Positions 1 to 64,000 of a DNA stretch of 64,000 nt are shown one piece after another; within the stretch, counting starts at the first letter, position 1; every line of letters starts with the position of its first letter. This DNA comes from Thermoanaerobaculia bacterium (GTDB taxonomy: Bacteria; Acidobacteriota; Thermoanaerobaculia; Multivoradales; Multivoraceae): positions 17,134 to 81,133 of the forward strand of contig DATKBT010000030.1 in the NCBI GenBank assembly GCA_035546295.1, read 5' to 3'. A program made the position numbers and the translations under genes. Under the pieces are notes generated by a model that was given only the letters and a program-made list of their open reading frames with translations, made no database searches and was not told the origin of the DNA.

Positions 1-1012
1 CGCCGAGCTCACGGCTTGCGGTGCCGGTCGAGCCGGTGAGGCTGAGTTGGGGGAGCAGCGATGCCCGAGCGGCGCCGACGCCGGCGAGCGCGGCATAGAC
101 GCGCTCCTCGGCGGCGACCACGTCGGGGCGCCGGGCGAGCAGCTCCGCGGGCAGCCCCGCCGGTACCGGCGCCCCGACCGCGGGCAGCTCAGGGGCGCTG
201 TCGAGCGCGCCCGCGGGGTAGCGGCCGGCGAGCACCTCGAGCCGGCGTCGGGCCGCATCGAGCTGCTCGCTTCGCGCCAGGACGGCGGCCGCGACGATCT
301 CGCGCTGGGTCCGCGCCAGACGCACCTCGAGCGAGGGGGCGAGGCCGCGCTCGTAGCGGGCCTCGACGCGCTCGAGCGTTCGCGAGCGGCTGTCGAGCGT
401 GCGCTCCGCGAGCCGCTGCTGGAGCGCGAGCTCGACCAGCGAGAAGTAGGCGCGCGCGACCTGGCCCGCGATCGACAGCCTCGCCGCCTCGAGGTCGGCG
501 GCGGCGGCCCGGCTGTCGAAGATCGCCGCGGAGCGGCGAGCGCGCAGCCGGCCCCACAGGTCCGCCTCCCAGCTCACCGAGAACGAGAGGCCAGAGCTGG
601 TCGAGGTGGTGCTCAGCACCCGATCCTCGCCCCCCGGGATCGGCAGCCCGATGAAGTTCTGCTTCGATCGTCGCGAGGCAGCTCCGACCCCGATCTGGGG
701 CTCGAGATCCGCCCCCTGGATCCGGGCGGAGGCGATCGCGGCCTCGACGCGGGCGGCGGCGGCGGCGAGATCCCAGTTGTGAGCGAGCGCCTCCTCGACC
801 AGCGCCGCGAGCCGCGGGTCGGCGAGGTCCTCCCACCAGCCGACGGCGCGACGGGCGGCTGCGAGCTCTTCCGTGCCGGCGAAGGCGGCAGGGGGATCGA
901 CCGGCGATGGCACCGGCTCGATGCGGGCGACCGAGGTGCAGGCGAGGCCCGTGACCGCCAAGAGACCGAGACCCGGAGCCAGGAGCCGGCGCCGGCGCAG
1001 GAAGCCGCTCAC
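1..1012 (-). CDS. Efflux outer-membrane lipoprotein, NodT/TolC (OMF) family; 3' end runs off the window
   Basis: Not in the ORF track; translated by hand from GTG at 1012, which overlaps the tetR stop (GTGA). Reads VSGFLRRRRLLAPGLGLLAVTGLAC (lipobox-like), WWEDLADPRLAALVEEALAHNWDL, SWEADLWGRLR, GLPAELLARRPDV. Confidence 0.85.
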   Translation of the reverse strand, partial: MSGFLRRRRLLAPGLGLLAVTGLACTSVARIEPVPSPVDPPAAFAGTEELAAARRAVGWWEDLADPRLAALVEEALAHNWDLAAAAARVEAAIASARIQGADLEPQIGVGAASRRSKQNFIGLPIPGGEDRVLSTTSTSSGLSFSVSWEADLWGRLRARRSAAIFDSRAAAADLEAARLSIAGQVARAYFSLVELALQQRLAERTLDSRSRTLERVEARYERGLAPSLEVRLARTQREIVAAAVLARSEQLDAARRRLEVLAGRYPAGALDSAPELPAVGAPVPAGLPAELLARRPDVVAAEERVYAALAGVGAARASLLPQLSLTGSTGTASRELG

Positions 1013-1782
1013 GAGCTCTCCTCCTCCTCGCCGCTCGGCTCGAGCGAGAGGCTGCCGGAGACGGGCGCGGGCCCGGCATCGCCGGCGGCGCGCGGCGCTC
1101 GGAAGCCGGCGGCCAGGAACTCGACCAGCCGAGCGGTCGCCTCGCGTGCGTCCCCGGTCGCGCAGCCGCCGCGCGAGAAGAGCGCGAGGTCCTCGCGGTT
1201 GGTCGCCGTCATCGCCATCGCGCCGATCGCGAAATGCAGGCGCCACAGGACGTCCGTCGCCGTCAAGTGGGGAGCCCGGCGGTGGATCGCGGCCACGAAG
1301 CGTCGGGCGACCTCGGCGAAGTTTTCGAGTAGCAGACCACGGACCCGGACGTCGGCCTCGAAGTGGAGGCGACCCAGCAGGCGTACGAAGCCCTCGCACC
1401 CCTCCGCATACTGGAGCGCCGGAGCCATCAGTGCCTCGAGGACCGACTCGAGGTCGTCCTCTCCCTCGGCCTCGAGCCGATCGAGCCACTCGAGCCGCTC
1501 CTCGTTGAGCGGGCGGATGCGCCGCTCGAGGACGGCCAGCACCAGAGCGTCCTTCGACCCGAAGTGGTAGTTGACGGCGGCGATGTTGGCGCCCGCGCGC
1601 TCGGTGATCGCCCGCAGCGAGGTAGCCGAGGCGCCCTGCGCCTCGAACAGCTCCTCGGCGGCGTCGAGCAGGGCCTCCTTGGTGTCTCGGGGCGCCTCGT
1701 CCGCAGCGACGTGCTCCACTGCGTTCGCAGCTCGTCGGGTGTGGCTCACAGCTCGTTCTTCCTCGGCTGGTGCCGATTCCAC
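1009..1782 (-). CDS. TetR/AcrR family regulator, PsrA-like C-terminal domain (alternative start GTG 1749)
   Basis: HTH TKEALLDAAEELF...SLRAITERAGANIAAVNYHFGSKDAL; C-terminal DVLWRLHFAIGAM resembles PsrA-type regulators. Confidence 0.9.
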   Translation of the reverse strand: MESAPAEEERAVSHTRRAANAVEHVAADEAPRDTKEALLDAAEELFEAQGASATSLRAITERAGANIAAVNYHFGSKDALVLAVLERRIRPLNEERLEWLDRLEAEGEDDLESVLEALMAPALQYAEGCEGFVRLLGRLHFEADVRVRGLLLENFAEVARRFVAAIHRRAPHLTATDVLWRLHFAIGAMAMTATNREDLALFSRGGCATGDAREATARLVEFLAAGFRAPRAAGDAGPAPVSGSLSLEPSGEEEESS

Positions 1783-1800
1783 GTCGGCGATTCGCCGCCG

Positions 1801-1847
1801 ATTCTACCATACGGTCGCTTCAATCGATGTTTCAATCGATCGTTTGA
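1801..1847 (-). promoter_or_regulatory. Extended -10 (TGG-TAGAAT, 1809-1801) for tetR plus two overlapping near-palindromic operator-like sites
   Basis: TCAATCGATCGTTTGA (1832-1847) is a near-perfect palindrome; the related TCAATCGATGTTTCA lies at 1820-1834. Confidence 0.6.
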
Positions 1848-1974
1848 GAGGTTCGGCCTCCGGTGCGAAGTGCGCGCTTTTGCCGGTTCCCGGTGAAGGG
1901 GCCGGAGCGGGCGTCCGCGGAGCTCGGCGGCGGCGCCGGCGCCCCTGACGCCCGAGCGGATAGAGTCGGCCGGC

Positions 1975-2850
1975 ATGTTCCAGCGGCAGACCAGCGGCTC
2001 GGTCGTGTGCCCCTCGTGCGGCAGGCTGGTCGGCGTTCGCGATCCGCAGTGCCTGAACTGCGGGCGGCGCAACCCCGGGATGTGGGGGTTCACCCAGCTC
2101 TTCCAGACGCTCGGCCGCGATCTCGGGTTCGGCCCGATCGCGATCGGCACCTGCCTGATCCTCTACGTCGTGAGCCTGGTGATGGATCCCTCCGAGATCG
2201 GGATGGCGGGGTTCTTCGGGCTGCTGTCGCCTTCGGAGCGGGCGCTCGGGCTGTTGGGTTGGAGCGGGGCGGTGCCGGTCTTCGATCAGGGGCGCTGGTG
2301 GTCGGTGCTGAGCGCGGGCTGGCTCCACGGCGGGCTGATCCACATCGGCTTCAACATGTACTGGCTGCACATGCTGTCGCCGGCGACCGCCCACATCTTC
2401 GGTCCCGGCCGCTCGATCCTGCTGTTCGTCGGGTCGTCGGTCGCGGGCTTCGCGGCGACCAGTGTCGTTCTCTACGTCAACGTGTTCTATCTCGGCTTGG
2501 CCGGTCCGCTGCGGGTGGTCGGGCTCTCGGGCGCGGCGTACACCGTGGGCGCCTCCGCCGCCATCTTCGGCTGGATCGGGGCGCTGATCTACTACGGGCG
2601 CCGCACCGGGGGCAGCCAGCTACGCCAGCAGCTCCTCGGCTTCGTGATCCCGATGTTCGTCCTCGGGCTGCTGATTCCCGGCATCGACAACTGGGCGCAC
2701 CTCGGCGGCTTCGGCGGCGGATACCTGCTGGCGAAATGGCTCGATCCGATGAAGCCGGAGCGCATCGACCACATGGTCGTGGCGCTGGTGGCGCTGGCGG
2801 CGAGCCTGCTGGCGGTGCTCGCCTCGGTGATCGTCGGTCTAGGCGGGTGA
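1975..2850 (+). CDS. Rhomboid intramembrane serine protease with N-terminal CxxC..CxxC zinc ribbon
   Basis: CPSC..CLNC; WLHGGLIHIGFNM, GASAAIFG (catalytic Ser), AHLGG (catalytic His); several TM segments. Confidence 0.92.
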   Translation: MFQRQTSGSVVCPSCGRLVGVRDPQCLNCGRRNPGMWGFTQLFQTLGRDLGFGPIAIGTCLILYVVSLVMDPSEIGMAGFFGLLSPSERALGLLGWSGAVPVFDQGRWWSVLSAGWLHGGLIHIGFNMYWLHMLSPATAHIFGPGRSILLFVGSSVAGFAATSVVLYVNVFYLGLAGPLRVVGLSGAAYTVGASAAIFGWIGALIYYGRRTGGSQLRQQLLGFVIPMFVLGLLIPGIDNWAHLGGFGGGYLLAKWLDPMKPERIDHMVVALVALAASLLAVLASVIVGLGG

Positions 2851-2964
2851 CGGCGGCGAGAGCTCACGCAGCCGGCGGCTCGCGCTCTGAGCCGCGAGCG
2901 GCGGCACCGGAGTCGGTGCTGACTCCCTGCGCGATCGCGGCGGTGGGGCCTGTAGGATGCGCCG

Positions 2965-3996
2965 ATGATTCGAGTCGTCGTCGCCGGCGCTTCCGGCTAC
3001 TCGGGGGGCGAGCTGCTGCGCATCCTGGCGGGCCACCCCGAGGTGGAGATCGGGCGCCTGGCCGCCGGCGAGCAGGCGGGGAAGCGGCTCGCGGGGGTCC
3101 ACCCCCGGTTCCGCGGCACCGAGCTCGGCGAGCGGGTGCTCGCCGAGAGCGACTGGAACGCCCTCGGCGAGGGCGCCGACGTCGCCTTCCTCGCGCTGCC
3201 TCACGGCCACGCGATCACGGCGGCCCCACGCCTGCTCGCTCAGGGCTGCCGGGTGATCGACATCGGGGCGGACTTTCGACTGCGCGATCCGCAGCAGTAC
3301 ACGCGCTGGTACGGCCTCGAGCACTCCGCGGTCGATCTCCTGCACGAAGCGGTCTACGGTCTGCCCGAGGTGTTTCGCCCGCGGATCGCCGAGGCTCGGC
3401 TGGTGGCCAACCCCGGCTGCTATCCGACCGCTGCCGCGCTGGCGTTGCTGCCGCTGCTGCCGCACGCCGCCGACGAGGCGATCGTCGTCGACGCCAAGTC
3501 CGGCGTCTCGGGCGCCGGCCGCAAGGCGTCGCTCGAGTACGCGTTCAGCGAGATCGACGAGAGCCTGCGTCCCTACGGCGTGCTCTCGCATCGCCACACC
3601 CCCGAGATCGCCCAGACCCTCGCCTTTGCGGGCGCTCCCCGGCAGGTGGTGTTCACTCCGCACCTGATCCCCATGATCCGGGGCCTCCTCGCCACCTGCT
3701 ACGTCCGCCTCGAGGAGGAGCCGGAGGACCTGCAGGCGCTGTACTCCGAGCGCTATCGGGGGGAGCCCTTCGTCACCGTCCTCGGTCCCGACGAGCTGCC
3801 GGTCACGGGCTCGCTGCGGGGCGTCAACCGCTGCGAGGTCGCAGTCCGCTACGACGCCGAGAACCGTCTGGCCGTCGCCTTCGGCGCGCTCGACAACCTG
3901 GTCAAGGGGGCCGCCGGCCAGGCGGTTCAGAACATGAACCTGATGTTCGGAGTCGACGAGCGGACGGGCCTCGAAGCCGCCCCGACCGGGTCCTGA
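2965..3996 (+). CDS. argC: N-acetyl-gamma-glutamyl-phosphate reductase
   Basis: GASGYSGGEL, ANPGCYPT, DAKSGVSGAGR, DNLVKGAAGQAVQNMN. Confidence 0.97.
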   Translation: MIRVVVAGASGYSGGELLRILAGHPEVEIGRLAAGEQAGKRLAGVHPRFRGTELGERVLAESDWNALGEGADVAFLALPHGHAITAAPRLLAQGCRVIDIGADFRLRDPQQYTRWYGLEHSAVDLLHEAVYGLPEVFRPRIAEARLVANPGCYPTAAALALLPLLPHAADEAIVVDAKSGVSGAGRKASLEYAFSEIDESLRPYGVLSHRHTPEIAQTLAFAGAPRQVVFTPHLIPMIRGLLATCYVRLEEEPEDLQALYSERYRGEPFVTVLGPDELPVTGSLRGVNRCEVAVRYDAENRLAVAFGALDNLVKGAAGQAVQNMNLMFGVDERTGLEAAPTGS

Positions 3997-4013
3997 GGAG
4001 GCGCCGTTCTGCC

Positions 4014-5270
4014 ATGTCCGCGTGGGATCGAGAGATGGAGGCCGAGCTGGCGCCGATCGAGGGGGGCGGCATCACGTCGCCGCGCGGCTTTCGCGCCTCG
4101 GCTGTGGCGAGCGGCATCAAGCGGAGCGGGCTCGATCTCGCGCTGATCGTCTCCGTGCGCGAGGCGAGCGTCGCCGGCATGTTCACCAGCAATCGGGTGC
4201 GCGCCGCGCCGGTGCGCTGGTGCGAGCGCATCGCTGCGCAGGGCGTCGCGCGCGCGATCCTGGCCAACAGCGGCAACGCCAACGCCTGCACCGGGCCCCA
4301 GGGGGAGCGCGACGCCGAGCGGATGGCGGCCGCCGCCGGCCGAGCGCTCGACCTCCCGGCCGATCGGGTGCTCGTGGCCTCGACCGGCGTGATCGGCCAT
4401 CCGCTGCCGGTCGAGCGGATCGAGAAGGCGTTGCCGGCCGCCGTCGCCGGTCTCGGCGGGGACGGGCGGACGGCCGCCGAGGCGATCATGACCACCGACA
4501 CCCGTCCGAAGTCGGCGGCGATCGCTCTCGATCTCGGTGGGCGCAGGGTGGCGTTGGGGGGCATCGCCAAGGGGGCCGGAATGATCGGCCCCGACCTGGT
4601 GCCGCCCCGGCTGGACGAGCCCCTGCACGCGACGATCCTGCTGTTCCTGACCACCGATGCCGCCGTCGCGCCGGTCGCCCTGCGCGAGGCGCTGCGCAGC
4701 GCGATCGACGTCAGCTTCAACGCGATCACGGTCGACGGAGACACCAGCACCAACGACACGGCGCTGCTGCTCGCCAATGGCGAGGCAGGGGGACCACCCC
4801 TCGACGGCGGCGCGCTCGAAGCGTTCACGCGGGCGCTCACCGAGCTCACCCGCGCGCTGGCGCTAGAGATCGTTCGCGACGGCGAGGGCGCGACCCGCGT
4901 GATCCGCATCGAGGTCACCGGCGCGCCGAGCCGAGAGGACGCCAAGCGGGTGGCGATGACGGTCGCCAACTCGCCGCTGGTCAAGACCGCCTTCTCGGCC
5001 GGCGAGCCCAACTGGGGACGGCTGCTGATGGCGGTGGGTCGCTCCGGTGTCGCTGTCGAGGAGCCGCTTCTCTCAGTGCGCATCGGCGGGCTCCAGATCG
5101 TCGAGCGGGGCCTCGGCGCCGGCACCGACCTCGAGGCGCTGCGCGCCGCGATGAGCCTCCCGGAGGCGGAGGTGTCCATCGACCTGGGACTCGGCTCGGC
5201 GTCGTTCACCGCGTGGACCTGTGACCTTTCCGAGGAGTACGTCCGGATCAACGCCCACTACCTCACCTGA
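4014..5270 (+). CDS. argJ: Glutamate N-acetyltransferase / ornithine acetyltransferase
   Basis: C-terminal part of track ORF 1863..5270, from ATG 4014; NSGNANACTG, AIMTTDT, KGAGMI, VDGDTSTNDT, WTCDLSEEYVRINAHY. Confidence 0.96.
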   Translation: MSAWDREMEAELAPIEGGGITSPRGFRASAVASGIKRSGLDLALIVSVREASVAGMFTSNRVRAAPVRWCERIAAQGVARAILANSGNANACTGPQGERDAERMAAAAGRALDLPADRVLVASTGVIGHPLPVERIEKALPAAVAGLGGDGRTAAEAIMTTDTRPKSAAIALDLGGRRVALGGIAKGAGMIGPDLVPPRLDEPLHATILLFLTTDAAVAPVALREALRSAIDVSFNAITVDGDTSTNDTALLLANGEAGGPPLDGGALEAFTRALTELTRALALEIVRDGEGATRVIRIEVTGAPSREDAKRVAMTVANSPLVKTAFSAGEPNWGRLLMAVGRSGVAVEEPLLSVRIGGLQIVERGLGAGTDLEALRAAMSLPEAEVSIDLGLGSASFTAWTCDLSEEYVRINAHYLT

Positions 5271-5436
5271 CGGACCGAGCAGGCAGCGGCGCGCTCGCGC
5301 CGCTACCGTGTCGAGGCGGACGCGACGCGGACGCTGGAGACCCGCCGCGGCCGGCGGTCGGTGGCGACCGACCGCGCTCGATCGGAGGCTCTCGTCGCCG
5401 CGTATGCGAGGATTCGGGCTCCGGATCGGACTGGTC

Positions 5437-6426
5437 ATGAGCGAAACGCCCGAGTCCTCGAACAGCCGGCAGCTCTCCATCTCGCAGGAGGTGCGCGGGG
5501 CCGCGCTCGCCGAGGCCCTCGGCTACGTCGCCGCCTGGCGTCGTCTGCGCGTGGTCGTCAAGTACGGCGGGCACTCGATGACCCCGGAAGGGGAGGGCAC
5601 CCTGATCGAGGACGTCGCCCTGCTCCACCGCGCCGGCGTGCGGGTGGTCCTGGTGCACGGCGGCGGTCCAGAGATCAGCGAGCTGCTCGAGCGGCTCGGT
5701 GTCCCGGGGCGCTTCGTCGACGGGCTGCGGGTCACCGACGAGCCGACGATGCGGGTGGTCGAGATGGTGCTCGGCGGCGGCATCAACAAGCGGCTGGTCG
5801 GTCGTCTGCAGGCGTTCGGCGCGCGCGCCGTCGGCCTGTCCGGCAAGGACGGCGACCTGCTGCAGGCGGTGCCTCACGAGCGCGCCGAGCTCGGCCTCGT
5901 CGGCCGGGTCGCGGCGGTCGACACCGGGGTGCTCACCACGCTCCTCGACGGCGGCTTCGTCCCCGTGATCGCACCCCTCGCACGCGGCGCAGGGGGCGTC
6001 ACCTACAACGTCAACGCGGACCTGGCGGCGGCCGCGATCGCGGGCGCGCTCGAGGCCGAGAAGTTCCTGCTGCTGACCGACGTCCCGGGCGTGCTCGACG
6101 TCCGCAGAGAGCCTCCGAGCCTGCTCTCCGAGCTGAGGCCGGGCGAGGCGCGCACGCTGATCGCGGAGGGCGTGATCTCGCGCGGCATGATCCCCAAGGT
6201 CGAGTCCTGCCTGAGCGCGATCGATCGCGGGGTGCGCAGCGCCCACATCCTCTCGGCGGCGACGCCGCGGGCGCTGCTCCTCGAGCTCTTCACGGACGCC
6301 GGGATCGGCACGATGATCCGCTCCCACCGCGAGGGAGGGCGTCGGCAGGAGCCTGCTCCACGACAGGAGCGAGCCGGCGGCGAGCCGCCGGAGACCGGCG
6401 AGGACGATCCGTCGGGCCCACCCTGA
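5437..6426 (+). CDS. argB: Acetylglutamate kinase
   Basis: VVKYGGHSM, VHGGGPEI, GLRVTD, YNVNAD, GMIPKVES, ELFTDAGIGTMI; start placed at ATG 5437. Confidence 0.96.
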   Translation: MSETPESSNSRQLSISQEVRGAALAEALGYVAAWRRLRVVVKYGGHSMTPEGEGTLIEDVALLHRAGVRVVLVHGGGPEISELLERLGVPGRFVDGLRVTDEPTMRVVEMVLGGGINKRLVGRLQAFGARAVGLSGKDGDLLQAVPHERAELGLVGRVAAVDTGVLTTLLDGGFVPVIAPLARGAGGVTYNVNADLAAAAIAGALEAEKFLLLTDVPGVLDVRREPPSLLSELRPGEARTLIAEGVISRGMIPKVESCLSAIDRGVRSAHILSAATPRALLLELFTDAGIGTMIRSHREGGRRQEPAPRQERAGGEPPETGEDDPSGPP

Positions 6427-6469
6427 ACCGCGTGTTGCCGACCCGGGCACGCCCATCGAGAGCGAACTC

Positions 6470-7738
6470 ATGAACGCCCCGAACACTGCCCCGAAGACTG
6501 CCCCGAAGACTGCCGTGGCCTCCGGCCGGAGGATCGCGACCGCCGCGCCGGCGGATCCGCTGTTCCAGAACTACCGCCGAGCTCCTTTGGCCTTCGCGCG
6601 CGGCGAGGGCTGTCGGCTGTGGGACACGGAAGGGCGCGAGTACCTCGATCTGCTCGCCGGCATCGCCACCTGCTCGCTCGGACACGGGCACCCCGGCCTG
6701 GTGAGCTCGATCCAGGAGCAGGCGGCGCGCTGTCTGCACGTTTCGAACCTGTTTCGGATCCCCGAGCAGGAGGAGGCGGGCCGGCTGCTGGTCGAGGCCA
6801 GCGGCGGTCGCTTCAGCCGAGCGTTCTTCTGCAACAGCGGCACCGAGGCCAACGAGGCCGCGATCAAGCTGGCGCGCCGCTGGGGGAGCACCGCCGAGCC
6901 GAAGCGGTTCAAAGTGATCAGCACGCACAACGCCTTTCACGGCCGCACCCTGGGCGCGCTCGCGGCGACCGGAACCGCCGCGTACCGCGTGGGGTTCGAG
7001 CCGCTTCCCGAAGGCTTCGTCCAGGTCCCATTCGACGATCTCGAGGCGCTCGAGGAGGCGCTCGACGAGCAGACCTGTGCGGTGCTGCTCGAAGGGATCC
7101 AGGGGGAGGCGGGCGTGATCCCTTCGAGTCCGGGCTACCTCGAGGGGGTGCAGGCTCTCTGTCGCGAGCGCGGCACCCTCTTCGTGCTCGACGAGATCCA
7201 GACCGCGATCGGCCGGCTCGGCAGGCCCTTCGGCTTCCAGCACTTCGGGGTCGAGCCCGACGTGATCACGCTGGCCAAGGGGCTCGGTGGAGGTGTCCCG
7301 GTCGGGGCCGTGCTCGCCGGGGAAGAGGTCGCGGCGGTGCTGGTGCCGGGGACCCACGGCACCACCTTCGGCGGCAACCCGCTGGCGATGGCCGCGGTGA
7401 TCGCGGTGCAGCGGGCTCTTCGTGAGGAAGATCTGCCGGCGAACGCGGCGGCTCGCGGCGCACAGCTTCGTGCCGGCCTCGAGGCGATCGCCGATCGCAC
7501 CGGCACCATCAACCAGGTGCGCGGAACCGGTCTCATGCTCGCGATCGAGACCACGGCGCCGGCGGCTCCGATCGCCGATCGCTGCCGGGAGCTGGGTGCG
7601 ATCGTCCACGCGGTGCGCCCGACCTCGATCCGGCTGCTGCCGCCGCTGGTGATCGACGAGCAGGAGGTGAGCGAGGGTCTGGGCGTGCTCGAGCAGGCGC
7701 TCGAGGAGAGTCGCGACGAGGCCGGGGCGGGTCGGTGA
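6470..7738 (+). CDS. argD: Acetylornithine aminotransferase (PLP class III)
   Basis: FCNSGTEANEAAIKLAR, FHGRTLG, LDEIQT, ITLAKGLGGG, HGTTFGGNPL; position within the arg cluster. Confidence 0.93.
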   Translation: MNAPNTAPKTAPKTAVASGRRIATAAPADPLFQNYRRAPLAFARGEGCRLWDTEGREYLDLLAGIATCSLGHGHPGLVSSIQEQAARCLHVSNLFRIPEQEEAGRLLVEASGGRFSRAFFCNSGTEANEAAIKLARRWGSTAEPKRFKVISTHNAFHGRTLGALAATGTAAYRVGFEPLPEGFVQVPFDDLEALEEALDEQTCAVLLEGIQGEAGVIPSSPGYLEGVQALCRERGTLFVLDEIQTAIGRLGRPFGFQHFGVEPDVITLAKGLGGGVPVGAVLAGEEVAAVLVPGTHGTTFGGNPLAMAAVIAVQRALREEDLPANAAARGAQLRAGLEAIADRTGTINQVRGTGLMLAIETTAPAAPIADRCRELGAIVHAVRPTSIRLLPPLVIDEQEVSEGLGVLEQALEESRDEAGAGR

Positions 7739-9201
7739 GCGGAGAGCCCAAGCTCTGGGGCGGGCGCTTCGAGCAGGGCGCCGCCCCCGAGATCGACCGC
7801 TTCACGCGGGCTCTGGGATTCGACCGGCGTCTCGCCCGCTGCGACCTCGTCGGATCGCTCGCGCACGCGCGGATGCTCCAGGAGCAGGGCATCCTCTCGA
7901 CAGCGGACGCCGAGGCGGTGCTCGGCGGCCTGGCCTCCATGCTCGCCGAGCTCGAGAGCGGCGACCTCGTCGTCGAGGGGGACGACGAGGACGTTCATTC
8001 CTGGATCGAGCGAACCCTGAGCTCGCGGGTCGGCGATCCGGGGCGCCGCGTGCACACCGGGCGCAGCCGCAACGACCAGACCGCGGTCGCGCTGCGGTTG
8101 TGGGTGCGCGAAGCGATCGCCGAAGTCGTGAAGCGCCTGGTCGGGCTCATGGAGGTTCTCCTCGAGCAGGCGACGCGGCATCGCGACGTCGTGCTGCCGG
8201 GCTACACGCACCTCCAGCGCGGCCAGCCGGTCACTCTCGCCCACCACCTGCTCGCGCACCTGTGGTCGCTCGACGCCGACGCCGCCCGCTTCGAGCGCGC
8301 GCGCGATTCGGCCGGCGCTTCGCCGCTGGGCGCGGCGGCGCTCGCCGGCACGCCGCACCCGATCGACCCCGCCCGCAGCGCCGAGTTGCTCGGTCTGCCA
8401 AGGGTCTTCCGCAACAGCATGCACGCGGTGGCCGACCGCGACTACGTGCTCGAGGCGAGCTTCGCGGCAGCCCTCCTGATGGTCCATCTCTCGCGCTGGG
8501 CGGAGGAGGTGGTGCTGTGGAGCAGCGCGGAGTTCGGCTTCGTGGCGCTCGCCGACTCGGTCGCCAAGGGCTCGAGCATCATGCCCCAGAAGCGCAACCC
8601 CGAGCCCGCCGAGCTGCTGCGCGGCAAATCGGGCCGCGTGATCGGCGACCTGGTCGCCCACCTGGTCCAGCTCAAGGGCCTGCCGCTGACCTACAACTCC
8701 GACCTCCAGGAGGACAAGGAGGCGCTGTTCGACGCCCTCGACACCGTGCGCGAGAGCCTGGTGGCGAGCCGCTCGATCGCCCAGGGGCTGCGCTATCGGC
8801 CCGAGCGCATGCGCGCGGCGCTCGAGGGGGGCTACGTGACCGCCACCGACTTGGCCGACGCGCTGGTCCGTCGCGGCGTCACCTTCCGCGATGCCCACGA
8901 GCGCACCGGCCGGGTGGTGCGTCTGGCCGAAGACCGCGAGCTCGAGCTGTGGCAGCTTCCGGGCGACGAGGTGCTCGGGCTCTGCCCCGAGCTCGACTCC
9001 GCAGACCTCGCGGTGCTCGCTCCGGCCGCCTCGGTCGAAGCCCACGGCTCGCCCGGCGGGCCGTCCTCGGAGAGGGTGGCGGAGCAGCTCCGCGCGGCCC
9101 GGGAGACGGTGGCGGGGTGGCGGAGCTGGACCACGGAGCTCGTCGAGCCGCCGGTGGTGAGGGCGGCGCGGGAGGGGCGCCTCCTCGATCCGCAGATCTG
9201 A
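7735..9201 (+). CDS. argH: Argininosuccinate lyase
   Basis: KLWGGRF, HTGRSRNDQ, PGYTHLQR, GSSIMPQKRNP, YNSDLQEDKE. Confidence 0.97.
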   Translation: MSGEPKLWGGRFEQGAAPEIDRFTRALGFDRRLARCDLVGSLAHARMLQEQGILSTADAEAVLGGLASMLAELESGDLVVEGDDEDVHSWIERTLSSRVGDPGRRVHTGRSRNDQTAVALRLWVREAIAEVVKRLVGLMEVLLEQATRHRDVVLPGYTHLQRGQPVTLAHHLLAHLWSLDADAARFERARDSAGASPLGAAALAGTPHPIDPARSAELLGLPRVFRNSMHAVADRDYVLEASFAAALLMVHLSRWAEEVVLWSSAEFGFVALADSVAKGSSIMPQKRNPEPAELLRGKSGRVIGDLVAHLVQLKGLPLTYNSDLQEDKEALFDALDTVRESLVASRSIAQGLRYRPERMRAALEGGYVTATDLADALVRRGVTFRDAHERTGRVVRLAEDRELELWQLPGDEVLGLCPELDSADLAVLAPAASVEAHGSPGGPSSERVAEQLRAARETVAGWRSWTTELVEPPVVRAAREGRLLDPQI

Positions 9202-9264
9202 GCAGGATGGCTGTTCGGAGCTCGCCGGGGCTTTCTCCTCGCGCTCCTCCGTAGGATAGGGGGA

Positions 9265-10557
9265 ATGGCGGTTCGGGAACAGCGGCGAGACGGACGCGCA
9301 GGGGCCTGGCCTGCCGAAGAACCCGCTCGCGAGCCGGCTCGCGAACGTCTCCGTGGCCGCAGGTTCCTGCGCGCCCTGCTCCGCTACGGCGCCATCTCGT
9401 CGCTGATCGGGATCGGCATCGTGCTCTTCAACAGCCTGGACACGCCGCAAGCCCTGCACCCCCGCGCGCTGCTGGCCGGAGCGCTGCTCGGCTTCTTCCT
9501 GAGCACCCTCAGCCTGGTCGCCGAGGCGCTGCTGCTGGCGGTCGTCCCGGTCGACACCAGCCGCCGCGGCGTCCTCCTCCGCCTGCTGGCGTACTTCCTT
9601 GGCGGGATGGCCGGTTGCGCTGTAGCGATCGCGGTATCGCAATCGATCCTCGGTTACCGGCTGTTCGCCGACAACCCCGACAGGCTCTACACGCTCCTCG
9701 TGTTCGGCGGCCTGTCGGGAGCCATCGGGCTCACCTTCATGACGATTGCGCGGCTGCGCTATCGGCTCGAGCAGAGCGTCGCCGAGCTCAAGGAGCGCGA
9801 GTTCGCGGCCAAGGAGCTCGAGACCGCCCGCGAGATCCAGCAGCGGCTCCTGCCGCCGCCGGACTCGCGGGGGGTGGGCTACCGGATCGCGGCACGCAAT
9901 CGCGCCGCGCGCATCGTGGGCGGCGACTTCTACGACGTCTTCCGGCTGAGCGACGGCTCGCTCGGGCTGGCGGTGGCCGACGTCGCGGGCAAAGGGTTGG
10001 GGGCGAGCCTGATCATGGCCTCGGTCAAGGCGATGCTGCCGCTGGTGGCGGCGGATCGAGGAGTTGCGGCGGCGCTGCGCGAGCTCAACCTGCGCCTCCA
10101 GGAGGAGCTCGGTCCCCGGGAGTTCGTGGCGCTCGCCTACGTCCGGTTCGAGCCGGCGAGCGGTCGGCTCGAGCTCGCCAACGCGGGCCTCCCCGATCCC
10201 CTCCTGCTCGGTCCCGGCGGCGCCCTGCGTGAGCTCGAGGTGCCGGGGCCGCGGCTGCCGCTCGGTGTCCGCGCGCCGATCGAGTACGACAGCCTGACGG
10301 TGGAGCTGGCCGTCGGCGAGCGCCTGCTGCTCTACACCGACGGGCTGGTCGAGGTGCGCGACCGCGAGGACCTCCTCGGATTCGATCGCCTCCGTACGCT
10401 CATCGCCGGGGTCGAGGACGGCGATCCGAGCCGCTTCCTCGACGAGGTCCTGCGGCGGATCGTCCAATTCGCAGACGGTGTGCTCGACGACGACTGCACC
10501 GCGCTCGTCCTCGAGCGTGAATGCGGGGCTTCGGCTGCCTCTCTCGGGGCGGCTTGA
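9265..10557 (+). CDS. Membrane-anchored PP2C/SpoIIE (RsbU-like) phosphatase
   Basis: Four N-terminal TM segments; AREIQQRLLP, VGGDFYD, VADVAGKG, YTDGL, DDCT. Confidence 0.9.
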   Translation: MAVREQRRDGRAGAWPAEEPAREPARERLRGRRFLRALLRYGAISSLIGIGIVLFNSLDTPQALHPRALLAGALLGFFLSTLSLVAEALLLAVVPVDTSRRGVLLRLLAYFLGGMAGCAVAIAVSQSILGYRLFADNPDRLYTLLVFGGLSGAIGLTFMTIARLRYRLEQSVAELKEREFAAKELETAREIQQRLLPPPDSRGVGYRIAARNRAARIVGGDFYDVFRLSDGSLGLAVADVAGKGLGASLIMASVKAMLPLVAADRGVAAALRELNLRLQEELGPREFVALAYVRFEPASGRLELANAGLPDPLLLGPGGALRELEVPGPRLPLGVRAPIEYDSLTVELAVGERLLLYTDGLVEVRDREDLLGFDRLRTLIAGVEDGDPSRFLDEVLRRIVQFADGVLDDDCTALVLERECGASAASLGAA

Positions 10558-11963
10558 TGCGGCGCGAGCTCGCCGGCTGGCTGCTCGTGCTCCTGGCGCT
10601 TTCGCTCCTGCTCGGGTTCGTCTGGCTCTCCTGGCGCCCCGAGCACCGGGTGTTCGAGCGGATCGCAGAGTGGCCGCTCCTGGGTCCCGGCGTCGAGCGC
10701 CTGCGGCAGCGTTACCTGCCGCCGCCCTCGAGCGACCGGGACGTCTCGTTCGTGACTGGCGGGGGCTCCGAGGGCGGCGGGGAAGAGTTCGCGGCCGAAG
10801 CGCCTTCCGTCCCCGAATGGGTCTACCTCGGCATCGGCGCCGCCCTGCGCGAGGCCCCGAGCGCCGACGCCACGATGATGGTCAAGACCGTACGTCTCGG
10901 CCAGTACCGGGTGCTCGAGCGCACTCCTCCCTGGGTGCGCGTCACGTTGCACGACGGGCGCGAGGCTTGGGTCGATCTCGAGGCGCCGCGCGATCGCACG
11001 CCCCCGTTGGGCAGCGCGCCGACCCCGCCGGGGCCGCTGCCGGCGCGTCCACCGGCACCCGAGGTGCTGGCGCTCGCCGACTCGCTGCTGGTCGGACCGA
11101 GGAGCGAGCGCGAGGCGGGCGGCTATCGCCTGCGCTCGGACGTGCTCGAGGCCGGTCTGCTCGAGCGATTGGGCGAGCAGCTCGAGCCGCTCGAGGAGAT
11201 CTACACGGAGCGCTACGGGATGCGCCCGGTCGGCCGGCCCGCCGAGACCATCGTGGTGTTCGCGCTCGAGAGCTCGTACCGCCGCTTCGAGAGCCGGGTG
11301 CCCGAGCTGCGCGGCGTGGGCAGCACCGGGCATGCGGTCGGAGGCCTGGCCGCCCTCTACGTCGGCAGCCACAGCGAGCGGCAGGTGCTGTCGACGGCCG
11401 TGCACGAGGTCACCCACCTGCTGAATCGAAGAGCGCTGGGTCCGGCGCTCCCCCCCTGGCTCGAGGAGGGGCTCGCCGACGAGATGGCGCTGCTCGGGCT
11501 TGCGCGCTCGAGCGGCCCCGGATCCCCCTACGCCGGCTCGCTCGAGCTCGCTGGCGACACGATCCGCGGCAGCGGACCGATGGCTGGCCTTGCGCTGCTG
11601 CTCGACTGGATGGACGCCGGCGAGCTGCCCTCCCTCGAGTCGTTGCTCGCCCAGGACTGGCAGGACTTCCGCGCAGCGCCGGGGGGGAGAGCGCTCTACA
11701 ACCAGAGCGGGTTCTTCCTCCACTACCTCCTCGAGCGCGAGGAGCGTCCGGCTCTGCGGGAGGGCTTCCGCTCGTTCCTGGCCGCCGTGGCGAACGGCGA
11801 GCCGCCGAGCGGCGAGCGTTTGATCGCCGAGCTCGGCGCCGCCTGGCCGGAGCTGGAGAGGGACTTCAGGAGCTGGCTCGTCGAGGAGGGGGAGGAGGTC
11901 GGTGCGGGGCTGCTACGCCGGCGTCCGCCGGCGGCGCAGGACGAGGCCCGCTCGTCGCCCTGA
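10557..11963 (+). CDS. Membrane-anchored protein with SH3-like region and gluzincin-like (DUF1570/peptidase MA) motif
   Basis: N-terminal TM; ALREAPS..WVRVTLHDGREAWV (SH3b-like); VHEVTHLL..PPWLEEGLADE; start overlaps the previous stop (TGATG). Confidence 0.65.
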   Translation: MRRELAGWLLVLLALSLLLGFVWLSWRPEHRVFERIAEWPLLGPGVERLRQRYLPPPSSDRDVSFVTGGGSEGGGEEFAAEAPSVPEWVYLGIGAALREAPSADATMMVKTVRLGQYRVLERTPPWVRVTLHDGREAWVDLEAPRDRTPPLGSAPTPPGPLPARPPAPEVLALADSLLVGPRSEREAGGYRLRSDVLEAGLLERLGEQLEPLEEIYTERYGMRPVGRPAETIVVFALESSYRRFESRVPELRGVGSTGHAVGGLAALYVGSHSERQVLSTAVHEVTHLLNRRALGPALPPWLEEGLADEMALLGLARSSGPGSPYAGSLELAGDTIRGSGPMAGLALLLDWMDAGELPSLESLLAQDWQDFRAAPGGRALYNQSGFFLHYLLEREERPALREGFRSFLAAVANGEPPSGERLIAELGAAWPELERDFRSWLVEEGEEVGAGLLRRRPPAAQDEARSSP

Positions 11964-11995
11964 GGGTGCTCGCGCCGCGGTGTAGAGTGCCGCCG

Positions 11996-12703
11996 ATGAA
12001 GGTCCGCCTGCTCGCCTTCGCCAGCGCCAGCGACGCGGTCGGCGCCTCCGAGCTCGAGCTCGAGCTGGACCCGGGATTCACGGTCGCGCAGCTCAAGGCC
12101 CGCCTCGAGCGAGAGCACCCCACGCTCGCCGGCCTTTGGGGGCGCATCGCGGTGGCTGTCGATGGCGAGCTGGCCGCCGACGCAGACCAGCTCGAGGAGG
12201 GCTCCGAGGTGGCCTTGCTGCCCCCGGTCTCGGGCGGCTCGGGCGCCGATCGGCCGGTCGGCGCTCGCGTCGCGATCACCGAGGAGCCGCTCGACGTCGC
12301 AGCGGTCACGGCTACGGTCGCGGGCGCCGACTGCGGCGCCGAGGTCCTCTTCCTCGGGGTGGTGCGCGATCATCACGGTGGGCGTCGGGTCGAGCGGCTG
12401 ACCTACACCGCCTACCGGCCGATGGCGCTCGAGCGGATGCGACGGATCGCCGCCGAGCTCGAGCAGGAGAGCGGCGGCCCGACCCGCGTCGCCATCGTGC
12501 ATCGTCTCGGCACCCTCGAGCCGGGGGTCCCGAGCGTGGCGATCGCGGTCGCCTCGCCGCATCGACAGGAGGCGTACGAGGCGAGCCGGCGCGCGCTCGA
12601 GCGGCTCAAGGCCGAGGTTCCGATCTGGAAGCGCGAGCACTACGCCGGGGGAGACGCGTCCTGGCGCGAGGAGGAGTCGCTGGCCTCTGAGTGTGCTGGC
12701 TAG
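11996..12703 (+). CDS. moaE: Molybdopterin synthase MoaD-MoaE fusion
   Basis: MKVRLLAFAS..VALLPPVSGG (MoaD), then GAEVLFLGVVRD, VHRLG, ASPHRQEAY, LKAEVPIWKRE (MoaE). Confidence 0.93.
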   Translation: MKVRLLAFASASDAVGASELELELDPGFTVAQLKARLEREHPTLAGLWGRIAVAVDGELAADADQLEEGSEVALLPPVSGGSGADRPVGARVAITEEPLDVAAVTATVAGADCGAEVLFLGVVRDHHGGRRVERLTYTAYRPMALERMRRIAAELEQESGGPTRVAIVHRLGTLEPGVPSVAIAVASPHRQEAYEASRRALERLKAEVPIWKREHYAGGDASWREEESLASECAG

Positions 12704-12713
12704 CTCATGTTCC

Positions 12714-12817
12714 CTAAGGTCGACTAGGCCTGAAATCGTTGATTGCAGGCCGTTTGGGTCCTGCTTGAATCGAACTTTGACCCCTTTGGGAACTTCCTGC
12801 TGGCCTAGTCGACCTAG
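12714..12817 (-). mobile_element. MITE-like palindromic module B (inverted, diverged copy)
   Basis: Perfect 14-bp inverted repeat AGGTCGACTAGGCC (12717-12730) / GGCCTAGTCGACCT (12802-12815). The reverse complement shares CTAGGTCGACTAGGCCAGC.GGAAG and GGTCAAAGTTCGAT with loci 48170 and 61710. Confidence 0.7.
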
Positions 12818-13077
12818 AGGCCGGTCGGTTTTCTCCCCCCCAGCCCCCGAGGGGGAGCCTCGCAGGCGCCCGACACTGGAGGAGTCGAGTCCTGCGCCGC
12901 TCGGCCATCGAGAGGTGATGGCGCGTCGAAGGGGCTCCGGCACGCCATCTGCGCGAGGACGCGATCCGGAATCGCTGCGACCGACGTGCACGGGCTCCCG
13001 CTTGCGGCCTCGATGAGCCGAGGGAGCGCTGCCCCCGTGTACCCGCCACGACCGCACTTCGTATCATCGAGCCCGCC

Positions 13078-14745
13078 ATGCCCGAGATCCGCTCCTCGCT
13101 GAAGAAGGACGACGCCTTCGCCCGCCGTGCCGCCCACTGGCGGGCGCGGGTCGACGAGATGCGTGCCGTCGAGGACCTCTTGCGCCTGGGGGGCGGCGAC
13201 GAGGCCCAGGACAAGCAGCGCGCGCGGGGGAAGATGACGGCGCGTGAGCGGGTCGAAACGCTGCTCGACGATGAGGCCGGCTTCCTCGAGCTCGGGCTGT
13301 GGTCGGCCTGGGGCCAGTACGAGGAATGGGGCGGGGCGCCGGCGGCCGGGGTCGTGGTCGGCATCGGCACGATCTCGGGCCGCGACGCGATCGTGGTCGC
13401 CAACGACGCCACGGTGAAGGCGGGGGCGTGGTTCCCGGCGACCTGCAAGAAGGTCTTGCGCGCCCAGGAGATCGCGCTCGAGAACCGCCTGCCCATCGTC
13501 TACCTCGTGGACTCCGCCGGTGTCTTCCTGCCGCTGCAGGACGAGATCTTCCCCGACCGCGACCACTTCGGGCGCGCCTTCTACAACAACGCCCGGCTGT
13601 CGGCCGAGGGCGTCTTCCAGATGGCGGCGATCATGGGCTCGTGCGTCGCCGGCGGCGCCTACCTGCCGATCATGAGCGACGAGTCGCACATCGTCGAGGG
13701 CACCGGCTCGATCTTCCTCGCAGGCTCGCACCTGGTGAAGGCCGCGATCGGCGAGCAGGTCGACAACGAGGAGCTGGGCGGCGCGGTCGTCCAGTGCGAC
13801 GTCTCCGGCGTGGTCGACCACCGGCACCCCGACGATGCCGCCTGCCTGCGCAAGATCCGCGAGCAGTTCGCTCAGCTCGGCGAGGACCCGCGGCCGGTGC
13901 CCTTCGCCCGCCGGGACTCCCGCGAGCCGGCGTACCCGATGGAAGAGCTCTACGGGATCCTGCCGATCGAGCGGACCCGCCCCTACGAGACGCGCGAGCT
14001 GCTGGCCCGCCTGCTCGACGCCAGCGAGCTCGAGGAGTACAAGGAGACTTACGGCCGAACCCTGATCTGCGGCACCGGCTGGATCGACGGCTGGGCGGTC
14101 GGCGTGGTCGCCAACCAGCGTTCGATCGTCGAGCGGCGGACCGGGGCCGCGGCGGCCGATCGCGAGCTGCAGATCGGCGGCGTCATCTACTCGGAGTCCG
14201 CCGACAAGGCGGCGCGGTTCGTCGAGCTGTGCAACCAGAAACGCATCCCGCTGCTGTTCCTCCAGGACACCACCGGGTTTATGGTCGGCTCGCGCGCCGA
14301 GCGAGGCGGAATCATCAAGGACGGCGCCAAGCTGGTGAACGCGGTCGCCAACTCGGTCGTGCCGAAGCTCACCCTGTTCGTCGGCAACTCGTTCGGCGCC
14401 GGCAACTACGCGATGTGCGGCAAGGCGTATGGGCCGCGGCTGCTGTTCGCCTGGCCCTCGGCGACGATCTCGGTGATGGGCGCCGACCAGGCGAGCCAAA
14501 CCCTGCTCTCGATTCAGCTCAAGAACCGGGGCGACGAGGTGTCGGAGGAGCAGAAGCAGAAGTTGCTGGCGGACGTCCGCGCGCGCTACCAGGCGGCCAC
14601 CGACCCGCGCTACGCGGCGAGCCGGCTCTGGGTCGACGGGATCATCGACCCCGCCGACACGCGCAAGGTCGTCTCCGCCAGCCTGCGAGCGGCCTCCCAC
14701 CGGCGCGAGCTCGAGGACTTCAAGGTCGGAGTGCTCCAGACGTGA
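13078..14745 (+). CDS. Acyl-CoA carboxylase carboxyltransferase (beta) subunit, MCC/LiuB-like
   Basis: RGKMTARERV, ANDATVKAGAWF, GSCVAGGAY, FLQDTTGFMVG, IIKDGAKLV, GNSFGAGNYAMCG, WVDGIIDP. Confidence 0.92.
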   Translation: MPEIRSSLKKDDAFARRAAHWRARVDEMRAVEDLLRLGGGDEAQDKQRARGKMTARERVETLLDDEAGFLELGLWSAWGQYEEWGGAPAAGVVVGIGTISGRDAIVVANDATVKAGAWFPATCKKVLRAQEIALENRLPIVYLVDSAGVFLPLQDEIFPDRDHFGRAFYNNARLSAEGVFQMAAIMGSCVAGGAYLPIMSDESHIVEGTGSIFLAGSHLVKAAIGEQVDNEELGGAVVQCDVSGVVDHRHPDDAACLRKIREQFAQLGEDPRPVPFARRDSREPAYPMEELYGILPIERTRPYETRELLARLLDASELEEYKETYGRTLICGTGWIDGWAVGVVANQRSIVERRTGAAAADRELQIGGVIYSESADKAARFVELCNQKRIPLLFLQDTTGFMVGSRAERGGIIKDGAKLVNAVANSVVPKLTLFVGNSFGAGNYAMCGKAYGPRLLFAWPSATISVMGADQASQTLLSIQLKNRGDEVSEEQKQKLLADVRARYQAATDPRYAASRLWVDGIIDPADTRKVVSASLRAASHRRELEDFKVGVLQT

Positions 14746-15476
14746 GCTGCCCCGAGGATCATCGCTGGCTGCTGTTGTTCGACATCGACGGCACGCTGCT
14801 GCGCTGCGGGCGCGAAGTGGGGGTCGCCTTCTTCGAGGCCCTCGGCGAGGTGTTCGGGATCGCGGCCGCACTGCGCGCCCGCGAGGCCGCCCCCGGCTAC
14901 AGCTTCGCCGGGCGCACCGATCCACGGATCGTCATCGACCTGATGGCGGCGGCCGGCGTCGAGCGCGAGGAGTGCGTCGTCTGCCTCGAGTCGGTGCGCG
15001 CCGTCTACCTCGAGCGGCTCGCTCGGCGCTTCGACCCCTCGCGCACCAGGGTGTTCCCCGGCGTCGAGCGCCTGCTCGAAGGCCTGGCCGCGTGCGAGCA
15101 CCTGACGCTGGCGCTGCTCACCGGCAACTGGGAGGGGGGTGCGCGAGTCAAGCTGGCCAGTGCTCGCCTCGAGGGCTTCTTCGCATTCGGCGCCTTCGGC
15201 GACGACGGGATCGAGCGGCGAGAGCTCCCGCCGGTCGCGCTCCAACGCGCGCGGGTGTTCCTGGGCGCCGAGGCGGCCCCGGACCGGGTGGTCGTGATCG
15301 GCGACACCCGGCACGACGTCGACTGCGCGCAGGCGCACGGCCTGAGGGTGCTGGCGGTGGCGACCGGGCGCGACGACGAGGACTCGCTGCGCGCCGCCGG
15401 CGCGCACTGGGTGACGCCGACGCTCGAGCGGCTCCCCGCCGACCTTCCCTGGCTGGTCGGGTCGGGGGTGGCGTGA
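14742..15476 (+). CDS. HAD-superfamily hydrolase
   Basis: LFDIDGTLL, LLTGN, GAFGDD, VIGDTRHDV; GTGA overlap with the upstream stop. Confidence 0.88.
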   Translation: MSCPEDHRWLLLFDIDGTLLRCGREVGVAFFEALGEVFGIAAALRAREAAPGYSFAGRTDPRIVIDLMAAAGVEREECVVCLESVRAVYLERLARRFDPSRTRVFPGVERLLEGLAACEHLTLALLTGNWEGGARVKLASARLEGFFAFGAFGDDGIERRELPPVALQRARVFLGAEAAPDRVVVIGDTRHDVDCAQAHGLRVLAVATGRDDEDSLRAAGAHWVTPTLERLPADLPWLVGSGVA

Positions 15477-16576
15477 GCGAGCAGGACATCGGCGTCGGGC
15501 CCGGAGCGGGCAAAGCGGCGCGTCCCCTGGCCCTCCGGTCCTGGCACCTCGCGCGCGGCGCGGTCCTCGGCGAGCGCCGCGGGAGCGAGCTCCCCCTCCA
15601 CTACGGCGATCCCGAGGGCGAGCTCGAGACGCTGCGAACCGGCTGTGCGTTCGTCGACCGCAGCGACTCCGGCCGGCTCGAGCTGCTCGGCGAGGATCGC
15701 CGGCGATTCCTCAACGGGCTGATGACCTGCGACCTGGCACGTCTCGAGGAAGGCGCGGGCGCCTACGGCTTCGCCACCGACGGCAAGGGCAGGATCCTGG
15801 CGGATCTCACCGTGCTCGCCCAACAGGACCGGTTCTGGCTGGAGACGCCCGGGGGCCGAGAGAGCGTCCTCGCCGAGCACCTGCTTCGCTACCGGGTGGC
15901 GGATCGGGTCGAGGTGGCGCTGCTTCGGGACCTCCTGCCGATCACCATCGCCGGCGGTGGGCTCGACGACGCCCTCTCGGCGGCCGGCCTCGAGCCGCCG
16001 CGGGGTGACGGAGGAGCTCTGCGGCATGGGCCTGCCGAGTGGCTCGGCCAGGAGCTCCATCTCGCCTGGAGCGATCGGCTCGGGACGCGGGCGCTTTCGG
16101 TCTGGACGGCGCGCCCGGCCGCCGCCACCGTGGCAGATGCGCTGCTCGAGCGGCTCGCAGCGTCGCCGGTCGGCGACGAGGCCTGCGAGGTGCTGCGCCT
16201 CGAGGCCGGGATCCCTCGTTACGGCGTCGACTTCGACGACTCGAACCTGCCGGGCGAGGTCGGCACCGTCGGCACCGTCGACTGGAAGAAGGGCTGCTAC
16301 CTGGGGCAGGAGATCGTCGCCAGGATGCACTATCGCGGGCAGCCGGCGCGCGCGCTGAGGCGATTGTGCGTGGCGGGCGAGGCGATGCCCGAGCGCGGCG
16401 CGAGCGTGATCTTCGAGGAGCGAGCGGCCGGCGAGATCACCAGCGTGGTGCGTTCGCAGCGCGACGGCGTGCTCGCGCTGGCGATGCTCCAGCGGCGCGC
16501 CAACGAGGCGGGTACGAAGGTCCAGGTCGAAGGCTGCGGTCCGGCGCGCGTCGAGCTGCTGCCGGCGTCGGCCTGA
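15473..16576 (+). CDS. ygfZ: YgfZ/GcvT-like folate-binding Fe-S cluster-associated protein
   Basis: Signature KGCYLGQE; DRRRFLNGLMTCD; LRLEAGIP. Confidence 0.88.
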   Translation: MSEQDIGVGPGAGKAARPLALRSWHLARGAVLGERRGSELPLHYGDPEGELETLRTGCAFVDRSDSGRLELLGEDRRRFLNGLMTCDLARLEEGAGAYGFATDGKGRILADLTVLAQQDRFWLETPGGRESVLAEHLLRYRVADRVEVALLRDLLPITIAGGGLDDALSAAGLEPPRGDGGALRHGPAEWLGQELHLAWSDRLGTRALSVWTARPAAATVADALLERLAASPVGDEACEVLRLEAGIPRYGVDFDDSNLPGEVGTVGTVDWKKGCYLGQEIVARMHYRGQPARALRRLCVAGEAMPERGASVIFEERAAGEITSVVRSQRDGVLALAMLQRRANEAGTKVQVEGCGPARVELLPASA

Positions 16577-16823
16577 GGTGACCGACACCTGGCCGTGTCG
16601 CACTGAGCCCATGGACCGCCGTGCGGCGTCGGGCCCGTCGAGAGCGCCCGCTGTCCATCGCCACTGGCAAGTTCGGATGGGCGACGGAGTCGGCCGGCAG
16701 GGGACGCCGCCCGCCACGGGCTCGGGCGTGGCGTTGCGCGGCCGCGACGGGCGCGGCTCTTGGGCTCGGGGCGTCAGGCCGCCTTCGATCGGGTCGCCTG
16801 GGCGCTCGACGGGCGAAGCCGGG

Positions 16824-17270
16824 CTACATCGCGAAAGAGCTGCCGCAGCCGCAAGTCCCGCTGGCGCGCGGATTCTCGAACTTGAAGCCGGTGCCCGAGA
16901 CGCCGAGGGCGTAGTCGATCGTGGTGCCGGCGAGGTAGCGCGAGCTGATCGGGTCGACGAACACCCTCAGCCCTTCGTACTCGATCACCTCGTCGTTGGG
17001 ACGCTCCTCGTTCTCGAAGTCGAGCGCGTACTCGAAACCGCTGCAGCCGCCGCCTCGAACGGCGACGCGCAGGCCGAAGCTGGGATCGATGCCCTCCTCC
17101 TCGCGGGTGAGCTTGACCATCTTGACCGCCTTCGGCGTCAGGACGAGGCTGTGCTCGGAGTCCTCCGCCGTGACGGGAGCGCGCCCGCGCGCCTCGTCGG
17201 TCGCGCTCGGCCGGGCGTCGCTGCCGGCCTTGCCGAGGAGCTCGTCGAGATCGAATGTTTCGTTCTGCAT
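16824..17270 (-). CDS. A-type Fe-S carrier (IscA/ErpA/HesB family)
   Basis: GGGCSGFEY, FKFENP, CGCGSSF; start placed at ATG 17270. Confidence 0.93.
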   Translation of the reverse strand: MQNETFDLDELLGKAGSDARPSATDEARGRAPVTAEDSEHSLVLTPKAVKMVKLTREEEGIDPSFGLRVAVRGGGCSGFEYALDFENEERPNDEVIEYEGLRVFVDPISSRYLAGTTIDYALGVSGTGFKFENPRASGTCGCGSSFAM

Positions 17271-17514
17271 GTTGGAACTCGCTATGGCCGCGGTGCTGCT
17301 CGTGGAGGTTCGAGACACGTCTGCCTGCGACCGGATCACGTCCGACCGTATCAACGTCAATGTACGGCCGGCGGATTCCTTCTGTCAATTCGAGCGCTGT
17401 CGATTCGAGCGCAGGCAGATCGAGCGCTGGCAGTTCGGACGCCATTCGAACGGCAGGCGAGCGGGGCTCGAATCTCGGCGAGCCTCCGGCTCCTGGTATC
17501 GTTTCGCCCCACTG

Positions 17515-18222
17515 ATGCTGCGCGCCATCCTCTTCGATTTCAACGGGGTGCTGATCGACGACGAGCCGATCCACTTCGAGCTCCTCCGGAGGGTCCTCGG
17601 AGAGGAGGGCATCGAGGTCAGCGAGGACGAGTACTACCGGGACTACGTGGGCTTCGACGACGAGGCGGGTCTTCGCTTCGCCTTCGAGAGCGCCGGGCGC
17701 CCGCTAGAGCCGATGACGCTGCGGCGGCTGTGTGTGCGCAAGGCCGCCTACTACCAGGACGCCCTGCGCGAGCGCCCCTACCCCTTCTTTCCCGGCGCGA
17801 TCGAGCTGATTCGCGAGGCCGCGATGGCGGGTCTTCCGCTGGGCATCGTGAGCGGCGCCCTGCGCTCGGAGATCGAGCCAGCGCTGCGTCAGGAGGGGAT
17901 CGACGAGGCCTTCAAGGTGGTCGTCGCGGCGGAGGACGTCGACCGGTCGAAACCGGATCCCGAGGGCTACCTGATCGGTCTCTCGCAGCTCAACGCTCGC
18001 CCGCCGCTTCCCGAGCGCCTGCTCCATCCGCACGAGGTGCTGGCGATCGAGGACACCGCGGCGGGACTGGCGGCGGCCCGAGCCGCCGGTCTCGCGACCC
18101 TGGCCGTCGCCCACACGTTGACCGCCGAGCAGCTGGCTCTCGCCGATCACGTGGTGGCGACCCTCGAGGGGATCTCCAGCGACTCGCTGATCCAGCGCTA
18201 TCAGGAGGTGAGCCGACGATGA
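17515..18222 (+). CDS. HAD family phosphatase (beta-PGM/CbbY-like)
   Basis: LFDFNGVLIDDE, KPDPEGY, IEDTAAG. Confidence 0.88.
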   Translation: MLRAILFDFNGVLIDDEPIHFELLRRVLGEEGIEVSEDEYYRDYVGFDDEAGLRFAFESAGRPLEPMTLRRLCVRKAAYYQDALRERPYPFFPGAIELIREAAMAGLPLGIVSGALRSEIEPALRQEGIDEAFKVVVAAEDVDRSKPDPEGYLIGLSQLNARPPLPERLLHPHEVLAIEDTAAGLAAARAAGLATLAVAHTLTAEQLALADHVVATLEGISSDSLIQRYQEVSRR

Positions 18223-18842
18223 GTCAGGAGCGAGCCGACCGCACCGGGGGCTCCATCGAGGTGATCACGGGTGGCATGTTCTCCGGCAAGAGCGAGGAGC
18301 TGGTCCGCAGGCTACGGCGGGCGCTGATCGCCAGGCAGCGCATCCAGGTCTTCCAGCATCAGGCCGATACGCGCTCCGCGCCCCAGCGCCTGGTCACCCG
18401 CGACAACCGGGAGCTCGACGCCGTCACCGTCTCCTCGTCGGCGGAGCTGCGCGAGAAGCTGGCCTTCGGCGTCGAGGTCATCGGCATCGACGAGGCGCAG
18501 TTCTTCGACCGGGACCTGGTGCCCCTGCTCCAGGAGCTCGCCGACCACGGTCTGCGGATCATCATCGCGGGGCTCGATCAGGATTACCGGCGGCAGCCCT
18601 TCGGGCTCATGCCCGAGCTGCTGGCGGTCGCCGAGTACGTCGACAAGATGCACGCGGTGTGCGTGCGCTGCGGTTCGCCCGCGCACTACTCGCAGCGCAT
18701 CGCCGGCGGTGAGGAGCAGGTCCAGGTCGGCGACGGCGAGTCCTACGAGGCGCGCTGCCGGCGCTGCTACGAGGTGTTCTCGGCCCAGCGCACTCCCGAG
18801 CCGGAGTCGTCTTACGCCAAGCCGGTCGCCAGAAAGAGCTGA
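18219..18842 (+). CDS. tdk: Thymidine kinase
   Basis: GGMFSGKSEEL, IDEAQFFD, AGLDQDY, CVRC..YEARCRRC. Confidence 0.96.
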   Translation: MSQERADRTGGSIEVITGGMFSGKSEELVRRLRRALIARQRIQVFQHQADTRSAPQRLVTRDNRELDAVTVSSSAELREKLAFGVEVIGIDEAQFFDRDLVPLLQELADHGLRIIIAGLDQDYRRQPFGLMPELLAVAEYVDKMHAVCVRCGSPAHYSQRIAGGEEQVQVGDGESYEARCRRCYEVFSAQRTPEPESSYAKPVARKS

Positions 18843-18951
18843 GACGGCGAAGCGCAAAATCGGAAGGACACCGCCCGGAAGCCGAGCGCCGGAACCGGCG
18901 AACCGTCGCACCGGCGGTGAGGCAGCGTGGGGACGGGACGTCGAGCCGAGC

Positions 18952-19665
18952 TCAATGGCGCGCGCCCCCTCCCGCCGGCGCCGTCGCGGAGGCCGACCGG
19001 GCGCGCACCGACAGCAGGCTCTCGATCGACCGGTCGAGTGCGCCCACCAGCGCCTCGACCCCGGGCGGTCCCGCCGTTCCCAGGTCGTGGCCGGCGGCGG
19101 CGACGATCTCGTGGCAGGCGAAGTGCGGGAGGGAGGAGGCAAACCCGCGCACCAAGGCCCCGGGCGTCAAGGGGTCGAGCTCGCCGGTGACCAGGGCGAG
19201 CGGAGGGGAGCCGGCACCGGGGGTCGGCACGCGCCGGTGGGCGAGTGGGGGCGCGACCACGAGCAGCGCGTCGACGGCCGGCGCCTGTCGCCGCTCGATC
19301 CTGGCAAGCGCGACGGAGGCGCCGAACGAGTATCCGGCCAGCCAGTGCGGGAGCCGCGGGAAGCGCCGCTCGAGCTCGCGCTCGGCGGCCAGGAGGTCGA
19401 GCTGCTCGCCGGCGCCGTCGTCGAACGATCCTTCGCTCTCGCCCACTCCGCGGAAGTCGAAGGTGAGCACCGCCGCGCCCGCAGCCAGTAGCCGACCGGC
19501 GACGGATCGCACCACCGCGTTTTCCATGGTGCCGCCGTAAAGCGGGTGCGGATGGGCCACCACGGCGCGCAGGCTCGGCCGCTCGGGGGCGCGCAGACAC
19601 GCGCTCAGCCGTCCGGCGGGTCCGTCGAGTCGCAACACCTCGGTGAGGGCAACGTCGTCGTTCAC
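18952..19665 (-). CDS. Alpha/beta hydrolase (short, HPHP-type)
   Basis: VAHPHPLYGGTMEN, FDFRGVGESEG, GYSFGA, H near the C-terminus. Confidence 0.88.
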   Translation of the reverse strand: MNDDVALTEVLRLDGPAGRLSACLRAPERPSLRAVVAHPHPLYGGTMENAVVRSVAGRLLAAGAAVLTFDFRGVGESEGSFDDGAGEQLDLLAAERELERRFPRLPHWLAGYSFGASVALARIERRQAPAVDALLVVAPPLAHRRVPTPGAGSPPLALVTGELDPLTPGALVRGFASSLPHFACHEIVAAAGHDLGTAGPPGVEALVGALDRSIESLLSVRARSASATAPAGGGARH

Positions 19666-19863
19666 GGGGCAAATCGTAACCGGCGGTGGAGCGCGGCGGC
19701 GCTCCTGCCGCGATCGGGCGCCGGCGCCGCCACGCTCGCCGGTCGCTCGCCGGTCGCTCGCCGGCGAATCGCGAAATAATCGCGCGATGGTCCGGCGTTC
19801 CCTGCTTGACGATTGCCAGGCGTCGGCGATGACGCTTTAGCCGGGCAATCCCTGAGGTTGAAC

Positions 19864-20586
19864 ATGATCTTCGATCCCCTTTGGCTCCTCTTCATCACCC
19901 CGGCGCTCCTGCTCTCGCTCTGGGCGAGCTTCCGCACGCGCTCCGCCTTCAAGAAGTACTCCAAGGTCGCGGCCGCGAGCGGGCTGAGCGGAGCACAGGC
20001 CGCCCAGCGGCTGCTCTCGAGCGCCGGCATCAGCGACGTCGACATCGTGGCCACCCGCGGGACGCTCTCCGACCACTACAACCCGGCGACCAAGAAGCTG
20101 GCACTCTCCGAGCCGGTGTACGGCCAGCGCTCGATCGCCGCGATCGGTGTCGCCTGCCACGAGGCGGGCCACGCGATTCAGCACGCCCGCGGCTACAAGC
20201 CGCTCTGGCTGCGCTCCGCGCTGGTGCCGCTCGCCGGCATCGGCAGCCAGCTCGGCTACATCGTGATGTTCGTCGGTCTGATGATGATGTTCTACGCTGG
20301 CGGTTCCTCACCGACGACCGCTCAGACCGTCGTCCTGGTGGGTGCCGTGCTGTTCTCGGCGACCTTGCTCTTCCAGATCGTCACCCTGCCGGTCGAGTTC
20401 GACGCCTCCTCGCGCGCCAAGCGCCTGGCCGTCGAGCAGGGGATCGTCCTGCCCCAGGAGCGCCAGGGGATGGATCGCGTCCTCAACGCCGCCGCCTTGA
20501 CCTACGTCGCGGCCGCCATTTCGACCCTGATGACGCTCCTCTACTTCCTCTTCCGAGCAGGTCTGCTCGGAGGCCGCAGAAACTAG
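19864..20586 (+). CDS. Membrane neutral zinc metallopeptidase (YugP / Zn_peptidase_2 family)
   Basis: LSDHYNP, ACHEAGHAIQH, TLPVEFDASSRA, AAALTYVAA. Confidence 0.9.
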   Translation: MIFDPLWLLFITPALLLSLWASFRTRSAFKKYSKVAAASGLSGAQAAQRLLSSAGISDVDIVATRGTLSDHYNPATKKLALSEPVYGQRSIAAIGVACHEAGHAIQHARGYKPLWLRSALVPLAGIGSQLGYIVMFVGLMMMFYAGGSSPTTAQTVVLVGAVLFSATLLFQIVTLPVEFDASSRAKRLAVEQGIVLPQERQGMDRVLNAAALTYVAAAISTLMTLLYFLFRAGLLGGRRN

Positions 20587-20725
20587 GCCAAAGCAACGCG
20601 TATCCTCAGCGCAGCCCGCGTTCGAACGGGGTGCGCGCGAGGATCTCCGCCTTGCGGCGATCGTGACGTCGCCGTGCCGGTCGGACGAGATTTCATCCTG
20701 CGTCGAGGCGCCGCCCGCGGCGGGA

Positions 20726-22081
20726 CTACACCGGCTCTCCCAGCAACCCCACCAGCTCTGCCTGCTTTTCGGCGAGCAGCTCCGGCGTGTCGGCCTCGAG
20801 CACCAGGCGCAGCAGCGGCTCGGTGTTCGAGGGCCTGACGTTGAACCACCAGTCGTCGAAGTCGATCCTTATGCCGTCGATGCGGTCGATCTCGCCCGCT
20901 CCGTAGCGCTCCTCGAGATCCGCCATCGCCGAGCTCTTGTCCTCGACCTCGAAGTTGATCTCCTCGCTCTTGGCATATCGCCGCAGGGGCGCGACGACCT
21001 CTGACAGCGGCGCCCCCGCCGCCCACAGGATCGAGAGCACGTCGAAGACAGCGAGCAGGGAGCAGTCGGCGAAGTAGTTTTCCCGGAAGTAGTAGTGCCC
21101 GGCGAGCTCGCCGCCGAAAACCGCATCGCGCTTGCGCATGGTGGCCTTGATGAAGGAGTGGCCGACGCGCTCGCGCACCGGCACACCGCCCCGCTCCTCG
21201 AGGTACTCGGGCACCGCCCGCGACGACCTCACGTCGTAGACGACCGCTGCGCCGGGATGCCGGCTGAGCTTCTCGCCGCCGATCAACGCCGTCATCAGGT
21301 CGCTGCCGATCGGCTCCGCCCGCTCGTCGACGAACGCGGCGCGATCGGCGTCGCCGTCGAAGGCGACGCCGAGGTCGGCTTCGTGCTCGCGCACAGCGCT
21401 CCTCAGGTCGGCGAGGTTCTCGAGCTTGAGTGGGTTCGCCTCGTGGTTGGGAAAGGTCCCGTCGAGCTCGAAGTAGAGCGGGATCAGGTCGATCCCGGCG
21501 CGTTCCAGCAGCGGCCGATAGAGGGTTCCCATGCCGTTCGCGGCGTCGGCGACCACTCGCAGCTTCCGGCTGTTCTCGGGGCGCCGCAGCAGGCCGAGCA
21601 GGTGGTCGCCGTACCGGTCGAAGATCTCGGTGGTGCGCAGCGAGCCGGGGCCCTCCCCGGCCGGCAACTCGCCGGAGACGACCAGGCGCTCGAGCAGCGG
21701 GATGCCGTCGTCCCCGGACACGGGACGCGCCTCCTGGAGGCTGAACTTGAGCCCGTTGTAGCGGGCCGGGTTGTGGCTGGCGGTCACCTGGATGCCGCCG
21801 GCCATGCCGAGTCGGCCGACAGCGAAGTAGCTCATCGGAGTCGAGGCGAGACCGATGTCGACCACGTCGAGCCCGGCGTCTCGCAGACCGCGGGTGAGCG
21901 CTTCGGCGAGCGGCACGCTGTGGGAGCGCATGTCACGAGAGACGGCGACCTCGCCGCCGTGTCCCGGTTCGACGGTGTCGAGCAGCACCCGGAACGCCCG
22001 GCCGACGTCCTCGGCGATCTGCTCGTTCAACTGGTCGGGATAGGTCCCTCGGATGTCGTAGGCCTTGTAGATTCCTGCCAT
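20726..22081 (-). CDS. Phosphomannomutase/phosphoglucomutase
   Basis: FKAY-like KAYDIRG, TASHNP, FDGDADR, GGELAGHYYF, NVRPSNTEPLLR. Confidence 0.95.
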   Translation of the reverse strand: MAGIYKAYDIRGTYPDQLNEQIAEDVGRAFRVLLDTVEPGHGGEVAVSRDMRSHSVPLAEALTRGLRDAGLDVVDIGLASTPMSYFAVGRLGMAGGIQVTASHNPARYNGLKFSLQEARPVSGDDGIPLLERLVVSGELPAGEGPGSLRTTEIFDRYGDHLLGLLRRPENSRKLRVVADAANGMGTLYRPLLERAGIDLIPLYFELDGTFPNHEANPLKLENLADLRSAVREHEADLGVAFDGDADRAAFVDERAEPIGSDLMTALIGGEKLSRHPGAAVVYDVRSSRAVPEYLEERGGVPVRERVGHSFIKATMRKRDAVFGGELAGHYYFRENYFADCSLLAVFDVLSILWAAGAPLSEVVAPLRRYAKSEEINFEVEDKSSAMADLEERYGAGEIDRIDGIRIDFDDWWFNVRPSNTEPLLRLVLEADTPELLAEKQAELVGLLGEPV

Positions 22082-22241
22082 GGATCGGGTCGCTCTCCTC
22101 AACGGGTGGATGAGTCTGAGGGTGCCTCGGTGAGGCGTCGAGGGGGCTCGCTGCGCCGTTCGTTCGCCGGACGGCCGCGCCGAGGGCCGCCCGCCCGGCC
22201 TCGCCGCGAGCGCTGCGCCGCTCCGTGGCGCATCGAGCGCA

Positions 22242-23240
22242 TCAGCCCGCGTTGCGGGTCAGGAAGTCTTCGAGAGCCTCGGCGAAAGCGTCCGGCCGCT
22301 CGCAGTGGGGTTGCAGCGCGGCCTGCTCGAAGACCTCGAGCTCGGCGCGGTCCCCGAGGTGCCGGAGCCAGAGATCCGCGGTCGCCAGCGAGGGGCTCTG
22401 GGCCTCCTGTCCCCAGGCGATCCAGACCGGCTGCTCGATGCGCGGCAGGATCTCGTCGACCCTGTGGTTGAGGTATCCAGAGAGGTAGGCGGCGAGCGGC
22501 GCTTGCGCCCCCGGCACGTGGCTCGCTCGATAGTGCTCGGCGATCACGTCGTCGTCGACGGAGTCGCCGTCGGCGAAGATCTCGCGGCGAAGGTGGGCGG
22601 CGATCCCGGCCCGGCTGGTGAACACGTTGAGCGCGGAGGTGCCCAGGATCGGAAGGCGGAGCACCCGGTGGACCATCGCGTCCTTGAGGTCGGGCTCGTC
22701 GCCGTGCAGGTCGATCCCCAGGGGAACCACCAGTCCCAGCGCGCCGATCATCTCCGGGTGGTCGACCGCCACCTGCAGCGTGTGGGCGGCGCTCAGACCC
22801 GCGGCGACGACGGTCGCCTGCCTGCCGACGACCTGGTCGAGGAAGCCGGTGAGCAGATCGATCGAGAGATGGCTGTCGTAGGTGATCTGCGGGTGATCGG
22901 ACTCCCCCCAGCCCAACAGGTCGAGAGCGTAGACCCGGTGGTGCGGCGCCAAGCGCTCGGCCACCTCGCGCCACTGCAACGCGCTGTGTCCGGGGCCGAT
23001 GGAGTGCACCAGGACGACCGGACGCTGACCGTCGCCGAGCTCCTGGTAGCGGACCGTGCCTTCGCCGCTCTCCCATCGGCGGGATTCTCCCCAGCGGGGC
23101 GCGGACAGCCTCTTTGCGCGACGCGCCACCAGCGCGTTGAAGATCGCCGGGATGCCGAGCGCCGCACTGCCGACCAGGAGCCCTCGCACCAGACGCTTGC
23201 GCCGACGTCGCCGCTGGCGTTCCTCGGGGGTCTCGGCCAT
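22242..23240 (-). CDS. Alpha/beta-fold protein with N-terminal membrane anchor
   Basis: VVLVHSIG, YALDLLGWGESD, IAWG, PH.ERP; nucleophile elbow is non-canonical (AAGLSAA). Confidence 0.8.
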   Translation of the reverse strand: MAETPEERQRRRRRKRLVRGLLVGSAALGIPAIFNALVARRAKRLSAPRWGESRRWESGEGTVRYQELGDGQRPVVLVHSIGPGHSALQWREVAERLAPHHRVYALDLLGWGESDHPQITYDSHLSIDLLTGFLDQVVGRQATVVAAGLSAAHTLQVAVDHPEMIGALGLVVPLGIDLHGDEPDLKDAMVHRVLRLPILGTSALNVFTSRAGIAAHLRREIFADGDSVDDDVIAEHYRASHVPGAQAPLAAYLSGYLNHRVDEILPRIEQPVWIAWGQEAQSPSLATADLWLRHLGDRAELEVFEQAALQPHCERPDAFAEALEDFLTRNAG

Positions 23241-23403
23241 CGGCGGAATCTAGCAGAGGCGGTGAGGCTCGACTCTCGGCGGAGGAGCCGGAGAGACTGG
23301 GGACAGCTGGCCTGAGCCGTCAGGAGGCTGGGGCTCCCGGCGGGCGCCGAGAAGTCGCTTGGTAGGGTTCCATCCGGCGCCTGGGTGTTAAGACTAGATC
23401 CAC

Positions 23404-23877
23404 ATGGCACGCGAGCTCGTCATCCTGTGGGTCGGTCGCCACGATCGGGAGCCGTGGGCCGGCCTGTGCGCGGCCTATCGTCAGCGGATCGGCCGATTCG
23501 TCGAGGTGCGCGACCAGCAAGTGCGGGTCCGCGGCGCGGATCCCGCCCGGCAGCTCGAGATGGAGCGAGACGCCATCGCGTCGGCTCTCCCCGATCCGGC
23601 TTGGGTCGCTGCGCTCGACTCCAAGGGGAAGGCCCGGGGCTCGGTGGAGCTCTCGCGTTGGCTGCGGGGGATTCGCGAGCGGTGGCCGCATCCGGTGGTC
23701 TTCGTGATCGGTTCCGACGCGGGCCTGCACGGCGACGTGCTGCAGCAGGCGAGGGCGCGCGTGTCGTTCGGACCGATGACGCTGGCGCACGAGCTGGCCC
23801 GGCTGGTCCTCTACGAGCAGCTCTTTCGAGCGCTCGCCATCGAACGGGGAATTCAGTACCATCGCGCACCGTTTTGA
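23404..23877 (+). CDS. rlmH: 23S rRNA pseudouridine-1915 N3-methyltransferase
   Basis: ALDSKGK, FVIGSDAGL, SFGPMTLAHELARLVLYEQLFRA, YHR. Confidence 0.93.
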   Translation: MARELVILWVGRHDREPWAGLCAAYRQRIGRFVEVRDQQVRVRGADPARQLEMERDAIASALPDPAWVAALDSKGKARGSVELSRWLRGIRERWPHPVVFVIGSDAGLHGDVLQQARARVSFGPMTLAHELARLVLYEQLFRALAIERGIQYHRAPF

Positions 23878-24022
23878 CCGGTTCCTGGTCCCGGGAACCC
23901 TTCGGGTCCCAGTGCAGGAGGCTCCCGCGACCGGAACCGCACGGCCATCTCCAGCCGGCCGGCGTGGCGACGCCGATCGGTCGGGACGAGCAGCCCGCGC
24001 TGCTCGGGGATAGGAGGACGGG

Positions 24023-25297
24023 GTGGCAGCGAGCAAGAAGACGGCATCGGGCGCAGCGAAGAAGTCTCGGCGTTCGGGAGCAGGCTCTCGGGGCGCTTCC
24101 TCGAAGAAGAGCCGGTCGAGGACGGCGGCTCGAAAGCAGACGTCCAAGAAGAAGGCGACGGCCCGTAAGCCGGCGGCCCGTGGGTCGTCGAAGCCGTCCA
24201 CCGGCAGGAAGACGACCAGCAAGAAGACGTCCAGCAAGAAGACGACGGGCAAAACGACGACCACCAAGAAGACGGCCAAGAAGACGGCCAAGAAGCCGGC
24301 CAAGAAGCCGGCTCGCTCGGCCGCGTCCAAAAGGAGCTCCAGCTCGAGCTCTGAGAGGCGGCGGGCCGCGACCTCGAAGGCCTCCGGCAAGACGGTGAAG
24401 AAGAACGTCCCGAAGAAGAAGAAGACGAAGAAGACGAACAGGGCAGCGGCGTCCCGATCCACCACCGGCGCCGGCAGCGGCACTCGCCAGTCCGCCTCGT
24501 CCGGCAAGTCCGCTAGGAACAAGCCCCGAGCGGCAATGCGCTCAACCAGCAAATCGCCAGCCAAGAAGTCGACGGCCAAGAAGTCGACAGCCAAGAAGTC
24601 GACAGCCAAGAAGTCGACGGCCCGAAGGTCGACGGGGAGCGCGTCCTCGAGACGCAGGTCCGCCGCAAAGCGGTCGGCCGCCGGAACAGCTGCGAGCAAG
24701 AAGAGCCCCACCAAGAAGAGCCCCACCAAGAAGACCTCGCCCAAGAAGGTCTCCACCAAGAAGACCACCAGCAGGAAGAAGACTTCGGCGAAGGTGACAG
24801 CCAAGAGAACGAGTGCGAGCAAGCGCGCCGTCGGTGCATCGAAGCGCAAACGTTCGGCGGCGGCGACCGAGTCCCCGCCGCCGAAGCGGCTACGTCTCTC
24901 CTCCCAGCGCATCAGCCAGGGTCCGCCGCAGGCGACCGAGCAGGCGGATCAGGCCGCGCTGCGCGAGGCGCTGATCGCAAAGCGCGCCGAGGTCCTGCAG
25001 CTCTACGAGCTGGACGTGCGAGCGGGCCTCAAGGGAGCTTCCTCGGACGGCAACGAGGACATCGTCGACCTCGCCAACAGCGCCTACAACCGCGAGCTGA
25101 GCTTCGCCATCTCCGACAGCGAGCGTGAGCTGCTCCAGCAGATCGACGAGGCGCTCGCCCGAATGGAGGAGGGCAGCTTCGGAGCCTGCACGTCCTGCGG
25201 CCAACCGATCGCCTCACCGCGGTTGCGGGCGATTCCCTGGGCGCGGTACTGTATCGACTGCCAAGAGCTTGAAGAGCGTGGCCTGCTCCGGGAGTGA
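24023..25297 (+). CDS. DksA/TraR C4 zinc-finger protein with a long histone-H1-like Lys/Ser/Thr/Ala-rich N-terminus
   Basis: RBS AGGAGG before GTG; C-terminal DIVDLA, CTSC..RLRAIPWARYCIDCQE; N-terminal KKSTA repeats. Confidence 0.85.
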   Translation: MAASKKTASGAAKKSRRSGAGSRGASSKKSRSRTAARKQTSKKKATARKPAARGSSKPSTGRKTTSKKTSSKKTTGKTTTTKKTAKKTAKKPAKKPARSAASKRSSSSSSERRRAATSKASGKTVKKNVPKKKKTKKTNRAAASRSTTGAGSGTRQSASSGKSARNKPRAAMRSTSKSPAKKSTAKKSTAKKSTAKKSTARRSTGSASSRRRSAAKRSAAGTAASKKSPTKKSPTKKTSPKKVSTKKTTSRKKTSAKVTAKRTSASKRAVGASKRKRSAAATESPPPKRLRLSSQRISQGPPQATEQADQAALREALIAKRAEVLQLYELDVRAGLKGASSDGNEDIVDLANSAYNRELSFAISDSERELLQQIDEALARMEEGSFGACTSCGQPIASPRLRAIPWARYCIDCQELEERGLLRE

Positions 25298-25389
25298 GCC
25301 GGCTGCTTCGGACCGACAGAGTCAGCGTCGACTCCGCTGTGGAATGGCGGCAGGTGCACTGAACGGACGATGAGCGAGGACCCGGAGCG

Positions 25390-26784
25390 GTGAGGCCCAG
25401 GACGTTCGCCATCCTCCTGGCAGCCCTCTTCGTCACGATCCTCGTCGCTTTCCTCTCGGTGCTCAATCGGGAGCTCCTGGTGCAGCCATTCTGGCTCACC
25501 GGCGTGCCGGGATCGGGCTGGAACGTTCCGTTGTTCCTGGTGCTGCTCGCGGTCTTCCTCAGCGGTTTCCTGCCGGTCGTCGTGCGCATGCTGGTCGAGA
25601 CCGTGCGCCGCGACCTCGCCGAGCGCCGCGCGCGCCGCGAGTCCCGAGCCGCCGAGAGCCTCGACCAGACCTACCGTCGCGCCGTCGACCTGCTCGAGGA
25701 CGGTCAGCTGACGCGTGCCGTCCGCGAGCTGGAGGTCGTGCTGGCGGCGCGCGCCGACGATTTCTCCTCGCTGCTCGCGCACGGAACGACGCTGCGGGAC
25801 CTGGCGCGTCCGGAGGAGGCACTGCGCTCTCACCAGCGTGCCGCCGACGCTTATCCTCGCAGCGTCGCCGTCCAGTACGCGCTGGCGGCCGACTTCGAAG
25901 CGGCCGGCGAGACGGCCACCGCCGAAGAGATCCGCAACCGCATCCTGCGCGACTTCCCGGGGCGTGGGCTGACGGTGCTGCGGCAGCGGCGGGCGCGGGC
26001 GGTTGCCGCTCGCGACTGGCGTCTCGCGAGCCGGTATCAGGACGAGATCGACGCCCTGCTCGAGTCTGCCGGCGAGAGCCGGCGCAAGTCGCCCGGGGTC
26101 CGACTCGGGCTCGACTATCAGCGCGCCGTCACCCTGCTCGAGGAGGAGCGTGCGGACGATGCGATCGAGGTGCTCTCGGGGCTCGTCGAACGGCGACCGG
26201 AATTCGTCCCCGCGCGGGTCCTGCTGGGCGAGGCGCTGCTGCTCCAGGGGAGGCCCGAGGAGGCGGTTCTCACCTGGCGCGACGGGTTCGAACGCACCGG
26301 CAGCTCCACCTTCCTGCTGCGCATCGAGGACCACTTCATCGAGACCGAGCAGCCCCAGGAGGCGATCGACACCCTGCGCGAGCTGATCGCGAGCCGGCCC
26401 GACGACGTGCTGGCCCGCTTCTTCCTCGGCCGGCTCTACTACCGGCTCGAGATGCACGACGACGCCTGGCGCACGCTGGCGCCGCTCGAGGACCGCGTCG
26501 ACTCGTCGCCGACCTTCCACTTTCTGCTCGGCCGCATCCACGAACGGCGCGGCGAGCTGGCCCGAGCGGCAGAGCGGTTCCAGCGCAGCGCCCGTCTGCT
26601 CGGCGTTCGCGACGCCGAGTTCTCGTGCAGCAGGTGCGCGGCACGTTACGGCGAGTGGATGGACCGGTGCGAGAGCTGTGGTTCTTGGGGAACCGTCGAG
26701 CTCTCGGTGGACCACCAGGAGCTGGATCCCGAGTCTTTGGGCGTCGCGCCGGTGGCGGGGTGGGAAGGGACCGAAGAGGATTGA
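25390..26784 (+). CDS. LapA-LapB-like fusion (two TM segments, TPR repeats, C-terminal rubredoxin-like CxxC..CxxC)
   Basis: Two hydrophobic N-terminal segments; helical TPR-like repeats; CSRC..CESCGSW. Confidence 0.75.
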   Translation: MRPRTFAILLAALFVTILVAFLSVLNRELLVQPFWLTGVPGSGWNVPLFLVLLAVFLSGFLPVVVRMLVETVRRDLAERRARRESRAAESLDQTYRRAVDLLEDGQLTRAVRELEVVLAARADDFSSLLAHGTTLRDLARPEEALRSHQRAADAYPRSVAVQYALAADFEAAGETATAEEIRNRILRDFPGRGLTVLRQRRARAVAARDWRLASRYQDEIDALLESAGESRRKSPGVRLGLDYQRAVTLLEEERADDAIEVLSGLVERRPEFVPARVLLGEALLLQGRPEEAVLTWRDGFERTGSSTFLLRIEDHFIETEQPQEAIDTLRELIASRPDDVLARFFLGRLYYRLEMHDDAWRTLAPLEDRVDSSPTFHFLLGRIHERRGELARAAERFQRSARLLGVRDAEFSCSRCAARYGEWMDRCESCGSWGTVELSVDHQELDPESLGVAPVAGWEGTEED

Positions 26785-28256
26785 GCCAGGGAGTCGACGC
26801 TCTCCTCGAACGAGTCGGAGCGGGCGCCGTCGAGCCGGTCTACCTGCTGATCGGCGACGCGGTGCTCACCGAGCCGGCGGCTCGACGTCTGGCGATCGCG
26901 ATCGCCGAGGGGTCGGAGGCGGAGCCCTCGGTGCGCCGTCGTCCGAGCAGTCTCGGACCCGTGCTCCAGGACCTCGAGACCTACTCACTGTTCGGCTCGG
27001 GCAAGGTGGTCGTGGTCACCGAAACCGCGCTCCTCGCGGACCGCAGCGCTGCCGCGGATTTGATCGACCAAGCGGCGGAGCCCCTTCCGATCGAGCCGGG
27101 AGACGAGCTCGGAGAGAAGGCGCGCGAGGCCGGCGGCCGGCTGCTGCTGGCGCTCCGGCTGTTCGGCCTCGATCCCCGCGCGGCGGCGCCGGCCGAGGTG
27201 GTGGCGGCGCTGCCCGCCTGGGCGCTCGCCGGCGGTCGCACCATGCGGGGCCGTCGCGCCGGCCGAGGTCGCGGCAAGAAGCAGGCCGCCGACCTCGCCG
27301 CGCAGCTCGCGCGGCTCCTCGAAGCATCGCTCGAGGCGGGTCTCGTCGGGTGGGCCGAGGGAGACGCGGCGGAGCTCGCCAAGATCGTCGAGAGCGGGCT
27401 GCCGCCGGGCCACGTGCTCGTGCTCGCCGAGAGCTCGGTGGCCGACGATCATCCGCTGGTCGGCATCCTGCGCAAGCGCCGGGCCATCGCCGAGCTGGGC
27501 GGCGTCGCCTTCGACCGCCGGGGCGCCGCGACCGGGCTCGAGCGGATCGTCGCCGAGCTCGAGCGCGAGACCGGCGTCGGCATCCGACGCGATGCGCTCG
27601 ACGAGCTGGCGCGGCGGACTTTGCGCAAGTCGAGCGAGCGGGGGAAGCAGGGCCAGATCGACCCGCTGTCGACCGCCCGGCTCGCCGCCGAGTACCGCAA
27701 GCTTGCAGGACTCTCGGGAGGCGCGACGATCCAGGGCGCCCTGGTCGCCAGAACGGTCGAGGATCGCGGTGAGGAGGACGTCTGGGCCCTGCTCGACGAT
27801 CTCGGCGCGGGACGCACGCGCGAGGCTCTCCAGCGTCTCGATCGCATCCTGCTCGCCGCCGAGGATCCGACCGGCGCCCGGCTCTCGCTGTTCTCGCTGC
27901 TCGCCGACTTCTGCCGTCAGCTCGTGGCGATGCGCTCGATGCTGTCGATCGCGGCCGTGCCCGGCGGCGATCGCAACTATCGCTCCTTCCAGAGCCGCCA
28001 CGTCGCCAAGCTCCAGGCAGCGCTGCCGGAGGGCTTCGACAACCCTCTCGCCGGCCTGCACCCCTATCGGCTCCATCGGGTCTACCTCGCCGCCTCGCGG
28101 CTGGGAGAGGATGCGACCACGCGGCTCGCCGGCCGCGTCTACGCCACCGAGCTGCGGCTCAAGGGAGAGAGCGGCGACGCCGACGTCGCCCTCGGCGAGC
28201 TGATCGTGGCGCTCGGCACCGGCCTCGGGAAGAGGCCCGCGCGGGCTGCTCACTAG
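26781..28256 (+). CDS. DNA polymerase III delta subunit-like (HolA), extended
   Basis: PVYLLIGD, YSLFGSGKVVVV, EDVWALLD, LHPYRL; start placed at TTG 26781, overlapping the upstream stop. Confidence 0.65.
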   Translation: MSQGVDALLERVGAGAVEPVYLLIGDAVLTEPAARRLAIAIAEGSEAEPSVRRRPSSLGPVLQDLETYSLFGSGKVVVVTETALLADRSAAADLIDQAAEPLPIEPGDELGEKAREAGGRLLLALRLFGLDPRAAAPAEVVAALPAWALAGGRTMRGRRAGRGRGKKQAADLAAQLARLLEASLEAGLVGWAEGDAAELAKIVESGLPPGHVLVLAESSVADDHPLVGILRKRRAIAELGGVAFDRRGAATGLERIVAELERETGVGIRRDALDELARRTLRKSSERGKQGQIDPLSTARLAAEYRKLAGLSGGATIQGALVARTVEDRGEEDVWALLDDLGAGRTREALQRLDRILLAAEDPTGARLSLFSLLADFCRQLVAMRSMLSIAAVPGGDRNYRSFQSRHVAKLQAALPEGFDNPLAGLHPYRLHRVYLAASRLGEDATTRLAGRVYATELRLKGESGDADVALGELIVALGTGLGKRPARAAH

Positions 28257-28269
28257 GGGGCGGTCTACG

Positions 28270-29094
28270 GTGCCGGAGCTTCCCGAGGTCGAGGTCCTGC
28301 GGCGCTCGCTCGAGGCCCGCGTGCTGGGCGACCGGGTGGAGTCGGTGGCCGTCCGGTTCCCGACCCTGCGCGAGCCGATCTCAGCGCCGGTGCTACGCCG
28401 GCGACTCGCCGGCCGGCGGATCGAGCGGCTGCGACGGCGGGCCAAGTACCTGCTGATGGACGTCGAGGGGGGATCCACGCTGGTCGTCCACCTCGGCATG
28501 AGCGGGCGCCTGCTGGTGGTTCCCGCCGGCGAGCCGAGCGCTCCCCACGAGCACGTCGTGATCTCGCTCGCGTCGGGACGGACCCTGCGCTTTCGCGACC
28601 CGCGGCGCTTCGGCCTGCTGCTGGCGCTGCCGACCGGACGGATCGAGCGGGATCGCCACTTCCGCCACCTCGGGGTCGAGCCGCTCGAGAGCGGCTTCGA
28701 CGGAGCACGGCTCGCGGCGAAGGCCCGAGGCCGTTTCGGGCCCGTCAAGAGCTTCTTGATGGACGCCGCGATCGTCGTGGGAGTGGGCAACATCTACGCC
28801 TGCGAGGCCCTCCACCTGGCGGGGATCCACCCTGCCCGCTCGGTCGCACGGATCTCGCAAAGGCGATTCGACGGCCTCGCCTCGGCGGTGCGCGACGTCC
28901 TCGGCCGCGCCATCGCGGAGGGCGGCACCACGCTCAACGACTTCGCCGACGCCGACGGCGAGCCGGGGTACTTCGCGGTCTCGCTCCACGTCTACGGGCG
29001 CGAGGGGGAGCCCTGCCTGCGCTGCGGCGCCATCGTGCGGCGCATCGTGCAGTCGAACCGCTCCACCTTCTACTGTCCGCGCTGTCAGCGCTAG
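28270..29094 (+). CDS. mutM: Formamidopyrimidine-DNA glycosylase
   Basis: PELPEVE, RRAKYL, HLGMSG, DPRRFG, GVGNIYACE, CLRC..CPRCQ zinc finger. Confidence 0.97.
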   Translation: MPELPEVEVLRRSLEARVLGDRVESVAVRFPTLREPISAPVLRRRLAGRRIERLRRRAKYLLMDVEGGSTLVVHLGMSGRLLVVPAGEPSAPHEHVVISLASGRTLRFRDPRRFGLLLALPTGRIERDRHFRHLGVEPLESGFDGARLAAKARGRFGPVKSFLMDAAIVVGVGNIYACEALHLAGIHPARSVARISQRRFDGLASAVRDVLGRAIAEGGTTLNDFADADGEPGYFAVSLHVYGREGEPCLRCGAIVRRIVQSNRSTFYCPRCQR

Positions 29095-29423
29095 CCTCCG
29101 ATCTGCTTGGGCGCGCTGCGCGCGCTATAGCAGATCTCCGGCTAGCGATTCCTCGCGGCTCCAAGCGCCTCCGGCGCGTCGCCGCGGACAGCCGTAGAAC
29201 CGGATCTCGGAGATTGACGAAGTCTCGAATCTCCCTTCACGGGTTGCTCCGCAGCATCTCTCGAGTCGATCCGCGACCGGCTCCAACCCGAGCTGAGGCG
29301 CAGCCGAAGCGAGCGAAGGTGAGGTGCGGCGAGCCTGCGAGTCGTACCCAGCCCAGCGCCTTCGACGCGTCGCCGGGGAACAGCCGTAGAAGCGGATCTT
29401 GAAGACTCCGGCCAGGCTCCTAG
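29091..29423. repeat. CTAG-bounded mosaic palindromic repeat locus (modules A + D + spacer + D')
   Basis: 29091-29145 is nearly identical to 48119-48173; 29142-29201 is nearly identical to 48435-48494; internal direct repeat at 29164-29207 / 29355-29399; CTAG at 29091, 29142 and 29420. Confidence 0.85.
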
Positions 29424-30070
29424 CGCCCACCGCTGAGGAGCTGTTCGATGCGGGCGGTGACCATCTCCATGGCGACGCGGTTCTCGCCGCCCTCGGGGAC
29501 GATGACGTCGGCCCAGCGCTTCGACGGCTCGATGAACTCGAGGTGCATCGGGCGCACCGTCTCGAGATACTGGCGGATCACGTCCGGCACCGTGCGTCCG
29601 CGCTCCTCGACGTCGCGCATCAGCCGTCGGATCAGCCTCACGTCAGCGTCGGTGTCGACGAAGATCTTGAAGTCGAGCAGATCACGAACCCGGGGCTCGG
29701 CGAACAGCAGGATGCCCTCGACCAGCACCACCGGGCGCGCCCCCGTGCGCTTCGTCTCGGGTCGTCGCCGGTGCCCGACGAAGTCGTAGACGGGAACCTC
29801 GACGTCGCGGCCGGCGCGCAGCGCGGCGAGCTGCTCCACCAAGAGGTCGGTGTCGAGCGCGTCCGGGTGGTCGAAGTTGTGGCGGCGCAGCTCCTCCGGG
29901 TCGCGCCACTCGATGTCCCGGTAGTAGGCATCCTGGACCAAAAAGGCGATCCGCGACGCCCCGACCGTGCGCAGGATCGTCTGCGCCACCGTCGTCTTGC
30001 CCGAGCCGCTGCCGCCGGCGACCCCGATGGTGGTCGCAGCCGTTCGTCGAGCCTTCTTTTCGGCGACCAT
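29420..30070 (-). CDS. udk: Uridine kinase
   Basis: IGVAGGSGSGKTT, QDAYY, NFDHPDA, VEGILLF, FVDTDADVRL, FIEPSKRWAD. Confidence 0.96.
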   Translation of the reverse strand: MVAEKKARRTAATTIGVAGGSGSGKTTVAQTILRTVGASRIAFLVQDAYYRDIEWRDPEELRRHNFDHPDALDTDLLVEQLAALRAGRDVEVPVYDFVGHRRRPETKRTGARPVVLVEGILLFAEPRVRDLLDFKIFVDTDADVRLIRRLMRDVEERGRTVPDVIRQYLETVRPMHLEFIEPSKRWADVIVPEGGENRVAMEMVTARIEQLLSGGR

Positions 30071-30073
30071 CGA

Positions 30074-31843
30074 TCAGCCCGCCGTGAGCGGCCAGAAAAT
30101 CGGTATCAACACCATCGACACCAGCCAGAACATGATCTTGATCGGCGCGCCGTAGATCACGTAGTCCGTGAAGCGGTAACCGCCGGGACCATAGACCATG
30201 GCGTTGGTCTGGTACCCATCGGGGTCAGGAAGCTCGCCGACGCGGCGTAGGCGACGGTCATCAGGAGCGGCTTGCTGTCGAGTCCCAGGGACTCGGCGGC
30301 GGTGAGCGCGATCGGCACCATCAGGACCGCCGTCGAGTTGTTGGAGACGATCTCGGAGATCAGGGCGGTCGCGAGATAGACCAGGGAGAGGACCGCGAAC
30401 GGCCCGAGCGAGCGCCCCGCCGACGCCAGGGACCCGCCGATCAGGGCGGCCAGGCCGGTGTTCTCCATCGCGATCCCGAGCGGCAGGATGGCGGCCAGCA
30501 GGAAGATCACCGTCCAGTTGATCGACTCGTAGGCCTGCTGCACGCGGATCGAGCGGCTCAGCAGCAGGGCGACGACGCCGAGGATCGACGCCTTGAGGAT
30601 CGACATCAGGCCGAGCGAGGCCGCGATCACGACCACCGGGATGATCGCTACCGCGACCCACCAGCGCCGCGGCAGCGAGAGGCGGATGTCGAGCTCCTGG
30701 AGCGTCGTCGAGACGGTACAACGACTCGACCCGCGAGCGAGGGCCGAACACCAGGAGCGTGTCCCACTGGCGCAGCTCGATCGAGGTCAGCTTCTCGCGG
30801 ATCATCTCGCCGGTCCGGTTGAGCGCCAGCACGAAGCAGCCGAAGCGGCGGCGGAAGTCGATCTCCTTGATGGTGCGCCCGTTGAGCCGCGACAGCGGCG
30901 AGAGCTGGACCTCGACCAGGATGTTGTTGCCGGCCGCGAGGTCCTTGTCCTCGAGCTTGACGTCGGTCAAGAGGAGCAGCCCGTACTGCTCCCGAAACGA
31001 CAGGATGCCCTCCATCGCGCCGCGCACGATCAGCACGTCGCCGCCCTCGAGCGAGAGGCTGCGCAGGTCGAACGCGATGCGCTCGGCGCCGCGCAGCACC
31101 TCCAGCACGTTGAGCTGGAAGCGCTCGTTGAGGTGGGCGTCGACCACCGTCTGGCCGGCCAGGCGGGAGCCGGACGGGATGCGCAGCTCGGTCAGGTAGT
31201 TCCCGAGGCGGTACTTGCCGGTGAGGTCCGAGGGCTGGACCCGTGCCGGCAGGAGGCGCACCAGCAGCAGCGTGTAGGCGCCGCCGATCACGAACAGCAC
31301 CGAGCCGAGCGGCAGGAACTCGAAGACCCGGAAGGGGTCCTCGCCGTGGTCCTCGGCGAGTGCGCTGACCAGCAGGTTGGTCGAGGTGCCGATCAGGGTG
31401 CAGGAGCCGCCGACGATGCTGAGGTAGGACAGCGGGAGCAGGATCTTCGAAGCGCTGATGCCGTAGTGCCGCGAGAGCTGGAGCCCGAGCGGCAGGAAGA
31501 GCGCGACCGCGGCGGTGTTGTTGATGAACGCCGAGAGCACGCCGCCGACCACCAGCAGGGAGGCGATGGCGAGCCAGCTCGAGGTTCCGGCGAGCTGGGA
31601 CACCTTCTGGCCGAAGCGCCGGACCAGCCCCGTATGGATCAGCGCCTGGCTCAGGATGAACATCATCATCACCGTGATCACGGCCGGGTTGGAGAAGCCC
31701 GAGATCGCCTGTTCGGCGGTGATCAGGTCGAACACCAGGAGCAGCGCCAGCGAGGTCAGCGCGACCACGTCGATCGGCATCCAGTCCAGGCTGAACGCCA
31801 GGAAGGTCACGACCAGGATGGCGATGAGGATCGGGATTTCCAT
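30074..31843 (-). CDS. SLC13/CitT-like permease with TrkA_C domains; two compensating frameshifts (near 30705 and 30216)
   Basis: GFSNPAVIT, FINNTAAV, LIGTSTNL and TrkA_C repeats in one frame; SINWTVIFLLA..VSNNSTAVLM..FLTPMG in the frame of ORF 30157..30636; YQTNAMVYGPGGYRFTDY back in the first frame. Confidence 0.8.
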   Translation of the reverse strand: MEIPILIAILVVTFLAFSLDWMPIDVVALTSLALLLVFDLITAEQAISGFSNPAVITVMMMFILSQALIHTGLVRRFGQKVSQLAGTSSWLAIASLLVVGGVLSAFINNTAAVALFLPLGLQLSRHYGISASKILLPLSYLSIVGGSCTLIGTSTNLLVSALAEDHGEDPFRVFEFLPLGSVLFVIGGAYTLLLVRLLPARVQPSDLTGKYRLGNYLTELRIPSGSRLAGQTVVDAHLNERFQLNVLEVLRGAERIAFDLRSLSLEGGDVLIVRGAMEGILSFREQYGLLLLTDVKLEDKDLAAGNNILVEVQLSPLSRLNGRTIKEIDFRRRFGCFVLALNRTGEMIREKLTSIELRQWDTLLVFGPRSRVESLYRLDDAPGARHPPLAAAALVGRGSDHPGGRDRGLARPDVDPQGVDPRRRRPAAEPLDPRAAGLRVDQLDGDLPAGRHPAARDRDGEHRPGRPDRRVPGVGGALARAVRGPLPGLSRDRPDLRDRLQQLDGGPDGADRAHRRRVPGTRQQAAPDDRRLRRVGELPDPDGYQTNAMVYGPGGYRFTDYVIYGAPIKIMFWLVSMVLIPIFWPLTAG

Positions 31844-32161
31844 GGCGAAGCGGCGAGCGCCGCGCCCTCGCCGCGAGGCCGATGAGGCGCCGGAGAGCCG
31901 GTCGCATAGTATCGATCGGTTCCCACCTCCCTGCCGGCTCCGCGACCAAGGGGCTGCCGGGCGACGCTGCCCGGTCGCTCGCGGCCGCGCGGCCCGCAGG
32001 AGCGAACCGGCCGGCGCGGAATAAGGCGCGGCCGCTCCCTCGTTGCGATGCCTGCAGATGACCGAAACCCTCCTGACCACCTTTTGCGTCTGGTGAAGGC
32101 GCATCGAGTGACGGCGGAGGCGAAGAGCGCTCGCGGCGGGACCCGACGAGCTGCGATCTCG

Positions 32162-33154
32162 ATGGCGGACGGAACCGAATCCATGAGCTCCCCCGAATCG
32201 ATCGTGTCGGTGGCTGGAGCTGCCGCGGGTGCCGTGACGGCGACGCTCCCATCCCCGGCTGCCGATCCCGCGCCCGCCGTCGGCCCGGCGGTCGAGACGG
32301 TGCCGGTCCCGCCCAGGAGGTGGCGAGGGTCGCTCGCGCCGCTGATGCTGGCGGGAGGCATCGGTGCCCTCGGCGTTCTGCGCCAGCGCTTCCAGCACGG
32401 CCAGATGTTCCTTCCCGAGCGCTACCCCAACGGTCTGTGGCAGCCCCAGAGCTACGGCGTCGCCGCCGAGGACGTCTGGTTCTCGTCGGCCGATGGGACG
32501 CGGCTGCACGGGTGGTGGATGCCCGCGCGGCGGGCGCGGGGGACGGTGCTCTATTGTCACGGCAACGCCGGCAACATCACCAACCGAATCGGCGCCTATC
32601 GCCTGCTCCACCGGGCGCGCCTCAACGTCTTCGCGTTCGACTACCGGGGCTACGGGCGCAGCGAAGGCCGACCCAGCGAGCCGGGGGTGCTGGCGGACGC
32701 GCGCGCCGCCCACGACTCTCTGGTCAACGAGATCGAGGAGAGCCCGGAACGGATCCTCTTCTTCGGGCACTCGCTGGGGGGCGCCATCGCCATCGACTGC
32801 GCGCTGCACCGACGCGGCGTCGGGCTGGTGGTGCAGTCGTCGTTCACCAACGTCCGAGAGATGGCGCGCGTCCGCTTCCCCAGCCTGCCGATGCACCTGG
32901 TGGCGCGCAACCAGTTTCGCAGTCTCGACAAGGTCTCCCAGGTCACCATCCCCAAGCTCTTCATCCACGGCACAGCGGACGAGACGATCCCGGTGCGGCT
33001 GGGGCGGCGGCTGTTCGAGCACGCGTCGGATCCGAAGGAGTGGTACGAGGTGCCTCACGCCGGTCACAACGACGTCCCGCTCCACGGCGGCCTGCGCTAC
33101 CTCTGGAAGCTGATCGGCTTCGCCAAGCGCGCGATCCGCGGCGCTCGCGCGTAG
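32162..33154 (+). CDS. Alpha/beta hydrolase (ABHD/BEM46-like)
   Basis: LYCHGNAGN, FDYRGYGRSEG, GHSLGG, IHGTADE, AGHND. Confidence 0.9.
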   Translation: MADGTESMSSPESIVSVAGAAAGAVTATLPSPAADPAPAVGPAVETVPVPPRRWRGSLAPLMLAGGIGALGVLRQRFQHGQMFLPERYPNGLWQPQSYGVAAEDVWFSSADGTRLHGWWMPARRARGTVLYCHGNAGNITNRIGAYRLLHRARLNVFAFDYRGYGRSEGRPSEPGVLADARAAHDSLVNEIEESPERILFFGHSLGGAIAIDCALHRRGVGLVVQSSFTNVREMARVRFPSLPMHLVARNQFRSLDKVSQVTIPKLFIHGTADETIPVRLGRRLFEHASDPKEWYEVPHAGHNDVPLHGGLRYLWKLIGFAKRAIRGARA

Positions 33155-33310
33155 GCGCGACGAATCCGCCGGTGCGGCACCTGCCGCCCCGATCTCCGGA
33201 CCACCCCGCTCGCAGGGGGGCCGGCAGCGCGCTGTGGATCTGCCGCGCTGACGGCAGCCGGTCTGACGAGCTCGCGACGGCGCCGGTCTTGCGACCACTC
33301 GCGGGAGGAC

Positions 33311-34138
33311 CTACCTCTCGAGCCGGCGGTGCTCCTCGACCGGGATCTTTCCGCGCACGGAGTCGACCCGATCCAGGTCGATCTCGGCGAGCGCGATCCC
33401 GGGGCCCTCCGGGACGGTGGTGAGGACGTGCCCCCACGGGTCGACGATCGCCGCGTGCCCGTGGCTGTGGCGCAGGCCGCGGTCGTCGTGCCGCCCGGCT
33501 TGCGCCGCGGCGATCACGTAGCACTGGGTCTCGATGGCGCGGGCGCGCAGCAGCGGCTCCCAGTGGTCCTTGCCGGTGGTGGCCGTGAACGCCGACGGGA
33601 CGGTGAGCACCTGCGCCCCCTCCCGCCTGAGCCTGCGGTAGAGCTCGCCGAAGCGCAGGTCGTAGCAGATGGTGAGCCCGAGCCGGGCCAGCGGGGTGTC
33701 GACGCAGACGACGTCCTCGCCGGGGACGACGGTCGCCGACTCGCGGAAGCGGACCTCGTCGGAGACGTCGACGTCGAACAGGTGGATCTTGCGGTAGACG
33801 GCGAGGCGCTCGCCGTTGGGGCCGAAGAGCACGCTGGTGTTGAAGCAGCGCGTCTCCTCGGAGCTCTTCTCGTTGAACGAGCCGAGCAGCAGGTGGATCT
33901 CGAGCTCGGCGGCGAGCTCCGAGAAGCGGCGGCAGGTGGAGCCGTCGAGCGGCTGGGCGCGGCGCACCTTCTCCTCGTGCGGACCGAGGTAGTTGGTGTT
34001 CTCGGGGGTCGAGACGAAGCGGGCGCCGCGCTCGGCGGCGAGCCGGACGAGCTCGCTCGCCTGGCGCCAGTTGCCCTCCTCGTCCGAGCTCCCGTTGAGC
34101 TGGATCACCGCGGCCAGGAAGCGACGCGAGTCGCTCAT
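33311..34138 (-). CDS. Carbon-nitrogen hydrolase, Nit1-like (deaminated glutathione amidase family)
   Basis: Glu-Lys-Cys triad: [21 protein letters not shown]; [16 protein letters not shown]. Confidence 0.92.
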
Positions 34139-35325
34139 CGAGACCCTCCCGTCGCTGGCGCGGTTCGCGCTTCGCGAGCGCGGCCTTCGAGCAGGGCCCG
34201 CAGGGCGCGCACGCCCCGCTCGGTCCGGGCCGGGTCGACCGCCGTGAAGCACAGCCGCACCCACGAGTCGTAGGGACCGAAGCTCGGCCCGGGCGCCAGG
34301 AACAGATCGTGGTCGGCGCAGTCCTCGAGGAATCCGATCAGCCCCCGCTCGTCGAGCGCGTCGGCGACGTCGAGGAAGAGGAAGGTCCCCCCCTCGGGCG
34401 CTTCGACGCCCAGGATCTCGGCGGCCTTCTCGCCCGCGGCGTGGTAGCGGGCGCGCGCGTCCGCGATCCAGCCGTCCCCGTCCCGCAGCGCTCGCAGCGC
34501 GGCGTGCTGGCTCGCGGTCGCAGTCGAGTAGAAGGTGTGCGTTCCCAGCCGCTGAGCGCCGGCGACGACCTCGGCGGGCCCGACCAGCCAGCCGCAGCGG
34601 TTGCCGGCCATGCCGTAGGCCTTGGAGAACGAGTGGGCGGCCACGGTGCGTTCGGGCGCCAGAGCGAAGACCGCGGTGTGCTCGCCTCGAAAGACGTGGT
34701 CTTCGTAGACCTCGTCGGAGATCACCCAGAGGTCGTGGTCGCTCGCCCACTCGACCATGGCCTCGATCGAGGCTCGCGGCAACACCCGCCCCGACGGGTT
34801 GTTGGGACTCGACAGGTAGAGCGCGGCGGTGCGCTCGCTCGCCGCGGCGTCGAGCCGAGAGCACAGCTCCTCGGGCGCGGCGACATCGAGGATCGGAACC
34901 GGCACCGGGACGCCCCGACACGCCCTCACGATGCCCGCGATCAGCGGCCAGAACGGGGCCGCGATGAGGACCTCGTCACCGGGATCGAGCAGCGCGTGGA
35001 GCACGGCATTGAGGCCGGCGGTGGCGCCCGCGGTGACGAAGAGGTTGGCGCGCTCGACGGCGACGCCTGTACGCTGCCGGGTCCGCTCGACGAGCAGATC
35101 GCGGAGCTCGTCGAGACCGGCCGGCTCGGTGTAGCGATGGAGACCTGGGATCCGAGAGCTGTGGAGGCTCTCCATGCGGGCGGCGTGGAGCGGCTCCAGC
35201 CAGGTGTCGCCGACGTGGAACGGGTAGACCTCGCCGGTCGCGCGGGCGATGCGGTGGGCGAGGGCCGAGAACACGGACCCGCGGATCGAGCGGGCGGTCT
35301 CGGAAAATGCGGGCGCGCGGGGCAC
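34135..35325 (-). CDS. PLP-dependent aminotransferase, class I/II
   Basis: VTAGATAGL, SPNNPSG, SDEVYED, SFSKAYGMAGNRCG. Confidence 0.92.
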   Translation of the reverse strand: MPRAPAFSETARSIRGSVFSALAHRIARATGEVYPFHVGDTWLEPLHAARMESLHSSRIPGLHRYTEPAGLDELRDLLVERTRQRTGVAVERANLFVTAGATAGLNAVLHALLDPGDEVLIAAPFWPLIAGIVRACRGVPVPVPILDVAAPEELCSRLDAAASERTAALYLSSPNNPSGRVLPRASIEAMVEWASDHDLWVISDEVYEDHVFRGEHTAVFALAPERTVAAHSFSKAYGMAGNRCGWLVGPAEVVAGAQRLGTHTFYSTATASQHAALRALRDGDGWIADARARYHAAGEKAAEILGVEAPEGGTFLFLDVADALDERGLIGFLEDCADHDLFLAPGPSFGPYDSWVRLCFTAVDPARTERGVRALRALLEGRAREARTAPATGGSR

Positions 35326-35391
35326 GAGGAGAGAATACCCGCTCAGCCGCCGAGGCGTGGGCGTGATCGGTGTCACAATGTCGCGCCGCCG

Positions 35392-36612
35392 ATGAAGATC
35401 CTCCTCGCCGTCGGACGCGACCCGTGGCCGCCGCGTCGCGGCGACCAGCTGCGTGCGAACCAGCTCCTCGAAGCCCTCGGCGAGGCCCACGAGGTGACGG
35501 TGCTGGCGCCGTTCCAGCAGACGGCGGTCGGCGCCGCCGACGGCACTGACGGCGGGGAGCAGGCGCCGGCGTCGGTGCGGGTCGAGCGCTATCGGCGCAC
35601 GCTCGCCGAGCGCGGGATCGGGCTGCTCGGGGCGGTCCTCGGTGGCCGTCCGCTCCAGTCGGGGCTCTACGTCGCCCGTGAGCTCGACCGGCGGCTGGGC
35701 TCGCTGGCCCGGGAGGCCGACCTCGTCGTCGTCCAGCTCGCTCGCCTCGAGCGGGCGGTGCGGCGGCTGCGCGCCTCTGCGCCTCGCCGTCCAGTGATCG
35801 TCGATCTGGTCGACGCGCTCTCGCTCGGCGTCTCGTCGCGCGCTCGCGTCGACCTCCCGGTTCGCCGGCCGCTGCTGCGGCTCGAGGCCAGCCGGCTCCG
35901 TCGCCTCGAGCTCGAGCTGGTTCGCGGGTGCGCGGCGGCGATGGTGGTGGCTGCGCGCGACCGGGAGGCGATTGCGGGCGCGGACGAGCCGGCACGGCGC
36001 CGGCTGTCGGTGGTGCCGCTCGCGCTCGACGCCGCGGGCGCTGCGGCGACTCGGGAGCGTGCTGCGGGCCGCATCGTGCTGAGCGGGAATCTCGGCTACT
36101 TCGTCAATCGGGACGCGGTGCTGTGGACTCTTCGAGAGCTGTGGCCTGCGCTCCGAGAGGCACGGCCCGGGGTCGAGCTGCTGGTTGCGGGGGCGCGCCC
36201 CGACGCCGGCCTGCGCCGAGCGGTCGCGCACTCGGGCGCGCGGCTGCTGGCCGATCCCTCGAGCCTCGCCGAGGTGTTGTCGCGGGCTGCCGTGTCGCTG
36301 GCGCCGTTGCGCTGCGGCTCGGGGACTCCGGTGAAGATCCTCGAAGCCTGGGCGGCCGGCGTGCCCGTGGTCGCCTCCCCCTATGCGGCGGCCGGGACGC
36401 TGGCGGTCGCCGGCCGGGAGCTGCTGGTCGCCGAGGGCCGGGAGCAGTGGGTGGCCGCGATCCTGCGCCTGCTCGACGACCGCGACTCGGCGGCGCGGCT
36501 GGTCGCGTCCGGCCGCGCTCTGCTCGAGCGCGAGCACTCGCGGCCGCGGGTCCGCGAGGCGCTGGCTGCGGTCGTCGAGGCTGCGACCGGCCGAGGCGGC
36601 GACGCCTCGTGA
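35392..36612 (+). CDS. Glycosyltransferase, GT4-like
   Basis: RGDQLR, SGNLGYFVNRD, PLRCGSGTPVKILEAWAAGVPVV. Confidence 0.88.
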   Translation: MKILLAVGRDPWPPRRGDQLRANQLLEALGEAHEVTVLAPFQQTAVGAADGTDGGEQAPASVRVERYRRTLAERGIGLLGAVLGGRPLQSGLYVARELDRRLGSLAREADLVVVQLARLERAVRRLRASAPRRPVIVDLVDALSLGVSSRARVDLPVRRPLLRLEASRLRRLELELVRGCAAAMVVAARDREAIAGADEPARRRLSVVPLALDAAGAAATRERAAGRIVLSGNLGYFVNRDAVLWTLRELWPALREARPGVELLVAGARPDAGLRRAVAHSGARLLADPSSLAEVLSRAAVSLAPLRCGSGTPVKILEAWAAGVPVVASPYAAAGTLAVAGRELLVAEGREQWVAAILRLLDDRDSAARLVASGRALLEREHSRPRVREALAAVVEAATGRGGDAS

Positions 36613-36810
36613 TCCCGTCGGGCGCGGAGCTTGCAGCTCCGCGGAATGCTCCCGACGGGGCGGGCGCCCTTGGTCGGTTGCGGCTGTGTTCTCGCGGCTC
36701 TGGTAGGGTGCGTCGGCAGATCGCGGGGCGGCTCGCGCCTCGTCTCTCTGCCGGGACTTGGGCCGGGACTTGGCGGAGATGGGGATGGGGAGGGGAACAG
36801 AGCAGACAGC

Positions 36811-39800
36811 ATGTGCGGCATCATCGCGATCCTCCGCCGCCGGAGCACTTCCCCGGCGCCCGATCTCGAGCAGCTCGAAGCCGAGCTGAGGCAGTCGCTC
36901 GGCGACATCGACGGGGAGGTTTCCGATCCGTCCCTGGCGCACCGGCTCGAGCGCGTGGCCGTCCGGCTGGCGAAGGCCGATCGCCAGCTCGCGACCGCCG
37001 CGGGCGTGCGGGCGTTGGTGCTCGACCGCGACGCTGAGAGGTCGCTTCGGGAGATCGTCGGCGAGCTGCGCGACCGCGTGGAGGCCCTCGAGGCCGCGCT
37101 CGACCGTGCCCCCGTCGACAGCCGTGGCGTGGAGTCCCTCAACGCCGGGCTGGTTTCTCTGCGCGACGTCGTCTTCTCGCTCGAGCGTGATCGCCTCGAC
37201 GGAGCGCGCGCGGTGCGCGAGCTCGCGCGAGGGCACGAGCACGAGGCCGCGGTCACGGCCCTGTTCTCGATCCACCAGACGCTGCGCGCCCTCGACCGCC
37301 TCGAGGTGCGCGGTCGCGATTCCGCGGGTCTGGTCGTCGTGCTGCGCAACCTGGAGCTCGACGCGGAGTCCGCGCCGGTCTCGGAGCAGCTCGCCTCCCG
37401 CGCCGACCCGCTGCTCGGCCATCGGGCGGTCCGGCTCCTGCCGGCTGCCGGCGAGGGTCAGGGCACGCTGACGTTGGCCTACAAGCGGGCTGCCGAGATC
37501 GGAGAGCTCGGCGACAACGTCCGTTTCCTGCGCGAGGCGATCCGCGACGACGACCTCCTGCACCTCGCGCTCGCGGGAGCTCGCATCGAGGCGACCGTGA
37601 TCGGGCACACCCGCTGGGCCAGCGTCGGCATGATCTCCGAGGCGAACGCCCACCCGCTCGACGAGCGAACGAGCGTCGAGCCGCTCGGCAACGGGGCGTC
37701 GGTGATCGCCGTCCTCAACGGCGACGTCGACAACTACGCCGACCTCAAGGCGGCGGCCGGGCTCCGATTCCCGGAGGCGATCACCACCGACGCCAAGGTG
37801 ATCCCGGCGCTGGTGTCGACGCGGGTCGCGCGCGGGGTCGAGCCGGTCGACGCGTTTCGCGAGACGGTGGCGGCTTTCGAGGGCTCGGTGGCGATCGTGG
37901 CCCTTGACCTGGCGCGCCCGGACCGGCTCTGGTTGGCGACGGCCGGCAGCGGCCAGGGGCTCTACGTCGGTCTCTCGCCCGACGACCTCTCCCCCGATCA
38001 CGAAGCGAGCGCCGAGGGCGTCTTCATGGTCGCCAGCGAGCCCTATGGCCTGGTCGAGCAGACCCGCAGGTACCTGCGGCTCGACGGCACCCGCGGCGGC
38101 CAGGTCGTGGTGCTCGACGGCGACGCGGCAGGCCGCCTGACGGGGATCGAGCGACGGGGGTACGACGGCAGCGAGCTGCCGGTGGCGGAGAGCGAGCTGG
38201 TGGTCGCCGATCTGACCACCCGCGACATCGACCGGGGCGACGCACCGCACTACCTGCGCAAGGAGATCGCCGAGGCGCCGCGGTCCTTCGCCAAGACCCT
38301 GCGCGGCAAGATCGTCGGTCCGGAAGGCGCGAAGCGGGTCGAGCTCACCGAGGAGACGATTCCGCCGGACATCGCGAGCCGTCTCGAGAACGGCTCGTTC
38401 CGCCGAATCCTGGTCATCGGCCAGGGGACCGCAGCGGTCGCCGGCGCCGGAGTGGCCGAGGCCCTCGAGCGCGCGCTCGCGCTGGAGCCCCTGGCTCCCA
38501 GCGTCACGTCCCTGTGCGCGACCGAGCTGAGCGGCTTTCAGCTTCGCGACGACATGAGCGACTGCCTGGTGGTGGCGGTCAGCCAGTCGGGCACGACCAC
38601 CGACACCAACCGCACGGTCGACCTGGCGCGCTCGCGGGGAGCGGCGGTGCTCGCCATCGTCAACCGTCGCCACTCCGACCTGGTGTCGAAGGCCGACGGC
38701 GTGTTGTACACCTCCGACGGCCGCGACGTGGAGATGAGCGTCGCGTCGACCAAGGCCTTCTACTCGCAGATCGCGGCGGGAGTGCTCCTGGCCTCGGCGA
38801 TCGCCGATCGGGTTCACGGGGGGCCTTCAGGCGGCGCCGCCCGGCAGGCCCTGCTCGCCGCGCTGGCGCGGCTCCCCGAGGCGATGCGTCGCGTGATCGA
38901 CGAGCGCTCGGCCGAGATCGCGCGCGTCGCCGAGCAGCTGGCGCCGCCCAGGCGCTACTGGGCGCTGGTCGGCAACGGGCCGAATCGCATCGCCGCTCGA
39001 GAGGTGAGGATCAAGCTCTCGGAGCTCTGCTACAAGTCGATCGCCTGCGACGCCACCGAGGACAAGAAGCACATCGACCTCTCCTCGGAGCCCTTGATCC
39101 TGGTCTGTGCGGCGGGCCTGGTGGGCTCGACCGCCGACGACGTGGCGAAGGAAGTCGCCATCTACCGCGCGCACAAGGCGACGCCGGTGGTCATCTGCAG
39201 CGAGGGGGAGTCGCGCTTCGCGGCCGCGGTCGAGCGCATCGAGGTGCCGCGCGTGCACCCGGCGCTCGACTTCGTGCTCTCGGCCGTGGTTGGACATCTG
39301 TTCGGCTACTTCGCAGCCCAGGCGATCGACACCCAGGCGCGTCCGCTGCGGCGCATCCGCGGCGCAATCGAGTCGGCGGTGCAGCGCTGGCCGTCCGGCG
39401 ACGGCACGGTCGAGCCGCTCGCCCTGCTGGCGAGCGAGATCGCCGAGCCGGCGCGCGCCTTCTCTCGCGGGCTCGCCGAGCGACGCTACGACGGCCATCT
39501 CGAGGCCAGCACCGCCCTCCCGCTCTGGCGGCTGCTCCACGTGCTGGATCGTCCCGACGCCCTCGACACCTACGCTCGCGAGTGGGGGCGGCCGGCGTCC
39601 CCAGGCCCGTTCCTCGAGGACCTCGCCGCGGCCGCCACGCGAGCCATCGACGAGCTGACGCGTCCGATCGACGCGATCAAGCACCAGGCGAAGACGGTCA
39701 CCGTCGGCATCTCGCGTAGCGACGAGGCGCTCTTCTCGGTGCCGCTCGTCAAGGCGCTCCTCGAGACCGGGATCGATCGCGCCGTTCTCTCTTACGCCGA

Positions 39801-40386
39801 CCTGCGCACGATGGCGAGGCTCGATCCGGCGGTCGACCGGGTTCTCGGCTTCACGCGGTACCGGATCGACGGGGACCCCCGGGAGGAGGGCGCCCTGGTG
39901 CGGGTGGTCGACTCCGGCGGCGTCGCACGGGACCTGCGCTCACGCACGCACGACAACCCGGCGCTCAAGGGGACCAAGAGAAGGGTGGCGGTCGAGGGAC
40001 GTGTGCTGGTGGCGCGCGGTCAGAGCGACGGTCGGACCTTCGCGCTCGTTCCCGAGATCGAGGGCGGGAAGACGCGAGGGCTGACCCTGATCCACGTCGA
40101 GCTCGCCGAGCAGGTCGCGGCGGGGATCCTCCGGGAGGTCCTCTCCGGCTACCGCGACCGCTACTCCGAGCTCCGCGACCTGGTGATGGAGACCGAGAGC
40201 GGCTTCCCGGACGAGCTGCTCACTACTCTGCCGGTCGCCGACGTGCTGACCGCGCCGCCAGAGGAGGTCGTGCGCCGGTGGCGGTCTTCCGGTGACGGCG
40301 AGGCGGGATCGGAGCTCGGCAGATCCGACCGGGCTCCGGCGGCGGGAGGGCGCGCGGCGGCGAAGGGGGCGCGCAGGACGAGCTGA
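36811..40386 (+). CDS. Giant GlmS-like glutamine amidotransferase/SIS protein (1191 aa)
   Basis: MCGII (Ntn Cys), RGRDSAG, GHTRWAS, ANAHP, SQSGTTTDT, VASTKAFY, IKLSEL, KHQAKTVTVG. Confidence 0.85.
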   Translation: MCGIIAILRRRSTSPAPDLEQLEAELRQSLGDIDGEVSDPSLAHRLERVAVRLAKADRQLATAAGVRALVLDRDAERSLREIVGELRDRVEALEAALDRAPVDSRGVESLNAGLVSLRDVVFSLERDRLDGARAVRELARGHEHEAAVTALFSIHQTLRALDRLEVRGRDSAGLVVVLRNLELDAESAPVSEQLASRADPLLGHRAVRLLPAAGEGQGTLTLAYKRAAEIGELGDNVRFLREAIRDDDLLHLALAGARIEATVIGHTRWASVGMISEANAHPLDERTSVEPLGNGASVIAVLNGDVDNYADLKAAAGLRFPEAITTDAKVIPALVSTRVARGVEPVDAFRETVAAFEGSVAIVALDLARPDRLWLATAGSGQGLYVGLSPDDLSPDHEASAEGVFMVASEPYGLVEQTRRYLRLDGTRGGQVVVLDGDAAGRLTGIERRGYDGSELPVAESELVVADLTTRDIDRGDAPHYLRKEIAEAPRSFAKTLRGKIVGPEGAKRVELTEETIPPDIASRLENGSFRRILVIGQGTAAVAGAGVAEALERALALEPLAPSVTSLCATELSGFQLRDDMSDCLVVAVSQSGTTTDTNRTVDLARSRGAAVLAIVNRRHSDLVSKADGVLYTSDGRDVEMSVASTKAFYSQIAAGVLLASAIADRVHGGPSGGAARQALLAALARLPEAMRRVIDERSAEIARVAEQLAPPRRYWALVGNGPNRIAAREVRIKLSELCYKSIACDATEDKKHIDLSSEPLILVCAAGLVGSTADDVAKEVAIYRAHKATPVVICSEGESRFAAAVERIEVPRVHPALDFVLSAVVGHLFGYFAAQAIDTQARPLRRIRGAIESAVQRWPSGDGTVEPLALLASEIAEPARAFSRGLAERRYDGHLEASTALPLWRLLHVLDRPDALDTYAREWGRPASPGPFLEDLAAAATRAIDELTRPIDAIKHQAKTVTVGISRSDEALFSVPLVKALLETGIDRAVLSYADLRTMARLDPAVDRVLGFTRYRIDGDPREEGALVRVVDSGGVARDLRSRTHDNPALKGTKRRVAVEGRVLVARGQSDGRTFALVPEIEGGKTRGLTLIHVELAEQVAAGILREVLSGYRDRYSELRDLVMETESGFPDELLTTLPVADVLTAPPEEVVRRWRSSGDGEAGSELGRSDRAPAAGGRAAAKGARRTS

Positions 40387-40403
40387 AGCCTCTGCTGCTC
40401 CTT

Positions 40404-40436
40404 CGCCTCACGAGCGCCTCACGAGCGCCTCACGAG
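40404..40436 (+). repeat. Tandem repeat, 11 bp x 3 (CGCCTCACGAG)
   Basis: Read directly, just downstream of the GlmS-like stop. Confidence 0.9.
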
Positions 40437-40600
40437 GTGTCTGAAGGAACCGCCGCTCGCGAAGACTCCGGGGGTGCGCGAGGGACGAACGAGGTTCTGT
40501 CCGCCCTCGGCCGACATCGCGCAGCCGAGGTTTCCACGAGAGGATTCTCAGCCGTCGTCGGGCCAGAGACTCTCCGCCGGCCGAGACGAGTGCGGAACGT

Positions 40601-40915
40601 TCGACAAAATCGTCCGATCGACCGGCAGCGCTCGACAATTCTGTCGATGAGACGGCAAGTCCTCTGGATGGTTCCGTTGAATCGGCGGGCGCCCACGTGT
40701 CTGTCGGCCCTCGCGTCGAGATCGACATTTTTGTAAGGCCTCGACCGGCTGGTCCTCCTCCACTGTCGGAGCCGAAGAGCCTGCCCGAATGGAGATTGCT
40801 CCCGCTCCGCTCGGGATCAGCAGGTGGCACAACGGTTGCTGTGGTACCGGGACCAGTACCGGGACCAGTCTGACAAGATCGTCTTCCGGATCGCTCCGGT
40901 CGACATGTTTGTCGT
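40601..40915. promoter_or_regulatory. Repeated palindromic motif TCGACA-N4-TGTCGA around the glnA promoter (candidate regulator sites)
   Basis: Perfect copy at 40632-40647; variants at 40601, 40722, 40870 and 40900. Confidence 0.6.
40825..40840 (+). promoter_or_regulatory. Sigma54 (-24/-12) promoter of glnA
   Basis: TGGCAC-AACGG-TTGCT matches the consensus TGGCAC-N5-TTGCW, 140 bp upstream of the glnA ATG. Confidence 0.88.
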
Positions 40916-40980
40916 TGCGAGAGCGCCCGGCTCGAACCTGTCTCCGAGACGGTGCGTTCCCTAGAACCTCAGGAGGAGTG

Positions 40981-42383
<1,403 letters not shown>

Positions 42384-42393
<10 letters not shown>

Positions 42394-42435
42394 CGACGAC
42401 ATCTGACGACGACCACTGACGACGACCACTGACGA
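42384..42435 (+). repeat. Tandem repeat, 13 bp x 4 (CGACATCTGACGA / CGACCACTGACGA), starting in the last codons of glnA
   Basis: Read directly. Confidence 0.9.
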
Positions 42436-42574
42436 GACGGTCGGCGCACCGGGCCACGGGGCGCGGTGCGCCGCCGGTCACCGCTCGGGAGCTGGGGCCT
42501 TCGAGCAGGAGACGACACCCGCGCGGAACGGCGAGGTCGAGGGCGGCGGGATCGCGGAGACGAGCCGAGAGCGA

Positions 42575-44209
<1,635 letters not shown>

Positions 44210-44323
44210 CGGGCTCGTCGCGGGTCCTGGCTCGCCCTCGAAGCCGGGATAGCCTTCCGGGGTCGATCCGGAATCCGGACGCCTCGAACTGAGGACGCGG
44301 TGGCCTGGACGAGAGGAGCCGAG

Positions 44324-45127
44324 ATGTCGAACCGAAGCGGCAACGATCACGTCCTGGTCGAGCAGCGGGACCGGGTGCTCGCGATCACGCTCGACCGGCC
44401 GGACAAGCTCAACGCGCTCTCGGCGCAGATGATCGCGGGGGCGAGCGACGCGCTCGAGCGCGCCGCGACCGATGCCGAGGTCGGCGCCGTCCTGATCACG
44501 GGGTCGGGGCGCGCCTTCTGCGCCGGCGGCGACGTCTCCGCGATGAGCGCGGCGGTGGGCGAGAGCACCTACGAGCAACGAGTCGACGGCCTGCGTCGCG
44601 GCCAGCGACTCTCCTGGCTCCTCCATTCCCTGCCGAAGCCGACCCTGGCCGCGGTGAACGGTTACGCGATGGGCGCCGGGCTGGGAATCGCGCTCTCTTG
44701 CGATCTGCGGCTGGCGTCGTCGACGGCGAAGCTCGGAACCGCCTACTCCAAGGTCGGCTTCGGCGGCGACTACGGCGTGACCTGGCAGCTCACCCGGCTG
44801 GTGGGGCCGGCGCGCGCCAAAGAGCTGCTGTTCCTGGCCGACGTGGTCGACGCCGAGCAGGCCGAGCGGCTCGGCCTGGTGAACCGGGTCGTCGACGCCG
44901 ACAGCTTCGCGGACGAGGCGCACGCGCTCGCCCAGCGACTCGCCACCGGGCCGACGGTGAGCTATCGCTGGATGAAGGAGAACGTGAACCTCGCGGTGAC
45001 CTCCGACTTCCGCTCGCTGCTCGACCGGGAGGCGATCACCCATCTCCGCTGCGGCGAGACCGAGGACCACCGCGAGGGGGTCGCCGCGTTCATGGAGAAG
45101 CGGGCGCCGCGATTCCAGGGCAGGTGA
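44324..45127 (+). CDS. Enoyl-CoA hydratase/isomerase family, PaaG-like
   Basis: RPDKLNAL, AFCAGGD, PKPTLAAVNG; lacks the canonical crotonase Glu residues and has Asp in GGDYG. Confidence 0.88.
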   Translation: MSNRSGNDHVLVEQRDRVLAITLDRPDKLNALSAQMIAGASDALERAATDAEVGAVLITGSGRAFCAGGDVSAMSAAVGESTYEQRVDGLRRGQRLSWLLHSLPKPTLAAVNGYAMGAGLGIALSCDLRLASSTAKLGTAYSKVGFGGDYGVTWQLTRLVGPARAKELLFLADVVDAEQAERLGLVNRVVDADSFADEAHALAQRLATGPTVSYRWMKENVNLAVTSDFRSLLDREAITHLRCGETEDHREGVAAFMEKRAPRFQGR

Positions 45128-45170
45128 TGGGAACCCGGCCGGGCTTCCTTCGTTGTAGTCCAGCAGGAAC

Positions 45171-45863
45171 GTGGAGAGGCCCCCGGAGATGACCCCGAGC
45201 CCGATCGCCGGCAGCCAGAGCGGCGCCGGCCTGCCCGCGCTGCCGGCGACGCTGCCCGAGCTGCGTCACGTGCGCACGCTGGGCGCGACGCCGGAACGCG
45301 AGCGCCAGGCGCGCCGAGACGCCCGCCTGATGGCCGAAGTCAAGCAGGGGGATGCGCACGCGTTCGAGCAGATCGTCGACGGCCACAAGGACTCGCTCGT
45401 CAACTACCTCAGTCGCCTGACCCGCTGCCGGGACCGGGCCGAGGAGTACGCGCAGGAGGCCTTCGTGCGTCTCTACCAGAACGCGGACCGCTACGACGAG
45501 CGGGGGCTCCTCGCCGCCTACCTGTTCCGCGTCGCGACCAATCTGGTGCGCACCGACGAGCGCCGGCGGAAGCGCTGGCGCCTGCTGGTCCCGTTCATCG
45601 AGCGAGATGATCGCTCCCGGGAGCCCTCCCCCCAGCGCGAGGTGCTCCACGAGGAAGCGTCCAACGTCGTGGCCGAGGCGATCGCCCAGCTCCCCCTCCA
45701 TTTTCGCGCGCCCCTCGTGATGCGCGAGATCGAGGGATGGTCCTATCAGGAGATCGCGGAGGCCCTCGGCTGCCGGATCGGCACCGTGAAGTCCCGCATC
45801 AACCGCGCCAAGGCGCAGCTGCGCGAGCGTCTCGAGCGCTACTGGCAGGGGGAGGGGCGATGA
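45171..45863 (+). CDS. ECF (sigma-70 family, RpoE-like) sigma factor
   Basis: AEEYAQEAFVR, YLFRVATN, MREIEGWSYQEIAEALGCRIGTVKSRINRA; ATG 45189 is an alternative start. Confidence 0.93.
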   Translation: MERPPEMTPSPIAGSQSGAGLPALPATLPELRHVRTLGATPERERQARRDARLMAEVKQGDAHAFEQIVDGHKDSLVNYLSRLTRCRDRAEEYAQEAFVRLYQNADRYDERGLLAAYLFRVATNLVRTDERRRKRWRLLVPFIERDDRSREPSPQREVLHEEASNVVAEAIAQLPLHFRAPLVMREIEGWSYQEIAEALGCRIGTVKSRINRAKAQLRERLERYWQGEGR

Positions 45864-46417
45864 GCGTCGGGCGCCGGCCGCCGCAGGAGAGCGCGTCGGG
45901 AGGCCGCGAGCGGCGAAGCCTCGAGCAGATCCTCGGGGCGATGGATCGCCAGGTCGCCAGCCCCGCCTTCACCGCTCGCGCCGTCACGGCGTCGATTCGG
46001 CCGCCGCGGCGGCGGCCGCTCGTGATCGCGCTGCGCCGGTGGCGGATGCGCCTGCTCGTCACCGGCGCTCTGGCGGCGGCCGGCCTCGCCGGCTTCTGGA
46101 TCGCGCCGCACCTCGATCCCTCGGGCCGCGGAGGCTTGGAGCACTCCGCTGGCGACGTCCGCAGCTCGGCGCTGGAGCCGGAGCGCGAACAGCACCCGGA
46201 GGCCGAAGCGCTGCGCGCACAGCTTCGCGACCTCGAGCGGGAGCTGCTCGAGCTCGAGCGTCTGGCGGCCGAGCGTGAGCCGCTGATCGCGATCGAGGGC
46301 GGTCACGCCGACTACCTGATCGACCTCCGCGACTTCCTGCCGACGACCAGGAGCCAGGGCGCGGTTCCCGCGCGATACCGGCCGGCCGGCCGCGGCGGCG
46401 CGCCCCACGGCCGATGA
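45860..46417 (+). CDS. Putative single-TM anti-sigma factor
   Basis: ATGA overlap with the sigma stop; one central TM segment and a C-terminal coiled-coil-like region. Confidence 0.55.
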   Translation: MSVGRRPPQESASGGRERRSLEQILGAMDRQVASPAFTARAVTASIRPPRRRPLVIALRRWRMRLLVTGALAAAGLAGFWIAPHLDPSGRGGLEHSAGDVRSSALEPEREQHPEAEALRAQLRDLERELLELERLAAEREPLIAIEGGHADYLIDLRDFLPTTRSQGAVPARYRPAGRGGAPHGR

Positions 46418-47301
46418 GTCGAGCGCCTATGAATCGAGAGTCAGCGCATCGAGAGTCAACGCATCGAGAGTCAGCGAATCGAGAGTCGAGTCGCGAGCCG
46501 ATGAGAGCCCTGGCGCTGCTGCTGACGATCGGATGGCTGCTCGCGGGCACCTTCGCGAAGGGTCAGGAGGACCGAGGAGACCGTGCGCGCTCGAGTGCGC
46601 GTGCCGTGGTGATCGGAGAGGATGGCAGGCTGGTCGAGTTGCGCGGCGAAGACGGCTCCGCACTCCGGCTGGTTCCGTCCGGCGAGCGGGACGCCCCCGG
46701 CGCGGTGGTCGTGCTCGAGCGCCTCGGGCTGGGCCGGGGCTTTCTCGGTGTCCAGCTCATCGGCCTCACCGAGCAGCTCCGGGTGCGGTTCGAGGCGCCG
46801 CCGGGGGAGGGCGCGCTGGTCTCCGAGGTCGTCGCCGGGAGTCCGGCGGAGCGCGCGGGGGTGCGCGCCGGGGACGTGATCACGGCGGTCGGATCGGAGA
46901 GGGTGCGACGGACCGGGGACGTCAGTCGTCTGGTCGCCGGACGGGAAGGAGAGCTGGTCGAGCTCGAGGTCCTGCGCGCCGGCGCGCCGATCAGGTTGAC
47001 GGCGATGATCGCCGAGCGCGAGCGGCCGCTGGTGAGGGTAGGCCGCGACGGCGACAGCGTCGTCCTGCACTGGATCGCGGGAGAGGGCTCTTCAGGTCTC
47101 GACGCCGCGGGAGGCCACTTCTTCCTCGACGACGCGCTCGAGGGGCTCGATCTCTACTTCGTGAGCGACGAGTGGCGCGATCGGGCGGAGGGCCCCGGGG
47201 AAGACCTCGACGCCGCCGCTCTCGAACGGCGCATCGACTCGATCAAGCGCCAGCTCGACGATCTGCGCCGCCGGCTCGAGCGCATCGAGCCCGAGGGGTA
47301 G
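46414..47301 (+). CDS. Exported PDZ-domain protein with no protease domain (likely start ATG 46501)
   Basis: Signal peptide MRALALLLTIGWLLAG; PDZ GFLGVQL..GALVSEVVAGSPAERAGVRAGDVITAV. Confidence 0.8.
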   Translation: MSRAPMNRESAHRESTHRESANRESSREPMRALALLLTIGWLLAGTFAKGQEDRGDRARSSARAVVIGEDGRLVELRGEDGSALRLVPSGERDAPGAVVVLERLGLGRGFLGVQLIGLTEQLRVRFEAPPGEGALVSEVVAGSPAERAGVRAGDVITAVGSERVRRTGDVSRLVAGREGELVELEVLRAGAPIRLTAMIAERERPLVRVGRDGDSVVLHWIAGEGSSGLDAAGGHFFLDDALEGLDLYFVSDEWRDRAEGPGEDLDAAALERRIDSIKRQLDDLRRRLERIEPEG

Positions 47302-47401
47302 GACCTGCCCGGGCCTCGGTCCGGGCTCCCGCCGGAGTCGGCCGCCTCGCGGCCGCGGCCGCCGGGCGCTCCCGCTGATAGGGTTCGGCGAGCTCACGGG
47401 C

Positions 47402-48115
47402 ATGGCATCGAACGCGCGTCAAGGGCCGCTCCGTCTCTTCGTCGTCCGTCACGGGCAGGTGGCCGCGAACCGTGAGTATCGCTACGTCGGCGATCGCGAC
47501 GACCCGCTCACCGATCTGGGGCGTCGTCAAGCCGCCGCGATCGCCGAGGCGCTCGGCTCCCTGCGCGTGGACGGGCGCCCGCTGCCCGTCGCTGGCCTGA
47601 TCTCGAGCCCGCGCCAGCGTGCGCGCGACACCGCCCTGGCGATCGCGGACGCGCTCGGCCGCGAGCTCGAGATCGACCAGCGCCTCGCCGAGCAGTCGTA
47701 CGGCGGGTGGGAGGGGCTGACTCGCGACGAGGTGCGCGCGCTCTCGGAGGAGGACGCGGTCCACCTCGAGCGGATCGATGCCGATCCGACCCTGTCGCCC
47801 CCGGGAGGCGAGTCGCTGAGCACGGCACAGCGTCGCGTCGTCTCGCTGGTCGACGAGCTCGCAGGCGGCGCGACGGAGGGCGCAGTCGTCCTGGTCAGCC
47901 ACGTCGGACCCATCAAGACGCTGATCGCGGCCGCCCTCGACCTGCCGCTGGTCAACCTCCGGCGGCTGTTCCTCGACCTGGCGACGCTCACCGTCATCGA
48001 CTGGTCGCAGCCCCCCGTGCTGCGGCTGTTCAACCATCACGCCCATCTCGGCTTCGATCGGGCCCGATGGTTGGAGAGCTCGCGCTCCGAGTCGCTGGCT
48101 CCGCCTCCGCGCTGA
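47402..48115 (+). CDS. Histidine phosphatase family protein
   Basis: VRHGQ, SSPRQRA, EQSYGGWEG, PPGGES, VSHVG. Confidence 0.9.
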   Translation: MASNARQGPLRLFVVRHGQVAANREYRYVGDRDDPLTDLGRRQAAAIAEALGSLRVDGRPLPVAGLISSPRQRARDTALAIADALGRELEIDQRLAEQSYGGWEGLTRDEVRALSEEDAVHLERIDADPTLSPPGGESLSTAQRRVVSLVDELAGGATEGAVVLVSHVGPIKTLIAAALDLPLVNLRRLFLDLATLTVIDWSQPPVLRLFNHHAHLGFDRARWLESSRSESLAPPPR

Positions 48116-48118
48116 CGC

Positions 48119-48542
48119 CTAGCCTCCGATCTGCTTGGGCGCGCTGCGCGCGCTGTAGCAGATCTCCGGCTAGGTCGACTAGGCCAGCGGGAAGTTCTTG
48201 CCTGCCTTGCGGCAGGCGGCGGTCGTTGGCCTCGCGCAAGCGCGAGACCAAGGCTCACAAGACGGTCAAAGTTCGATCAAGCCGCTGCGCTCGCCCAGAG
48301 AAACGGCTGTGGCCTGGTCGACCCAACCGCGCCCGCTTGCGGGCTTGCGGCGCACGAGTGATCGGCTAGCGGGCTCGTGGTATGACCGCCGCGACCTCGC
48401 TGCTCGTTGGGGAGTGGTGAACACCACGAGCCCGCTAGCGATTTCTCGCGGCTTCAAGCGCCTCCGGCGCGTCGCCGCGGACAGCCGGAGAACCGAGCGA
48501 CTGTTGCACCGCCCACTGCCAGTTCCTCGGACAGCATCCTAG
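48119..48542. mobile_element. CTAG-bounded mosaic repeat locus, modules A-B-B2-C-D (nested MITE-like)
   Basis: CTAG at 48119, 48170, 48179, 48366, 48435 and 48539; modules are shared with loci 29091, 61710 and 12714. Confidence 0.8.
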
Positions 48543-48671
48543 GGCGCGAAGAGTGGCGAGAGCACGACTCGCGCCGCGAGCGGCTGCGTGTCGATCCCGA
48601 GCTTCTCCGGCCGTCGGGTAGAGTTCGCGACTCTTCCTGGAGGCGCGGCGGGCAACGACGGAGATGAGACG

Positions 48672-50192
48672 ATGAGCAGACCGACCGGCTCCGAGCTGAT
48701 GGAGAGGATCGTCGCGCTGGCGAAGCGGCGCGGCTTCGTCTTCCCGGCGTCCGAGATCTACGGCGGCGTCAACGGCTTCTGGGACTACGGCCCGCTGGGC
48801 GTCCAGCTCAAGAACAACCTCCGTGACGCCTGGTGGCACGACACCGTGCTCTGTCCTCCGATCGGGCCCGACGGCCATCCGGTCGACGTCGTCGGCCTGG
48901 ACTCGGCGATCATCCAGAACCCGCGGGTGTGGGAGGCGAGCGGACACGTCGCCGGGTTCTCGGACCCGATGGTCGACTGCCGGGAGACCAAGGCCCGCTA
49001 TCGCGCCGATCACCTCCAGGTGCTCCTCTTCGATGGCGCCGGGGAGGGGGAGCAGGCGCTGCTCGTCTTCGTCGAAGGCGAGCCCGAGCCGGCGCTCAAG
49101 CGGGCGCAGAAGGTGCTGAGGCGCAAGGTCGACCTCGACGAGGCCCAGCGGATGCCGTTCTCGTCGTTGAGCGCAGACCAGCGGGAGCGGGTGTGGGCGC
49201 CCGGCGCCTCGGAGCCGGGAACGCTGACCGCCCCGCGTGAGTTCAACCTCATGTTCCGGACCAGGATCGGCGCCACCAGCGGCGACGACAACGTCGCCTA
49301 CCTCCGGCCCGAGACCGCCCAGGGAATCTTCCTCAACTACAAGAACGTCGTCGACACGACGAGGGTGAAGATCCCCTTCGGCATCGCCCAGGTCGGCAAG
49401 GCCTTCCGCAACGAGGTCACGCCGCGCAACTTCATCTTCCGCAGCCGCGAGTTCGAGCAGATGGAGATGGAGTGGTTCTGCGAGCCCGAAGAGGCGCCGA
49501 GGTGGTTCGAGTTCTGGGTGAACGAGCGGCTGGAGTGGTGGAAGTCGGTGGGAGTCTCCGAGGCCAATCTCCGGCTGCGCAAGCACGAGGCGGACGAGCT
49601 GGCCCACTACGCCAAGAGCGGTGAGGGGACCTACGACGTCGAGTACCGCTACCCGTTCACGGAACCCGGGTTCGGCGAGCTCGAGGGAATCGCACACCGG
49701 GGCTGCTTCGACCTCGAGCAGCATCAGGAGTGGAGCAAGACGAAGCTCGAGGCCTTCGATCCTCAGACCCAGAGGCGGTTCCTGCCCCACGTGATCGAGC
49801 CGGCGAGCGGGCTGACCCGCGGGGTCCTGGTGCTGCTCTGCGAGGCGTACGACGTCGATCCCGAGCGACCTTCTCCCGAGATCATGCGCTTTCCCCCGCG
49901 TCTGGCGCCGATCAAGGCCGGGATCTTTCCACTGGTCGCCAAGGCCGGAATGCCCGAGATCGCCGAGAAGCTCTACTTGGACCTGAGGGCGCGCTTCCCT
50001 GCTCAGTTCGACGTCAAGCAGTCGATCGGCAAGCGCTACGCGCGCATGGACGAGGCCGGGACACCCTACTGCTTCACCATCGACGGCCAGTCGGTCGAGG
50101 ACCAGACCGTCACGGTTCGCGATCGGGACACGGGGAGCCAGGAGCGGATCGCGCTCGACGCAGTGGCGGGCTTCCTGAGCGAGCGCGTGTGA
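48672..50192 (+). CDS. glyQS: Glycine--tRNA ligase, homodimeric alpha2 type
   Basis: KRRGFVFPASEIYGG, FNLMF, YLRPETAQGIF, QVGKAFRNEVTP, FRSREFEQME, HVIEP, SIGKRYARMDEAGTPYC. Confidence 0.96.
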   Translation: MSRPTGSELMERIVALAKRRGFVFPASEIYGGVNGFWDYGPLGVQLKNNLRDAWWHDTVLCPPIGPDGHPVDVVGLDSAIIQNPRVWEASGHVAGFSDPMVDCRETKARYRADHLQVLLFDGAGEGEQALLVFVEGEPEPALKRAQKVLRRKVDLDEAQRMPFSSLSADQRERVWAPGASEPGTLTAPREFNLMFRTRIGATSGDDNVAYLRPETAQGIFLNYKNVVDTTRVKIPFGIAQVGKAFRNEVTPRNFIFRSREFEQMEMEWFCEPEEAPRWFEFWVNERLEWWKSVGVSEANLRLRKHEADELAHYAKSGEGTYDVEYRYPFTEPGFGELEGIAHRGCFDLEQHQEWSKTKLEAFDPQTQRRFLPHVIEPASGLTRGVLVLLCEAYDVDPERPSPEIMRFPPRLAPIKAGIFPLVAKAGMPEIAEKLYLDLRARFPAQFDVKQSIGKRYARMDEAGTPYCFTIDGQSVEDQTVTVRDRDTGSQERIALDAVAGFLSERV

Positions 50193-50265
50193 GGCCGATC
50201 GCCGGCGTCCGGCAGCGGAGAGGTGAGCGTCCCACCTCGCGGGCGTCGGGACGGCCGACGGCATG

Positions 50266-50322
50266 CGGGGCGCTCAGCGCCAGTCGGGGCGCTCAGCGCC
50301 AGGCGGGGCGCCCAGCGCCATG
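50266..50322 (+). repeat. Tandem repeat, 19 bp x 3 (CGGGGCGCTCAGCGCCAGT); each unit is a small hairpin
   Basis: Read directly; GGCGCT-C-AGCGCC is self-complementary. Confidence 0.9.
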
Positions 50323-50481
50323 CGGCCAGGGCCCCAGGGGAGGAACAGGAAGTCGGGCACGAGAAGCCAGAAACACGAAGGGCGCCTGCCGGATCGGCAC
50401 GCGCCCTGGTGTCACTTCGACGCGCCGAAATGGCGCAAAGCCGATTGGCTCCGGCTGAGAAGTGTTCAGCCGAGTGGGATA

Positions 50482-50644
50482 TGGAGAGAGGAGGCTTCAG
50501 ATCTTGGAGGGGCGTTCGAGTGATTGACCCCTGTCGGCCGCACCCGGACGGGGGGCACAAGGGGGTGGGGTAGGCAATCGCTGGAGGGATTGTCGAGGTG
50601 GGATTCGTATCGGTGAGGAAGCCTCCTCCTTGAGGTTCTCTCCA
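50482..50644. ncRNA. Candidate structured RNA: long irregular hairpin with a central bubble
   Basis: GAGGAGGCTTC (50488-50498) pairs with GAAGCCTCCTC (50618-50628); outer TGGAGAGA / TCTCTCCA; inner GATTG / CAATC plus a C-run/G-run. Family not recognised. Confidence 0.35.
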
Positions 50645-50670
50645 ATCTAACGTCAGCGAAAGCAATCAGC

Positions 50671-51090
50671 ATGCCAGACTCGAGGTTCCGCTCGCCCGCC
50701 CCGGGTGCCCGCCGTCCACCCGGCCGCGCCGGCAGCGCCGAGAGCCCCCGCGCCCCCAGTTCCCTCTATCGGGCGATCTATCGCGTCGTCGCCCGGATCC
50801 CGGCGGGGCGGGTGAGCACCTACGGCGAGGTGGCTCGGCTCGCCGGCTTTGCGGGGGCCGCCCGCCAGGTGGGCTATGCGCTCCACGCCCTTCCAACCGA
50901 CGCAGGGATTCCCTGGCACCGCGTGATCAACGCGCGCGGTGAGGTGAGTGCGCGCTCCGAAGAGGGTCCCGAGCATCTCCAGCGGGCTCTCCTGGAGGAG
51001 GAAGGGATCGAGTTCGACCTCCGCGGTCGCTGCGACCTCTCGCGATGGCTCTGGAAGCCGCGAGCCCGAGGCCGAGATTCCTCCCGCTGA
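50671..51090 (+). CDS. Alkyltransferase-like protein (ATL/YbaZ, MGMT family)
   Basis: IPAGRVSTYGEVARLAG, ARQVG, PWHRV (Trp in place of the PCHRV Cys), LLEEEG. Confidence 0.92.
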   Translation: MPDSRFRSPAPGARRPPGRAGSAESPRAPSSLYRAIYRVVARIPAGRVSTYGEVARLAGFAGAARQVGYALHALPTDAGIPWHRVINARGEVSARSEEGPEHLQRALLEEEGIEFDLRGRCDLSRWLWKPRARGRDSSR

Positions 51091-51411
51091 GCGGCTGCCG
51101 TCGGCGGTTGGGAGTCGGCCATCCCGGCGGGAAATCGCCCACCGCCGCCGGCAGGGGGGTCCGCCATCGCCGGCAGGGGTCCGCCGGCCGGCCGACGATC
51201 GTGTCGGATTCCGAAACCCGAGACAGCGCCCCAACGTTAGGGCTCTCGACGAGGGCTTCGGCTCGACGACGGCCGTTCGCGCCGCAGCCCGCCCGCGCGG
51301 CCCACGCTTCCGCGCTATACTTGGTTCTTGGTCCGCGAGAACGTAGACTGTTCGGACACTCCGCGGTACGGGGTGGAGGCGTCGTTGGACTTGGTGTGAG
51401 GAGATCTCGGC

Positions 51412-52560
51412 ATGAGTGAGTCCACGGGCATCGTGGGAGTCGGCAGCCAGACGACAGTTTCGTCTGCCACTGGCATCGCGTCTCTCGGCATTCACCTGCC
51501 ACCGCTCGCCATGCGGGTGGAGGATCTGGCTCGCCTGCGCGGCGTCGATCCCGACAAGTACCGCATCGGGCTCGAATGCGACGAGTTCGCGCTGTGCCCG
51601 CCAGGCTACGACGTCATCGATCTCGCCTCGGAGGCGGCGCGCCGCGCGCTCTCCCGGTGGGACGGCGACCTGTCGGACATCGGTCTGCTGGTGGTGGGCA
51701 CCGAGTCCGGGGTGGACATGAGCCGCCCCCTGTCCGCCTTCGTCGCCGACCGCCTCGACCTGAGGGGAGCGGTACGCTCGTACGAGGTCAAGCACGCCTG
51801 CTACGGAGGAACTCTGGCGCTTCGTCAGGCGCTCGAGTGGAGGCTCTCGGGAGCCGCCCGCGACAAGGCCGCCCTGGTGATCGCCGCCGACGTGGCGCTC
51901 TACGAGCAGGGAGATCCGGGCGAGCCGACGCAGGGCGCCGGCGCGGTGGCGTTCGTCATCCACCGTCCGGACGTCGCCAGCATCGAGACGGTCTCCTACC
52001 CGTGGAGCGAGCCCGTGTTCGACTTCTACCGGCCGATCGGCGACAGCTTCCCGACGGTCGACGGCAAGCTCAGCCTCGAGTGCTACAAGCGGGCCGCCGA
52101 ACAGTGCTTCCGGATGCTGCTGGACGGCGAGGATCCGGAGAAGATCCTCGAGCGTTTCGAGGCCCTCTGCTTCCACGTTCCCTTCCCCAAGATGGTGCGC
52201 AAGACCGTGGTCCGGCTCGGCGAGGTGTTCGGCTGGACGGCCGAGAAGGCCACCGCCTTCTTCAAGGAGAAGGTCGAGCCGACGATGCTGTGGAACAAGG
52301 TGAGCGGCAACTCCTACACCGCGAGCCTCTGGATCTCGGTCGCCAACGCCCTCAAGGGGCTCCATGACGGCAAGCGCATCGCGGCCTTCTCCTACGGCTC
52401 GGGCTTCGGCTCCGAGCTGATCTCACTGGTGGCGGGCCCGCGCGCCGCGGAGGGCGCCTGGGCGATCGACATCGAGAGGGACCTCGAGCGCCGGCGCAGG
52501 GTGGACGCCGAGCACTACCGGCGGATCCGGAGCGTCAGGCCCGCGCTGGTCAGCGCCTGA
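51412..52560 (+). CDS. Hydroxymethylglutaryl-CoA synthase family protein
   Basis: GTESGVD (Glu), EVKHACYGGT (Cys), EPTQGAGAVA, FHVPF (His), GNSYTASL, FSYGSG. Confidence 0.9.
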   Translation: MSESTGIVGVGSQTTVSSATGIASLGIHLPPLAMRVEDLARLRGVDPDKYRIGLECDEFALCPPGYDVIDLASEAARRALSRWDGDLSDIGLLVVGTESGVDMSRPLSAFVADRLDLRGAVRSYEVKHACYGGTLALRQALEWRLSGAARDKAALVIAADVALYEQGDPGEPTQGAGAVAFVIHRPDVASIETVSYPWSEPVFDFYRPIGDSFPTVDGKLSLECYKRAAEQCFRMLLDGEDPEKILERFEALCFHVPFPKMVRKTVVRLGEVFGWTAEKATAFFKEKVEPTMLWNKVSGNSYTASLWISVANALKGLHDGKRIAAFSYGSGFGSELISLVAGPRAAEGAWAIDIERDLERRRRVDAEHYRRIRSVRPALVSA

Positions 52561-52648
52561 CGCCGCTCCAGGTTCTCCATCCCTCCGATCGTCGCGCAGC
52601 GGCCGAGGCAGGGCGGAGCGGTCAGCGGCCGCGACAACGCGGTCGCGA

Positions 52649-53995
52649 TCAGCGCTCGCGTTGCAGGAAGCGCAGCAGGGTCGCGTGCAGCTCGGGATCG
52701 AGCGCCACCTGGAAGTGTCCGCCGTCGATCTCGACGGTCTCCACCAGCGCGGCCCGCTCCTGCGCCGACAGAGCCCGCTGGCTGCTGGCGGTGGCGTGCC
52801 CGTCCCCCGGCTCCGAGACCAGGGCGAGCAGATCGGCGTCGCGATCCACCCGCCGGTCGCCCGCGAACAGCAGCCGGCCACGGGGTCCGACCACGATGCG
52901 GCTCGGAGTCGGTTGCGAGAGGTTCAGGATCTGGTAGATCGAGACGGGTCCGAGATCGGAGACCTCGGCGGCGAGCGCCGCGTTGGCGGCCCGCGAACGA
53001 TCGAGGGACTCCTGGAGGGCGTGGAGCTGGTCCTCGAGCGAGCCGAAGCGCCGTCGCCGGTCCGGACGGTCGAGACGGTCCTGCGACCTGGCCTTGAAAA
53101 TCGACCAGCCCCGCACCAGCCACGTGGTCGCGTCGTAGAGATCGAGATCGACGGGCCTTCCGCGCTCGTCGACGAAGAGCCGCGCCGTGCCGCTCGGCAG
53201 GTCTCCGAACAGCGAGGGCATCGAGGCGAGGGTCTCGGGGGTCATCCGCCGTCCGGCCGGCAGGTAGCGCCGTCCGCGGTCGAGCTCGCGCAGGGTGCGC
53301 ACGGCGCCGGCGTTGGAGGCCCCCACGAGCACCAGACGATCGATCCGGTAGCTCCGGTCGGGCCGGCGCAGCGGATCGCCCGGGAGCGGCAATGGAGAGC
53401 CGCCGTACTTCACGATCCAGCGACAGATCCGCGCGGCGTTGCTCTGGCAGACCAGATCGACCTCGTCGCGGTCGTTGACGGCCGCGATGCGCTCGAGCAG
53501 GACGTCGAGCGTCGCGGCGGTCTCGATGAGGTCGAGGCGCCAGTCGTAGCCGAACGGATAGAGCGTGGCGCCGGGCTGCGGATGCCGCGGGTCGCCGAGC
53601 ACGTAGCCGGCTGCGGTCATGGCCTCGAGCAAGGGACCGTAGATCGGGCGCGAGATGAACAGCAGCTCGATCTCGCGCAGCACCGCACCCCCCTCGAGGG
53701 TGTCGCTCGAGGCGAGCTGCGGGGCCAGCGGCAGCGCCAGCGCCCGGCCCCCGTCGCGCGGGAACAGCAACTGCCAGCCCCGGCCCCACACCACGCTGTC
53801 GCGCTTCGCGTCCTCGAGCTCGCTGCCGGTGACCCCCGGCACGAACACGACGGGGGTCGGTCGCGCCGCCGCGGGCGGGGGACCGTGGCCACCACCGGTG
53901 GGCGCGCCCGAAGCCGACGCAACGGCCGCACCGGCGAGGGCGACGAGGCTCGAGACGGCGAGCGCCCCGGCTCGCCGCGCTCTTCGGCCTGCCTG
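52649..53995 (-). CDS. LCAT/lipase-like alpha/beta hydrolase, probably exported; start unresolved
   Basis: VVFVPGVTGSEL, FGYDWRLD, VDLVCQSNAA, GDGHAT, GGHF. Signal-like RRARRAGALAVSSLVALAGAAVASA, but no in-frame ATG/GTG/TTG between 54010 and 53848. Confidence 0.65.
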   Translation of the reverse strand, partial: QAGRRARRAGALAVSSLVALAGAAVASASGAPTGGGHGPPPAAARPTPVVFVPGVTGSELEDAKRDSVVWGRGWQLLFPRDGGRALALPLAPQLASSDTLEGGAVLREIELLFISRPIYGPLLEAMTAAGYVLGDPRHPQPGATLYPFGYDWRLDLIETAATLDVLLERIAAVNDRDEVDLVCQSNAARICRWIVKYGGSPLPLPGDPLRRPDRSYRIDRLVLVGASNAGAVRTLRELDRGRRYLPAGRRMTPETLASMPSLFGDLPSGTARLFVDERGRPVDLDLYDATTWLVRGWSIFKARSQDRLDRPDRRRRFGSLEDQLHALQESLDRSRAANAALAAEVSDLGPVSIYQILNLSQPTPSRIVVGPRGRLLFAGDRRVDRDADLLALVSEPGDGHATASSQRALSAQERAALVETVEIDGGHFQVALDPELHATLLRFLQRER

Positions 53996-54019
53996 CGGGG
54001 CTGTGTTAGCGTGCCCGCG

Positions 54020-54535
54020 ATGACGGGGGAAGAAGGCTCCGAGATCGATTACGCCGGACGCATCGAGCGGGCGTTGCGTGGCGCGCTGCGAGAGCTCCTC
54101 GCGGAAGTGGCGGAGGATGGTCTTCCGGGCGAGAACCACTTCTACCTCTCCTTCCGCACCGACGCGCCTGGCGTCGTCCTGAGCGCCGAGCTGCGGGAGC
54201 TCTACCCCGACGAGATGACCGTGGTCCTGCAGCATCAGTTCTGGGATCTCGAGGTCGACGACGACTGCTTCTCGGTGACGCTGAAGTTCTCGGGCCGGCC
54301 GCAGCGGATCGCGGTCCCGTTCGAGGCGATGACGGCTTTCGCGGACCCCTGCGCCGAGTTCGGTCTGCGCTTCCAACAGCTCGAGGACGATCTCGCGGGC
54401 GCCTCGGGGCGACCGGCCCCGGCCCCGGAGGATGGCGCGAAAGCCGGTCGCACGTCCAGTCAGGCTGAGCCCAACGGCAACCCGAACGGCAACCCACACG
54501 GAAACGTCGTCAAGCTCGAAGACTTCCGCAGGTAG
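54020..54535 (+). CDS. sspB: ClpXP adaptor SspB (alphaproteobacterial-type)
   Basis: GLPGENHFYLSFRT, YPDEMTVVLQHQFWDL, VPF..FADP..FGLRF, C-terminal NVVKLEDFRR. Confidence 0.88.
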   Translation: MTGEEGSEIDYAGRIERALRGALRELLAEVAEDGLPGENHFYLSFRTDAPGVVLSAELRELYPDEMTVVLQHQFWDLEVDDDCFSVTLKFSGRPQRIAVPFEAMTAFADPCAEFGLRFQQLEDDLAGASGRPAPAPEDGAKAGRTSSQAEPNGNPNGNPHGNVVKLEDFRR

Positions 54536-54554
54536 CCTCGCGCGCCGGCTCTCT

Positions 54555-54630
54555 GCTGCCGAGCACCGAACAGGCTGCCGAGCACGGAACAGGCTGCCGA
54601 GCACCGAACAGGCTGCTCGAGCTCCGAAGA
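54555..54630 (+). repeat. Tandem repeat, 19 bp x 3 plus a degenerate fourth unit (GCTGCCGAGCACCGAACAG)
   Basis: Read directly, between the convergent sspB and TolB-like genes. Confidence 0.9.
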
Positions 54631-54711
54631 GGAGGGTCCCCCATCCGGGGTCGGGCCGGGCCTGCGCCCCCGGATCCGCGTCCTCGCGCGGCCACCGCTC
54701 CGTCGGCGGCT

Positions 54712-55971
54712 TCAGGGACGCTCGTCGAGCTCGAGCAGCACGATCGCGGGTTCTCCCTCGGTCACGCCGTGGACGACCTGCACCGCCAACCTGTTCCCGT
54801 CGGGGCTCCAGGCGAGGTCGCCCACCCAGGTGCGGCCCAGCCCCTCGGGGCTGTTCGGCTCGTTGAAACGCGTGAGCGGTCGCTTGTCCGCCCCGTCGAG
54901 CGCCATCAGCCAGACCTCGGCGGCATCCAGCCTCTCTCCCGTCTCGCTGCCCGGCGCGGGAGGTCCGAGAGCACCGGGTCGCTCGCTGGCGAAGGCGATC
55001 AGCGGGGCGCGAGGCGCGACGGCAGCGTAGCCGTCGGCGCCCCCCTGGGAGCGCGTGAGCAGGGTGGTAGCGCCGGTGGCGGGATCCAGGACGCCGATGT
55101 CGAGACCCCCCCTGCGACCGGGACGTTCGGCCGAGAACAACAGCCGCCGGTCGTCGGGGAGGAAGCCGTGGGAGACGACCAGCCCCGCGAGCTCGTCGCT
55201 CTGGTGCCGATCGGTGCTCTTGAGCCGGGGTACGCCGCGCTTGAGCACGATCTCGGCAGTGCGGAGCTGCCACACCCCCCAGGCTCCCTCCCGGCTCCTC
55301 GTCCGCTCGCTCCAGACCAGCCGTTCCCCCTCGAACGAGACGTGGGGATCGAGCGCGGCCGAGCCCATGTCGGTGAGCCGGGTGAGTTGCCAGTACGCCT
55401 TGCCGTCGGCACGGATCAGCCAGACGTCGCTCCACAGCCCGCGCTCCGGTCCGAGCAGATCCGCGGCCCCGAGCCCGAGCTTCTTCGCATTCTCCTGGCG
55501 CTGGAAGACCAGCCACTCCCCCGCCGGGTTCCACTCCGGGTTGATCGCGTGGGCTCCCCGGAACTCGTAGCTCTCGCAGGTCAGACAACGCTCGCCCCCG
55601 GACGCGAGATCGTGGATCCAGAGATCGAACAGACCGTCCGTTCCGGCGCGGTCGAAGGCCAGGCGATCCCCCTGCTTCGACCAGTCGACGCGCCCGCCGC
55701 CCTCGACGACCACGCGCGCGGAGCGGACGATGGGCCCGGTTCCCGGGACCGGCTGTCCGGCGAGGGGCGCGATCGCGCCCAGCATGAGCAGCGAGCCGCA
55801 GAGCAAGCGGGCCGATGCACAGCTCCCGACCGAGCCCCGGCGTCGCCGTGGCGCTGGCGCCGCTGCGAAGCGCGCGCGCGCGCGCTTCGCGGTGCGAGCA
55901 GGTTGCGGGTGGTCGAGAGCGAGCTCGTCAGGGGCGACAGCCGCCTGAGCGTCGTCGAGGGTTGATGTCAT
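54712..55971 (-). CDS. TolB-like beta-propeller (PD40) exported protein; true start probably 55780-55860
   Basis: VDWS..GDRLAF, NPEWNPAGEWLVF, VWLMALDG, LAWSPDGNRLA. Confidence 0.75.
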   Translation of the reverse strand: MTSTLDDAQAAVAPDELALDHPQPARTAKRARARFAAAPAPRRRRGSVGSCASARLLCGSLLMLGAIAPLAGQPVPGTGPIVRSARVVVEGGGRVDWSKQGDRLAFDRAGTDGLFDLWIHDLASGGERCLTCESYEFRGAHAINPEWNPAGEWLVFQRQENAKKLGLGAADLLGPERGLWSDVWLIRADGKAYWQLTRLTDMGSAALDPHVSFEGERLVWSERTRSREGAWGVWQLRTAEIVLKRGVPRLKSTDRHQSDELAGLVVSHGFLPDDRRLLFSAERPGRRGGLDIGVLDPATGATTLLTRSQGGADGYAAVAPRAPLIAFASERPGALGPPAPGSETGERLDAAEVWLMALDGADKRPLTRFNEPNSPEGLGRTWVGDLAWSPDGNRLAVQVVHGVTEGEPAIVLLELDERP

Positions 55972-56051
55972 TCGTGGGCTCCGTGCTCGGCCGGCGCGGG
56001 CCGGCGCTCGAGTGGCAGCGCCATTTGCGCCGCGAGGCTACACTGCCGCGG

Positions 56052-57293
56052 ATGGATCGCGTCGGAAGATCGCGTCTGCTCCGGGCGCTGCCGCCGATCG
56101 CAGTGACCCTGGCCATTTTCGCCCTGGCCCCGGCGGGCAGTTACGTCACGAGCTGGGCGCGGTCGATGCCGAGCGTGGCGATTCCGCTGCTGAGCGCGGC
56201 CTTCTTGCTCGCGGCGACCGGGTTTCTGATCTGGGCCGTGCGCAGGATGCGCTTCCAGCTCGCGCGCAGGCTGCCGTGGGTGCTGACGGCGATCGGCCTG
56301 GTGGCGCTCCAGCAGCTCCTGAGCGAGCGTGGAACGGCGCTCGAGCGCACGGTCGAGCGCATGCACTTCCTGCTCTTCGGCGCCCTGGCGGCCGCCACCT
56401 TCCTCGCCCTGCGCCCGCCGAGCCGAAGGGCGGACGAGAGCCCTCCAGGTGGGCGCGCCACCGCCGGGCTGACGCTGGTCGTGGTCGCCTGGGTCGCCGT
56501 CCTCGACGAGCTGCTGCAGGACCTCTTGATGGCGCGCACCGGAGACGCCTTCGACGTCGGTCTCAACCTGTTCTCGGGCCTGATCGGGGTGATCGCCTCG
56601 GCTGGACTCTTCCCCATGCGCTGGAGCGGCGCCGCGCCACGGCGGCGGTGGCGAACCGCCCTCTGGCTGCTGGTGCCGTTGCCCCTGCTCCTCGCCCTGT
56701 TCCTCGAGTCGGCGCACCTCGGGTCGCGCATCGAGGCGAAGGGGCTCGGCGTCTTCCATTCGTTCTACTCCTCCGCGGCCGCGCTCGAGCGCGCGAACCG
56801 AGATCGCCAGCGCCGATGGCAGCGGCGGCTGCCGCCACAGCCGCCGTTCGAGTGGTGGGTGCTGCAAGACGACTTCCTGGTCGAGGGGGGATGGCACGTC
56901 CACGCGCGGAACCTCGCCCTCGAGCAGGGCGATCTCGAGACGGTCTGGATCGAGAACACGATCGTCGAGCGGTTCTATTCGGCCATGCTCGACGCCCCGT
57001 TTCCGGAGGATCGCCACCCCTACCGGCTCAAATCGTGGGATCTCGAGCGTCTGAACGCCGCCGGGATCGGCGCGGGCGCGCTGCCGAGAGCACAGGACGT
57101 CGAGGGCGGGCGCGTGATCAGCCGGGCCGACCGCGGGCGGATCTGGGTGTCGCCGAGCCGCGCGCAGACGTGGTCCTCGGCGATCGTGCTGAGCCTGGTC
57201 GCAGGCTTCTTCGCCCGATCGCGTCGAGCCGGCACTTCCGGCGAGCGGGCGTCGGCCGCTGCCGCGGCCGGGAGCCGCGCCGCCCGCAGGTGA
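56052..57293 (+). CDS. Multi-TM membrane protein with a VanZ-like domain (alternative start 55965)
   Basis: ERMHFLLFGAL..VLDELLQ..RTGDAFDVGLN; several TM segments; soluble C-terminal region. Confidence 0.65.
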   Translation: MDRVGRSRLLRALPPIAVTLAIFALAPAGSYVTSWARSMPSVAIPLLSAAFLLAATGFLIWAVRRMRFQLARRLPWVLTAIGLVALQQLLSERGTALERTVERMHFLLFGALAAATFLALRPPSRRADESPPGGRATAGLTLVVVAWVAVLDELLQDLLMARTGDAFDVGLNLFSGLIGVIASAGLFPMRWSGAAPRRRWRTALWLLVPLPLLLALFLESAHLGSRIEAKGLGVFHSFYSSAAALERANRDRQRRWQRRLPPQPPFEWWVLQDDFLVEGGWHVHARNLALEQGDLETVWIENTIVERFYSAMLDAPFPEDRHPYRLKSWDLERLNAAGIGAGALPRAQDVEGGRVISRADRGRIWVSPSRAQTWSSAIVLSLVAGFFARSRRAGTSGERASAAAAAGSRAARR

Positions 57294-57314
57294 CGGCGAG
57301 CCGAGCCACGTCGA

Positions 57315-58421
<1,107 letters not shown>

Positions 58422-58649
58422 GGCGCCGGTCCTCGAGGGTCGTGGGAGGGGATCGAGGCGTGCGCAGTCTATCGGAGCCCCTGGAGCACGGCTCGAAGCG
58501 GTCGTGGATCGGCTGAGCCATCGGCCTCGAAGCGCCGGCGACGCGCTTCGCTGGAAGCAGGGGGTGCGGTAGTTTCCGGATGGCTCTGGCAAGCCGAACC
58601 GTCCGTCGCGGCCAGAGCTCGAGAGCCCGACGGATCCGAGGGCGACCCG

Positions 58650-60449
58650 ATGCTCGCAAGACGTCCACATCAGGAGATCCGCCCGCCGCGGCCGGCCGGA
58701 GCGCGATTCGCCACGCTCGGCCTCGCCCTCCTGGTGGCGAGCGGCGGCTGCGGACCGCGAGAGCCGGCTTCCCGACAGCCCGGCGGCTGGGCGCTCGCCG
58801 GCGAGGCGCAGGCGAGCTCGTCGGCCGGAGGGATGGTGGTGAGCGGCCATCCGCTGGCCTCGGAGGTCGGCGCGCGCGTGATCGAACGAGGGGGCAACGC
58901 GATCGATGCGGCGGTGGCCGTGGGCTTCGCGCTCGCCTCGGTGCTGCCGGAGGCCGGGAATCTCGGTGGTGGCGGCTTCCTGGTCTACCGCTCGGCGTCG
59001 GCCGAAGACGTGCGCGCGCTCGACTTCCGCGAGAAGGCGCCGGGTGCCGCGCACCGTGACATGTACCTCGACGGCAACGGCGAGCCGACCGAGCAGAGCG
59101 TCATCGGCCACCTGGCCGTCGGCGTCCCCGGAGCGGTGGCGGGTCTCGCCGAGATGCACCGCGAGCTGGGGTCCCTCCCCTGGGCCGAGCTGGTCGCCCC
59201 GGCAGTGGATCTCGCCGATGGGCACGTCATCGACGAGGTTCGCTTCGAGCACCTGGAGGCCGGCGCCGAGCGCCTGGCCCGTTTTCCGGCCAGCGCCGCG
59301 CAGTTCCTGCCCGGCGGCTCGCCGCCGCCCGCCGGATCGCGCTTCGAGCAACCGGAGCTCGCGGCGACCCTGCGCACGATCGCCGAGCAGGGCGAGGACG
59401 CCTTCTACCGGGGCCAGATCGCGCGGCTGCTGGTCGCCGAGATGGAGAGCGGCGGGGGCATCGTCAGCCTCGAGGACCTCGACGCTTATCGGGCGGTCTG
59501 GCGCGAGCCGATCGTCGTCGACTACCGCGGCTCGACGATCCTCTCGATGCCTCCCCCCTCCTCCGGCGGCGTCACCCTCGCCCTGATTCTCGAGATGATC
59601 GAGGGCTGGAGCGAGCTGGCTCCGTTCGGATCGGCCGAGCTCATCCATCTCGAGGCCGAGGTGATGCGGCGCGCCTTCATCGAGCGCAACCTCTCGCTCG
59701 GCGACCCGGATTTCGTCGACCTGCCGCTCGAGCGCTTCCTCTCCTCCGAGCACGCCGCCGCGCTCCGTGCAGAGATCGATCCCGCGCGGGCCACGCCGAC
59801 GCCACCCTTCTCCCAGATCGTGGCCGAGGGCGAGAACACCACGCACTACTCGATCGTCGACGCCGAGGGCAACGCCGCCGCGATCACCACGACGCTCAAC
59901 AGCGCCTACGGCAGCGCCGTGACCGTCACCGGCGCGGGATTCCTGCTCAACAACGAGATGGACGATTTCGCCGCGGCGCCCGGCAAGCCCAACCAGTTCG
60001 GCCTGGTCGAGGGAGAGAGCAACGCGATCGCGCCCGGCAAGCGGATGCTGTCCTCGATGACTCCGACCGTGGTCGTCGACGCCGGGGGCGCTCTGCGCCT
60101 GGTCGTCGGCAGCCCCGGCGGGCCGACCATCATCACCTCGGTCTACCACACGATCTCCAACCTGCTGGACCACGGCATGTCGCTCACCGAGGCCGTCGAG
60201 AGCCCGAGGGTGCATCACCAGGCGTGGCCCGACGCGCTGTTCTGGGAGCCCGGCGGCCTCGCTCCGGGGACCGTCGAGCGGCTCGAGGCGATGGGACACG
60301 AGCTCCGCGAGCGCGCGGCGACCAGCGGAGACGTGGCCGCCATCGCCCCCGCCGACGGCGCCTGGTCGGGGGTCGCCGATCCGCGCCGCGGCGGCGCGGC
60401 GGTGGGCGCGGCCCGGGCAGACGTCCTCCAGGGCTCGGGTTCCAGGTGA
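58650..60449 (+). CDS. ggt: Gamma-glutamyltransferase, lipoprotein-like signal
   Basis: GGNAIDAAVA, DFREKAP, PPSSGG, TTHYSIVD..TTTLN..GS, LNNEMDDF, PGKRMLSSMTPT, GSPGG, DPRR. Confidence 0.96.
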   Translation: MLARRPHQEIRPPRPAGARFATLGLALLVASGGCGPREPASRQPGGWALAGEAQASSSAGGMVVSGHPLASEVGARVIERGGNAIDAAVAVGFALASVLPEAGNLGGGGFLVYRSASAEDVRALDFREKAPGAAHRDMYLDGNGEPTEQSVIGHLAVGVPGAVAGLAEMHRELGSLPWAELVAPAVDLADGHVIDEVRFEHLEAGAERLARFPASAAQFLPGGSPPPAGSRFEQPELAATLRTIAEQGEDAFYRGQIARLLVAEMESGGGIVSLEDLDAYRAVWREPIVVDYRGSTILSMPPPSSGGVTLALILEMIEGWSELAPFGSAELIHLEAEVMRRAFIERNLSLGDPDFVDLPLERFLSSEHAAALRAEIDPARATPTPPFSQIVAEGENTTHYSIVDAEGNAAAITTTLNSAYGSAVTVTGAGFLLNNEMDDFAAAPGKPNQFGLVEGESNAIAPGKRMLSSMTPTVVVDAGGALRLVVGSPGGPTIITSVYHTISNLLDHGMSLTEAVESPRVHHQAWPDALFWEPGGLAPGTVERLEAMGHELRERAATSGDVAAIAPADGAWSGVADPRRGGAAVGAARADVLQGSGSR

Positions 60450-60546
60450 CGGGCGCGGGGGTGGACCTCTCCGCCCTGCGGGAGCGGACATCGGGCCGTC
60501 TCCCCTGATATCCTCGCCGATCGAGCCTCCCCACCCGCACCGCCTC

Positions 60547-61683
60547 GTGGTTCCGTATGGCTCCGTGAAGATCCACATCCTCTCTGACGACGAGCTGTCC
60601 CGCCTGCTCGATCGCCACCGCAAGCTCGGCCCTTCGCACGAGCGGGCCCCGGTGGACGGGCTGGTCGAGGAGATCCTGCGCGTCGCCAATCAGTTCGTGC
60701 CGTCCAAGAGCGGGTCGGTGCTGATCGACGACCCGCACCTGAAGGTGGCGAACCGGTGGAAGCCCGAGGCCAACGAGCTGGTGGTGGTCGCTCGTTTCGG
60801 CGAGGGCGACGGTCTCGCCGTGGGGGCACGCCGCGAAGTCGCCGATGACCTGGTCGGTCATGTGTACCTGAGCGGTGAGCCTCGGTGCGTCTCGGCCGAG
60901 GGCGGCGAGGGCCGCTCCGAGATCTGCGTTCCGATCCTCCTCGGGGACTCCACCTGCGGCGTCCTGGAGCTGGTCGAGCGGGAGGGCAGCGGGTCCTACA
61001 CCGCGACCGAGCTGGAGCTGGTGCAGATCTTCGCCGGCTACATCTCGACCTCGTTGCAGAACCTCCTCGACGCCACGCGCTACCGCGAGCTCGCCAAGCG
61101 CGACGACCTCACCGGCCTGTTCAACGACCGCTACTTCAACGAAAGGCTCTCCGAGGAGGTCGAGCGCGTCGATGCCACCGGCGAGGACCTGTGCCTGATC
61201 TTCCTCGACCTCGACCACTTCAAGACGGTCAACGACCGTCACGGGCACCTGGTCGGCAGCCAGACCCTGCGCGAGGTCGGCATCCTGCTCGGGCGCGTCG
61301 CGACCGAGGCGGGGGCGACCGCGGCCCGCTACGGCGGCGACGAGTTCGTGGTGATCCTGGAGGCCGCCGATCTCGCCGCCGGCGTCCGTCTCGCGAACCA
61401 GATCCGCGACGCGATCTCGAGCGCCGAGTTCGAGATCGAGACTGCGCAGGGACGTCAGATCTGCCTGGCCGCGGGCAGCGTGACCGCGAGCCTCGGGGTG
61501 ACCTCCTATCGGGATCTCCGCTTCGAGCCGGAGCTCGAGATCCACGATCGCAAGAAGGAGTTCATCCGCTCGGCCGACCAGGCGATGTACCACGCCAAGG
61601 CGCGCGGCAAGAACCAGGTGCGGGCCGGGATCTACGATCCGTACCCGGCGCGCGAGAGGGTCCGTTCCGAGAGCGGACCATAG
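60547..61683 (+). CDS. GAF-sensor diguanylate cyclase
   Basis: GAF (ICVPILL..GVLEL); DDLTGLFN, DLDHFKTVNDRHGHLVG, RYGGDEF, ADQAMYHAK. Confidence 0.93.
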   Translation: MVPYGSVKIHILSDDELSRLLDRHRKLGPSHERAPVDGLVEEILRVANQFVPSKSGSVLIDDPHLKVANRWKPEANELVVVARFGEGDGLAVGARREVADDLVGHVYLSGEPRCVSAEGGEGRSEICVPILLGDSTCGVLELVEREGSGSYTATELELVQIFAGYISTSLQNLLDATRYRELAKRDDLTGLFNDRYFNERLSEEVERVDATGEDLCLIFLDLDHFKTVNDRHGHLVGSQTLREVGILLGRVATEAGATAARYGGDEFVVILEAADLAAGVRLANQIRDAISSAEFEIETAQGRQICLAAGSVTASLGVTSYRDLRFEPELEIHDRKKEFIRSADQAMYHAKARGKNQVRAGIYDPYPARERVRSESGP

Positions 61684-61709
61684 CGGGAGTCCAGCCGCTG
61701 CGCCGGCGG

Positions 61710-61921
61710 CTAGGTCGACTAGGCCAGCGGGAAGCTCACAGAATGGTCAAAGTTCGATCAAGCCGCTGCGCTCGCCCAGAGAAACGGCTGTGGCCTGGTC
61801 GACCCAGCCGCGCCCGCTTGCGGGCTTGCGGCGCACGAGTGATCGGCTAGCGTGCTCGTGGTATGACCGCGCCGCGACCTCGCTGCTCGTTGGGGAGTGG
61901 TGAACACCACGAGCCCGCTGG
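61710..61921. mobile_element. CTAG-bounded module B-B2-C, second copy of the unit at 48170-48438
   Basis: Near-identical to 48170-48194 plus 48254-48438; CTAG at 61710, 61719 and 61847; right end degenerate (CTGG). Confidence 0.8.
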
Positions 61922-61929
61922 CCCTGGCC

Positions 61930-64000
61930 TCACTCGTCGCCGGCCTCGTCCAGCAATCGCTCCGCCAACCGCGGCACCTGGGTGAGCATGCGGTCGAGAG
62001 TCGCGGCCAGGCGCTCGCTCGGCTCGCCGAAGCGGCGCGCCAGGAAGCGGAACTCGTCGCTGTCGACCGGCGGCACCGTGAGGTCCTTGGCGTGGCCGCG
62101 CACCATGCGCAGGGCGTCGATCAGGCGACGGTAGAAGCGGTAGGAGCCGGCGAGAGTGTCGTAGTCGCGCGCATCGAGGATGCCGGCGGCATGCAGCTCT
62201 CCGATCGCGGCCAGGACGTTGGGGCTGCGCAGCGCCGGCCGCTCTCCTCCGTGGCGGATCTGGAGGAGCTGGACCACGTACTCGAGGTCGACCAGGCAGC
62301 CGGGCGAGAACTTCGCGTTGAGGGTCCCCGGGGTGACCAGGTGCCGGACCTGGCGCTCGCGCATCGCGCGCGAGGCGGCGACGTCGCCGCTCCAGCTCTC
62401 GTACACCAATCGATCGCGCAGGGCGACCGTACGAGCGCCGAGCGCGAGATCGCCGGCGAAGGGCCTCAGCTTGACCAGCCCCTGGCGCTCGTAGGGCCAG
62501 GCGTCTCCCTCGGGCGCGAAGTAGCTCTCGAAGGCGGCCAGGGACACCGCCAGCGGTCCACCATCGCCGTAGGGGCGCAACCGCAGGTCGAGCTCGAAGA
62601 TCCCCTCTTTGCGAGTGGCGATCGTCGAGCGCAGCCTCTCGACGAGGCGGGAGAAGAACTCGCTCGCGAACAGCCCGTCCTCTCGGCAGCGCCCGTCGCC
62701 GCCGTAGATCAGCAACAGCTCCAGATCGGAGGCGAAGCCGAGCTCCCAGCCGCCGAACTTGCCCAGCGCGCACAGGGCGTGCGGGACCACCCGCCCTTCC
62801 TCGTCGAGCGGCTGGCCGTGGCGTTCGACGAGGTCGGAGTCGGCGAGCTCGAGGGCGCGTCCGGCGAGCACCTCGGCGAGCTCGGTCAGCTCGCGCGAGA
62901 ACTGGTCGAAGCTCGAGCCGTGCCGCAGGATGTGGCGCATGTCGATGCGGAACATCTCGCGGTCCTTGATCCGGTTCAGGATGGCAGCGCGATCGGCGGC
63001 GGCGTGCGCGTCGAGCTCGGCGTCGAACAGGGCTACGAGCTCGCGCCGCGGACGCGCCTCCTGCAGCTCTTCGATCGCGGTCATCACCGGGAACAGCGTC
63101 TCGTGCTGCATGCGCAGGAAGTCGTGCCAGAGGAAGTCGGAGACGCCGAGGAGCTGGGCGAGGCCGGAGAGGACGGCGGGCTGCTCGAGCGAGGAGATGT
63201 CGCGCTCCCAGTCGGGGCGCGCGAAGAGGTCGCCCAGGAACTGGCGGAAGTGGAGCAGCGCCCGCTCCGGGTCGGCGGAGGAGGGGAGCAGGTGCGTGAA
63301 GTGCTTGGTTAGCACGGTGGCGACGCGGAGCTTGCGCACCTGGGCTTCGGCCAGGATCTTGCCGCCGCGAGCATCGGTGACCCACAGCGTGTCGCGCGCG
63401 CGCTGGCCGCTGGTGCGCACCTCCATCAGCTCGACGTTGACCTCGGAGAGCGCGAGGGCATTGGTCAGCTCGTAGAGGAAGCCCACCGTGTCGGGCGCCT
63501 CGATCTCGAGCACGGTGTGCGCCGCCGAGCGCTCGTTGTCGACTCGGATGTCGATCGGCAGCAGCGCGTGGGGCTCGATGCGGGTCGCTCCGCCGCCCGG
63601 TGACAGACCGAGCGAGATGCGCTTGGCCAGCTCGGTCTGGACCTCGCGGTGGCCCCCCTGGTGCAGGCGGCCGATCAGCGCCACCAGCTCCTGCTCGAAG
63701 CGGTCGAGGTCCTGCGCCGACGGTTGCTCGGCGGTCGAGCGGACGTGGAAGACGTCGACGATCCGCCGCCGCACCGGCGCCGGCTCCCGGCTTTCGGCGT
63801 CGCCCAGCGAGGTGAACACCTGGCCGTCGAGGATGGTGAAGCCATAGACGTAGAGGAGCCCACACAGGATCGACAGCGAGCCCAGCGCATCGTGCCCCAC
63901 CAACTCGACCCGGTACGTCGAATCACCGGACCGCCGCACCTCGACCACCGTGTGCCGTTGCTCGTCGAGCAGTGCGGCCATCCGCTCGTGCCGCGCGACG
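61930..64000 (-). CDS. GlnE-like glutamine synthetase adenylyltransferase preceded by two GlnD-type ACT domains; 5' end off the window
   Basis: ACT-like TVLEIEAPDTVGFLYELTNAL..RTSGQRARDTLWVTD; GlnE-like ALGKFGGWELGFASDLEL, LDLRLRPYG, ERQGLVKLRP, GCLVDLEYVVQLLQ; frame is open to the window end. Confidence 0.85.
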   Translation of the reverse strand, partial: VARHERMAALLDEQRHTVVEVRRSGDSTYRVELVGHDALGSLSILCGLLYVYGFTILDGQVFTSLGDAESREPAPVRRRIVDVFHVRSTAEQPSAQDLDRFEQELVALIGRLHQGGHREVQTELAKRISLGLSPGGGATRIEPHALLPIDIRVDNERSAAHTVLEIEAPDTVGFLYELTNALALSEVNVELMEVRTSGQRARDTLWVTDARGGKILAEAQVRKLRVATVLTKHFTHLLPSSADPERALLHFRQFLGDLFARPDWERDISSLEQPAVLSGLAQLLGVSDFLWHDFLRMQHETLFPVMTAIEELQEARPRRELVALFDAELDAHAAADRAAILNRIKDREMFRIDMRHILRHGSSFDQFSRELTELAEVLAGRALELADSDLVERHGQPLDEEGRVVPHALCALGKFGGWELGFASDLELLLIYGGDGRCREDGLFASEFFSRLVERLRSTIATRKEGIFELDLRLRPYGDGGPLAVSLAAFESYFAPEGDAWPYERQGLVKLRPFAGDLALGARTVALRDRLVYESWSGDVAASRAMRERQVRHLVTPGTLNAKFSPGCLVDLEYVVQLLQIRHGGERPALRSPNVLAAIGELHAAGILDARDYDTLAGSYRFYRRLIDALRMVRGHAKDLTVPPVDSDEFRFLARRFGEPSERLAATLDRMLTQVPRLAERLLDEAGDE

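What the first reader, a model, noticed from the sequence alone, without database searches (positions are those of the whole stretch)
29091..29423. Mosaic repeat filling the mutM/udk convergence exactly from one TAG stop to the other
Seen: the locus begins at the CTAG containing the mutM stop (29092-94) and ends at the CTAG containing the udk stop (29420-22). The locus at 12700 likewise follows a CTAG holding the moaE stop. It contains module A (51-bp hairpin), module D and a second diverged D. CTAG appears rare elsewhere in the window by eye. Inference: a CTAG-targeting element family that lands harmlessly on C-TAG stop codons and may also act as a bidirectional terminator or mRNA stabiliser, like BIMEs.
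Basis: partly seen in the sequence, partly recalled or inferred. Interest (0 to 1): 0.7.

Follow-up and report, generated by a model that had tools for sequence, protein, structure and literature searches.

The report
CTAG-bounded mobile palindromic repeat nest
The gap between two convergent housekeeping genes of an uncultured soil acidobacterium is filled by a nest of short, high-copy, hairpin-forming mobile DNA modules that are joined at the rare sequence CTAG and tend to sit on TAG stop codons. This is a new variant of the REP/BIME and MITE kind of bacterial repeat.

Summary
mutM ends in TAG at 29092-94 and udk in CTA at 29420-22, both inside a CTAG. The 325 nt between them are repeat modules: A (55-nt hairpin), D, and a second D carrying module E.

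CTAG occurs 25 times in the window against about 80 expected, and 16 of the 25 lie in four repeat loci.

The modules are dispersed, with roughly 100-300-fold excess depth in soil metagenomes. They are also polymorphic:
- The closest relatives have an empty 36-nt or 118-nt mutM/udk spacer where the mutM stop reads GTAG.
- One relative has a different module after a CTAG stop.
- Near-identical strains lack a 369-nt CTAG-to-CTAG block, a 105-nt TIR element, or 237 nt of this spacer.

In 8 of 9 independent loci the left CTAG of A is the in-frame stop of the upstream gene.

Most likely these are non-autonomous elements that integrate at the TA of CTAG. Each insertion recreates the target on both sides, so nests grow. 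The enzyme is unknown: IS630/Tc1-type DDE is favoured and RAYT-like HUH is the main rival.

A terminator or stabiliser role is untested; there is no canonical terminator and no RNA data. The middle 75 nt of the mosaic could not be verified in reads.

The parts
28270..29094 (+). mutM/fpg gene. Its stop TAG (29092-94) lies in CTAG 29091-94.
   Evidence: ORF; homologues with Fapy_DNA_glyco/H2TH/zf-FPG domains. MutM ends ...CQR* with a TAG stop in all four lineages.
29091..29145 (+). Module A: a CTAG-to-CTAG hairpin with 17-nt arms, a conserved TCC/TCC internal mismatch and an inner GC hairpin.
   Evidence: Eleven copies are aligned. The flanking CTAGs were not part of the search pattern and are present in 9/11 copies on the left and 11/11 on the right.
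29142..29196 (+). D1 core: an imperfect palindrome running from CTAG to GTAG.
   Evidence: It follows A directly in 9 of the 10 sequenced A sites; at the tenth, window 48119, a 265-nt block separates A and D.
29197..29259 (+). D1 tail: variable in length, ending ...gcagcatct before CTCGAG. The middle of this stretch is unverified in reads.
   Evidence: Compared with D tails in L010, L011, L013, L016, L020, L025 and window 48496-48542. No unitig covers it and no run holds it.
29260..29284 (+). D2 left arm. It starts with CTCGAG where other copies have CTAG.
   Evidence: By eye against the D left arms of L020 and L028.
29285..29352 (+). Module E, sitting inside D2 after ...GGCTCC. It is not CTAG-bounded.
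   Evidence: Same position inside D in L020, L028 and L031 5106-5164. No significant fold.
29353..29389 (+). D2 core, right half, ending in GTAG at 29386-89.
29390..29423 (+). Tail module T plus the terminal CTAG, whose CTA is the udk stop.
   Evidence: T is absent in the X5 strain, where the D core abuts CTAG-udk. T occurs reversed next to the moaE stop in L037.
29420..30070 (-). udk (uridine kinase). Its TAG stop is unique to this lineage and its C-terminal tail is 3-9 aa shorter than in relatives.
   Evidence: Pfam PRK; tails compared.
12713..12817 (-). Module F: a 105-nt element with about 16-nt TIRs (GGTCGACTAGGCC), flanked CTA...TAG, 10 nt after the moaE stop CTAG (12700-03).
   Evidence: Absent from strain contig L036, which has one TAG at the site.
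48119..48173 (+). Second copy of A, 3 nt after the TGA stop of a histidine phosphatase gene.
48170..48326 (+). Module F interrupted by module H (48195-48253; two hairpins, not CTAG-bounded).
   Evidence: F copies without H appear as joints that skip 59-60 nt.
48327..48369 (+). Module F2: a small hairpin unit lying between a CCAG and a CTAG.
   Evidence: Its depth differs from that of F.
48366..48438 (+). Module G: a 73-nt CTAG-to-CTAG hairpin with perfect 16-nt arms.
   Evidence: G-type copies at L031 5183-5255 and 10822-10896.
48435..48542 (+). D copy with tail, running from CTAG to CTAG. The whole block 48174-48542 is absent in the X2 strain.
   Evidence: Joint 48173->48543 in a single-copy X2 contig.
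61710..61922 (+). F-F2-G block, 98% identical over 175 nt to the copy at 48264-48436. It fills the GGDEF/GlnE convergent spacer.
   Evidence: Replaced by an unrelated 116 nt in the X2 and X3 strains.

Best explanation
The spacer is a nest of short, non-coding palindromic modules (A, D, E and tail T here; F, F2, G and H elsewhere in the window). They belong to a high-copy repeat family that varies between strains, in an uncultured soil Thermoanaerobaculia (Acidobacteriota).

**Shown**
- The modules are discrete units found at unrelated loci.
- They are gained or lost between close strains.
- Most are joined to each other and to unique DNA at CTAG or a one-base variant of it.

**Inferred mechanism**
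- The modules are non-autonomous transposable elements that integrate at the TA of a (C)TA(G) target.
- Because the element ends read G...C, each insertion leaves a CTAG on both sides.
- A filled site therefore offers two new targets, further modules pile in, and a mosaic grows outward from one original CTAG.
- CTAG is about 9-fold depleted outside the repeats. C-TAG stop codons are the commonest place where an insertion does no harm, so nests typically start exactly on a stop codon. Here the nest runs from the mutM stop to the udk stop.

**Most likely enzyme (inferred, not found)**
One or more trans-acting DDE transposases of the IS630/Tc1-mariner type, which duplicate TA and prefer CTAG, acting on the terminal inverted repeats.

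**Possible host effect (not tested)**
Hairpins that protect mRNA 3' ends.

I put about 0.85 on mobile modules joined at (C)TA(G), and about 0.5 on the whole statement including the DDE/TA mechanism.
For: **Dispersal**
- Four loci in the window share modules at 88-100% identity.
- Eight further A copies lie in unrelated gene contexts in soil metagenome contigs.
- Unitig depth over the modules is 1000-5500 against 15-19 for flanking single-copy DNA in X1, with similar ratios in X2 and X3.

**Empty and filled sites**
1. mutM/udk spacer:
   - L030: 36 nt with no repeat; stop context agGTAGg.
   - L034: 118 nt with no repeat; stop context cgGTAGc.
   - L031: a G-type hairpin plus a D core directly after cgCTAGc.
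2. The X5 strain (98% identical in udk) lacks 29183-29419.
3. The X2 strain has A-CTAG joined directly to unique DNA at 48543. It lacks the 369-nt block 48174-48542, which itself ends in CTAG.
4. Everywhere else A and D share one CTAG. In locus 3 a 265-nt F-F2-G block sits exactly in that CTAG, with CTAG on both sides.
5. Strain contig L036 lacks the 105-nt F element and has a single TAG where the window has CTA[F]TAG.
6. The locus 4 spacer differs in the X2 and X3 strains.

**Recency**
Copies within the genome are 95-98% identical, about the same as orthologous DNA between strains.

**Stop codons**
- The left CTAG of A is the in-frame stop in 8 of 9 independent loci.
- The right cluster end is the stop of the convergent gene in the window, L010 and L011.
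- The mutM TAG stop is ancestral.

**TA/DDE reading**
- A, F and G have symmetrical TIRs starting right after TA.
- Variant borders keep TA: CTAA, CTAC, GTAG.
- IS630 prefers the TA in CTAG (Tenzen & Ohtsubo 1991, cited in PMC2170065).
- A CTAG-duplicating 100-nt bacterial MITE is known (MITEPsy1, PMC3189936).
Against: - No transposase of any kind was found. The Pfam scans cover only part of the 64-kb window, and none appears in the called genes of the relatives' loci.
- At least four unrelated TIR sequences share only the CTAG. This needs several transposases, or an enzyme that reads the tetranucleotide plus a hairpin.
- A is only 47-51 nt, smaller than usual MITEs.
- D has poor TIRs and no significant fold.
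- E and H are not CTAG-bounded.
- Tandem A-D-A-D arrays (L015) and a conserved symmetric mismatch in the A stem look more like REP/BIME biology.
- A TA duplication, a 4-bp CTAG duplication and HUH cleavage at CT|AG all leave the same scar, because CTAG is a palindrome.
- Only one orthologous empty site is known as actual sequence, and its left flank is diverged.
- The depth figures are community-wide, not per genome.
Confidence: 0.5

Rival explanations
1. These are REP/REPIN-like elements moved by a single-strand HUH tyrosine transposase (RAYT- or TIRYT-like). CTAG would combine the CT cleavage dinucleotide with the AG that guides it. The mobile unit would be AG-hairpin-CT, inserted into a CT|AG site, and this also leaves CTAG on both sides.
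For: - Several palindrome families share only a tetranucleotide tag, as in the GTAG REP superfamily. GTAG REP ends are reported often to provide the TAG stop of flanking ORFs (PMC3733652).
- RAYTs cleave at a CT 5' or 3' of the hairpin, and the CT is proposed to be selected by A3G4 of the tag. A CTAG-tagged substrate is still cleaved, at reduced rate, by the S. maltophilia enzyme (PMC8266576).
- A is a 47-55-nt hairpin with a conserved internal mismatch.
- BIME-like tandem arrays are present.
- A mini A-type hairpin in a distant relative keeps its stem through a compensatory change.
- RAYT-like genes flanked by long TIR families (TIRYTs) are reported in Acidobacteria.
Against: - No Y1 transposase gene was seen.
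- The tag is CTAG at both ends and is paired in the stem, not an unpaired GTAG at one end.
- F has classic TIRs 70 nt apart.
- Variant borders conserve TA rather than AG/CT.
Confidence: 0.3
2. These are MITEs of an IS5-family transposase that duplicates a 4-bp YTAR target (CTAG), as MITEPsy1 does.
For: - Most borders show the full CTAG on both sides.
- MITEPsy1 is 100 nt with 18-nt TIRs and duplicates CTAG or YTAA (PMC3189936).
- F has the same size and layout.
Against: - F at 12713-12817 is flanked CTAA...CTAG, and the empty strain has aTAG.
- Module ends do not resemble the GG/GA-initiated IS5 ends quoted.
- No IS5 transposase was seen.
Confidence: 0.1
3. These are host-selected structural or regulatory sequences (bidirectional terminators, mRNA 3' stabilisers, protein-binding sites) that spread mainly by recombination or gene conversion rather than transposition.
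For: - Clusters lie at gene 3' ends, often between convergent genes.
- A forms a long hairpin as RNA on both strands.
- REP/BIME elements have such roles in E. coli (established knowledge).
Against: - No hairpin-plus-T-run terminator is present, and there is no Rfam match.
- Close strains and relatives do without the modules at the same loci.
- The precise CTAG-to-CTAG presence/absence is not what homologous recombination produces.
- The family's high copy number and the near-identity of its copies fit a selfish spread.
Confidence: 0.05
4. The mosaic is an assembly artefact: repeats were mis-joined in a metagenome-assembled contig.
For: The middle of the spacer (about 29227-29264) has no unitig of at least 99% identity in the best-matching run. 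No indexed run holds 29196-29300.
Against: - Both outer ends, including both stop-codon CTAGs and the junctions with A and D2, are covered by 0-mismatch single-copy unitigs.
- mutM/udk adjacency is syntenic in relatives.
- The same module junctions recur in independent assemblies.
Confidence: 0.03

Closest known systems
REP / BIME / REPIN elements with RAYT (TnpA-REP) transposases; the GTAG-tagged REP superfamily
   Same: - Short imperfect palindromes present in hundreds of copies.
- Intergenic, mostly at gene 3' ends.
- Several families per genome sharing only a tetranucleotide tag.
- Mosaic and tandem clusters.
- Element ends that coincide with TAG stop codons.
- Presence/absence variation between strains.
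   Different: - The tag is CTAG, not GTAG or CGTC. It is present at both ends and base-paired.
- Some units (F, G) are TIR elements of 73-105 nt.
- No RAYT was found.
- The host is Acidobacteriota rather than the well-studied Proteobacteria.
IS630/Tc1-mariner family and its bacterial MITEs (IS630 itself targets the TA in CTAG)
   Same: - Borders are C-TA...TA-G.
- TIRs are symmetrical and start right after TA.
- There is a single TAG at the one sequenced empty site.
- Small non-coding units occur in either orientation.
   Different: - No cognate IS was seen.
- At least four unrelated TIR types are present.
- A is far smaller than known MITEs.
- Nesting is dense and stop codons are occupied.
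MITEPsy1 of Pseudomonas syringae (derived from ISPsy2)
   Same: About 100 nt with about 18-nt TIRs. It inserts at CTAG, which then flanks both sides.
   Different: - The terminal sequences are different.
- MITEPsy1 makes a 4-nt duplication, whereas F here shows CTAA/CTAG flanks and an aTAG empty site.
- MITEPsy1 is not reported as nested mosaics on stop codons.
Correia elements (NEMIS) of Neisseria and RIMEs of Rhizobium (from my own knowledge, not checked here)
   Same: TA-flanked TIR repeats, or mosaic intergenic palindromes, lying close to genes and co-transcribed with them.
   Different: The sequences and hosts are unrelated, and no CTAG rule is described for them.

Membership tests
REP (GTAG/CGTC-tagged) elements | Imperfect palindrome of about 20-50 nt | tested here: met
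   A has 47 nt between its CTAGs and folds at dG -20.2 kcal/mol, z -4.5. G is 73 nt, z -4.7. The D core is palindromic by eye, but its fold is not significant.
REP (GTAG/CGTC-tagged) elements | Conserved GTAG (or CGTC) tetranucleotide at one end, outside the stem | tested here: not met
   The tag is CTAG at both ends and lies within the stem. Only the D core ends in GTAG, and only in some copies.
REP (GTAG/CGTC-tagged) elements | High copy number, intergenic, clustered into mosaic/tandem arrays (BIME) | tested here: met
   Depth is about 100-300 times single copy. There are four clusters in 64 kb. L015 has an A-D-A-D array.
REP (GTAG/CGTC-tagged) elements | Cognate RAYT (Y1/HUH) gene flanked by the repeats | not testable with these tools
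   None was found among the window ORFs scanned or in the called genes of the relatives' loci.
MITE of IS630/Tc1-mariner type | Terminal inverted repeats on a short non-coding unit | tested here: met
   A has 17-nt arms, G 16-nt perfect arms and F about 16-nt arms. D is weak.
MITE of IS630/Tc1-mariner type | TA target-site duplication, shown by a filled site against an empty site | tested here: inconclusive
   Window ...cCTA[F]TAGagg against L036 ...caaTAGagg. The X2 joint leaves one CTAG. Both are compatible with a TA duplication, but equally with a 4-bp duplication or HUH cleavage at CT|AG.
MITE of IS630/Tc1-mariner type | Autonomous partner IS with the same ends | not testable with these tools
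   None is present in the DNA held. The genome-contig scan gave only chance hits.
IS5-type MITE (MITEPsy1-like) | 4-bp YTAR duplication, identical on both sides | tested here: inconclusive
   Most borders are CTAG/CTAG, but F at 12713-12817 has CTAA/CTAG and its empty site reads aTAG.
Intrinsic (Rho-independent) terminator | GC-rich hairpin followed by a T/U run | tested here: not met
   0 sites on either strand of 28800-29700.
Any curated RNA family (Rfam 15) | Covariance-model match | tested here: not met
   No match at gathering score in the whole window. No match at E<=1 in 29050-29460.

The most novel reading that the evidence does not exclude
A third, CTAG-tagged superfamily of REP-like elements, alongside the GTAG and CGTC superfamilies, found in Acidobacteriota.
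- A palindromic tetranucleotide would serve at once as cleavage site (CT), guide (AG) and integration target.
- Every insertion would then regenerate two targets, so BIME-like mosaics assemble themselves.
- These mosaics would preferentially occupy, and sometimes supply, TAG stop codons.
Probability: 0.3. Interest if true: 0.75.

Novelty: new variant of a known kind. Interest (0 to 1): 0.58.

Why it matters
- How mosaic repeat clusters such as BIMEs form is still unclear. A palindromic target that is recreated on both sides of every insertion gives a simple rule for how they grow, and strain comparisons can test it.
- The rule also links the depletion of one tetranucleotide, the choice of stop codon and the spread of a selfish element.
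- The family lies in a poorly studied, uncultured soil lineage (Thermoanaerobaculia).
- Practically, these modules break metagenome assemblies, since unitigs end at them, and they can shift gene ends. The udk tail here is shortened and ends on an element-associated TAG.
- If the mobiliser proves to be a CTAG-specific HUH or DDE enzyme, it would be a compact sequence-specific integration system.

Tried and rejected
- **Species-representative genomes.** A scan of 185,579 genomes for module A gave 9 hits, all chance matches inside genes.
- **Viral contigs.** Scans for A and for the D core gave only chance hits.
- **RNA evidence.** No RNA run holds the locus, so 3' ends could not be examined.
- **Known RNA and terminator features.** Rfam gave nothing for the whole window at gathering score or for the spacer at E<=1. 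There are no tRNA or tmRNA genes and no promoter- or terminator-like sites.
- **Search for a mobiliser.** Pfam scans of 20 window ORFs or ORF segments found only housekeeping families or nothing, and no transposase. The contigs that carry A hold ordinary-looking ORFs; these were read by eye and not scanned.
- **Near-identical udk-carrying contig.** I looked for one to read the shorter mosaic of the X5 strain as sequence. The best Udk homologue apart from the window's own is 87% identical. One look-up returned no DNA.
- **Verifying the middle of the mosaic.** No unitig covers it and no indexed run holds it.
- **Udk read-through.** I considered that the residues read through the udk stop (EPG) were a remnant of the ancestral Udk tail. 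I rejected this because the same letters are the ordinary end of the D tail in other copies.
- **E as independent insertions.** I considered that E is an independent insertion each time. It sits at the same position in four D copies, so D(E) is better seen as a long subfamily of D.
Full report
**1. What is in the sequence**

The window is 71% G+C. mutM/fpg runs 28270..29094 (+) and ends in TAG at 29092-94. udk runs 29420..30070 (-) and ends in CTA at 29420-22. Both stops lie inside a CTAG. The 325 nt between them break down as follows:

| Coordinates | Part | Notes |
|---|---|---|
| 29091-29145 | Module A | 55 nt from CTAG to CTAG; 17-nt arms with a TCC/TCC internal mismatch around an inner GC hairpin; DNA dG -20.2 kcal/mol, z -4.5 |
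| 29142-29196 | D core | Runs from CTAG to GTAG |
| 29197-29259 | D tail | Variable |
| 29260-29389 | Second D | Left arm starts CTCGAG; split by module E (29285-29352) |
| 29390-29419 | 30-nt tail | |
| 29420-29423 | Final CTAG | Holds the udk stop |

Three more loci in the window share modules:
- 12713-12817: F, a 105-nt element with about 16-nt inverted ends.
- 48119-48542: A, then F interrupted by H, then F2, G and D.
- 61710-61922: F, F2 and G, 98% identical over 175 nt to the copy at 48264-48436.

CTAG occurs 25 times against 79.7 +/- 8.7 expected. Sixteen of these are in the four loci, which cover about 1.1 kb. The remaining 9 comprise:
- 3 inside genes;
- 1 three codons before a stop;
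- 2 stop codons;
- 3 in 5' leaders.

**2. Where it comes from**

Only soil metagenome runs hold the stretch. The closest named relatives are Thermoanaerobaculia bacterium MAGs. No species-representative genome carries module A.

**3. Dispersal**

I scanned metagenome contigs with the inner arms of A only. This returned 8 true copies, each in a different gene context. The flanking letters were not in the pattern, yet CTAG is present on the right in 11 of 11 aligned copies and on the left in 9 of 11. The two exceptions read CCAG and CTGG.

Nine of the ten sequenced A sites run straight into D through a shared CTAG; window 48119 is the exception. L015 has a tandem A-D-A-D array.

I laid Logan unitigs of four soil runs on the window. 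Depth over the modules is 1000-5500, against 15-19 on flanking single-copy DNA in X1. The ratios are similar in X2 and X3. These figures cover the whole community at 85-88% identity or better, so "hundreds of copies per genome" is an estimate and not a count.

**4. Empty sites and polymorphism**

The mutM -> <- udk arrangement is conserved in the nearer relatives, but the spacer is not:

| Relative | MutM identity | Spacer | mutM stop context |
|---|---|---|---|
| L030 | 84% | 36 nt, no repeat | agGTAGg |
| L034 | 77% | 118 nt, no repeat | cgGTAGc |
| L031 | 80% | G-type hairpin plus a short D core, directly after the stop | cgCTAGc |

So the two lineages with CTAG at the stop are both filled, with different modules. 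The two lineages with GTAG are both empty.

Between near-identical strains:
- The X5 strain (98% identical in udk) joins a D core directly to CTAG-udk and lacks 29183-29419.
- The X2 strain joins A-CTAG (48173) directly to unique DNA at 48543. It lacks a 369-nt block that ends in CTAG.
- The X2 and X3 strains have an unrelated 116 nt in place of the 259-nt locus 4 spacer.
- Contig L036 (MoaD-E 96% identical) reads ...ggggTAGcacaaTAG|aggccgg..., where the window reads ...ctggCTAGctcatgttccCTA[F, 105 nt]TAG|aggccgg....

Within the window, A and D share one CTAG at 29142-45. At 48170-48438 a 265-nt F-F2-G block sits in exactly that CTAG, with CTAG on both sides. The direct A-D junction is the common form in the runs (joint 48168->48434).

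The relative L031 carries a reversed D(E) and a G hairpin, each CTAG-bounded, in a divergent spacer where the window has neither.

**5. Stop codons**

I assigned the coding frame from third-position G+C. By that test, the left CTAG of A contains the in-frame TAG stop of the upstream gene in 7 of 8 metagenome copies and at mutM. The frame call for L010 rests on only 24 nt of flank. The exception is the locus 48119/L025, where a TGA lies 3 nt upstream.

The right end of the cluster is the stop of a convergent gene in the window (udk), in L010 (CTAG) and in L011 (CTAC).

MutM ends ...CQR-TAG in all four lineages, so A landed on an existing stop. Udk is different. Relatives end in TGA and have tails 3-9 residues longer. 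The udk TAG therefore arose in this lineage, either before the insertion or with it.

In more distant relatives udk follows mutM on the same strand and overlaps it by 4 nt. The convergent arrangement, and hence a fast-changing udk tail, is a derived state of this clade.

**6. Mechanism**

What is shown:
- The modules are discrete.
- They occur in either orientation.
- They are gained or lost between strains.
- Most are joined at CTAG or a one-base variant of it.

Variant borders either keep the TA (CTAA, CTAC, GTAG) or are transitions of it (CCAG, CTGG).

My inference is that these are non-autonomous elements integrating at the TA of (C)TA(G). The element ends read G...C, so each insertion leaves CTAG on both sides. 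One target becomes two, which explains nesting and the growth of a mosaic from one original site. CTAG is otherwise rare, and insertions in genes or leaders are harmful. C-TAG stops are thus the main harmless targets.

I favour a trans-acting DDE transposase of IS630/Tc1-mariner type:
- IS630 prefers the TA in CTAG (cited in PMC2170065).
- A, F and G have symmetrical inverted ends starting right after TA.

A bacterial CTAG-duplicating MITE is also known (MITEPsy1, PMC3189936).

The main rival is a RAYT/TIRYT-like HUH enzyme:
- REP families share a tetranucleotide tag, and their ends often provide TAG stops (PMC3733652).
- RAYTs cut at a CT selected by the AG of the tag, and one of them tolerates a CTAG tag (PMC8266576).
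- Cleavage at CT|AG would leave the same scar.

Because CTAG is a palindrome, the scars cannot separate these models, and no transposase was found in the DNA I could reach. E and H do not obey the CTAG rule. E sits at the same position in four D copies, so it marks a long D subfamily.

**7. Function for the host**

There is no hairpin-plus-T-run terminator, no Rfam match and no RNA data. A would form a long hairpin in transcripts from both strands, so 3'-end protection is plausible by analogy with REP. It is untested.

**8. Reliability**

Unitigs with 0 mismatches at single-copy depth cover 28479-29117 and 29296-29536. These spans include both stop-codon CTAGs. No unitig of at least 99% identity covers about 29227-29264, and no indexed run holds 29196-29300. 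The inner join between the first D tail and the second D is therefore unverified.

**9. Verdict**

This is a real, dispersed repeat family that varies between strains, and it is a new variant of the REP/BIME and MITE kind. It fails the defining tag test for GTAG/CGTC REPs, and it cannot yet be assigned to an IS family.

Its distinctive points are the palindromic CTAG junction, the self-nesting this implies, and the regular occupation of TAG stop codons.

Noticed in passing
window 24023-25297 (+); repeats 24117-24830: A protein with a DksA/TraR C4 zinc finger (aa 384-419) carries a long lysine-rich N-terminal region encoded by 15-nt tandem repeats (KKTxx-like). The ortholog in L031 is only about 50% identical, and only over its C-terminal three-quarters.
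   Followed up: partly
window 30074-32300 (-): A CitMHS/TrkA-C permease gene lies between udk and the alpha/beta-hydrolase gene. It is absent at that place in L030, L031 and L034, where the spacers are 326-466 nt. The gene reads in two frames (30157-30636 in one, the rest in another). This means two compensating frameshifts, a pseudogene or an assembly error.
   Followed up: partly
L046 2180-3675, L047 1-1199 (and the P0245 contig): In more distant Thermoanaerobaculia relatives udk follows mutM on the same strand with a 4-nt overlap, and a Leu/Phe-tRNA transferase gene comes next. The convergent mutM/udk arrangement of the window's clade is therefore derived: udk was inverted and that gene is not there. 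This may explain the variable Udk tails.
   Followed up: partly
L025 1029; L015 (second A); window 48311-48326, 61792-61807, 61919-61922; L031 10938-10941: Where a module border is no longer CTAG it often reads CCAG or CTGG, a T->C or A->G transition. This is the direction expected from a very-short-patch-repair-like bias, or from GC-biased mutation. Other variant borders keep the TA (GTAG, CTAC, CTAA).
   Followed up: no
window 29208-29283: The middle of the mutM/udk mosaic has no matching unitig at 99% or better in the best run. No indexed run holds 29196-29300, although both flanks are confirmed.
   Followed up: yes
L037 3120-3157: There is a 38-nt mini version of A (CTAGCCgcaGATGTGCTaaccAGCACATCgaaGGCTAC). 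It lacks the inner hairpin and has a compensatory C/G swap in the stem. It lies next to a reversed D-tail module that abuts the moaE stop.
   Followed up: partly
window 48195-48253; L013 (597-662 in stored orientation): Module H consists of two adjacent GC hairpins (z -2.6). It is very abundant in the runs and occurs in tandem, but it is bounded by AAG/AAGG, not CTAG. It is inserted in F after GGGAAG, and many F copies lack it.
   Followed up: partly
window 48725-48835, 29978-30038, 28758-28818: Short coding stretches (an aminoacyl-tRNA synthetase motif, the udk P-loop, a mutM motif) also show 10-100-fold excess unitig depth at 85-88% identity. Conserved motifs shared across the community therefore inflate such depth figures.
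   Followed up: no

Follow-up and report, generated by a model that had tools for sequence, protein, structure and literature searches.

Paired 16-bp sites around the glnA promoter of a Thermoanaerobaculia genome and a GAF-domain sigma-54 activator as their probable binder

Three pairs of 16-bp sites, six in all and conforming to nCGACA-N4-YGTCGn, flank the sigma-54 promoter of glnA in a Thermoanaerobaculia genome, and the comparative sequence data presented below make it quite probable that they are enhancer sites of the GAF-AAA+-HTH activator encoded by the adjacent gene. In this Thermoanaerobaculia family, the protein would activate nitrogen assimilation, the task that falls to NtrC in enterobacteria, and would not be a nif regulator. 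Acidobacteriota are among the most abundant bacteria of soil, and our search of the literature returned no paper on sigma-54 or nitrogen-assimilation control in Acidobacteria; a one-component, NifA-like GAF activator, pairs of a 16-bp motif spaced by 30 bp and a sigma-54 regulon of few operons would together make up the first concrete nitrogen-control model for the phylum.

Six paired sites at glnA

The window, by which we mean the whole stretch of DNA analysed (64,000 nucleotides; C30:17134-81133), belongs to a draft genome of 6.57 Mb that is 70.6% GC and 94%-complete. The glnA gene (40981..42393, + strand) is preceded by AGGAGG and encodes a type I glutamine synthetase of 470 aa with the Pfam domains Gln-synt_N and Gln-synt_C, scoring 683 bits against NCBIfam TIGR00653 (cut-off 429). 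A spacer of 594 bp, in which the sites lie, separates its start at 40981 from the end of a long GlmS-like gene (40386). The sigma-54 promoter TGGCACaacggTTGC within this spacer (40825..40839, + strand) has GG at -25/-24 and GC at -13/-12, and would place the predicted glnA transcription start near 40851. It is the sole perfect match to TGGCAC-N5-TTGC in the whole 64-kb window, which bears out the first-pass annotation of a perfect sigma-54 promoter of glnA. Sigma-54 itself is encoded in the genome, with the Sigma54_DBD domain of rpoN at C125:438833 (222 bits). A search of the glnA 5'UTR against Rfam gave no credible match to a known RNA element.

Two of the pairs lie upstream of the promoter and one lies 3' of the predicted start, from which all site centres are counted here. 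The distal pair (40601/40632, 31 bp apart) consists of S1, TCGACAAAATCGTCCG (40601..40616; centre ~-242, 19.1 bits), and S2, TCGACAATTCTGTCGA (40632..40647; centre ~-211), a perfect palindrome and, at 25.1 bits, the top-scoring site of the genome. In the second pair (40692/40722, 30 bp), the proximal site S4, TCGACATTTTTGTAAG (40722..40737; centre ~-121, 20.9 bits), is accompanied 30 bp upstream by S3, CCCACGTGTCTGTCGG (40692..40707; centre ~-151), a weak site of which the right half alone is good. The downstream pair (40870/40900, 30 bp) joins the weak S5, CTGACAAGATCGTCTT (40870..40885; centre ~+27, 12.2 bits), to the strong S6, TCGACATGTTTGTCGT (40900..40915; centre ~+57, 21.1 bits), whose score was never reached when the 5'UTR was shuffled 2000 times. 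The four TCGACA sites noticed previously at 40601, 40632 (the perfect palindrome), 40722 and 40900 were thus all recovered. A further one claimed at 40870 is present, but it is weak and does not carry TCGACA. S3 is a sixth site added to that earlier list; it resembles a conserved cACGTTTGTCgg element that stands ~30 bp upstream of an ACA-N4-TGTA site in the porin promoters of genus g11.

Directly over the predicted start lies a tandem duplication, read from the sequence, of two exact copies of the 12-mer GTACCGGGACCA (40844..40867, + strand). Because this 12-bp unit was duplicated, S5 starts 45 bp after the start of TGGCAC in this genome, compared to 27-37 bp for the corresponding site in four relatives, a displacement of about 12 bp away from the promoter. 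Short tandem repeats were also observed in other spacers, where ~2.7 copies of GCCTCACGAGC occupy 40405-40436, directly 3' of the stop codon of the GlmS-like gene, three copies of CTGACGACGAC(C)A occupy 42392-42434, directly 3' of the glnA stop, and repeats of the GGTGTGGATCGA type are found in the porin 5'UTR of the same genome (C49:7395-7445). These repeats may reflect a replication-slippage habit of the genome.

The enrichment of the motif was assessed at several levels. Searched for as a full palindrome with 3 mismatches allowed, it gave 97 matches in the window where 33 were expected, and this search, swamped by GTCGAC-type coding sequence, was dropped. As the loose palindrome is common through GTCGAC-type codons, the core was tested instead, and the 594-bp spacer was found to hold five ACA-N4-YGT cores against 0.18 expected, a count of five being reached by 0/1000 shuffles. 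Likewise, 4 of the 19 TCGACA-W.W.-YGT words of the genome fall in the glnA spacer. Using a weight matrix derived from the conserved sites, we then scanned the whole genome for above-threshold pairs. Only four pairs spaced 29-32 bp apart were above threshold in 6.57 Mb, and six pairs were found over the other 49 spacings tested. Two of the four are at glnA, one precedes amtB-glnK and one precedes a Gcw_chp porin gene, all of them with -24/-12 promoters. Two high-scoring single sites were judged to be chance occurrences, one (C83:13125) lying inside an open frame of coding-like composition, and the other (C167:69751), which precedes a ClpS-like gene, not being followed by a -24/-12 element.

Conservation of the motif and its association with the regulator

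Orthologues of the regulator are present throughout the family at 70-79% identity, the nearest named relative being Candidatus Multivorans thiocomprendens (Acidobacteriota, Thermoanaerobaculia; 74% identity). Among twenty orthologue loci retrieved with 1.5-kb flanks, glnA adjoined the regulator in 3/20, and glnA and amtB were therefore searched for separately. An ECF sigma factor gene was observed 3' of the activator gene both in the window (45171-45863) and in Ca. Multivorans (L071:7574-8278); the activator-ECF neighbourhood, being found in both, is therefore older than the adjacency to glnA.

The regulator adjoins glnA in four other genera (represented by genomes G003, G007, G014 and G004), and in all four the sigma-54 promoter before glnA is kept. 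The five glnA promoters, that of our genome included, share one layout (5/5) in which a distal pair of sites 30-31 bp apart is followed by a proximal site 100-119 bp ahead of the -24 box, by the sigma-54 promoter and by a post-promoter site. The last starts 27-37 bp after TGGCAC in the four other genomes and 45 bp after it in ours; it is strong in three of the five genomes and weak in two, with a combined shuffle P of ~3e-6. Around the sites, the sequence upstream of glnA is otherwise not alignable among the five genomes. Position and spacing are thus kept in orthologous glnA promoters, which argues for the enhancer role that the first-pass annotation had proposed.

The first-pass annotation had also pointed to amtB/glnK as a place to look for the motif, and a pair was found there, at C85:5663/5693, with the promoter TGGTTCggctcTTGC, a -24/-12 element with 2 mismatches, 90-140 bp downstream. 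A similar pair (C49:7077/7107) precedes the gene for a Gcw_chp (PF09694) porin, with the perfect promoter TGGCACggcgcTTGC at the same 90-140 bp distance. Judging from these arrangements, the GAF activator and its motif appear to control amtB-glnK and the Gcw_chp outer-membrane porin in addition to glnA. The regulon seen in this genome is small, comprising these three operons.

Within the family, 12 of 15 regions upstream of amtB carry a 29-32 bp pair that none of 300 shuffles matched, and in three genera 103-104 bp separate the proximal site from the beginning of the amtB promoter. No such pair was found at amtB in any of five genomes from sister families, whose best match to the regulator is 37-53% identical and which have no orthologue of it. 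Regions upstream of amtB in two sister families were seen to carry repeats of the TGTGCA/TGCACA type (L169 in G057 and L170 in G042), for instance TGTGCAAAATGA...TCATTTTGCACA in G057, an observation that suggests NtrC-like control of amtB in sister families without the GAF activator. The amtB promoters of genus g11 (L165-L167) and of the outgroup G046 (L171) share a conserved TGGCACGAT(T/C)CTGG element, with CTGG where the -12 region would have TTGC; kept even in a sister family, it may represent a sigma-54 promoter with an unusual -12.

It is the regulator, and not glnA, that the motif accompanies through changes of gene order. In the large genus g11, glnA is found at another place and lacks both the promoter and the motif; what follows the regulator gene there is a conserved sigma-54 porin (Gcw_chp) promoter with cACGTTTGTC and an ACA-N4-TGTA site upstream. 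In G002, a pair and a promoter precede the gene for a short (type II-like) glutamine synthetase, itself just upstream of the regulator. Beyond the family, strict pairs of 28-33 bp occurred within the fetched flanks of 13 of 79 other regulator loci from public genomes (L072-L150). At loci labelled as Blastocatellia, Acidobacteria, Vicinamibacterales and Latescibacterota, where the regulator is 50-57% identical, pairs lie 30-130 bp before the start of the regulator gene itself. An extra pair is found directly 3' of the regulator gene in L079, L082, L090, L091 and L102, with a -24/-12 element after the pair in L079 and L082; a type III glutamine synthetase (glnN) is encoded next in L081, L082, L084 and L150. 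Since three types of glutamine synthetase and several gene orders share one regulator and one motif, the comparison provides strong evidence that the regulator binds the motif. The link to the adjacent NifA-like protein, conjectured earlier, gains support from a motif that accompanies the GAF-AAA+-HTH activator across phyla.

Two of the distant loci deserve separate mention. In Spartobacteria bacterium LR76 (L099:7270-8324), the near-perfect CCTACA-N4-YGTAGG palindromes CCTACATTCGCGTAGG and CCTACATTTCTGTAGG stand 31 bp apart directly upstream of nifH, and an orthologue of the activator, 50% identical, is located 1.7 kb upstream of them; the same type of motif may control nitrogenase in that lineage. 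In one Acidobacteriota MAG (L102:5479-8067), the nearest large gene after the 30-bp pair located 3' of the activator encodes not a glutamine synthetase but an Amidohydro_3 family protein, which could be an additional, ammonium-releasing member of the regulon.

The activator, a proposed mechanism and the alternatives

The gene at 42575..44209 (+ strand) encodes a NifA-like enhancer-binding protein of 544 aa in which Pfam recognizes GAF, Sigma54_activat (the AAA+ domain, with GAFTGA) and HTH_8, and no Response_reg receiver domain. It is 40-45% identical to proteobacterial NifA-like proteins and reaches 545.4 bits against the NCBIfam nifA equivalog TIGR01817, whose cut-off is 528.85; the alignment covers residues 45-473, leaving the HTH outside. 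In alignment the NifA interdomain insertion is missing, and the recognition helix differs from the proteobacterial NifA helix MTPRQIAYRIQTLNI. No nifH was found in the 94%-complete genome, where the NifH model gave nothing beyond hits of 24-31 bits over its N-terminal part; automatic annotation would therefore mislabel this protein as NifA. Where nitrogenase is missing from a genome, proteins that pass the NifA model are probably regulators of assimilation, and NifA calls in metagenomes should therefore not be taken as evidence of diazotrophy. As the first-pass annotation had stated, the motif is unlike the NtrC and NifA consensus sites, neither of which is present in the glnA region: TGT-N10-ACA, the NifA UAS, has 0 matches in 40387-40980, and the glnA intergenic region holds no full sites or half-sites of the NtrC motif TGCACC-N5-GGTGCA.

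By guilt by association, this activator is the most likely binder of the sites. In the mechanism that we propose, activator dimers would bind the 16-bp palindromes, which are paired three helical turns apart and would thus present both dimers on one face of the DNA; paired dimers would then build up the active hexamer, which would contact the sigma-54 holoenzyme at 40825-40839 through a DNA loop and use ATP hydrolysis to open the promoter, thereby activating glnA, amtB-glnK and the porin gene under nitrogen limitation. From what is known of NifA biology, the NifA-type GAF domain would be the sensor of nitrogen status, with 2-oxoglutarate, a PII protein or both as the signal; two PII proteins are encoded in the genome.

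That the array could be a functionless accident of composition in a TCGA-rich, high-GC genome, or the remnant of a local duplication, is a reading to which we attach almost no probability. The 97 loose palindromes of the window are indeed plentiful, TCGACA/TGTCGA occurs at a density of 0.85 per kb, and short tandem duplications are frequent in the spacers of this genome, but the core is enriched at P<0.001, pairs at 30-31 bp are confined to nitrogen genes, and the sites are kept across genera and phyla in promoters that are otherwise unalignable, so that the comparative data already contradict an accidental origin. It is less far-fetched, though still improbable in our judgement, that the sites are genuine regulatory elements bound by another protein, either a receiver-type activator of the NtrC family or a classical repressor, and that the linkage of the GAF activator to glnA has another cause. 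Some 19 sigma-54 activators are encoded in the genome, among them full-length receiver-type matches to the ntrC model (424-446 bits), and the recognition helix of the GAF activator is unlike that of DVU1949, the Desulfovibrio regulator to which a near-identical motif was assigned. Against a different binder stand the pairs found right beside the gene of the GAF activator in several phyla and under many unrelated gene orders, as well as the absence of the amtB motif from sister families devoid of the orthologue, two of which have TGCAC-type palindromes in its place. Furthermore, no protein in any of 61 related genomes, inside or outside the family, reaches the NtrC equivalog cut-off, a result that at the same time renders a test of complementary distribution with NtrC uninformative.

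The part played by the downstream pair (40870/40900) is a separate matter. With the activator gene placed after glnA, a loop of positive feedback through the sigma-54 promoter would arise. No site was found in the glnA-activator spacer of the window, and autoregulation here would therefore have to run via the glnA promoter. A candidate terminator hairpin between the two genes was rejected, its stability being no better than that of shuffled sequences (z = -1.04). The downstream pair may limit expression at high activator level, in line with the repressive role that the first-pass annotation had considered possible for it. The bolder proposal, namely that the pair is a brake with which the activator, once its level rises, caps its own loop from ~+27/+57, and that a helix unlike the NifA/DVU1949 type has arrived at the same ACA-N4-TGT, is one that we regard as doubtful; if true, a single GAF activator would both turn on and restrain nitrogen assimilation in a major phylum of soil bacteria. 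There is a fair-sized, if less than even, chance that the pair is no brake at all and belongs instead to a position-independent enhancer, or forms an operator over a second, basal promoter of the sigma-70 type that activator binding would silence, in the logic of E. coli glnAp1. Enhancer sites acting from both sides of a sigma-54 promoter are indeed described for NtrC (Reitzer and Magasanik 1986, as cited in PMC4641369), and the 30-bp pairs of distant relatives, 30-130 bp before the regulator start with no -24/-12 element nearby, have the appearance of sigma-70 autorepression. A basal promoter of this kind is not favoured by the region 40380-41000, where no sigma-70-like -35/-10 pair was found, and the conserved place of the site, 27-37 bp after TGGCAC, suits a roadblock and an enhancer equally.

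Relation to known nitrogen regulators

The arrangement at hand resembles that of NtrC (NRI) at E. coli glnAp2 in its sigma-54 glnA promoter, in the position of the regulator gene 3' of glnA and in the inclusion of amtB-glnK in the regulon. At glnAp2, too, the enhancer sites are paired with a spacing of about three helical turns; the NtrC pair lies roughly between -110 and -140, and further sites are present. Unlike NtrC, the activator described here has neither a receiver domain nor an adjacent partner kinase (no NtrB gene was found next to it, its neighbours being glnA and an enoyl-CoA hydratase gene), and its presumed motif is not TGCACC-N5-GGTGCA. With NifA it shares the GAF-AAA+-HTH order, sigma-54 promoters and ACA/TGT half-sites; it differs in that the order and spacing of the half-sites are opposite (ACA-N4-TGT here, TGT-N10-ACA for NifA) and in that its targets belong to assimilation. 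Another related case is AQ_218, a NifA-like protein of Aquifex aeolicus that Studholme et al. in 2000 reportedly found to bind upstream of glnBA. Both cases pair a NifA-like activator in a non-diazotroph with a glutamine synthetase operon under sigma-54 control, although Aquifex belongs to another phylum.

The first-pass annotation had considered the motif to be distinct, and here it has to be corrected, since the same 16-bp (G/T)ACA-N4-TGT(C/A) architecture was predicted for DVU1949, a single-component activator of Desulfovibrio vulgaris to which a nitrogen regulon was assigned by comparative genomics (Kazakov et al. 2015, BMC Genomics 16:919, PMC4641369). The 16-bp motif given there is TTGACA-N4-TGTAAn, exemplified by TTGACATTTCTGTAAG, TTGACATATATGTCAA and TCTACATTTTTGTAAG, with sites often 30-32 bp apart (PMC4641369, Additional file 4), and the predicted targets are the amt-glnB, glnN, glnA and gltB-type operons and the operon of the regulator itself (PMC4641369). 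The likeness thus extends to a single-component GAFTGA regulator with the same domain order, to a palindrome with an A/T-rich spacer (TTGACATTTCTGTAAG and TCTACATTTTTGTAAG there, TCGACATTTTTGTAAG here) and to targets in ammonium assimilation, which are glnA and amtB-glnK in the present genome and glnN in distant relatives. The differences lie in the flanks of the motif, TCG...CGA here and TTG/TTT...AA in Desulfovibrionales, in the phylum, in the smaller regulon seen here and in the adjacency of glnA to the regulator.

They also lie in the DNA-binding domains. DVU1949 has the HTH ALRRNGWIQHKAARELGLTPRQMGYRIRQW, and both it and a Desulfohalobiaceae homologue (45% identity) are of the NifA type, GW(I/V)Q...(TP)RQ(M/I)(G/A)YR, whereas the protein studied here has ALK-x-x-RGN...RI-x-x-YK, a different helix. 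T-x-R-x-(M/I)-x-Y-(K/R)-I is common to the two helix types, which makes a shared ACA/TGT half-site plausible. Where unlike helices go with like predicted motifs, either ACA/TGT half-sites are recognized by both helix types, or one assignment, for DVU1949 or for the present protein, is wrong. The present analysis extends what was a purely computational prediction for DVU1949 from Desulfovibrionales to other phyla, and both inferences are strengthened by their agreement.

Follow-up and report, generated by a model that had tools for sequence, protein, structure and literature searches.

Nested CTAG-bounded hairpin repeats in the intergenic spacers of a Thermoanaerobaculia bacterium: a novel family of selfish repeats of a known kind

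The window, by which we mean the whole stretch of 64 kb analysed here (G+C content 70.9%), bears small repeats in four intergenic spacers: between fpg and a uridine kinase gene at 29 kb, between the genes of a His_Phos_1 phosphatase and of glycyl-tRNA synthetase (glyS) at 48 kb, between a GGDEF gene and a GlnE-like gene at 61.7 kb, and between MoaE and a carboxyltransferase gene at 12.8 kb. The closest named relative of the GlyRS of the window, at 82% identity, belongs to a Thermoanaerobaculia MAG. Among the coding sequences, an ORF at 24014-25294 on the plus strand contains long lysine-rich tandem repeats of 15 nt (KKT/KKS), is histone-H1-like and ends in a DksA/TraR C4 zinc finger.

The 48.1-kb spacer, which lies 5' of glyS, is a pile-up of small hairpin-forming repeats (Table 1), the first of which, module A, begins 3 nt past the His_Phos_1 stop codon. 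Modules A and D of this spacer are also found at 29.1 kb, joined there through a single CTAG (29142-29145), whereas at 48.1 kb they are parted by an insert of 261 bp (48174-48434) with a CTAG on either side (at 48170 and at 48435). This pair of an empty and a filled site had been the main claim of an earlier note on this DNA, and both the reading of the sequence and a BLAST of the window against itself confirm it: the two copies of A (29091-29145 and 48119-48173) are 98% identical (E=2e-21) and the two copies of D (29141-29202 and 48434-48495) are 95% identical (E=5e-22). The flanks of the two sites differ in their genes, and hence neither site is a deletion product of the other. The inverted repeats announced for the insert are also there, a perfect one of 16 bp in module C (48366-48381 / 48423-48438) and one of 13 bp with one mismatch in module B (arms in Table 1). 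Module D, on the other hand, had been drawn too long: it was thought to extend to the CTAG at 48539, but the similarity stops near 48508 and 29213.

Table 1. Repeat modules of the window, and copies of the D repeat at related loci (numbered L001 and so on)
Feature	Position	Strand	Remarks
Module A, copy 1	48119..48173	+	CTAG-47 nt-CTAG; nested hairpin when folded
Module A, copy 2	29091..29145	+	fpg TAG stop codon inside its first CTAG
BC composite, copy 1	48170..48438	+	269 bp counting both CTAGs
BC copy 1, parts on the B side	B left arm 48173-48185; optional X 48195-48252; conserved core 48264-48282; B right arm 48311-48323		
BC copy 1, parts on the C side	B2 hairpin ~48326-48365; C hairpin 48366-48438		
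BC composite, copy 2	61710..61921	+	no X module; terminal CTAG decayed to CTGG
B-only copy, no C	12700..12817	-	arms GGTCGACTAGGCC / GGCCTAGTCGACC, then B2 tail
Module D at 48.1 kb	48435..48508	+	starts at CTAG; D-family profile match E=9e-18
Module D at 29.1 kb	29142..29213	+	fused to A through one CTAG ("empty" site of BC)
Second D-type unit	29255..29404	+	internal "E" insert of ~70 nt; homologous to L029 13786-13904
D copies in L028-L030	L028 8760-8834; L029 13779-13960(-), 15887-15959, 18368-18419; L030 9742-9816(-)		
D copies in L032 and L034	L032 12924-13130; L034 5908-5966		

The insert is a composite B-B2-C, hereafter BC, which is 97% identical to a copy in a Thermoanaerobaculia MAG (L001) and 94% identical to the copy at 61.7 kb. 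The same insert had been said to stand alone at 61710. It does recur there, where it takes up 212 of the 246 bp that separate the convergently oriented GGDEF and GlnE-like genes, but the two copies are not identical: 58 bp (48195-48252, two small hairpins which we call X) are missing at 61.7 kb, and 48167-48194 matches 61707-61734 at 100% while 48253-48436 matches 61734-61919 at 96%. A third, diverged member of the family, overlooked in the earlier note, consists of B and the B2 tail without C and spans the interval from the CTAG at 12814-12817 to the CTAG at 12700-12703, the latter containing the stop codon of MoaE; its similarity to BC covers 12714-12817 on the minus strand. A profile search of the window with nhmmer detected no diverged BC copies beyond these three. 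The window thus holds three BC-family, two A and three D copies, all extragenic, with BLAST E-values for the repeat matches ranging from 1e-21 to 1e-85.

We then looked at the BC family as a whole. An exact-pattern scan of species-representative genomes yielded two copies, one in the Thermoanaerobaculia MAG and one in a MAG assigned to Vicinamibacteria, and a scan of JGI metagenomes yielded 22 additional loci. The family so far comprises 28 copies of 205-287 bp at 27 distinct loci, in unrelated contexts on Thermoanaerobaculia-type contigs and in independent assemblies (NCBI MAGs and three JGI metagenomes). An nhmmer search of the relatives' loci for further copies gave matches in L032 and L033 only, to the B2-C part (C-type hairpins), and BC had no matches in viral contigs (searched with two patterns) or in plasmids (searched with BLAST). 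The copy in the Vicinamibacteria MAG (L002), which is assigned to a different class of acidobacteria, either arrived there by horizontal transfer or owes its place to faulty binning; it follows a Peptidase_M78 / HTH (ImmA/IrrE-like) gene pair and lies beside a SMODS nucleotidyltransferase gene, a context (L002 1-3700) which looks like a defence island. Other copies adjoin toxin genes, namely HicA (L001 1192-1467), ParE (L005 563-880) and PIN (L023 2-400), with the junction exactly on the stop codon in the first two and 16-17 nt past it in the third.

The architecture of BC was established on an alignment of 18 complete copies. From left to right, one finds CTA, GGTCGACTAGGCCAGCGGGAAGTTC, X (58 bp; 0, 1 or 2 copies), ACAAAACGGTCAAAGTTCGATCAAGC, a variable segment of ~35 nt, GGCCTAGTCGACC, the B2 hairpin, an optional Y (~70 bp) and finally (C/G)TAGCGGGCTCGTGGT ... 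ACCACGAGCCCGCTA(G/C). This order is constant in all 18 copies, the hairpin sub-modules X and Y being optional, and pairwise identity averages 80% (range 70-97%). Head-to-tail tandems with a common CTAG occur in L003, L005 and L018. Terminal inverted repeats are absent from BC: its ends, GGTCGACTAGG... and ...GAGCCCGC, have only CTAG in common, and inverted-repeat arms are confined to the sub-modules B, C and A. The ~35-nt segment between the core and the right arm of B (48283-48310; alignment columns 124-160) exists in about six discrete types with a mean identity of 50%, and seems to retain a short stem (for example AGCCG/CGGCU vs CCGCG/CGCGG). X (48195-48252) and Y (L008 1648-1726, L023, L005) share a hairpin type, TTGGnC-stem-loop-stem-GnCCAA. 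X is flanked by direct repeats of YTC and Y by GAA, neither of them by CTAG, so that BC elements may be subject to another process of insertion or duplication in their interior.

Are the modules independent of one another? B-type and C-type modules are indeed found apart, as would be expected of independent insertions: besides the B-only copy at 12.8 kb, B2 and C occur without B in L018, beginning at a host TGA, and C-type hairpins occur without the rest of BC twice in L032, adjoining D. In L003, L004 and L007, B is bounded by CTA...TAG on both sides, which suggests that B once entered the CTAG heading a B2-C unit. The earlier picture of combinatorial arrays of tiny modules is borne out as regards nesting and tandems at CTAGs, but not as regards BC itself, in which B-B2-C is fixed in 18 of 18 copies and neither X nor Y has CTAG at its borders. 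The modules appear to be only partly independent, and the composite mostly travels in one piece.

The comparison with orthologous spacers, which had been proposed as a check, showed those of relatives to be short and empty, or to have a different CTAG-bounded hairpin at the same site. The spacer between His_Phos_1 and glyS, 556 bp in the window, measures 144 bp in L027 and L028 (GlyRS 87% identical) and 99 bp in L029 (82%); in L025 (88%) a PDZ gene precedes glyS at a distance of 88 bp. The spacers upstream of glyS in these four loci have neither A nor BC nor D, and that of L027 has a bare CTAG 5 nt past the stop codon. At the 3' end of fpg, the window has 331 bp with CTAG-A-CTAG-D followed by D/E, and L032 (Fpg 80% identical) has 151 bp with CTAG, a C-type hairpin and D; the spacers of L031 (84%) and L034 (77%), of 36 and 118 bp, are empty, and there the context of the stop codon is GTAG, not CTAG. 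At the 3' end of sspB, L028 has CTAG-A'-CTAG-D and L029 has CTAG-D without A', while the window, with a GTAG context, has neither. For the GGDEF/GlnE spacer, L030 has an unrelated sequence of 122 bp without BC which is not alignable and provides no precise empty site. The presence of hairpin-forming non-coding modules thus differs at paralogous as well as at orthologous sites, in support of the interpretation given in the earlier note.

The D family has units of ~65 nt with the consensus ...GGCTCC-[optional ~70-nt E insert]-AGCGCCTSCGGCGCGTCGCCGGGGAACAGCCG.AGAACCG. Nearly all copies lie directly past a stop codon and are co-oriented with the upstream gene; D is kept at the 3' end of sspB in two relatives, and L032 has three tandem copies of 75 nt. 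D may act at the RNA level, in 3'-UTRs or in the manner of a terminator, instead of or besides being mobile. In the window, the place directly past the sspB stop codon, where relatives have D, is occupied by three tandem copies of a 19-nt unit, GCTGCCGAGCACCGAACAG (54555-54632).

CTAG was found at essentially every junction and singly at empty sites, and the modules nest or stand in tandem at each other's CTAGs, as had been claimed. The pattern goes far beyond chance: this tetranucleotide is strongly avoided in the window, where base composition predicts 170 occurrences and a Markov model 69, and only 25 exist. Of these, 16 fall inside the four repeat-bearing spacers. GATC and TCGA, for their part, are at or above expectation, and the CTAGs outside the repeats mostly appear to overlap stop codons. 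The left flank of BC is CTA in 24 of 28 copies. In about 10 cases the TAG/CTA of a junction is the stop codon of a real gene: the TAG of the left junction is the in-frame stop of HicA (L001), Peptidase_M78 (L002), TPR proteins (L004, L014), Abhydrolase_3 (L016) and kynureninase (L024), and the CTA of the right end is a minus-strand stop of ParE (L005) and of a VWA protein (L006). Since CTAG is rare, most of the sites on offer are stop codons (C+TAG) or ends of the elements themselves, which explains both the position of the repeats after genes and their nesting. Gene ends adjoin the left junction of BC ~8 times and the right one ~5 times; as both junctions abut genes and both orientations occur, the position looks set by the choice of target and not by a function of the sense strand. 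CTAG-directed insertion and self-nesting of the modules are well supported by the sequences compared, and from parsimony we infer the direction, insertion as against deletion. The outcome which the earlier note had named as fatal to its own reading did not occur.

The predicted stems carry a signature of their own. In the predicted structure 97% of cells pair, a share that drops to 46% or less once partners are slid along each other. Counted on the plus strand, these pairs include 99 cells of G:U and 2 of A:C (16 pairs show G:U, two show A:C), counts which must be read with the fact that pairing on the plus strand had guided the choice of this structure and that the copies are related, so that the events are not independent. 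Mismatches of the G:U and not of the A:C kind point to selection on one folded strand, and we take this excess as suggestive. In the C stem of L032, two positions are altered on both sides, CGGGCTCG becoming CGGGGCCG, which makes two compensatory changes. The 5' xTAG of the C hairpin also covaries with its 3' CTAy: in 18 copies, related and therefore not independent events, we counted 13 CTAG..CTAG and 5 GTAG..CTAC with no exceptions. The GTAG type of C occurs in at least two subfamilies, and the left junction is CTAG in both classes. This covariation is not predicted by the duplication of host bases, be it TA, CTA or CTAG, while it is predicted by a guide tetranucleotide, a logic described for IS608 and proposed for REP/TnpA-REP (PMC8266576).

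We therefore favour, with a probability of about 0.55, the reading in which the 48.1-kb spacer consists of nested non-autonomous hairpin modules of the REP/BIME (or MITE-like) kind, most likely served in trans by an HUH/Y1 enzyme. Three families are involved: short CTAG-bounded hairpins (A, and A' and C-type hairpins in relatives), the BC composite, and D/E at the 3' ends of genes. Modules would enter a rare CTAG, very often one made up of a C and the TAG stop codon that follows it, and would leave a CTAG at both junctions. Every insertion would then make new CTAG targets, and this accounts for the nesting (BC within A-D) and for the head-to-tail tandems. One strand would fold into hairpins on which a single-strand HUH/Y1 enzyme, RAYT- or IS200/IS605-like and with its gene at another place in the genome, would act by cutting and rejoining within CTAG, for example after CT; such a cut at both ends and in the target would regenerate CTAG on both sides with no duplication. 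The tetranucleotide 5' of the terminal hairpin would guide cleavage, or the target site, 3' of the hairpin. The class of enzyme, the position of the cut and mobility at the present day are what we infer here; the sequences themselves show the families and how they are built, the variable presence of modules at paralogous and orthologous sites, the CTAGs of the junctions with their stop codons, and the conservation of the hairpins. Pfam searches detected no transposase, integrase or Y1/HUH domain in the ~40 ORFs of the window, in agreement with the earlier statement that the mobilising enzyme is not in the window, nor in ~30 ORFs of related loci.

The known systems were compared in turn. REP, BIME and REPIN sequences are "GTAG- and CGTC-tagged palindromic repeats" which occur as dimers and mosaics and whose TAG often serves as a stop codon (PMC3733652). 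Our repeats resemble them as short extragenic palindromes behind a conserved tetranucleotide, arranged in inverted pairs with variable linkers and in tandem mosaics, located at the 3' ends of genes with the TAG of the tag as stop codon, with hairpins maintained through compensatory changes and with a role as guide proposed for the tetranucleotide (PMC3733652, PMC8266576). Many extragenic copies, inverted pairs and tandem mosaics are present, in the window and in the tandems of L003, L005 and L018. As to the REP palindrome of 20-50 nt, A (47 nt) and A' (29 nt) are of this size, while C, with 65 nt, and B, with 100-160 nt, exceed it. The tag differs: where REPs have GTAG or CGTC at one end, nearly all modules here have the palindromic CTAG, at both ends, where it is also the target of insertion, and GTAG is found in only 5 of 18 C modules. 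Moreover, the arms of B and C are not palindromes, the commonest unit is a multi-hairpin composite of 205-287 bp, the host is an acidobacterium, and no RAYT gene (tnpA-REP, Y1 HUH) was found among the ~70 ORFs of the 64-kb window and related loci. Better precedents than IS5 and IS701 are IS630, with its TA within CTAG, and above all the tetranucleotide-tagged REP/BIME elements served by HUH enzymes, the mosaics of which the earlier note had also invoked; given their tag, the repeats are at most putative members of the GTAG/RAYT family. It is possible, but on the doubtful side, that they represent a third class of REP-like tags, CTAG, in Acidobacteriota, in which the palindromic tag would serve as both end and target; its modules would nest in one another and home to C+TAG stop codons, and the covariation of xTAG with CTAy would stem from programmable guide pairing by a single-strand DNA enzyme, perhaps a new one.

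With IS200/IS605 elements and PATEs, the repeats share the lack of terminal inverted repeats, hairpins at or near the ends, a fixed tetranucleotide, the lack of a clear duplication, a bias of the stems toward one strand and a guide tetranucleotide complementary to the cleavage site. They differ in that the left and right hairpins are unlike, that the hairpins start at the junction, and that there is no TnpA/TnpB and no omega-RNA-like Rfam match. Tested as a PATE, BC shows CTAG on the left, the element's own CTAG/CTAC on the right and a G:T bias on one strand; its hairpins differ, and a TA duplication is compatible with the data. The ends of IS200/IS605 elements usually bear similar hairpins, and the difference in sequence between the left (B) and right (C) hairpins of BC tells against an HUH enzyme, as does the tag CTAG, which is neither the GTAG nor the CGTC of the described REP superfamilies. 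The BOX elements of Streptococcus pneumoniae and the small non-coding repeats of Deinococcus are likewise modular, hairpin-rich intergenic mosaics with no known mobilising enzyme. The fixed order and variable internal number of modules in boxA-boxB(n)-boxC recall B-X(0-2)-...-C, but no sequence relationship is known, BOX is not known to target CTAG, and the host phylum is another one. No Rfam 15 family reaches its gathering threshold in the window; over 48100-48680 the best E-value is 0.027, well below the gathering score.

The main competitor of an HUH enzyme is a DDE transposase that duplicates TA (IS630/Tc1) or 3-4 bp (IS5/IS1031/IS701), the modules being its MITEs and the composite the outcome of nesting. 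IS5 and IS701 elements require terminal inverted repeats and an identical 4-bp YTAR duplication. This precedent, raised in the earlier note, does not hold beyond a CTAG-like target, for the composite lacks both features: a 4-bp CTAG duplication was rejected because in five copies a left-hand CTAG faces a right-hand CTAC, and L008 has TTAG against CTAC. A TA duplication is another matter. Each of B, C and A resembles a tiny TA-flanked element with inverted-repeat ends, and so does A', their arms of 12-16 bp being directly flanked by TA within CTAG; B is, as mentioned, bounded by CTA...TAG on both sides in three loci, and TA is the one part of the junction that practically every copy has at either side. 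IS630 is reported to favour the TA in 5'-CTAG-3' (Tenzen and Ohtsubo 1991, cited in PMC2170065). Such TA-flanked units would fit a TA-duplicating DDE transposase as well as an HUH enzyme, and for the single units B, C and A a transposase of the IS630 type is a serious rival. The unit which actually recurs (~27 times) is B-B2-C, however, the ends of which are alike in CTAG only; the four unrelated arm sequences would require four transposases, and A' measures merely ~33 bp. The base past the right-hand TA, which covaries with an internal base (13/13 and 5/5), is not predicted by a host duplication, and stem mismatches of the G:T and not the A:C type are unexpected if inverted repeats are recognised as double strands. 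No such transposase was found in the ~70 ORFs scanned, and in 187 kb no two B-type ends lay at the spacing of 1-2 kb that an autonomous partner would have. On balance we regard DDE-driven MITEs as an unlikely account of the spacer.

It could also be imagined that the repeats do not move at all and are structured RNA elements of 3'-UTRs (terminators, stabilisers or small RNAs), kept for their function and spread or lost by ordinary duplication, recombination and deletion between CTAGs. Most copies lie directly after stop codons, the stems have a strand-specific excess of G:U, all D copies seen are co-oriented with the upstream gene, with D kept at the 3' end of sspB in two relatives, and REPs are known to affect mRNA stability (PMC3733652). 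BC, however, occurs in both orientations, ~4 copies being co-oriented and ~4 antisense in tandem gene spacers; a strong orientation bias, such as a function in the 3'-UTR would bring, was rejected on this ground and because genes stand at both junctions. BC is furthermore found in 27 unrelated contexts at 70-97% identity, including places beside toxin-antitoxin and defence genes, it is missing from orthologous spacers, and a scan of the 48.1-kb spacer showed no U-tract terminator and no sigma-70 promoter, nor is there an Rfam family. We consider immobile RNA elements quite improbable, and a function at the RNA level would not preclude mobility. There is finally the thought that chance or faulty assembly produced the pattern, the A-D pair at 29.1 kb being a deletion derivative of the 48.1-kb array. 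Metagenome contigs often break or mis-join at repeats, and many of the related loci end within the element. Against this, the matches have E-values of 1e-21 to 1e-85, assemblies made independently, those of NCBI MAGs and of three JGI metagenomes, have the element, and the flanking genes at 29.1 and 48.1 kb are different; such an origin is hardly credible.

We conclude that these selfish intergenic repeats, more extensive than first thought, form a novel family of a kind already known. To speak of an undescribed system, as the earlier note did, is too strong, since elements of this kind are well known and what is new is the family or variant. Its interest lies in the fact that the spread of REP-like sequences is poorly understood and that clear cases of filled against empty sites are few. 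This lineage supplies several: the paralogous pair at 29.1 and 48.1 kb, orthologous CTAGs bearing different hairpins, and CTAG-less sites which stay empty. The covariation of xTAG with CTAy hints at a choice of target directed by a guide, and given the cognate enzyme both CTAG-directed insertion and the guide hypothesis are directly testable. In practice the repeats matter for annotation, since metagenome assemblies break at them and their junctions coincide with stop codons. They extend the tagged palindromic repeats to an uncultured class of acidobacteria.

What the first reader, a model, noticed from the sequence alone, without database searches (positions are those of the whole stretch)
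61930..64000. GlnE-type adenylyltransferase carrying GlnD-type tandem ACT domains
Seen: two ACT-like repeats followed by one GlnE nucleotidyltransferase module whose DxD reads SDLE; GlnA in this window keeps the target Tyr loop. Known: in enterobacteria the ACT pair belongs to GlnD (glutamine sensing) and GlnE is regulated through PII. Inference: a GS-modifying enzyme that senses amino acids directly, which together with the NifA-like activator would form a non-canonical nitrogen circuit. The full architecture is unknown because the gene is truncated, and similar fusions may already be annotated.
Basis: partly seen in the sequence, partly recalled or inferred. Interest (0 to 1): 0.6.

Follow-up and report, generated by a model that had tools for sequence, protein, structure and literature searches.

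The report
GlnE with built-in ACT sensor pair
The window holds the back half of a 1213-residue GlnE, the enzyme that switches glutamine synthetase off and on; it carries GlnD's two-domain small-molecule sensor between its two catalytic halves, a widespread, database-annotated design that I found in no paper and that occurs mostly in bacteria lacking the usual GlnD/PII relay.

Summary
Window 61930-64000 (minus strand) encodes two ACT folds, then a GlnE nucleotidyltransferase module whose metal motif reads D-L-E.

The gene is cut by the window edge. On the contig it is 1213 aa and has two GlnE modules, not one. The order is AR-type module, GlnD-like pre-ACT segment, ACT1, ACT2, AT-type module.

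- **D-x-E is a family signature.** It is found in 114 of 115 relatives and fits the Pol-beta motif, so it is not decay.
- **The form is common.** More than 2000 proteins and 547 species genomes carry it, mainly Anaerolineae plus this Thermoanaerobaculia family. It is annotated as GS adenylyltransferase. No paper in the library held both "GlnE" and "ACT domain". This scan noted the design before on other DNA.
- **Context points to GS as target.** This genome's only GS keeps the Tyr loop. A Tyr-loop glnA sits next to the gene in 36 of 80 related loci.
- **The usual relay is missing.** GlnD was not found here or in 49 of 50 other carriers, and 28 of those 50 gave no PII match. This genome's AmtB-linked PII has Glu at the Tyr51 position.

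Direct ligand sensing, probably of glutamine, is therefore plausible but unproven. Many GlnD-less relatives have ordinary GlnE.

The parts
61930..64000 (-). C-terminal 689 codons plus the stop of the 1213-aa ACT-GlnE gene. The N-terminal 524 codons lie outside the window, at contig C30:81134-82704.
63955..64000 (-). Visible end of the GlnD-like pre-ACT helical segment (protein residues about 512-539, partly beyond the window).
   Evidence: NCBIfam GlnD models align from residue 512/513. hhalign against E. coli GlnD 662-871 is colinear.
63670..63954 (-). ACT1 (protein residues about 540-634). It holds a variable insert between strands 2 and 3.
   Evidence: AF2 model, structural matches, alignment, coordinates
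63292..63564 (-). ACT2 (protein residues about 670-760), with the conserved motif A-P-D-T-x-G-F-L-Y-E.
   Evidence: Pfam ACT PF01842 above cut-off
62431..63162 (-). Second nucleotidyltransferase core (GlnE PF03710, residues 804-1047), the AT-type module.
   Evidence: module tree; PDB 1v4a and 3k7d matches
62716..62763 (-). Active-site loop G-K-F-G-G-W-E-L-G-F-A-S-D-L-E-L. D949 and E951 are at 62719-62727. The third carboxylate, D995, is at 62587-62589.
61954..62325 (-). C-terminal helical domain of module 2 (PF08335, residues 1083-1206).
40981..42393 (+). glnA, the only GS found in the genome and the presumed substrate. Tyr398 (codon 42172-42174) sits in the adenylylation-loop motif.

Best explanation
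The ORF is the 3' part of a complete 1213-aa gene for a bifunctional GlnE-type enzyme. The N-terminal module is orthologous to the adenylyl-removing (AR) half of canonical GlnE. The C-terminal module, which lies in the window, belongs with the adenylyltransferase (AT) halves. Between them, where E. coli GlnE has only a short linker, sits a cassette homologous to the C-terminal tail of GlnD: a pre-ACT helical segment followed by ACT1 and ACT2.

Proposed mechanism. The AT module AMPylates Tyr398 of the genome's single GSI-beta glutamine synthetase, and the AR module removes the AMP. The ACT pair binds a small nitrogen-status ligand, most probably glutamine as in GlnD. It shifts the AT/AR balance within the one polypeptide, so that GlnD and PII-UMP are not needed.

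What is shown: the architecture, the predicted folds, intact catalytic motifs in both modules, the orthology of the modules, the genomic context, and the absence of GlnD and often of PII in carrier genomes.

What is inferred: GS as substrate, the ligand identity, and the allosteric switch.
For: **Architecture.** PF03710 and PF08335 each occur twice, with the ACT pair between them. GlnD models align to residues 512-751.

**Catalytic residues.** G-x-G-G..S-D-x-D plus a third Asp in module 1, and G-x-G-G..S-D-x-E plus a third Asp in module 2, are invariant across 24 aligned relatives. Among 115 full-length relatives the counts are DxD 115/115 and DxE 114/115.

**Module orthology.** In the module tree all N modules, including the E. 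coli AR half, are separated from all C modules by a branch with SH-aLRT 98. The local motifs agree: E-L-N and Y-R-V-D in module 1 as in E. coli AR, and W-E-L-G and E-x-D in module 2 as in E. coli AT.

**ACT folds.**

**GlnD-type origin.** Across 301 genomes of the phylum, the profile of the cassette hits only ACT-GlnEs and the C-termini of GlnD.

**GS as target.**
- The only GS in the genome keeps the Tyr loop.
- Within the class, all 5 GlnE-positive genomes sampled, this one included, have a Tyr-loop GS. Most GlnE-negative genomes have Phe at that position.
- In 36 of 80 related loci a Tyr-loop glnA lies directly beside the ACT-glnE gene.

**Relay missing.**
- No GlnD was found here; the assembly is 94% complete.
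- No GlnD was found in 49 of 50 other carrier genomes or in 5 of 5 family relatives.
- 28 of those 50 carriers gave no PII match at all, among them genomes held as a 5.4-Mb chromosome record or as contigs of 5.2 and 10.4 Mb.
- This genome's AmtB-linked PII has Glu where E. coli GlnK has Tyr51.

[quoted passage not shown] 2010).
Against: **No biochemistry.** Ligand identity and allostery are inferred from homology alone.

**Absence of GlnD is not specific to the ACT form.** In the same phylum, about 57 of 86 genomes with ordinary-length GlnE also lack GlnD. A GlnE can evidently do without GlnD and without an ACT insert.

**Canonical GlnE already senses glutamine** (PMC6490700), so the ACT pair may add a different input.

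**This genome does have a PII.** The helical sub-domain that precedes the AT core is retained. From my recollection of Clancy et al. 2007, the corresponding region of E. coli GlnE is the central regulatory domain that binds PII. PII control is therefore not excluded here.

**No docking information.** The full-length model has pTM 0.49, so nothing can be said about how the ACT pair contacts either catalytic module.

**Below curated thresholds.** NCBIfam GlnE equivalog models score below their cut-offs: 437 against 625, 395 against 487, and 327 against 724.

**Loose local context.** glnE is not adjacent to glnA in this genome.
Confidence: 0.6

Rival explanations
1. It is the same GS-modifying enzyme, but the ACT pair is not a glutamine sensor. 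It would bind another metabolite (another amino acid or a nucleotide), or it would serve only as a structural or oligomerisation spacer. In this genome, regulation would come from the unmodified AmtB-linked PII and from the glutamine sensitivity intrinsic to GlnE modules.
For: ACT domains bind many different ligands, and the best structural matches are Thr/Lys-, Ile- and Arg-binding regulators. Canonical GlnE responds to glutamine without ACT domains (PMC6490700). A PII gene is present here. Ordinary GlnE without GlnD is common in the phylum.
Against: Within 301 genomes of the phylum, the cassette's only detectable relatives are GlnD tails, including the pre-ACT segment. The loop motifs at the ACT beta1-alpha1 position are invariant across Chloroflexota and Acidobacteriota members, which argues for a conserved ligand site rather than a spacer. 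28 of 50 carrier genomes gave no PII match.
Confidence: 0.25
2. The protein is a functional replacement for GlnD. Its N-terminal part (NT module, helical domain, ACT-ACT) resembles a GlnD without the HD domain and would modify PII or another protein rather than GS.
For: The order NT - PF08335 - ACT - ACT mimics GlnD minus HD. The genome lacks GlnD.
Against: Module 1 falls inside the clade of GlnE AR modules and scores 153.8 bits on the GlnE NT model, against 34.8 bits on the GlnD model. The PII here lacks Tyr51. Most carrier genomes gave no canonical PII match. Synteny is with glnA.
Confidence: 0.05
3. The D-x-E change has disabled or re-purposed module 2. The protein would then be only an adenylyl-removing enzyme or a pseudo-enzyme scaffold.
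For: All 7 canonical C modules whose loop matched my motif pattern, E. coli included, have D-x-D. Every ACT-type C module has D-x-E.
Against: From my own knowledge, the Pol-beta nucleotidyltransferase signature allows Asp or Glu at this position, as in kanamycin nucleotidyltransferase (D50/E52). The Glu is invariant. The glycine loop, the Ser and the third Asp are all conserved. This pattern indicates purifying selection on an active site.
Confidence: 0.05

Closest known systems
E. coli GlnE / ATase (946 aa; structures 1v4a for the AR domain and 3k7d for the AT domain)
   Same: It has two tandem Pol-beta-type nucleotidyltransferase modules, each with a helical PF08335 domain, in the same AR-then-AT order. 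A Tyr-loop GSI-beta is present as the likely substrate.
   Different: A cassette of about 250 residues (pre-ACT segment plus two ACT domains) replaces the short inter-module linker. The AT site reads D-x-E rather than D-x-D. It scores below the NCBIfam equivalog cut-offs. The host has no GlnD, and its PII has no Tyr51.
GlnD, the PII uridylyltransferase / uridylyl-removing enzyme (E. coli, 890 aa)
   Same: The C-terminal module of GlnD (pre-ACT helices, ACT1, ACT2) is the closest relative of the insert. The NT and PF08335 domains are distantly shared.
   Different: There is no HD domain. The NT modules are of GlnE type. TIGR01693 scores 87 bits against a cut-off of 519. The likely target is GS, not PII.
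Actinomycete GlnE (Mycobacterium, Streptomyces, Corynebacterium)
   Same: It is a GlnE reported to act on GS without control by GlnK/PII (PMC3612183).
   Different: It has the canonical two-module architecture with no ACT insert, and those organisms still have GlnD and GlnK.
Other ACT-bearing GlnE layouts noted earlier in this scan (N-terminal ACT pair, split genes, single-module forms)
   Same: They combine a GlnD-type ACT pair with GlnE nucleotidyltransferase modules (these are unverified notes).
   Different: Here the ACT pair is internal and both modules lie in one gene in the canonical order. I did not examine the other layouts.

Membership tests
GlnE (GS adenylyltransferase / adenylyl-removing enzyme) | Two tandem nucleotidyltransferase modules (PF03710), each followed by a helical PF08335 domain | tested here: met
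   PF03710 in 2 stretches (E 6.8e-83) and PF08335 in 2 stretches (E 1.1e-38); two PF03710 matches lie in one open frame.
GlnE (GS adenylyltransferase / adenylyl-removing enzyme) | Intact Pol-beta catalytic motif (glycine loop, D-x-[DE], third Asp) in both modules | tested here: met
   the residues are invariant. Module 1 has D235/D237/D273 and module 2 has D949/E951/D995.
GlnE (GS adenylyltransferase / adenylyl-removing enzyme) | N module orthologous to AR halves and C module to AT halves | tested here: met
   a branch with SH-aLRT 98 separates all N modules (E. coli AR included) from all C modules. The C side is not itself resolved as one clade.
GlnE (GS adenylyltransferase / adenylyl-removing enzyme) | Score above the curated NCBIfam equivalog cut-off | tested here: not met
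   NF010707 437 against 625, NF008292 395 against 487, NF010706 327 against 724.
GlnE (GS adenylyltransferase / adenylyl-removing enzyme) | A GSI-beta substrate with the adenylylatable Tyr loop in the same genome | tested here: met
   A Tyr-loop glnA is syntenic in 36 of 80 related loci.
GlnE (GS adenylyltransferase / adenylyl-removing enzyme) | Reversible AMPylation of GS demonstrated | not testable with these tools
   This needs an enzyme assay.
GlnD (PII uridylyltransferase / UR enzyme) | An HD phosphohydrolase domain between the NT and ACT domains | tested here: not met
   One search shows no HD family. In one search the GlnD model matches only positions 42-306 and 628-839.
GlnD (PII uridylyltransferase / UR enzyme) | A C-terminal tandem ACT pair with the preceding helical segment | tested here: met
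   (PRK05092 positions 699-918, E 3.6e-33), and (E. coli GlnD 662-871).
ACT domain | A beta-alpha-beta-beta-alpha-beta ferredoxin-like fold, present twice and packed as a pair | tested here: met
   (pLDDT 88, pTM 0.86); 3l76_B Z 10.8 across both repeats, and single ACT domains at Z 5-6 with rmsd 1.8-2.1. Pfam ACT passes its cut-off for ACT2 only. These are predicted structures, not solved ones.
ACT domain | Binding of a small-molecule ligand | not testable with these tools
   No ligand assay or glutamine docking tool is available.

The most novel reading that the evidence does not exclude
ACT-GlnE collapses the classical GlnD -> PII -> GlnE cascade into a single protein. The GlnD-derived ACT pair would read glutamine directly and toggle the AR and AT sites. 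This would explain why about 550 species, most of them Anaerolineae, carry it next to glnA while mostly lacking GlnD and often PII.
Probability: 0.45. Interest if true: 0.65.

Novelty: new variant of a known kind. Interest (0 to 1): 0.5.

Why it matters
Control of GS by adenylylation is a textbook signalling cascade, worked out in Proteobacteria. This variant suggests that large, little-studied lineages (Anaerolineae, some Acidobacteriota) run it with one self-sensing enzyme and without GlnD, and often without PII. If that is confirmed, three things follow. It would give a minimal and portable nitrogen switch. It would provide a tractable system for learning how GlnD-type ACT pairs read glutamine; no GlnD chain appeared in my PDB searches. 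It would also correct automated annotation, which currently calls these proteins plain GlnE, "ACT domain-containing" or "DUF294".

Tried and rejected
1. **Pairwise scores against the E. coli halves.** phmmer scores of each module against E. coli AR and AT did not discriminate: both modules score slightly higher on AR. I used a 50-module tree and local motifs instead.
2. **Sequence search of the PDB with the ACT profile.** It gave only a marginal hit to a Rel ACT domain (E 0.08). Foldseek TM-scores were low because the query has two domains. The ACT call rests on the wide VIA search.
3. **Full-length AlphaFold2 model.** Residues 14-1213 gave pLDDT 83 but pTM 0.49. I draw no conclusion on where the ACT pair docks.
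4. **"GlnD absence proves replacement."** I rejected this argument as it stands. The within-phylum control shows many ordinary GlnE genomes that also lack GlnD.
5. **PII Tyr51 loss as a general correlate.** This is rejected. The 8 full-length PII matches from the 39-44% group that I take, unchecked, to be Anaerolineae keep Tyr51. Only the three Acidobacteriota PIIs, including this genome's, have Glu.
6. **Literature.** Three searches combining GlnE or GS adenylyltransferase with ACT domain(s) found no paper. Zhang et al. 2010 is not held in the library.
7. **The ATG at window 63981.** It was considered as a start and rejected. It is internal (Met531), the frame stays open upstream, and homologues align throughout.
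8. **Operon link to nitrogen genes.** None was found here. The neighbours are GAF-GGDEF, GGT, GCS2 and SPFH genes.

Full report
**1. What is in the window**

The longest frame over 61930-64000 is on the minus strand. It ends at a stop at 61930-61932 and runs off the window's right edge. Its 689 residues match as follows:
- Pfam GlnE (PF03710) at residues 280-523
- the helical GlnD_UR_UTase domain (PF08335) at 559-682
- ACT (PF01842) at 162-207

NCBIfam GlnD models align to residues 4-227 through their C-terminal ACT region. The active-site loop reads G-K-F-G-G-W-E-L-G-F-A-S-D-L-E-L at 62716-62763.

**2. The whole gene**

The window is G000:C30:17134-81133. The frame stays open upstream, and a second GlnE-like stretch lies beyond the window edge. 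The most plausible start is the ATG at C30:82704, which gives 1213 aa.

Pfam and NCBIfam on the full protein give this layout:

| Segment | Residues |
|---|---|
| GlnE NT core 1 | 82-325 |
| PF08335 helical domain | 347-489 |
| Segment aligning to the tail of GlnD | 512-751 |
| GlnE NT core 2 | about 804-1047 |
| PF08335 helical domain | about 1083-1206 |

So this is a two-module GlnE with the ACT pair in the middle, not a single-module enzyme with N-terminal ACT domains. All three NCBIfam GlnE equivalog models score below their cut-offs: 437 against 625, 395 against 487, and 327 against 724.

**3. ACT folds**

An AlphaFold2 model of residues 495-790, built with 24 homologues, has pLDDT 88.4 and pTM 0.86. 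It shows two beta-alpha-beta-beta-alpha units.
- A Foldseek-independent structural search puts the tandem ACT region of Synechocystis aspartate kinase first (3l76_B, Z 10.8, 156 residues, rmsd 4.4, spanning both repeats).
- Next come threonine deaminase regulatory domains (Z 7.9 and 7.2), CASTOR1/2, and single ACT or ACT-like domains (Z 5-6, rmsd 1.8-2.1).
- Foldseek agrees: ACT-bearing large glutamate dehydrogenase, aspartate kinase, IlvA and SerB.

**4. The insert is GlnD-type**

- The GlnD models align from about 30 residues before ACT1, a segment containing a Y-x-x-x-F...H motif, to the end of ACT2.
- A profile of the cassette aligns colinearly to E. coli GlnD 662-871 (E 4.5e-5).
- Searched over 301 genomes of the phylum at E <= 1e-10, the same profile finds only the ACT-GlnEs of this family and the C-termini of bona fide GlnD genes (the places coincide with those).

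**5. Which module is which**

Pairwise scores against the E. coli halves do not discriminate. I therefore built a maximum-likelihood tree of 50 modules: 14 ACT-type proteins, 10 ordinary GlnEs from the same phylum, and E. coli. All N-terminal modules, including the E. coli AR half, fall on one side of a branch with SH-aLRT 98, and all C-terminal modules fall on the other.

Local motifs agree. Module 1 has E-L-N-Y-S-S-D-I-D and Y-R-V-D like AR. Module 2 has G-G-W-E-L-G and E-x-D like AT. The order is therefore AR, ACT, ACT, AT, and the module in the window is the AT-type one.

**6. D-x-E**

Among 115 full-length relatives, module 1 has D-x-D in 115 and module 2 has D-x-E in 114. The glycine loop, the Ser and the third Asp are invariant. 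From my own knowledge, the Pol-beta nucleotidyltransferase signature allows Asp or Glu at this position. This looks like a conserved active site, not decay.

**7. Distribution and annotation**

More than 2000 proteins of about 1200 aa share the architecture. They come mostly from Anaerolineae and other Chloroflexota, with the closest ones (77-83% identity) from Thermoanaerobaculia-type metagenome bins. Sources name them "glutamine synthetase adenylyltransferase", "ACT domain-containing protein" or "DUF294...". In a one-genome-per-species collection, 547 species encode the cassette.

In a sample of 301 genomes of this phylum, only the window's own family has it: 6 of 6, counting this genome. 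The sampled genomes of the other families in its order and class show no GlnE at all, while other classes have ordinary-length GlnE.

No paper in the searched library contains both "GlnE" and "ACT domain". The scan's own notes record the same design in at least 59 other genomes. I treated those notes as leads only.

**8. Is GS the target?**

- The genome has a single GS, at window 40981-42393, with Tyr398 in the canonical loop.
- Within the class, all 5 GlnE-positive genomes sampled, this one included, have D-I-Y-D-L in the GS loop.
- The GS copies read from the GlnE-negative genomes mostly have Phe at that position. There are two exceptions.
- In 36 of the 80 related loci, a glnA 59-68% identical to the window's and keeping D-K-D-[IL]-Y lies directly beside the ACT-glnE gene. 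It is either divergent upstream or on the same strand downstream.

This is conserved-neighbourhood evidence that GS is the substrate. In the present genome the two genes are 20 kb apart, and the glnE neighbours are a convergent GAF-GGDEF gene, gamma-glutamyltranspeptidase, a GCS2 ligase and SPFH genes.

**9. The relay**

*This genome.* The only matches to the GlnD model in this 94%-complete assembly are to ACT-GlnE itself. Two PII-family genes exist. One follows amtB and has Glu where E. coli GlnK has Tyr51. The other sits next to an efflux pump.

*Other carriers.* Of 50 other carrier genomes, 49 have no GlnD. The exception is a fragmented bin labelled Nitrospinota. Of the same 50, 28 have no PII match at all, and only about 12 have a strong one. 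Those with none or only a weak match include genomes held as a 5.4-Mb chromosome record or as contigs of 5.2 and 10.4 Mb. Completeness values are not given for these 50, so "not found" is the proper wording.

*What canonical GlnE needs.* It uses PII plus glutamine for adenylylation, and PII-UMP plus 2-oxoglutarate for deadenylylation (PMC6490700). PII-UMP cannot exist in the classical form here.

**10. Caution**

In the same phylum sample, about 86 genomes have ordinary-length GlnE, and only 29 of them have GlnD. Doing without GlnD therefore does not require an ACT insert. Actinomycete GlnE is already reported not to be regulated by GlnK/PII (PMC3612183).

The carrier and non-carrier counts are also phylogenetically non-independent. 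The full-length model (pTM 0.49) says nothing about inter-domain contacts.

Three unpublished genomes are included in the tallies:
- G098: ordinary GlnE plus GlnD
- G196: ordinary GlnE
- G073: a GS with Phe in the loop

Removing them changes each count by at most two, and no conclusion rests on them.

**11. Verdict**

It is a member of a large, database-annotated clade that I found described in no paper: GlnE carrying GlnD's ACT sensor.

The most likely working is a self-contained AR/AT switch on GS, gated by a small ligand at the ACT pair, probably glutamine. The architecture and context are shown. The ligand and the allostery are inferred. I rate it a new variant of a known kind, of moderate interest.

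Noticed in passing
L014-L089 (related loci), for example L015:2993-4354 and L052:8301-9707: In Anaerolineae-type genomes a Tyr-loop GSI-beta glnA lies directly beside ACT-glnE in 36 of 80 loci. It is either divergent upstream or on the same strand downstream.
   Followed up: yes
G001-G050 (carrier genomes): 28 of 50 ACT-GlnE genomes give no PII (PF00543) match, and only about 12 have a strong one. The same search rings in 13 of 14 control genomes. Where a PII exists, it is in some genomes (G017, G021, G002) within 7-15 kb of glnE.
   Followed up: partly
G000:C85:5926-7719 (L006:46-1839): An amtB-glnK pair whose PII has Glu at the Tyr51 position (T-loop R-S-H-K-E-A-G). The same T-loop is seen in two other Acidobacteriota carriers (L149, L150). 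The other full-length carrier PIIs keep Tyr51; I take the 39-44% group to be Anaerolineae.
   Followed up: partly
G000:C96:25487-25828 (L007:1501-1842): A second, divergent PII-family gene (PF00543, 51.8 bits) lies immediately downstream of an RND/CusA-like efflux pump gene. The pump assignment is from reading the sequence only.
   Followed up: no
phylum sample: In the phylum sample, GlnE was found in this class only in the window's own family, and it is the ACT type. Its closest relatives outside the family are from Chloroflexota at about 45-50% identity. The patchy distribution suggests lateral transfer. About 57 of 86 ordinary GlnE genomes in the phylum lack GlnD.
   Followed up: partly
window 57318-61683: Next to glnE lie a GCS2-type carboxylate-amine ligase (minus strand, PF04107), a gamma-glutamyltranspeptidase (57747-60449, plus strand) and a GAF-GGDEF diguanylate cyclase (60547-61683, plus strand, convergent with glnE). 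The first two suggest a small gamma-glutamyl metabolism cluster.
   Followed up: partly
Its link to glnE was not tested.
   Followed up: no
L114 (G141:C356:4503-5927): A GlnE-negative genome of the same class has a GSI-beta-like GS (61% identical in the tblastn) that still keeps Tyr in the loop, next to a second GS copy. It is an exception to the Tyr-loop/GlnE co-occurrence.
   Followed up: no
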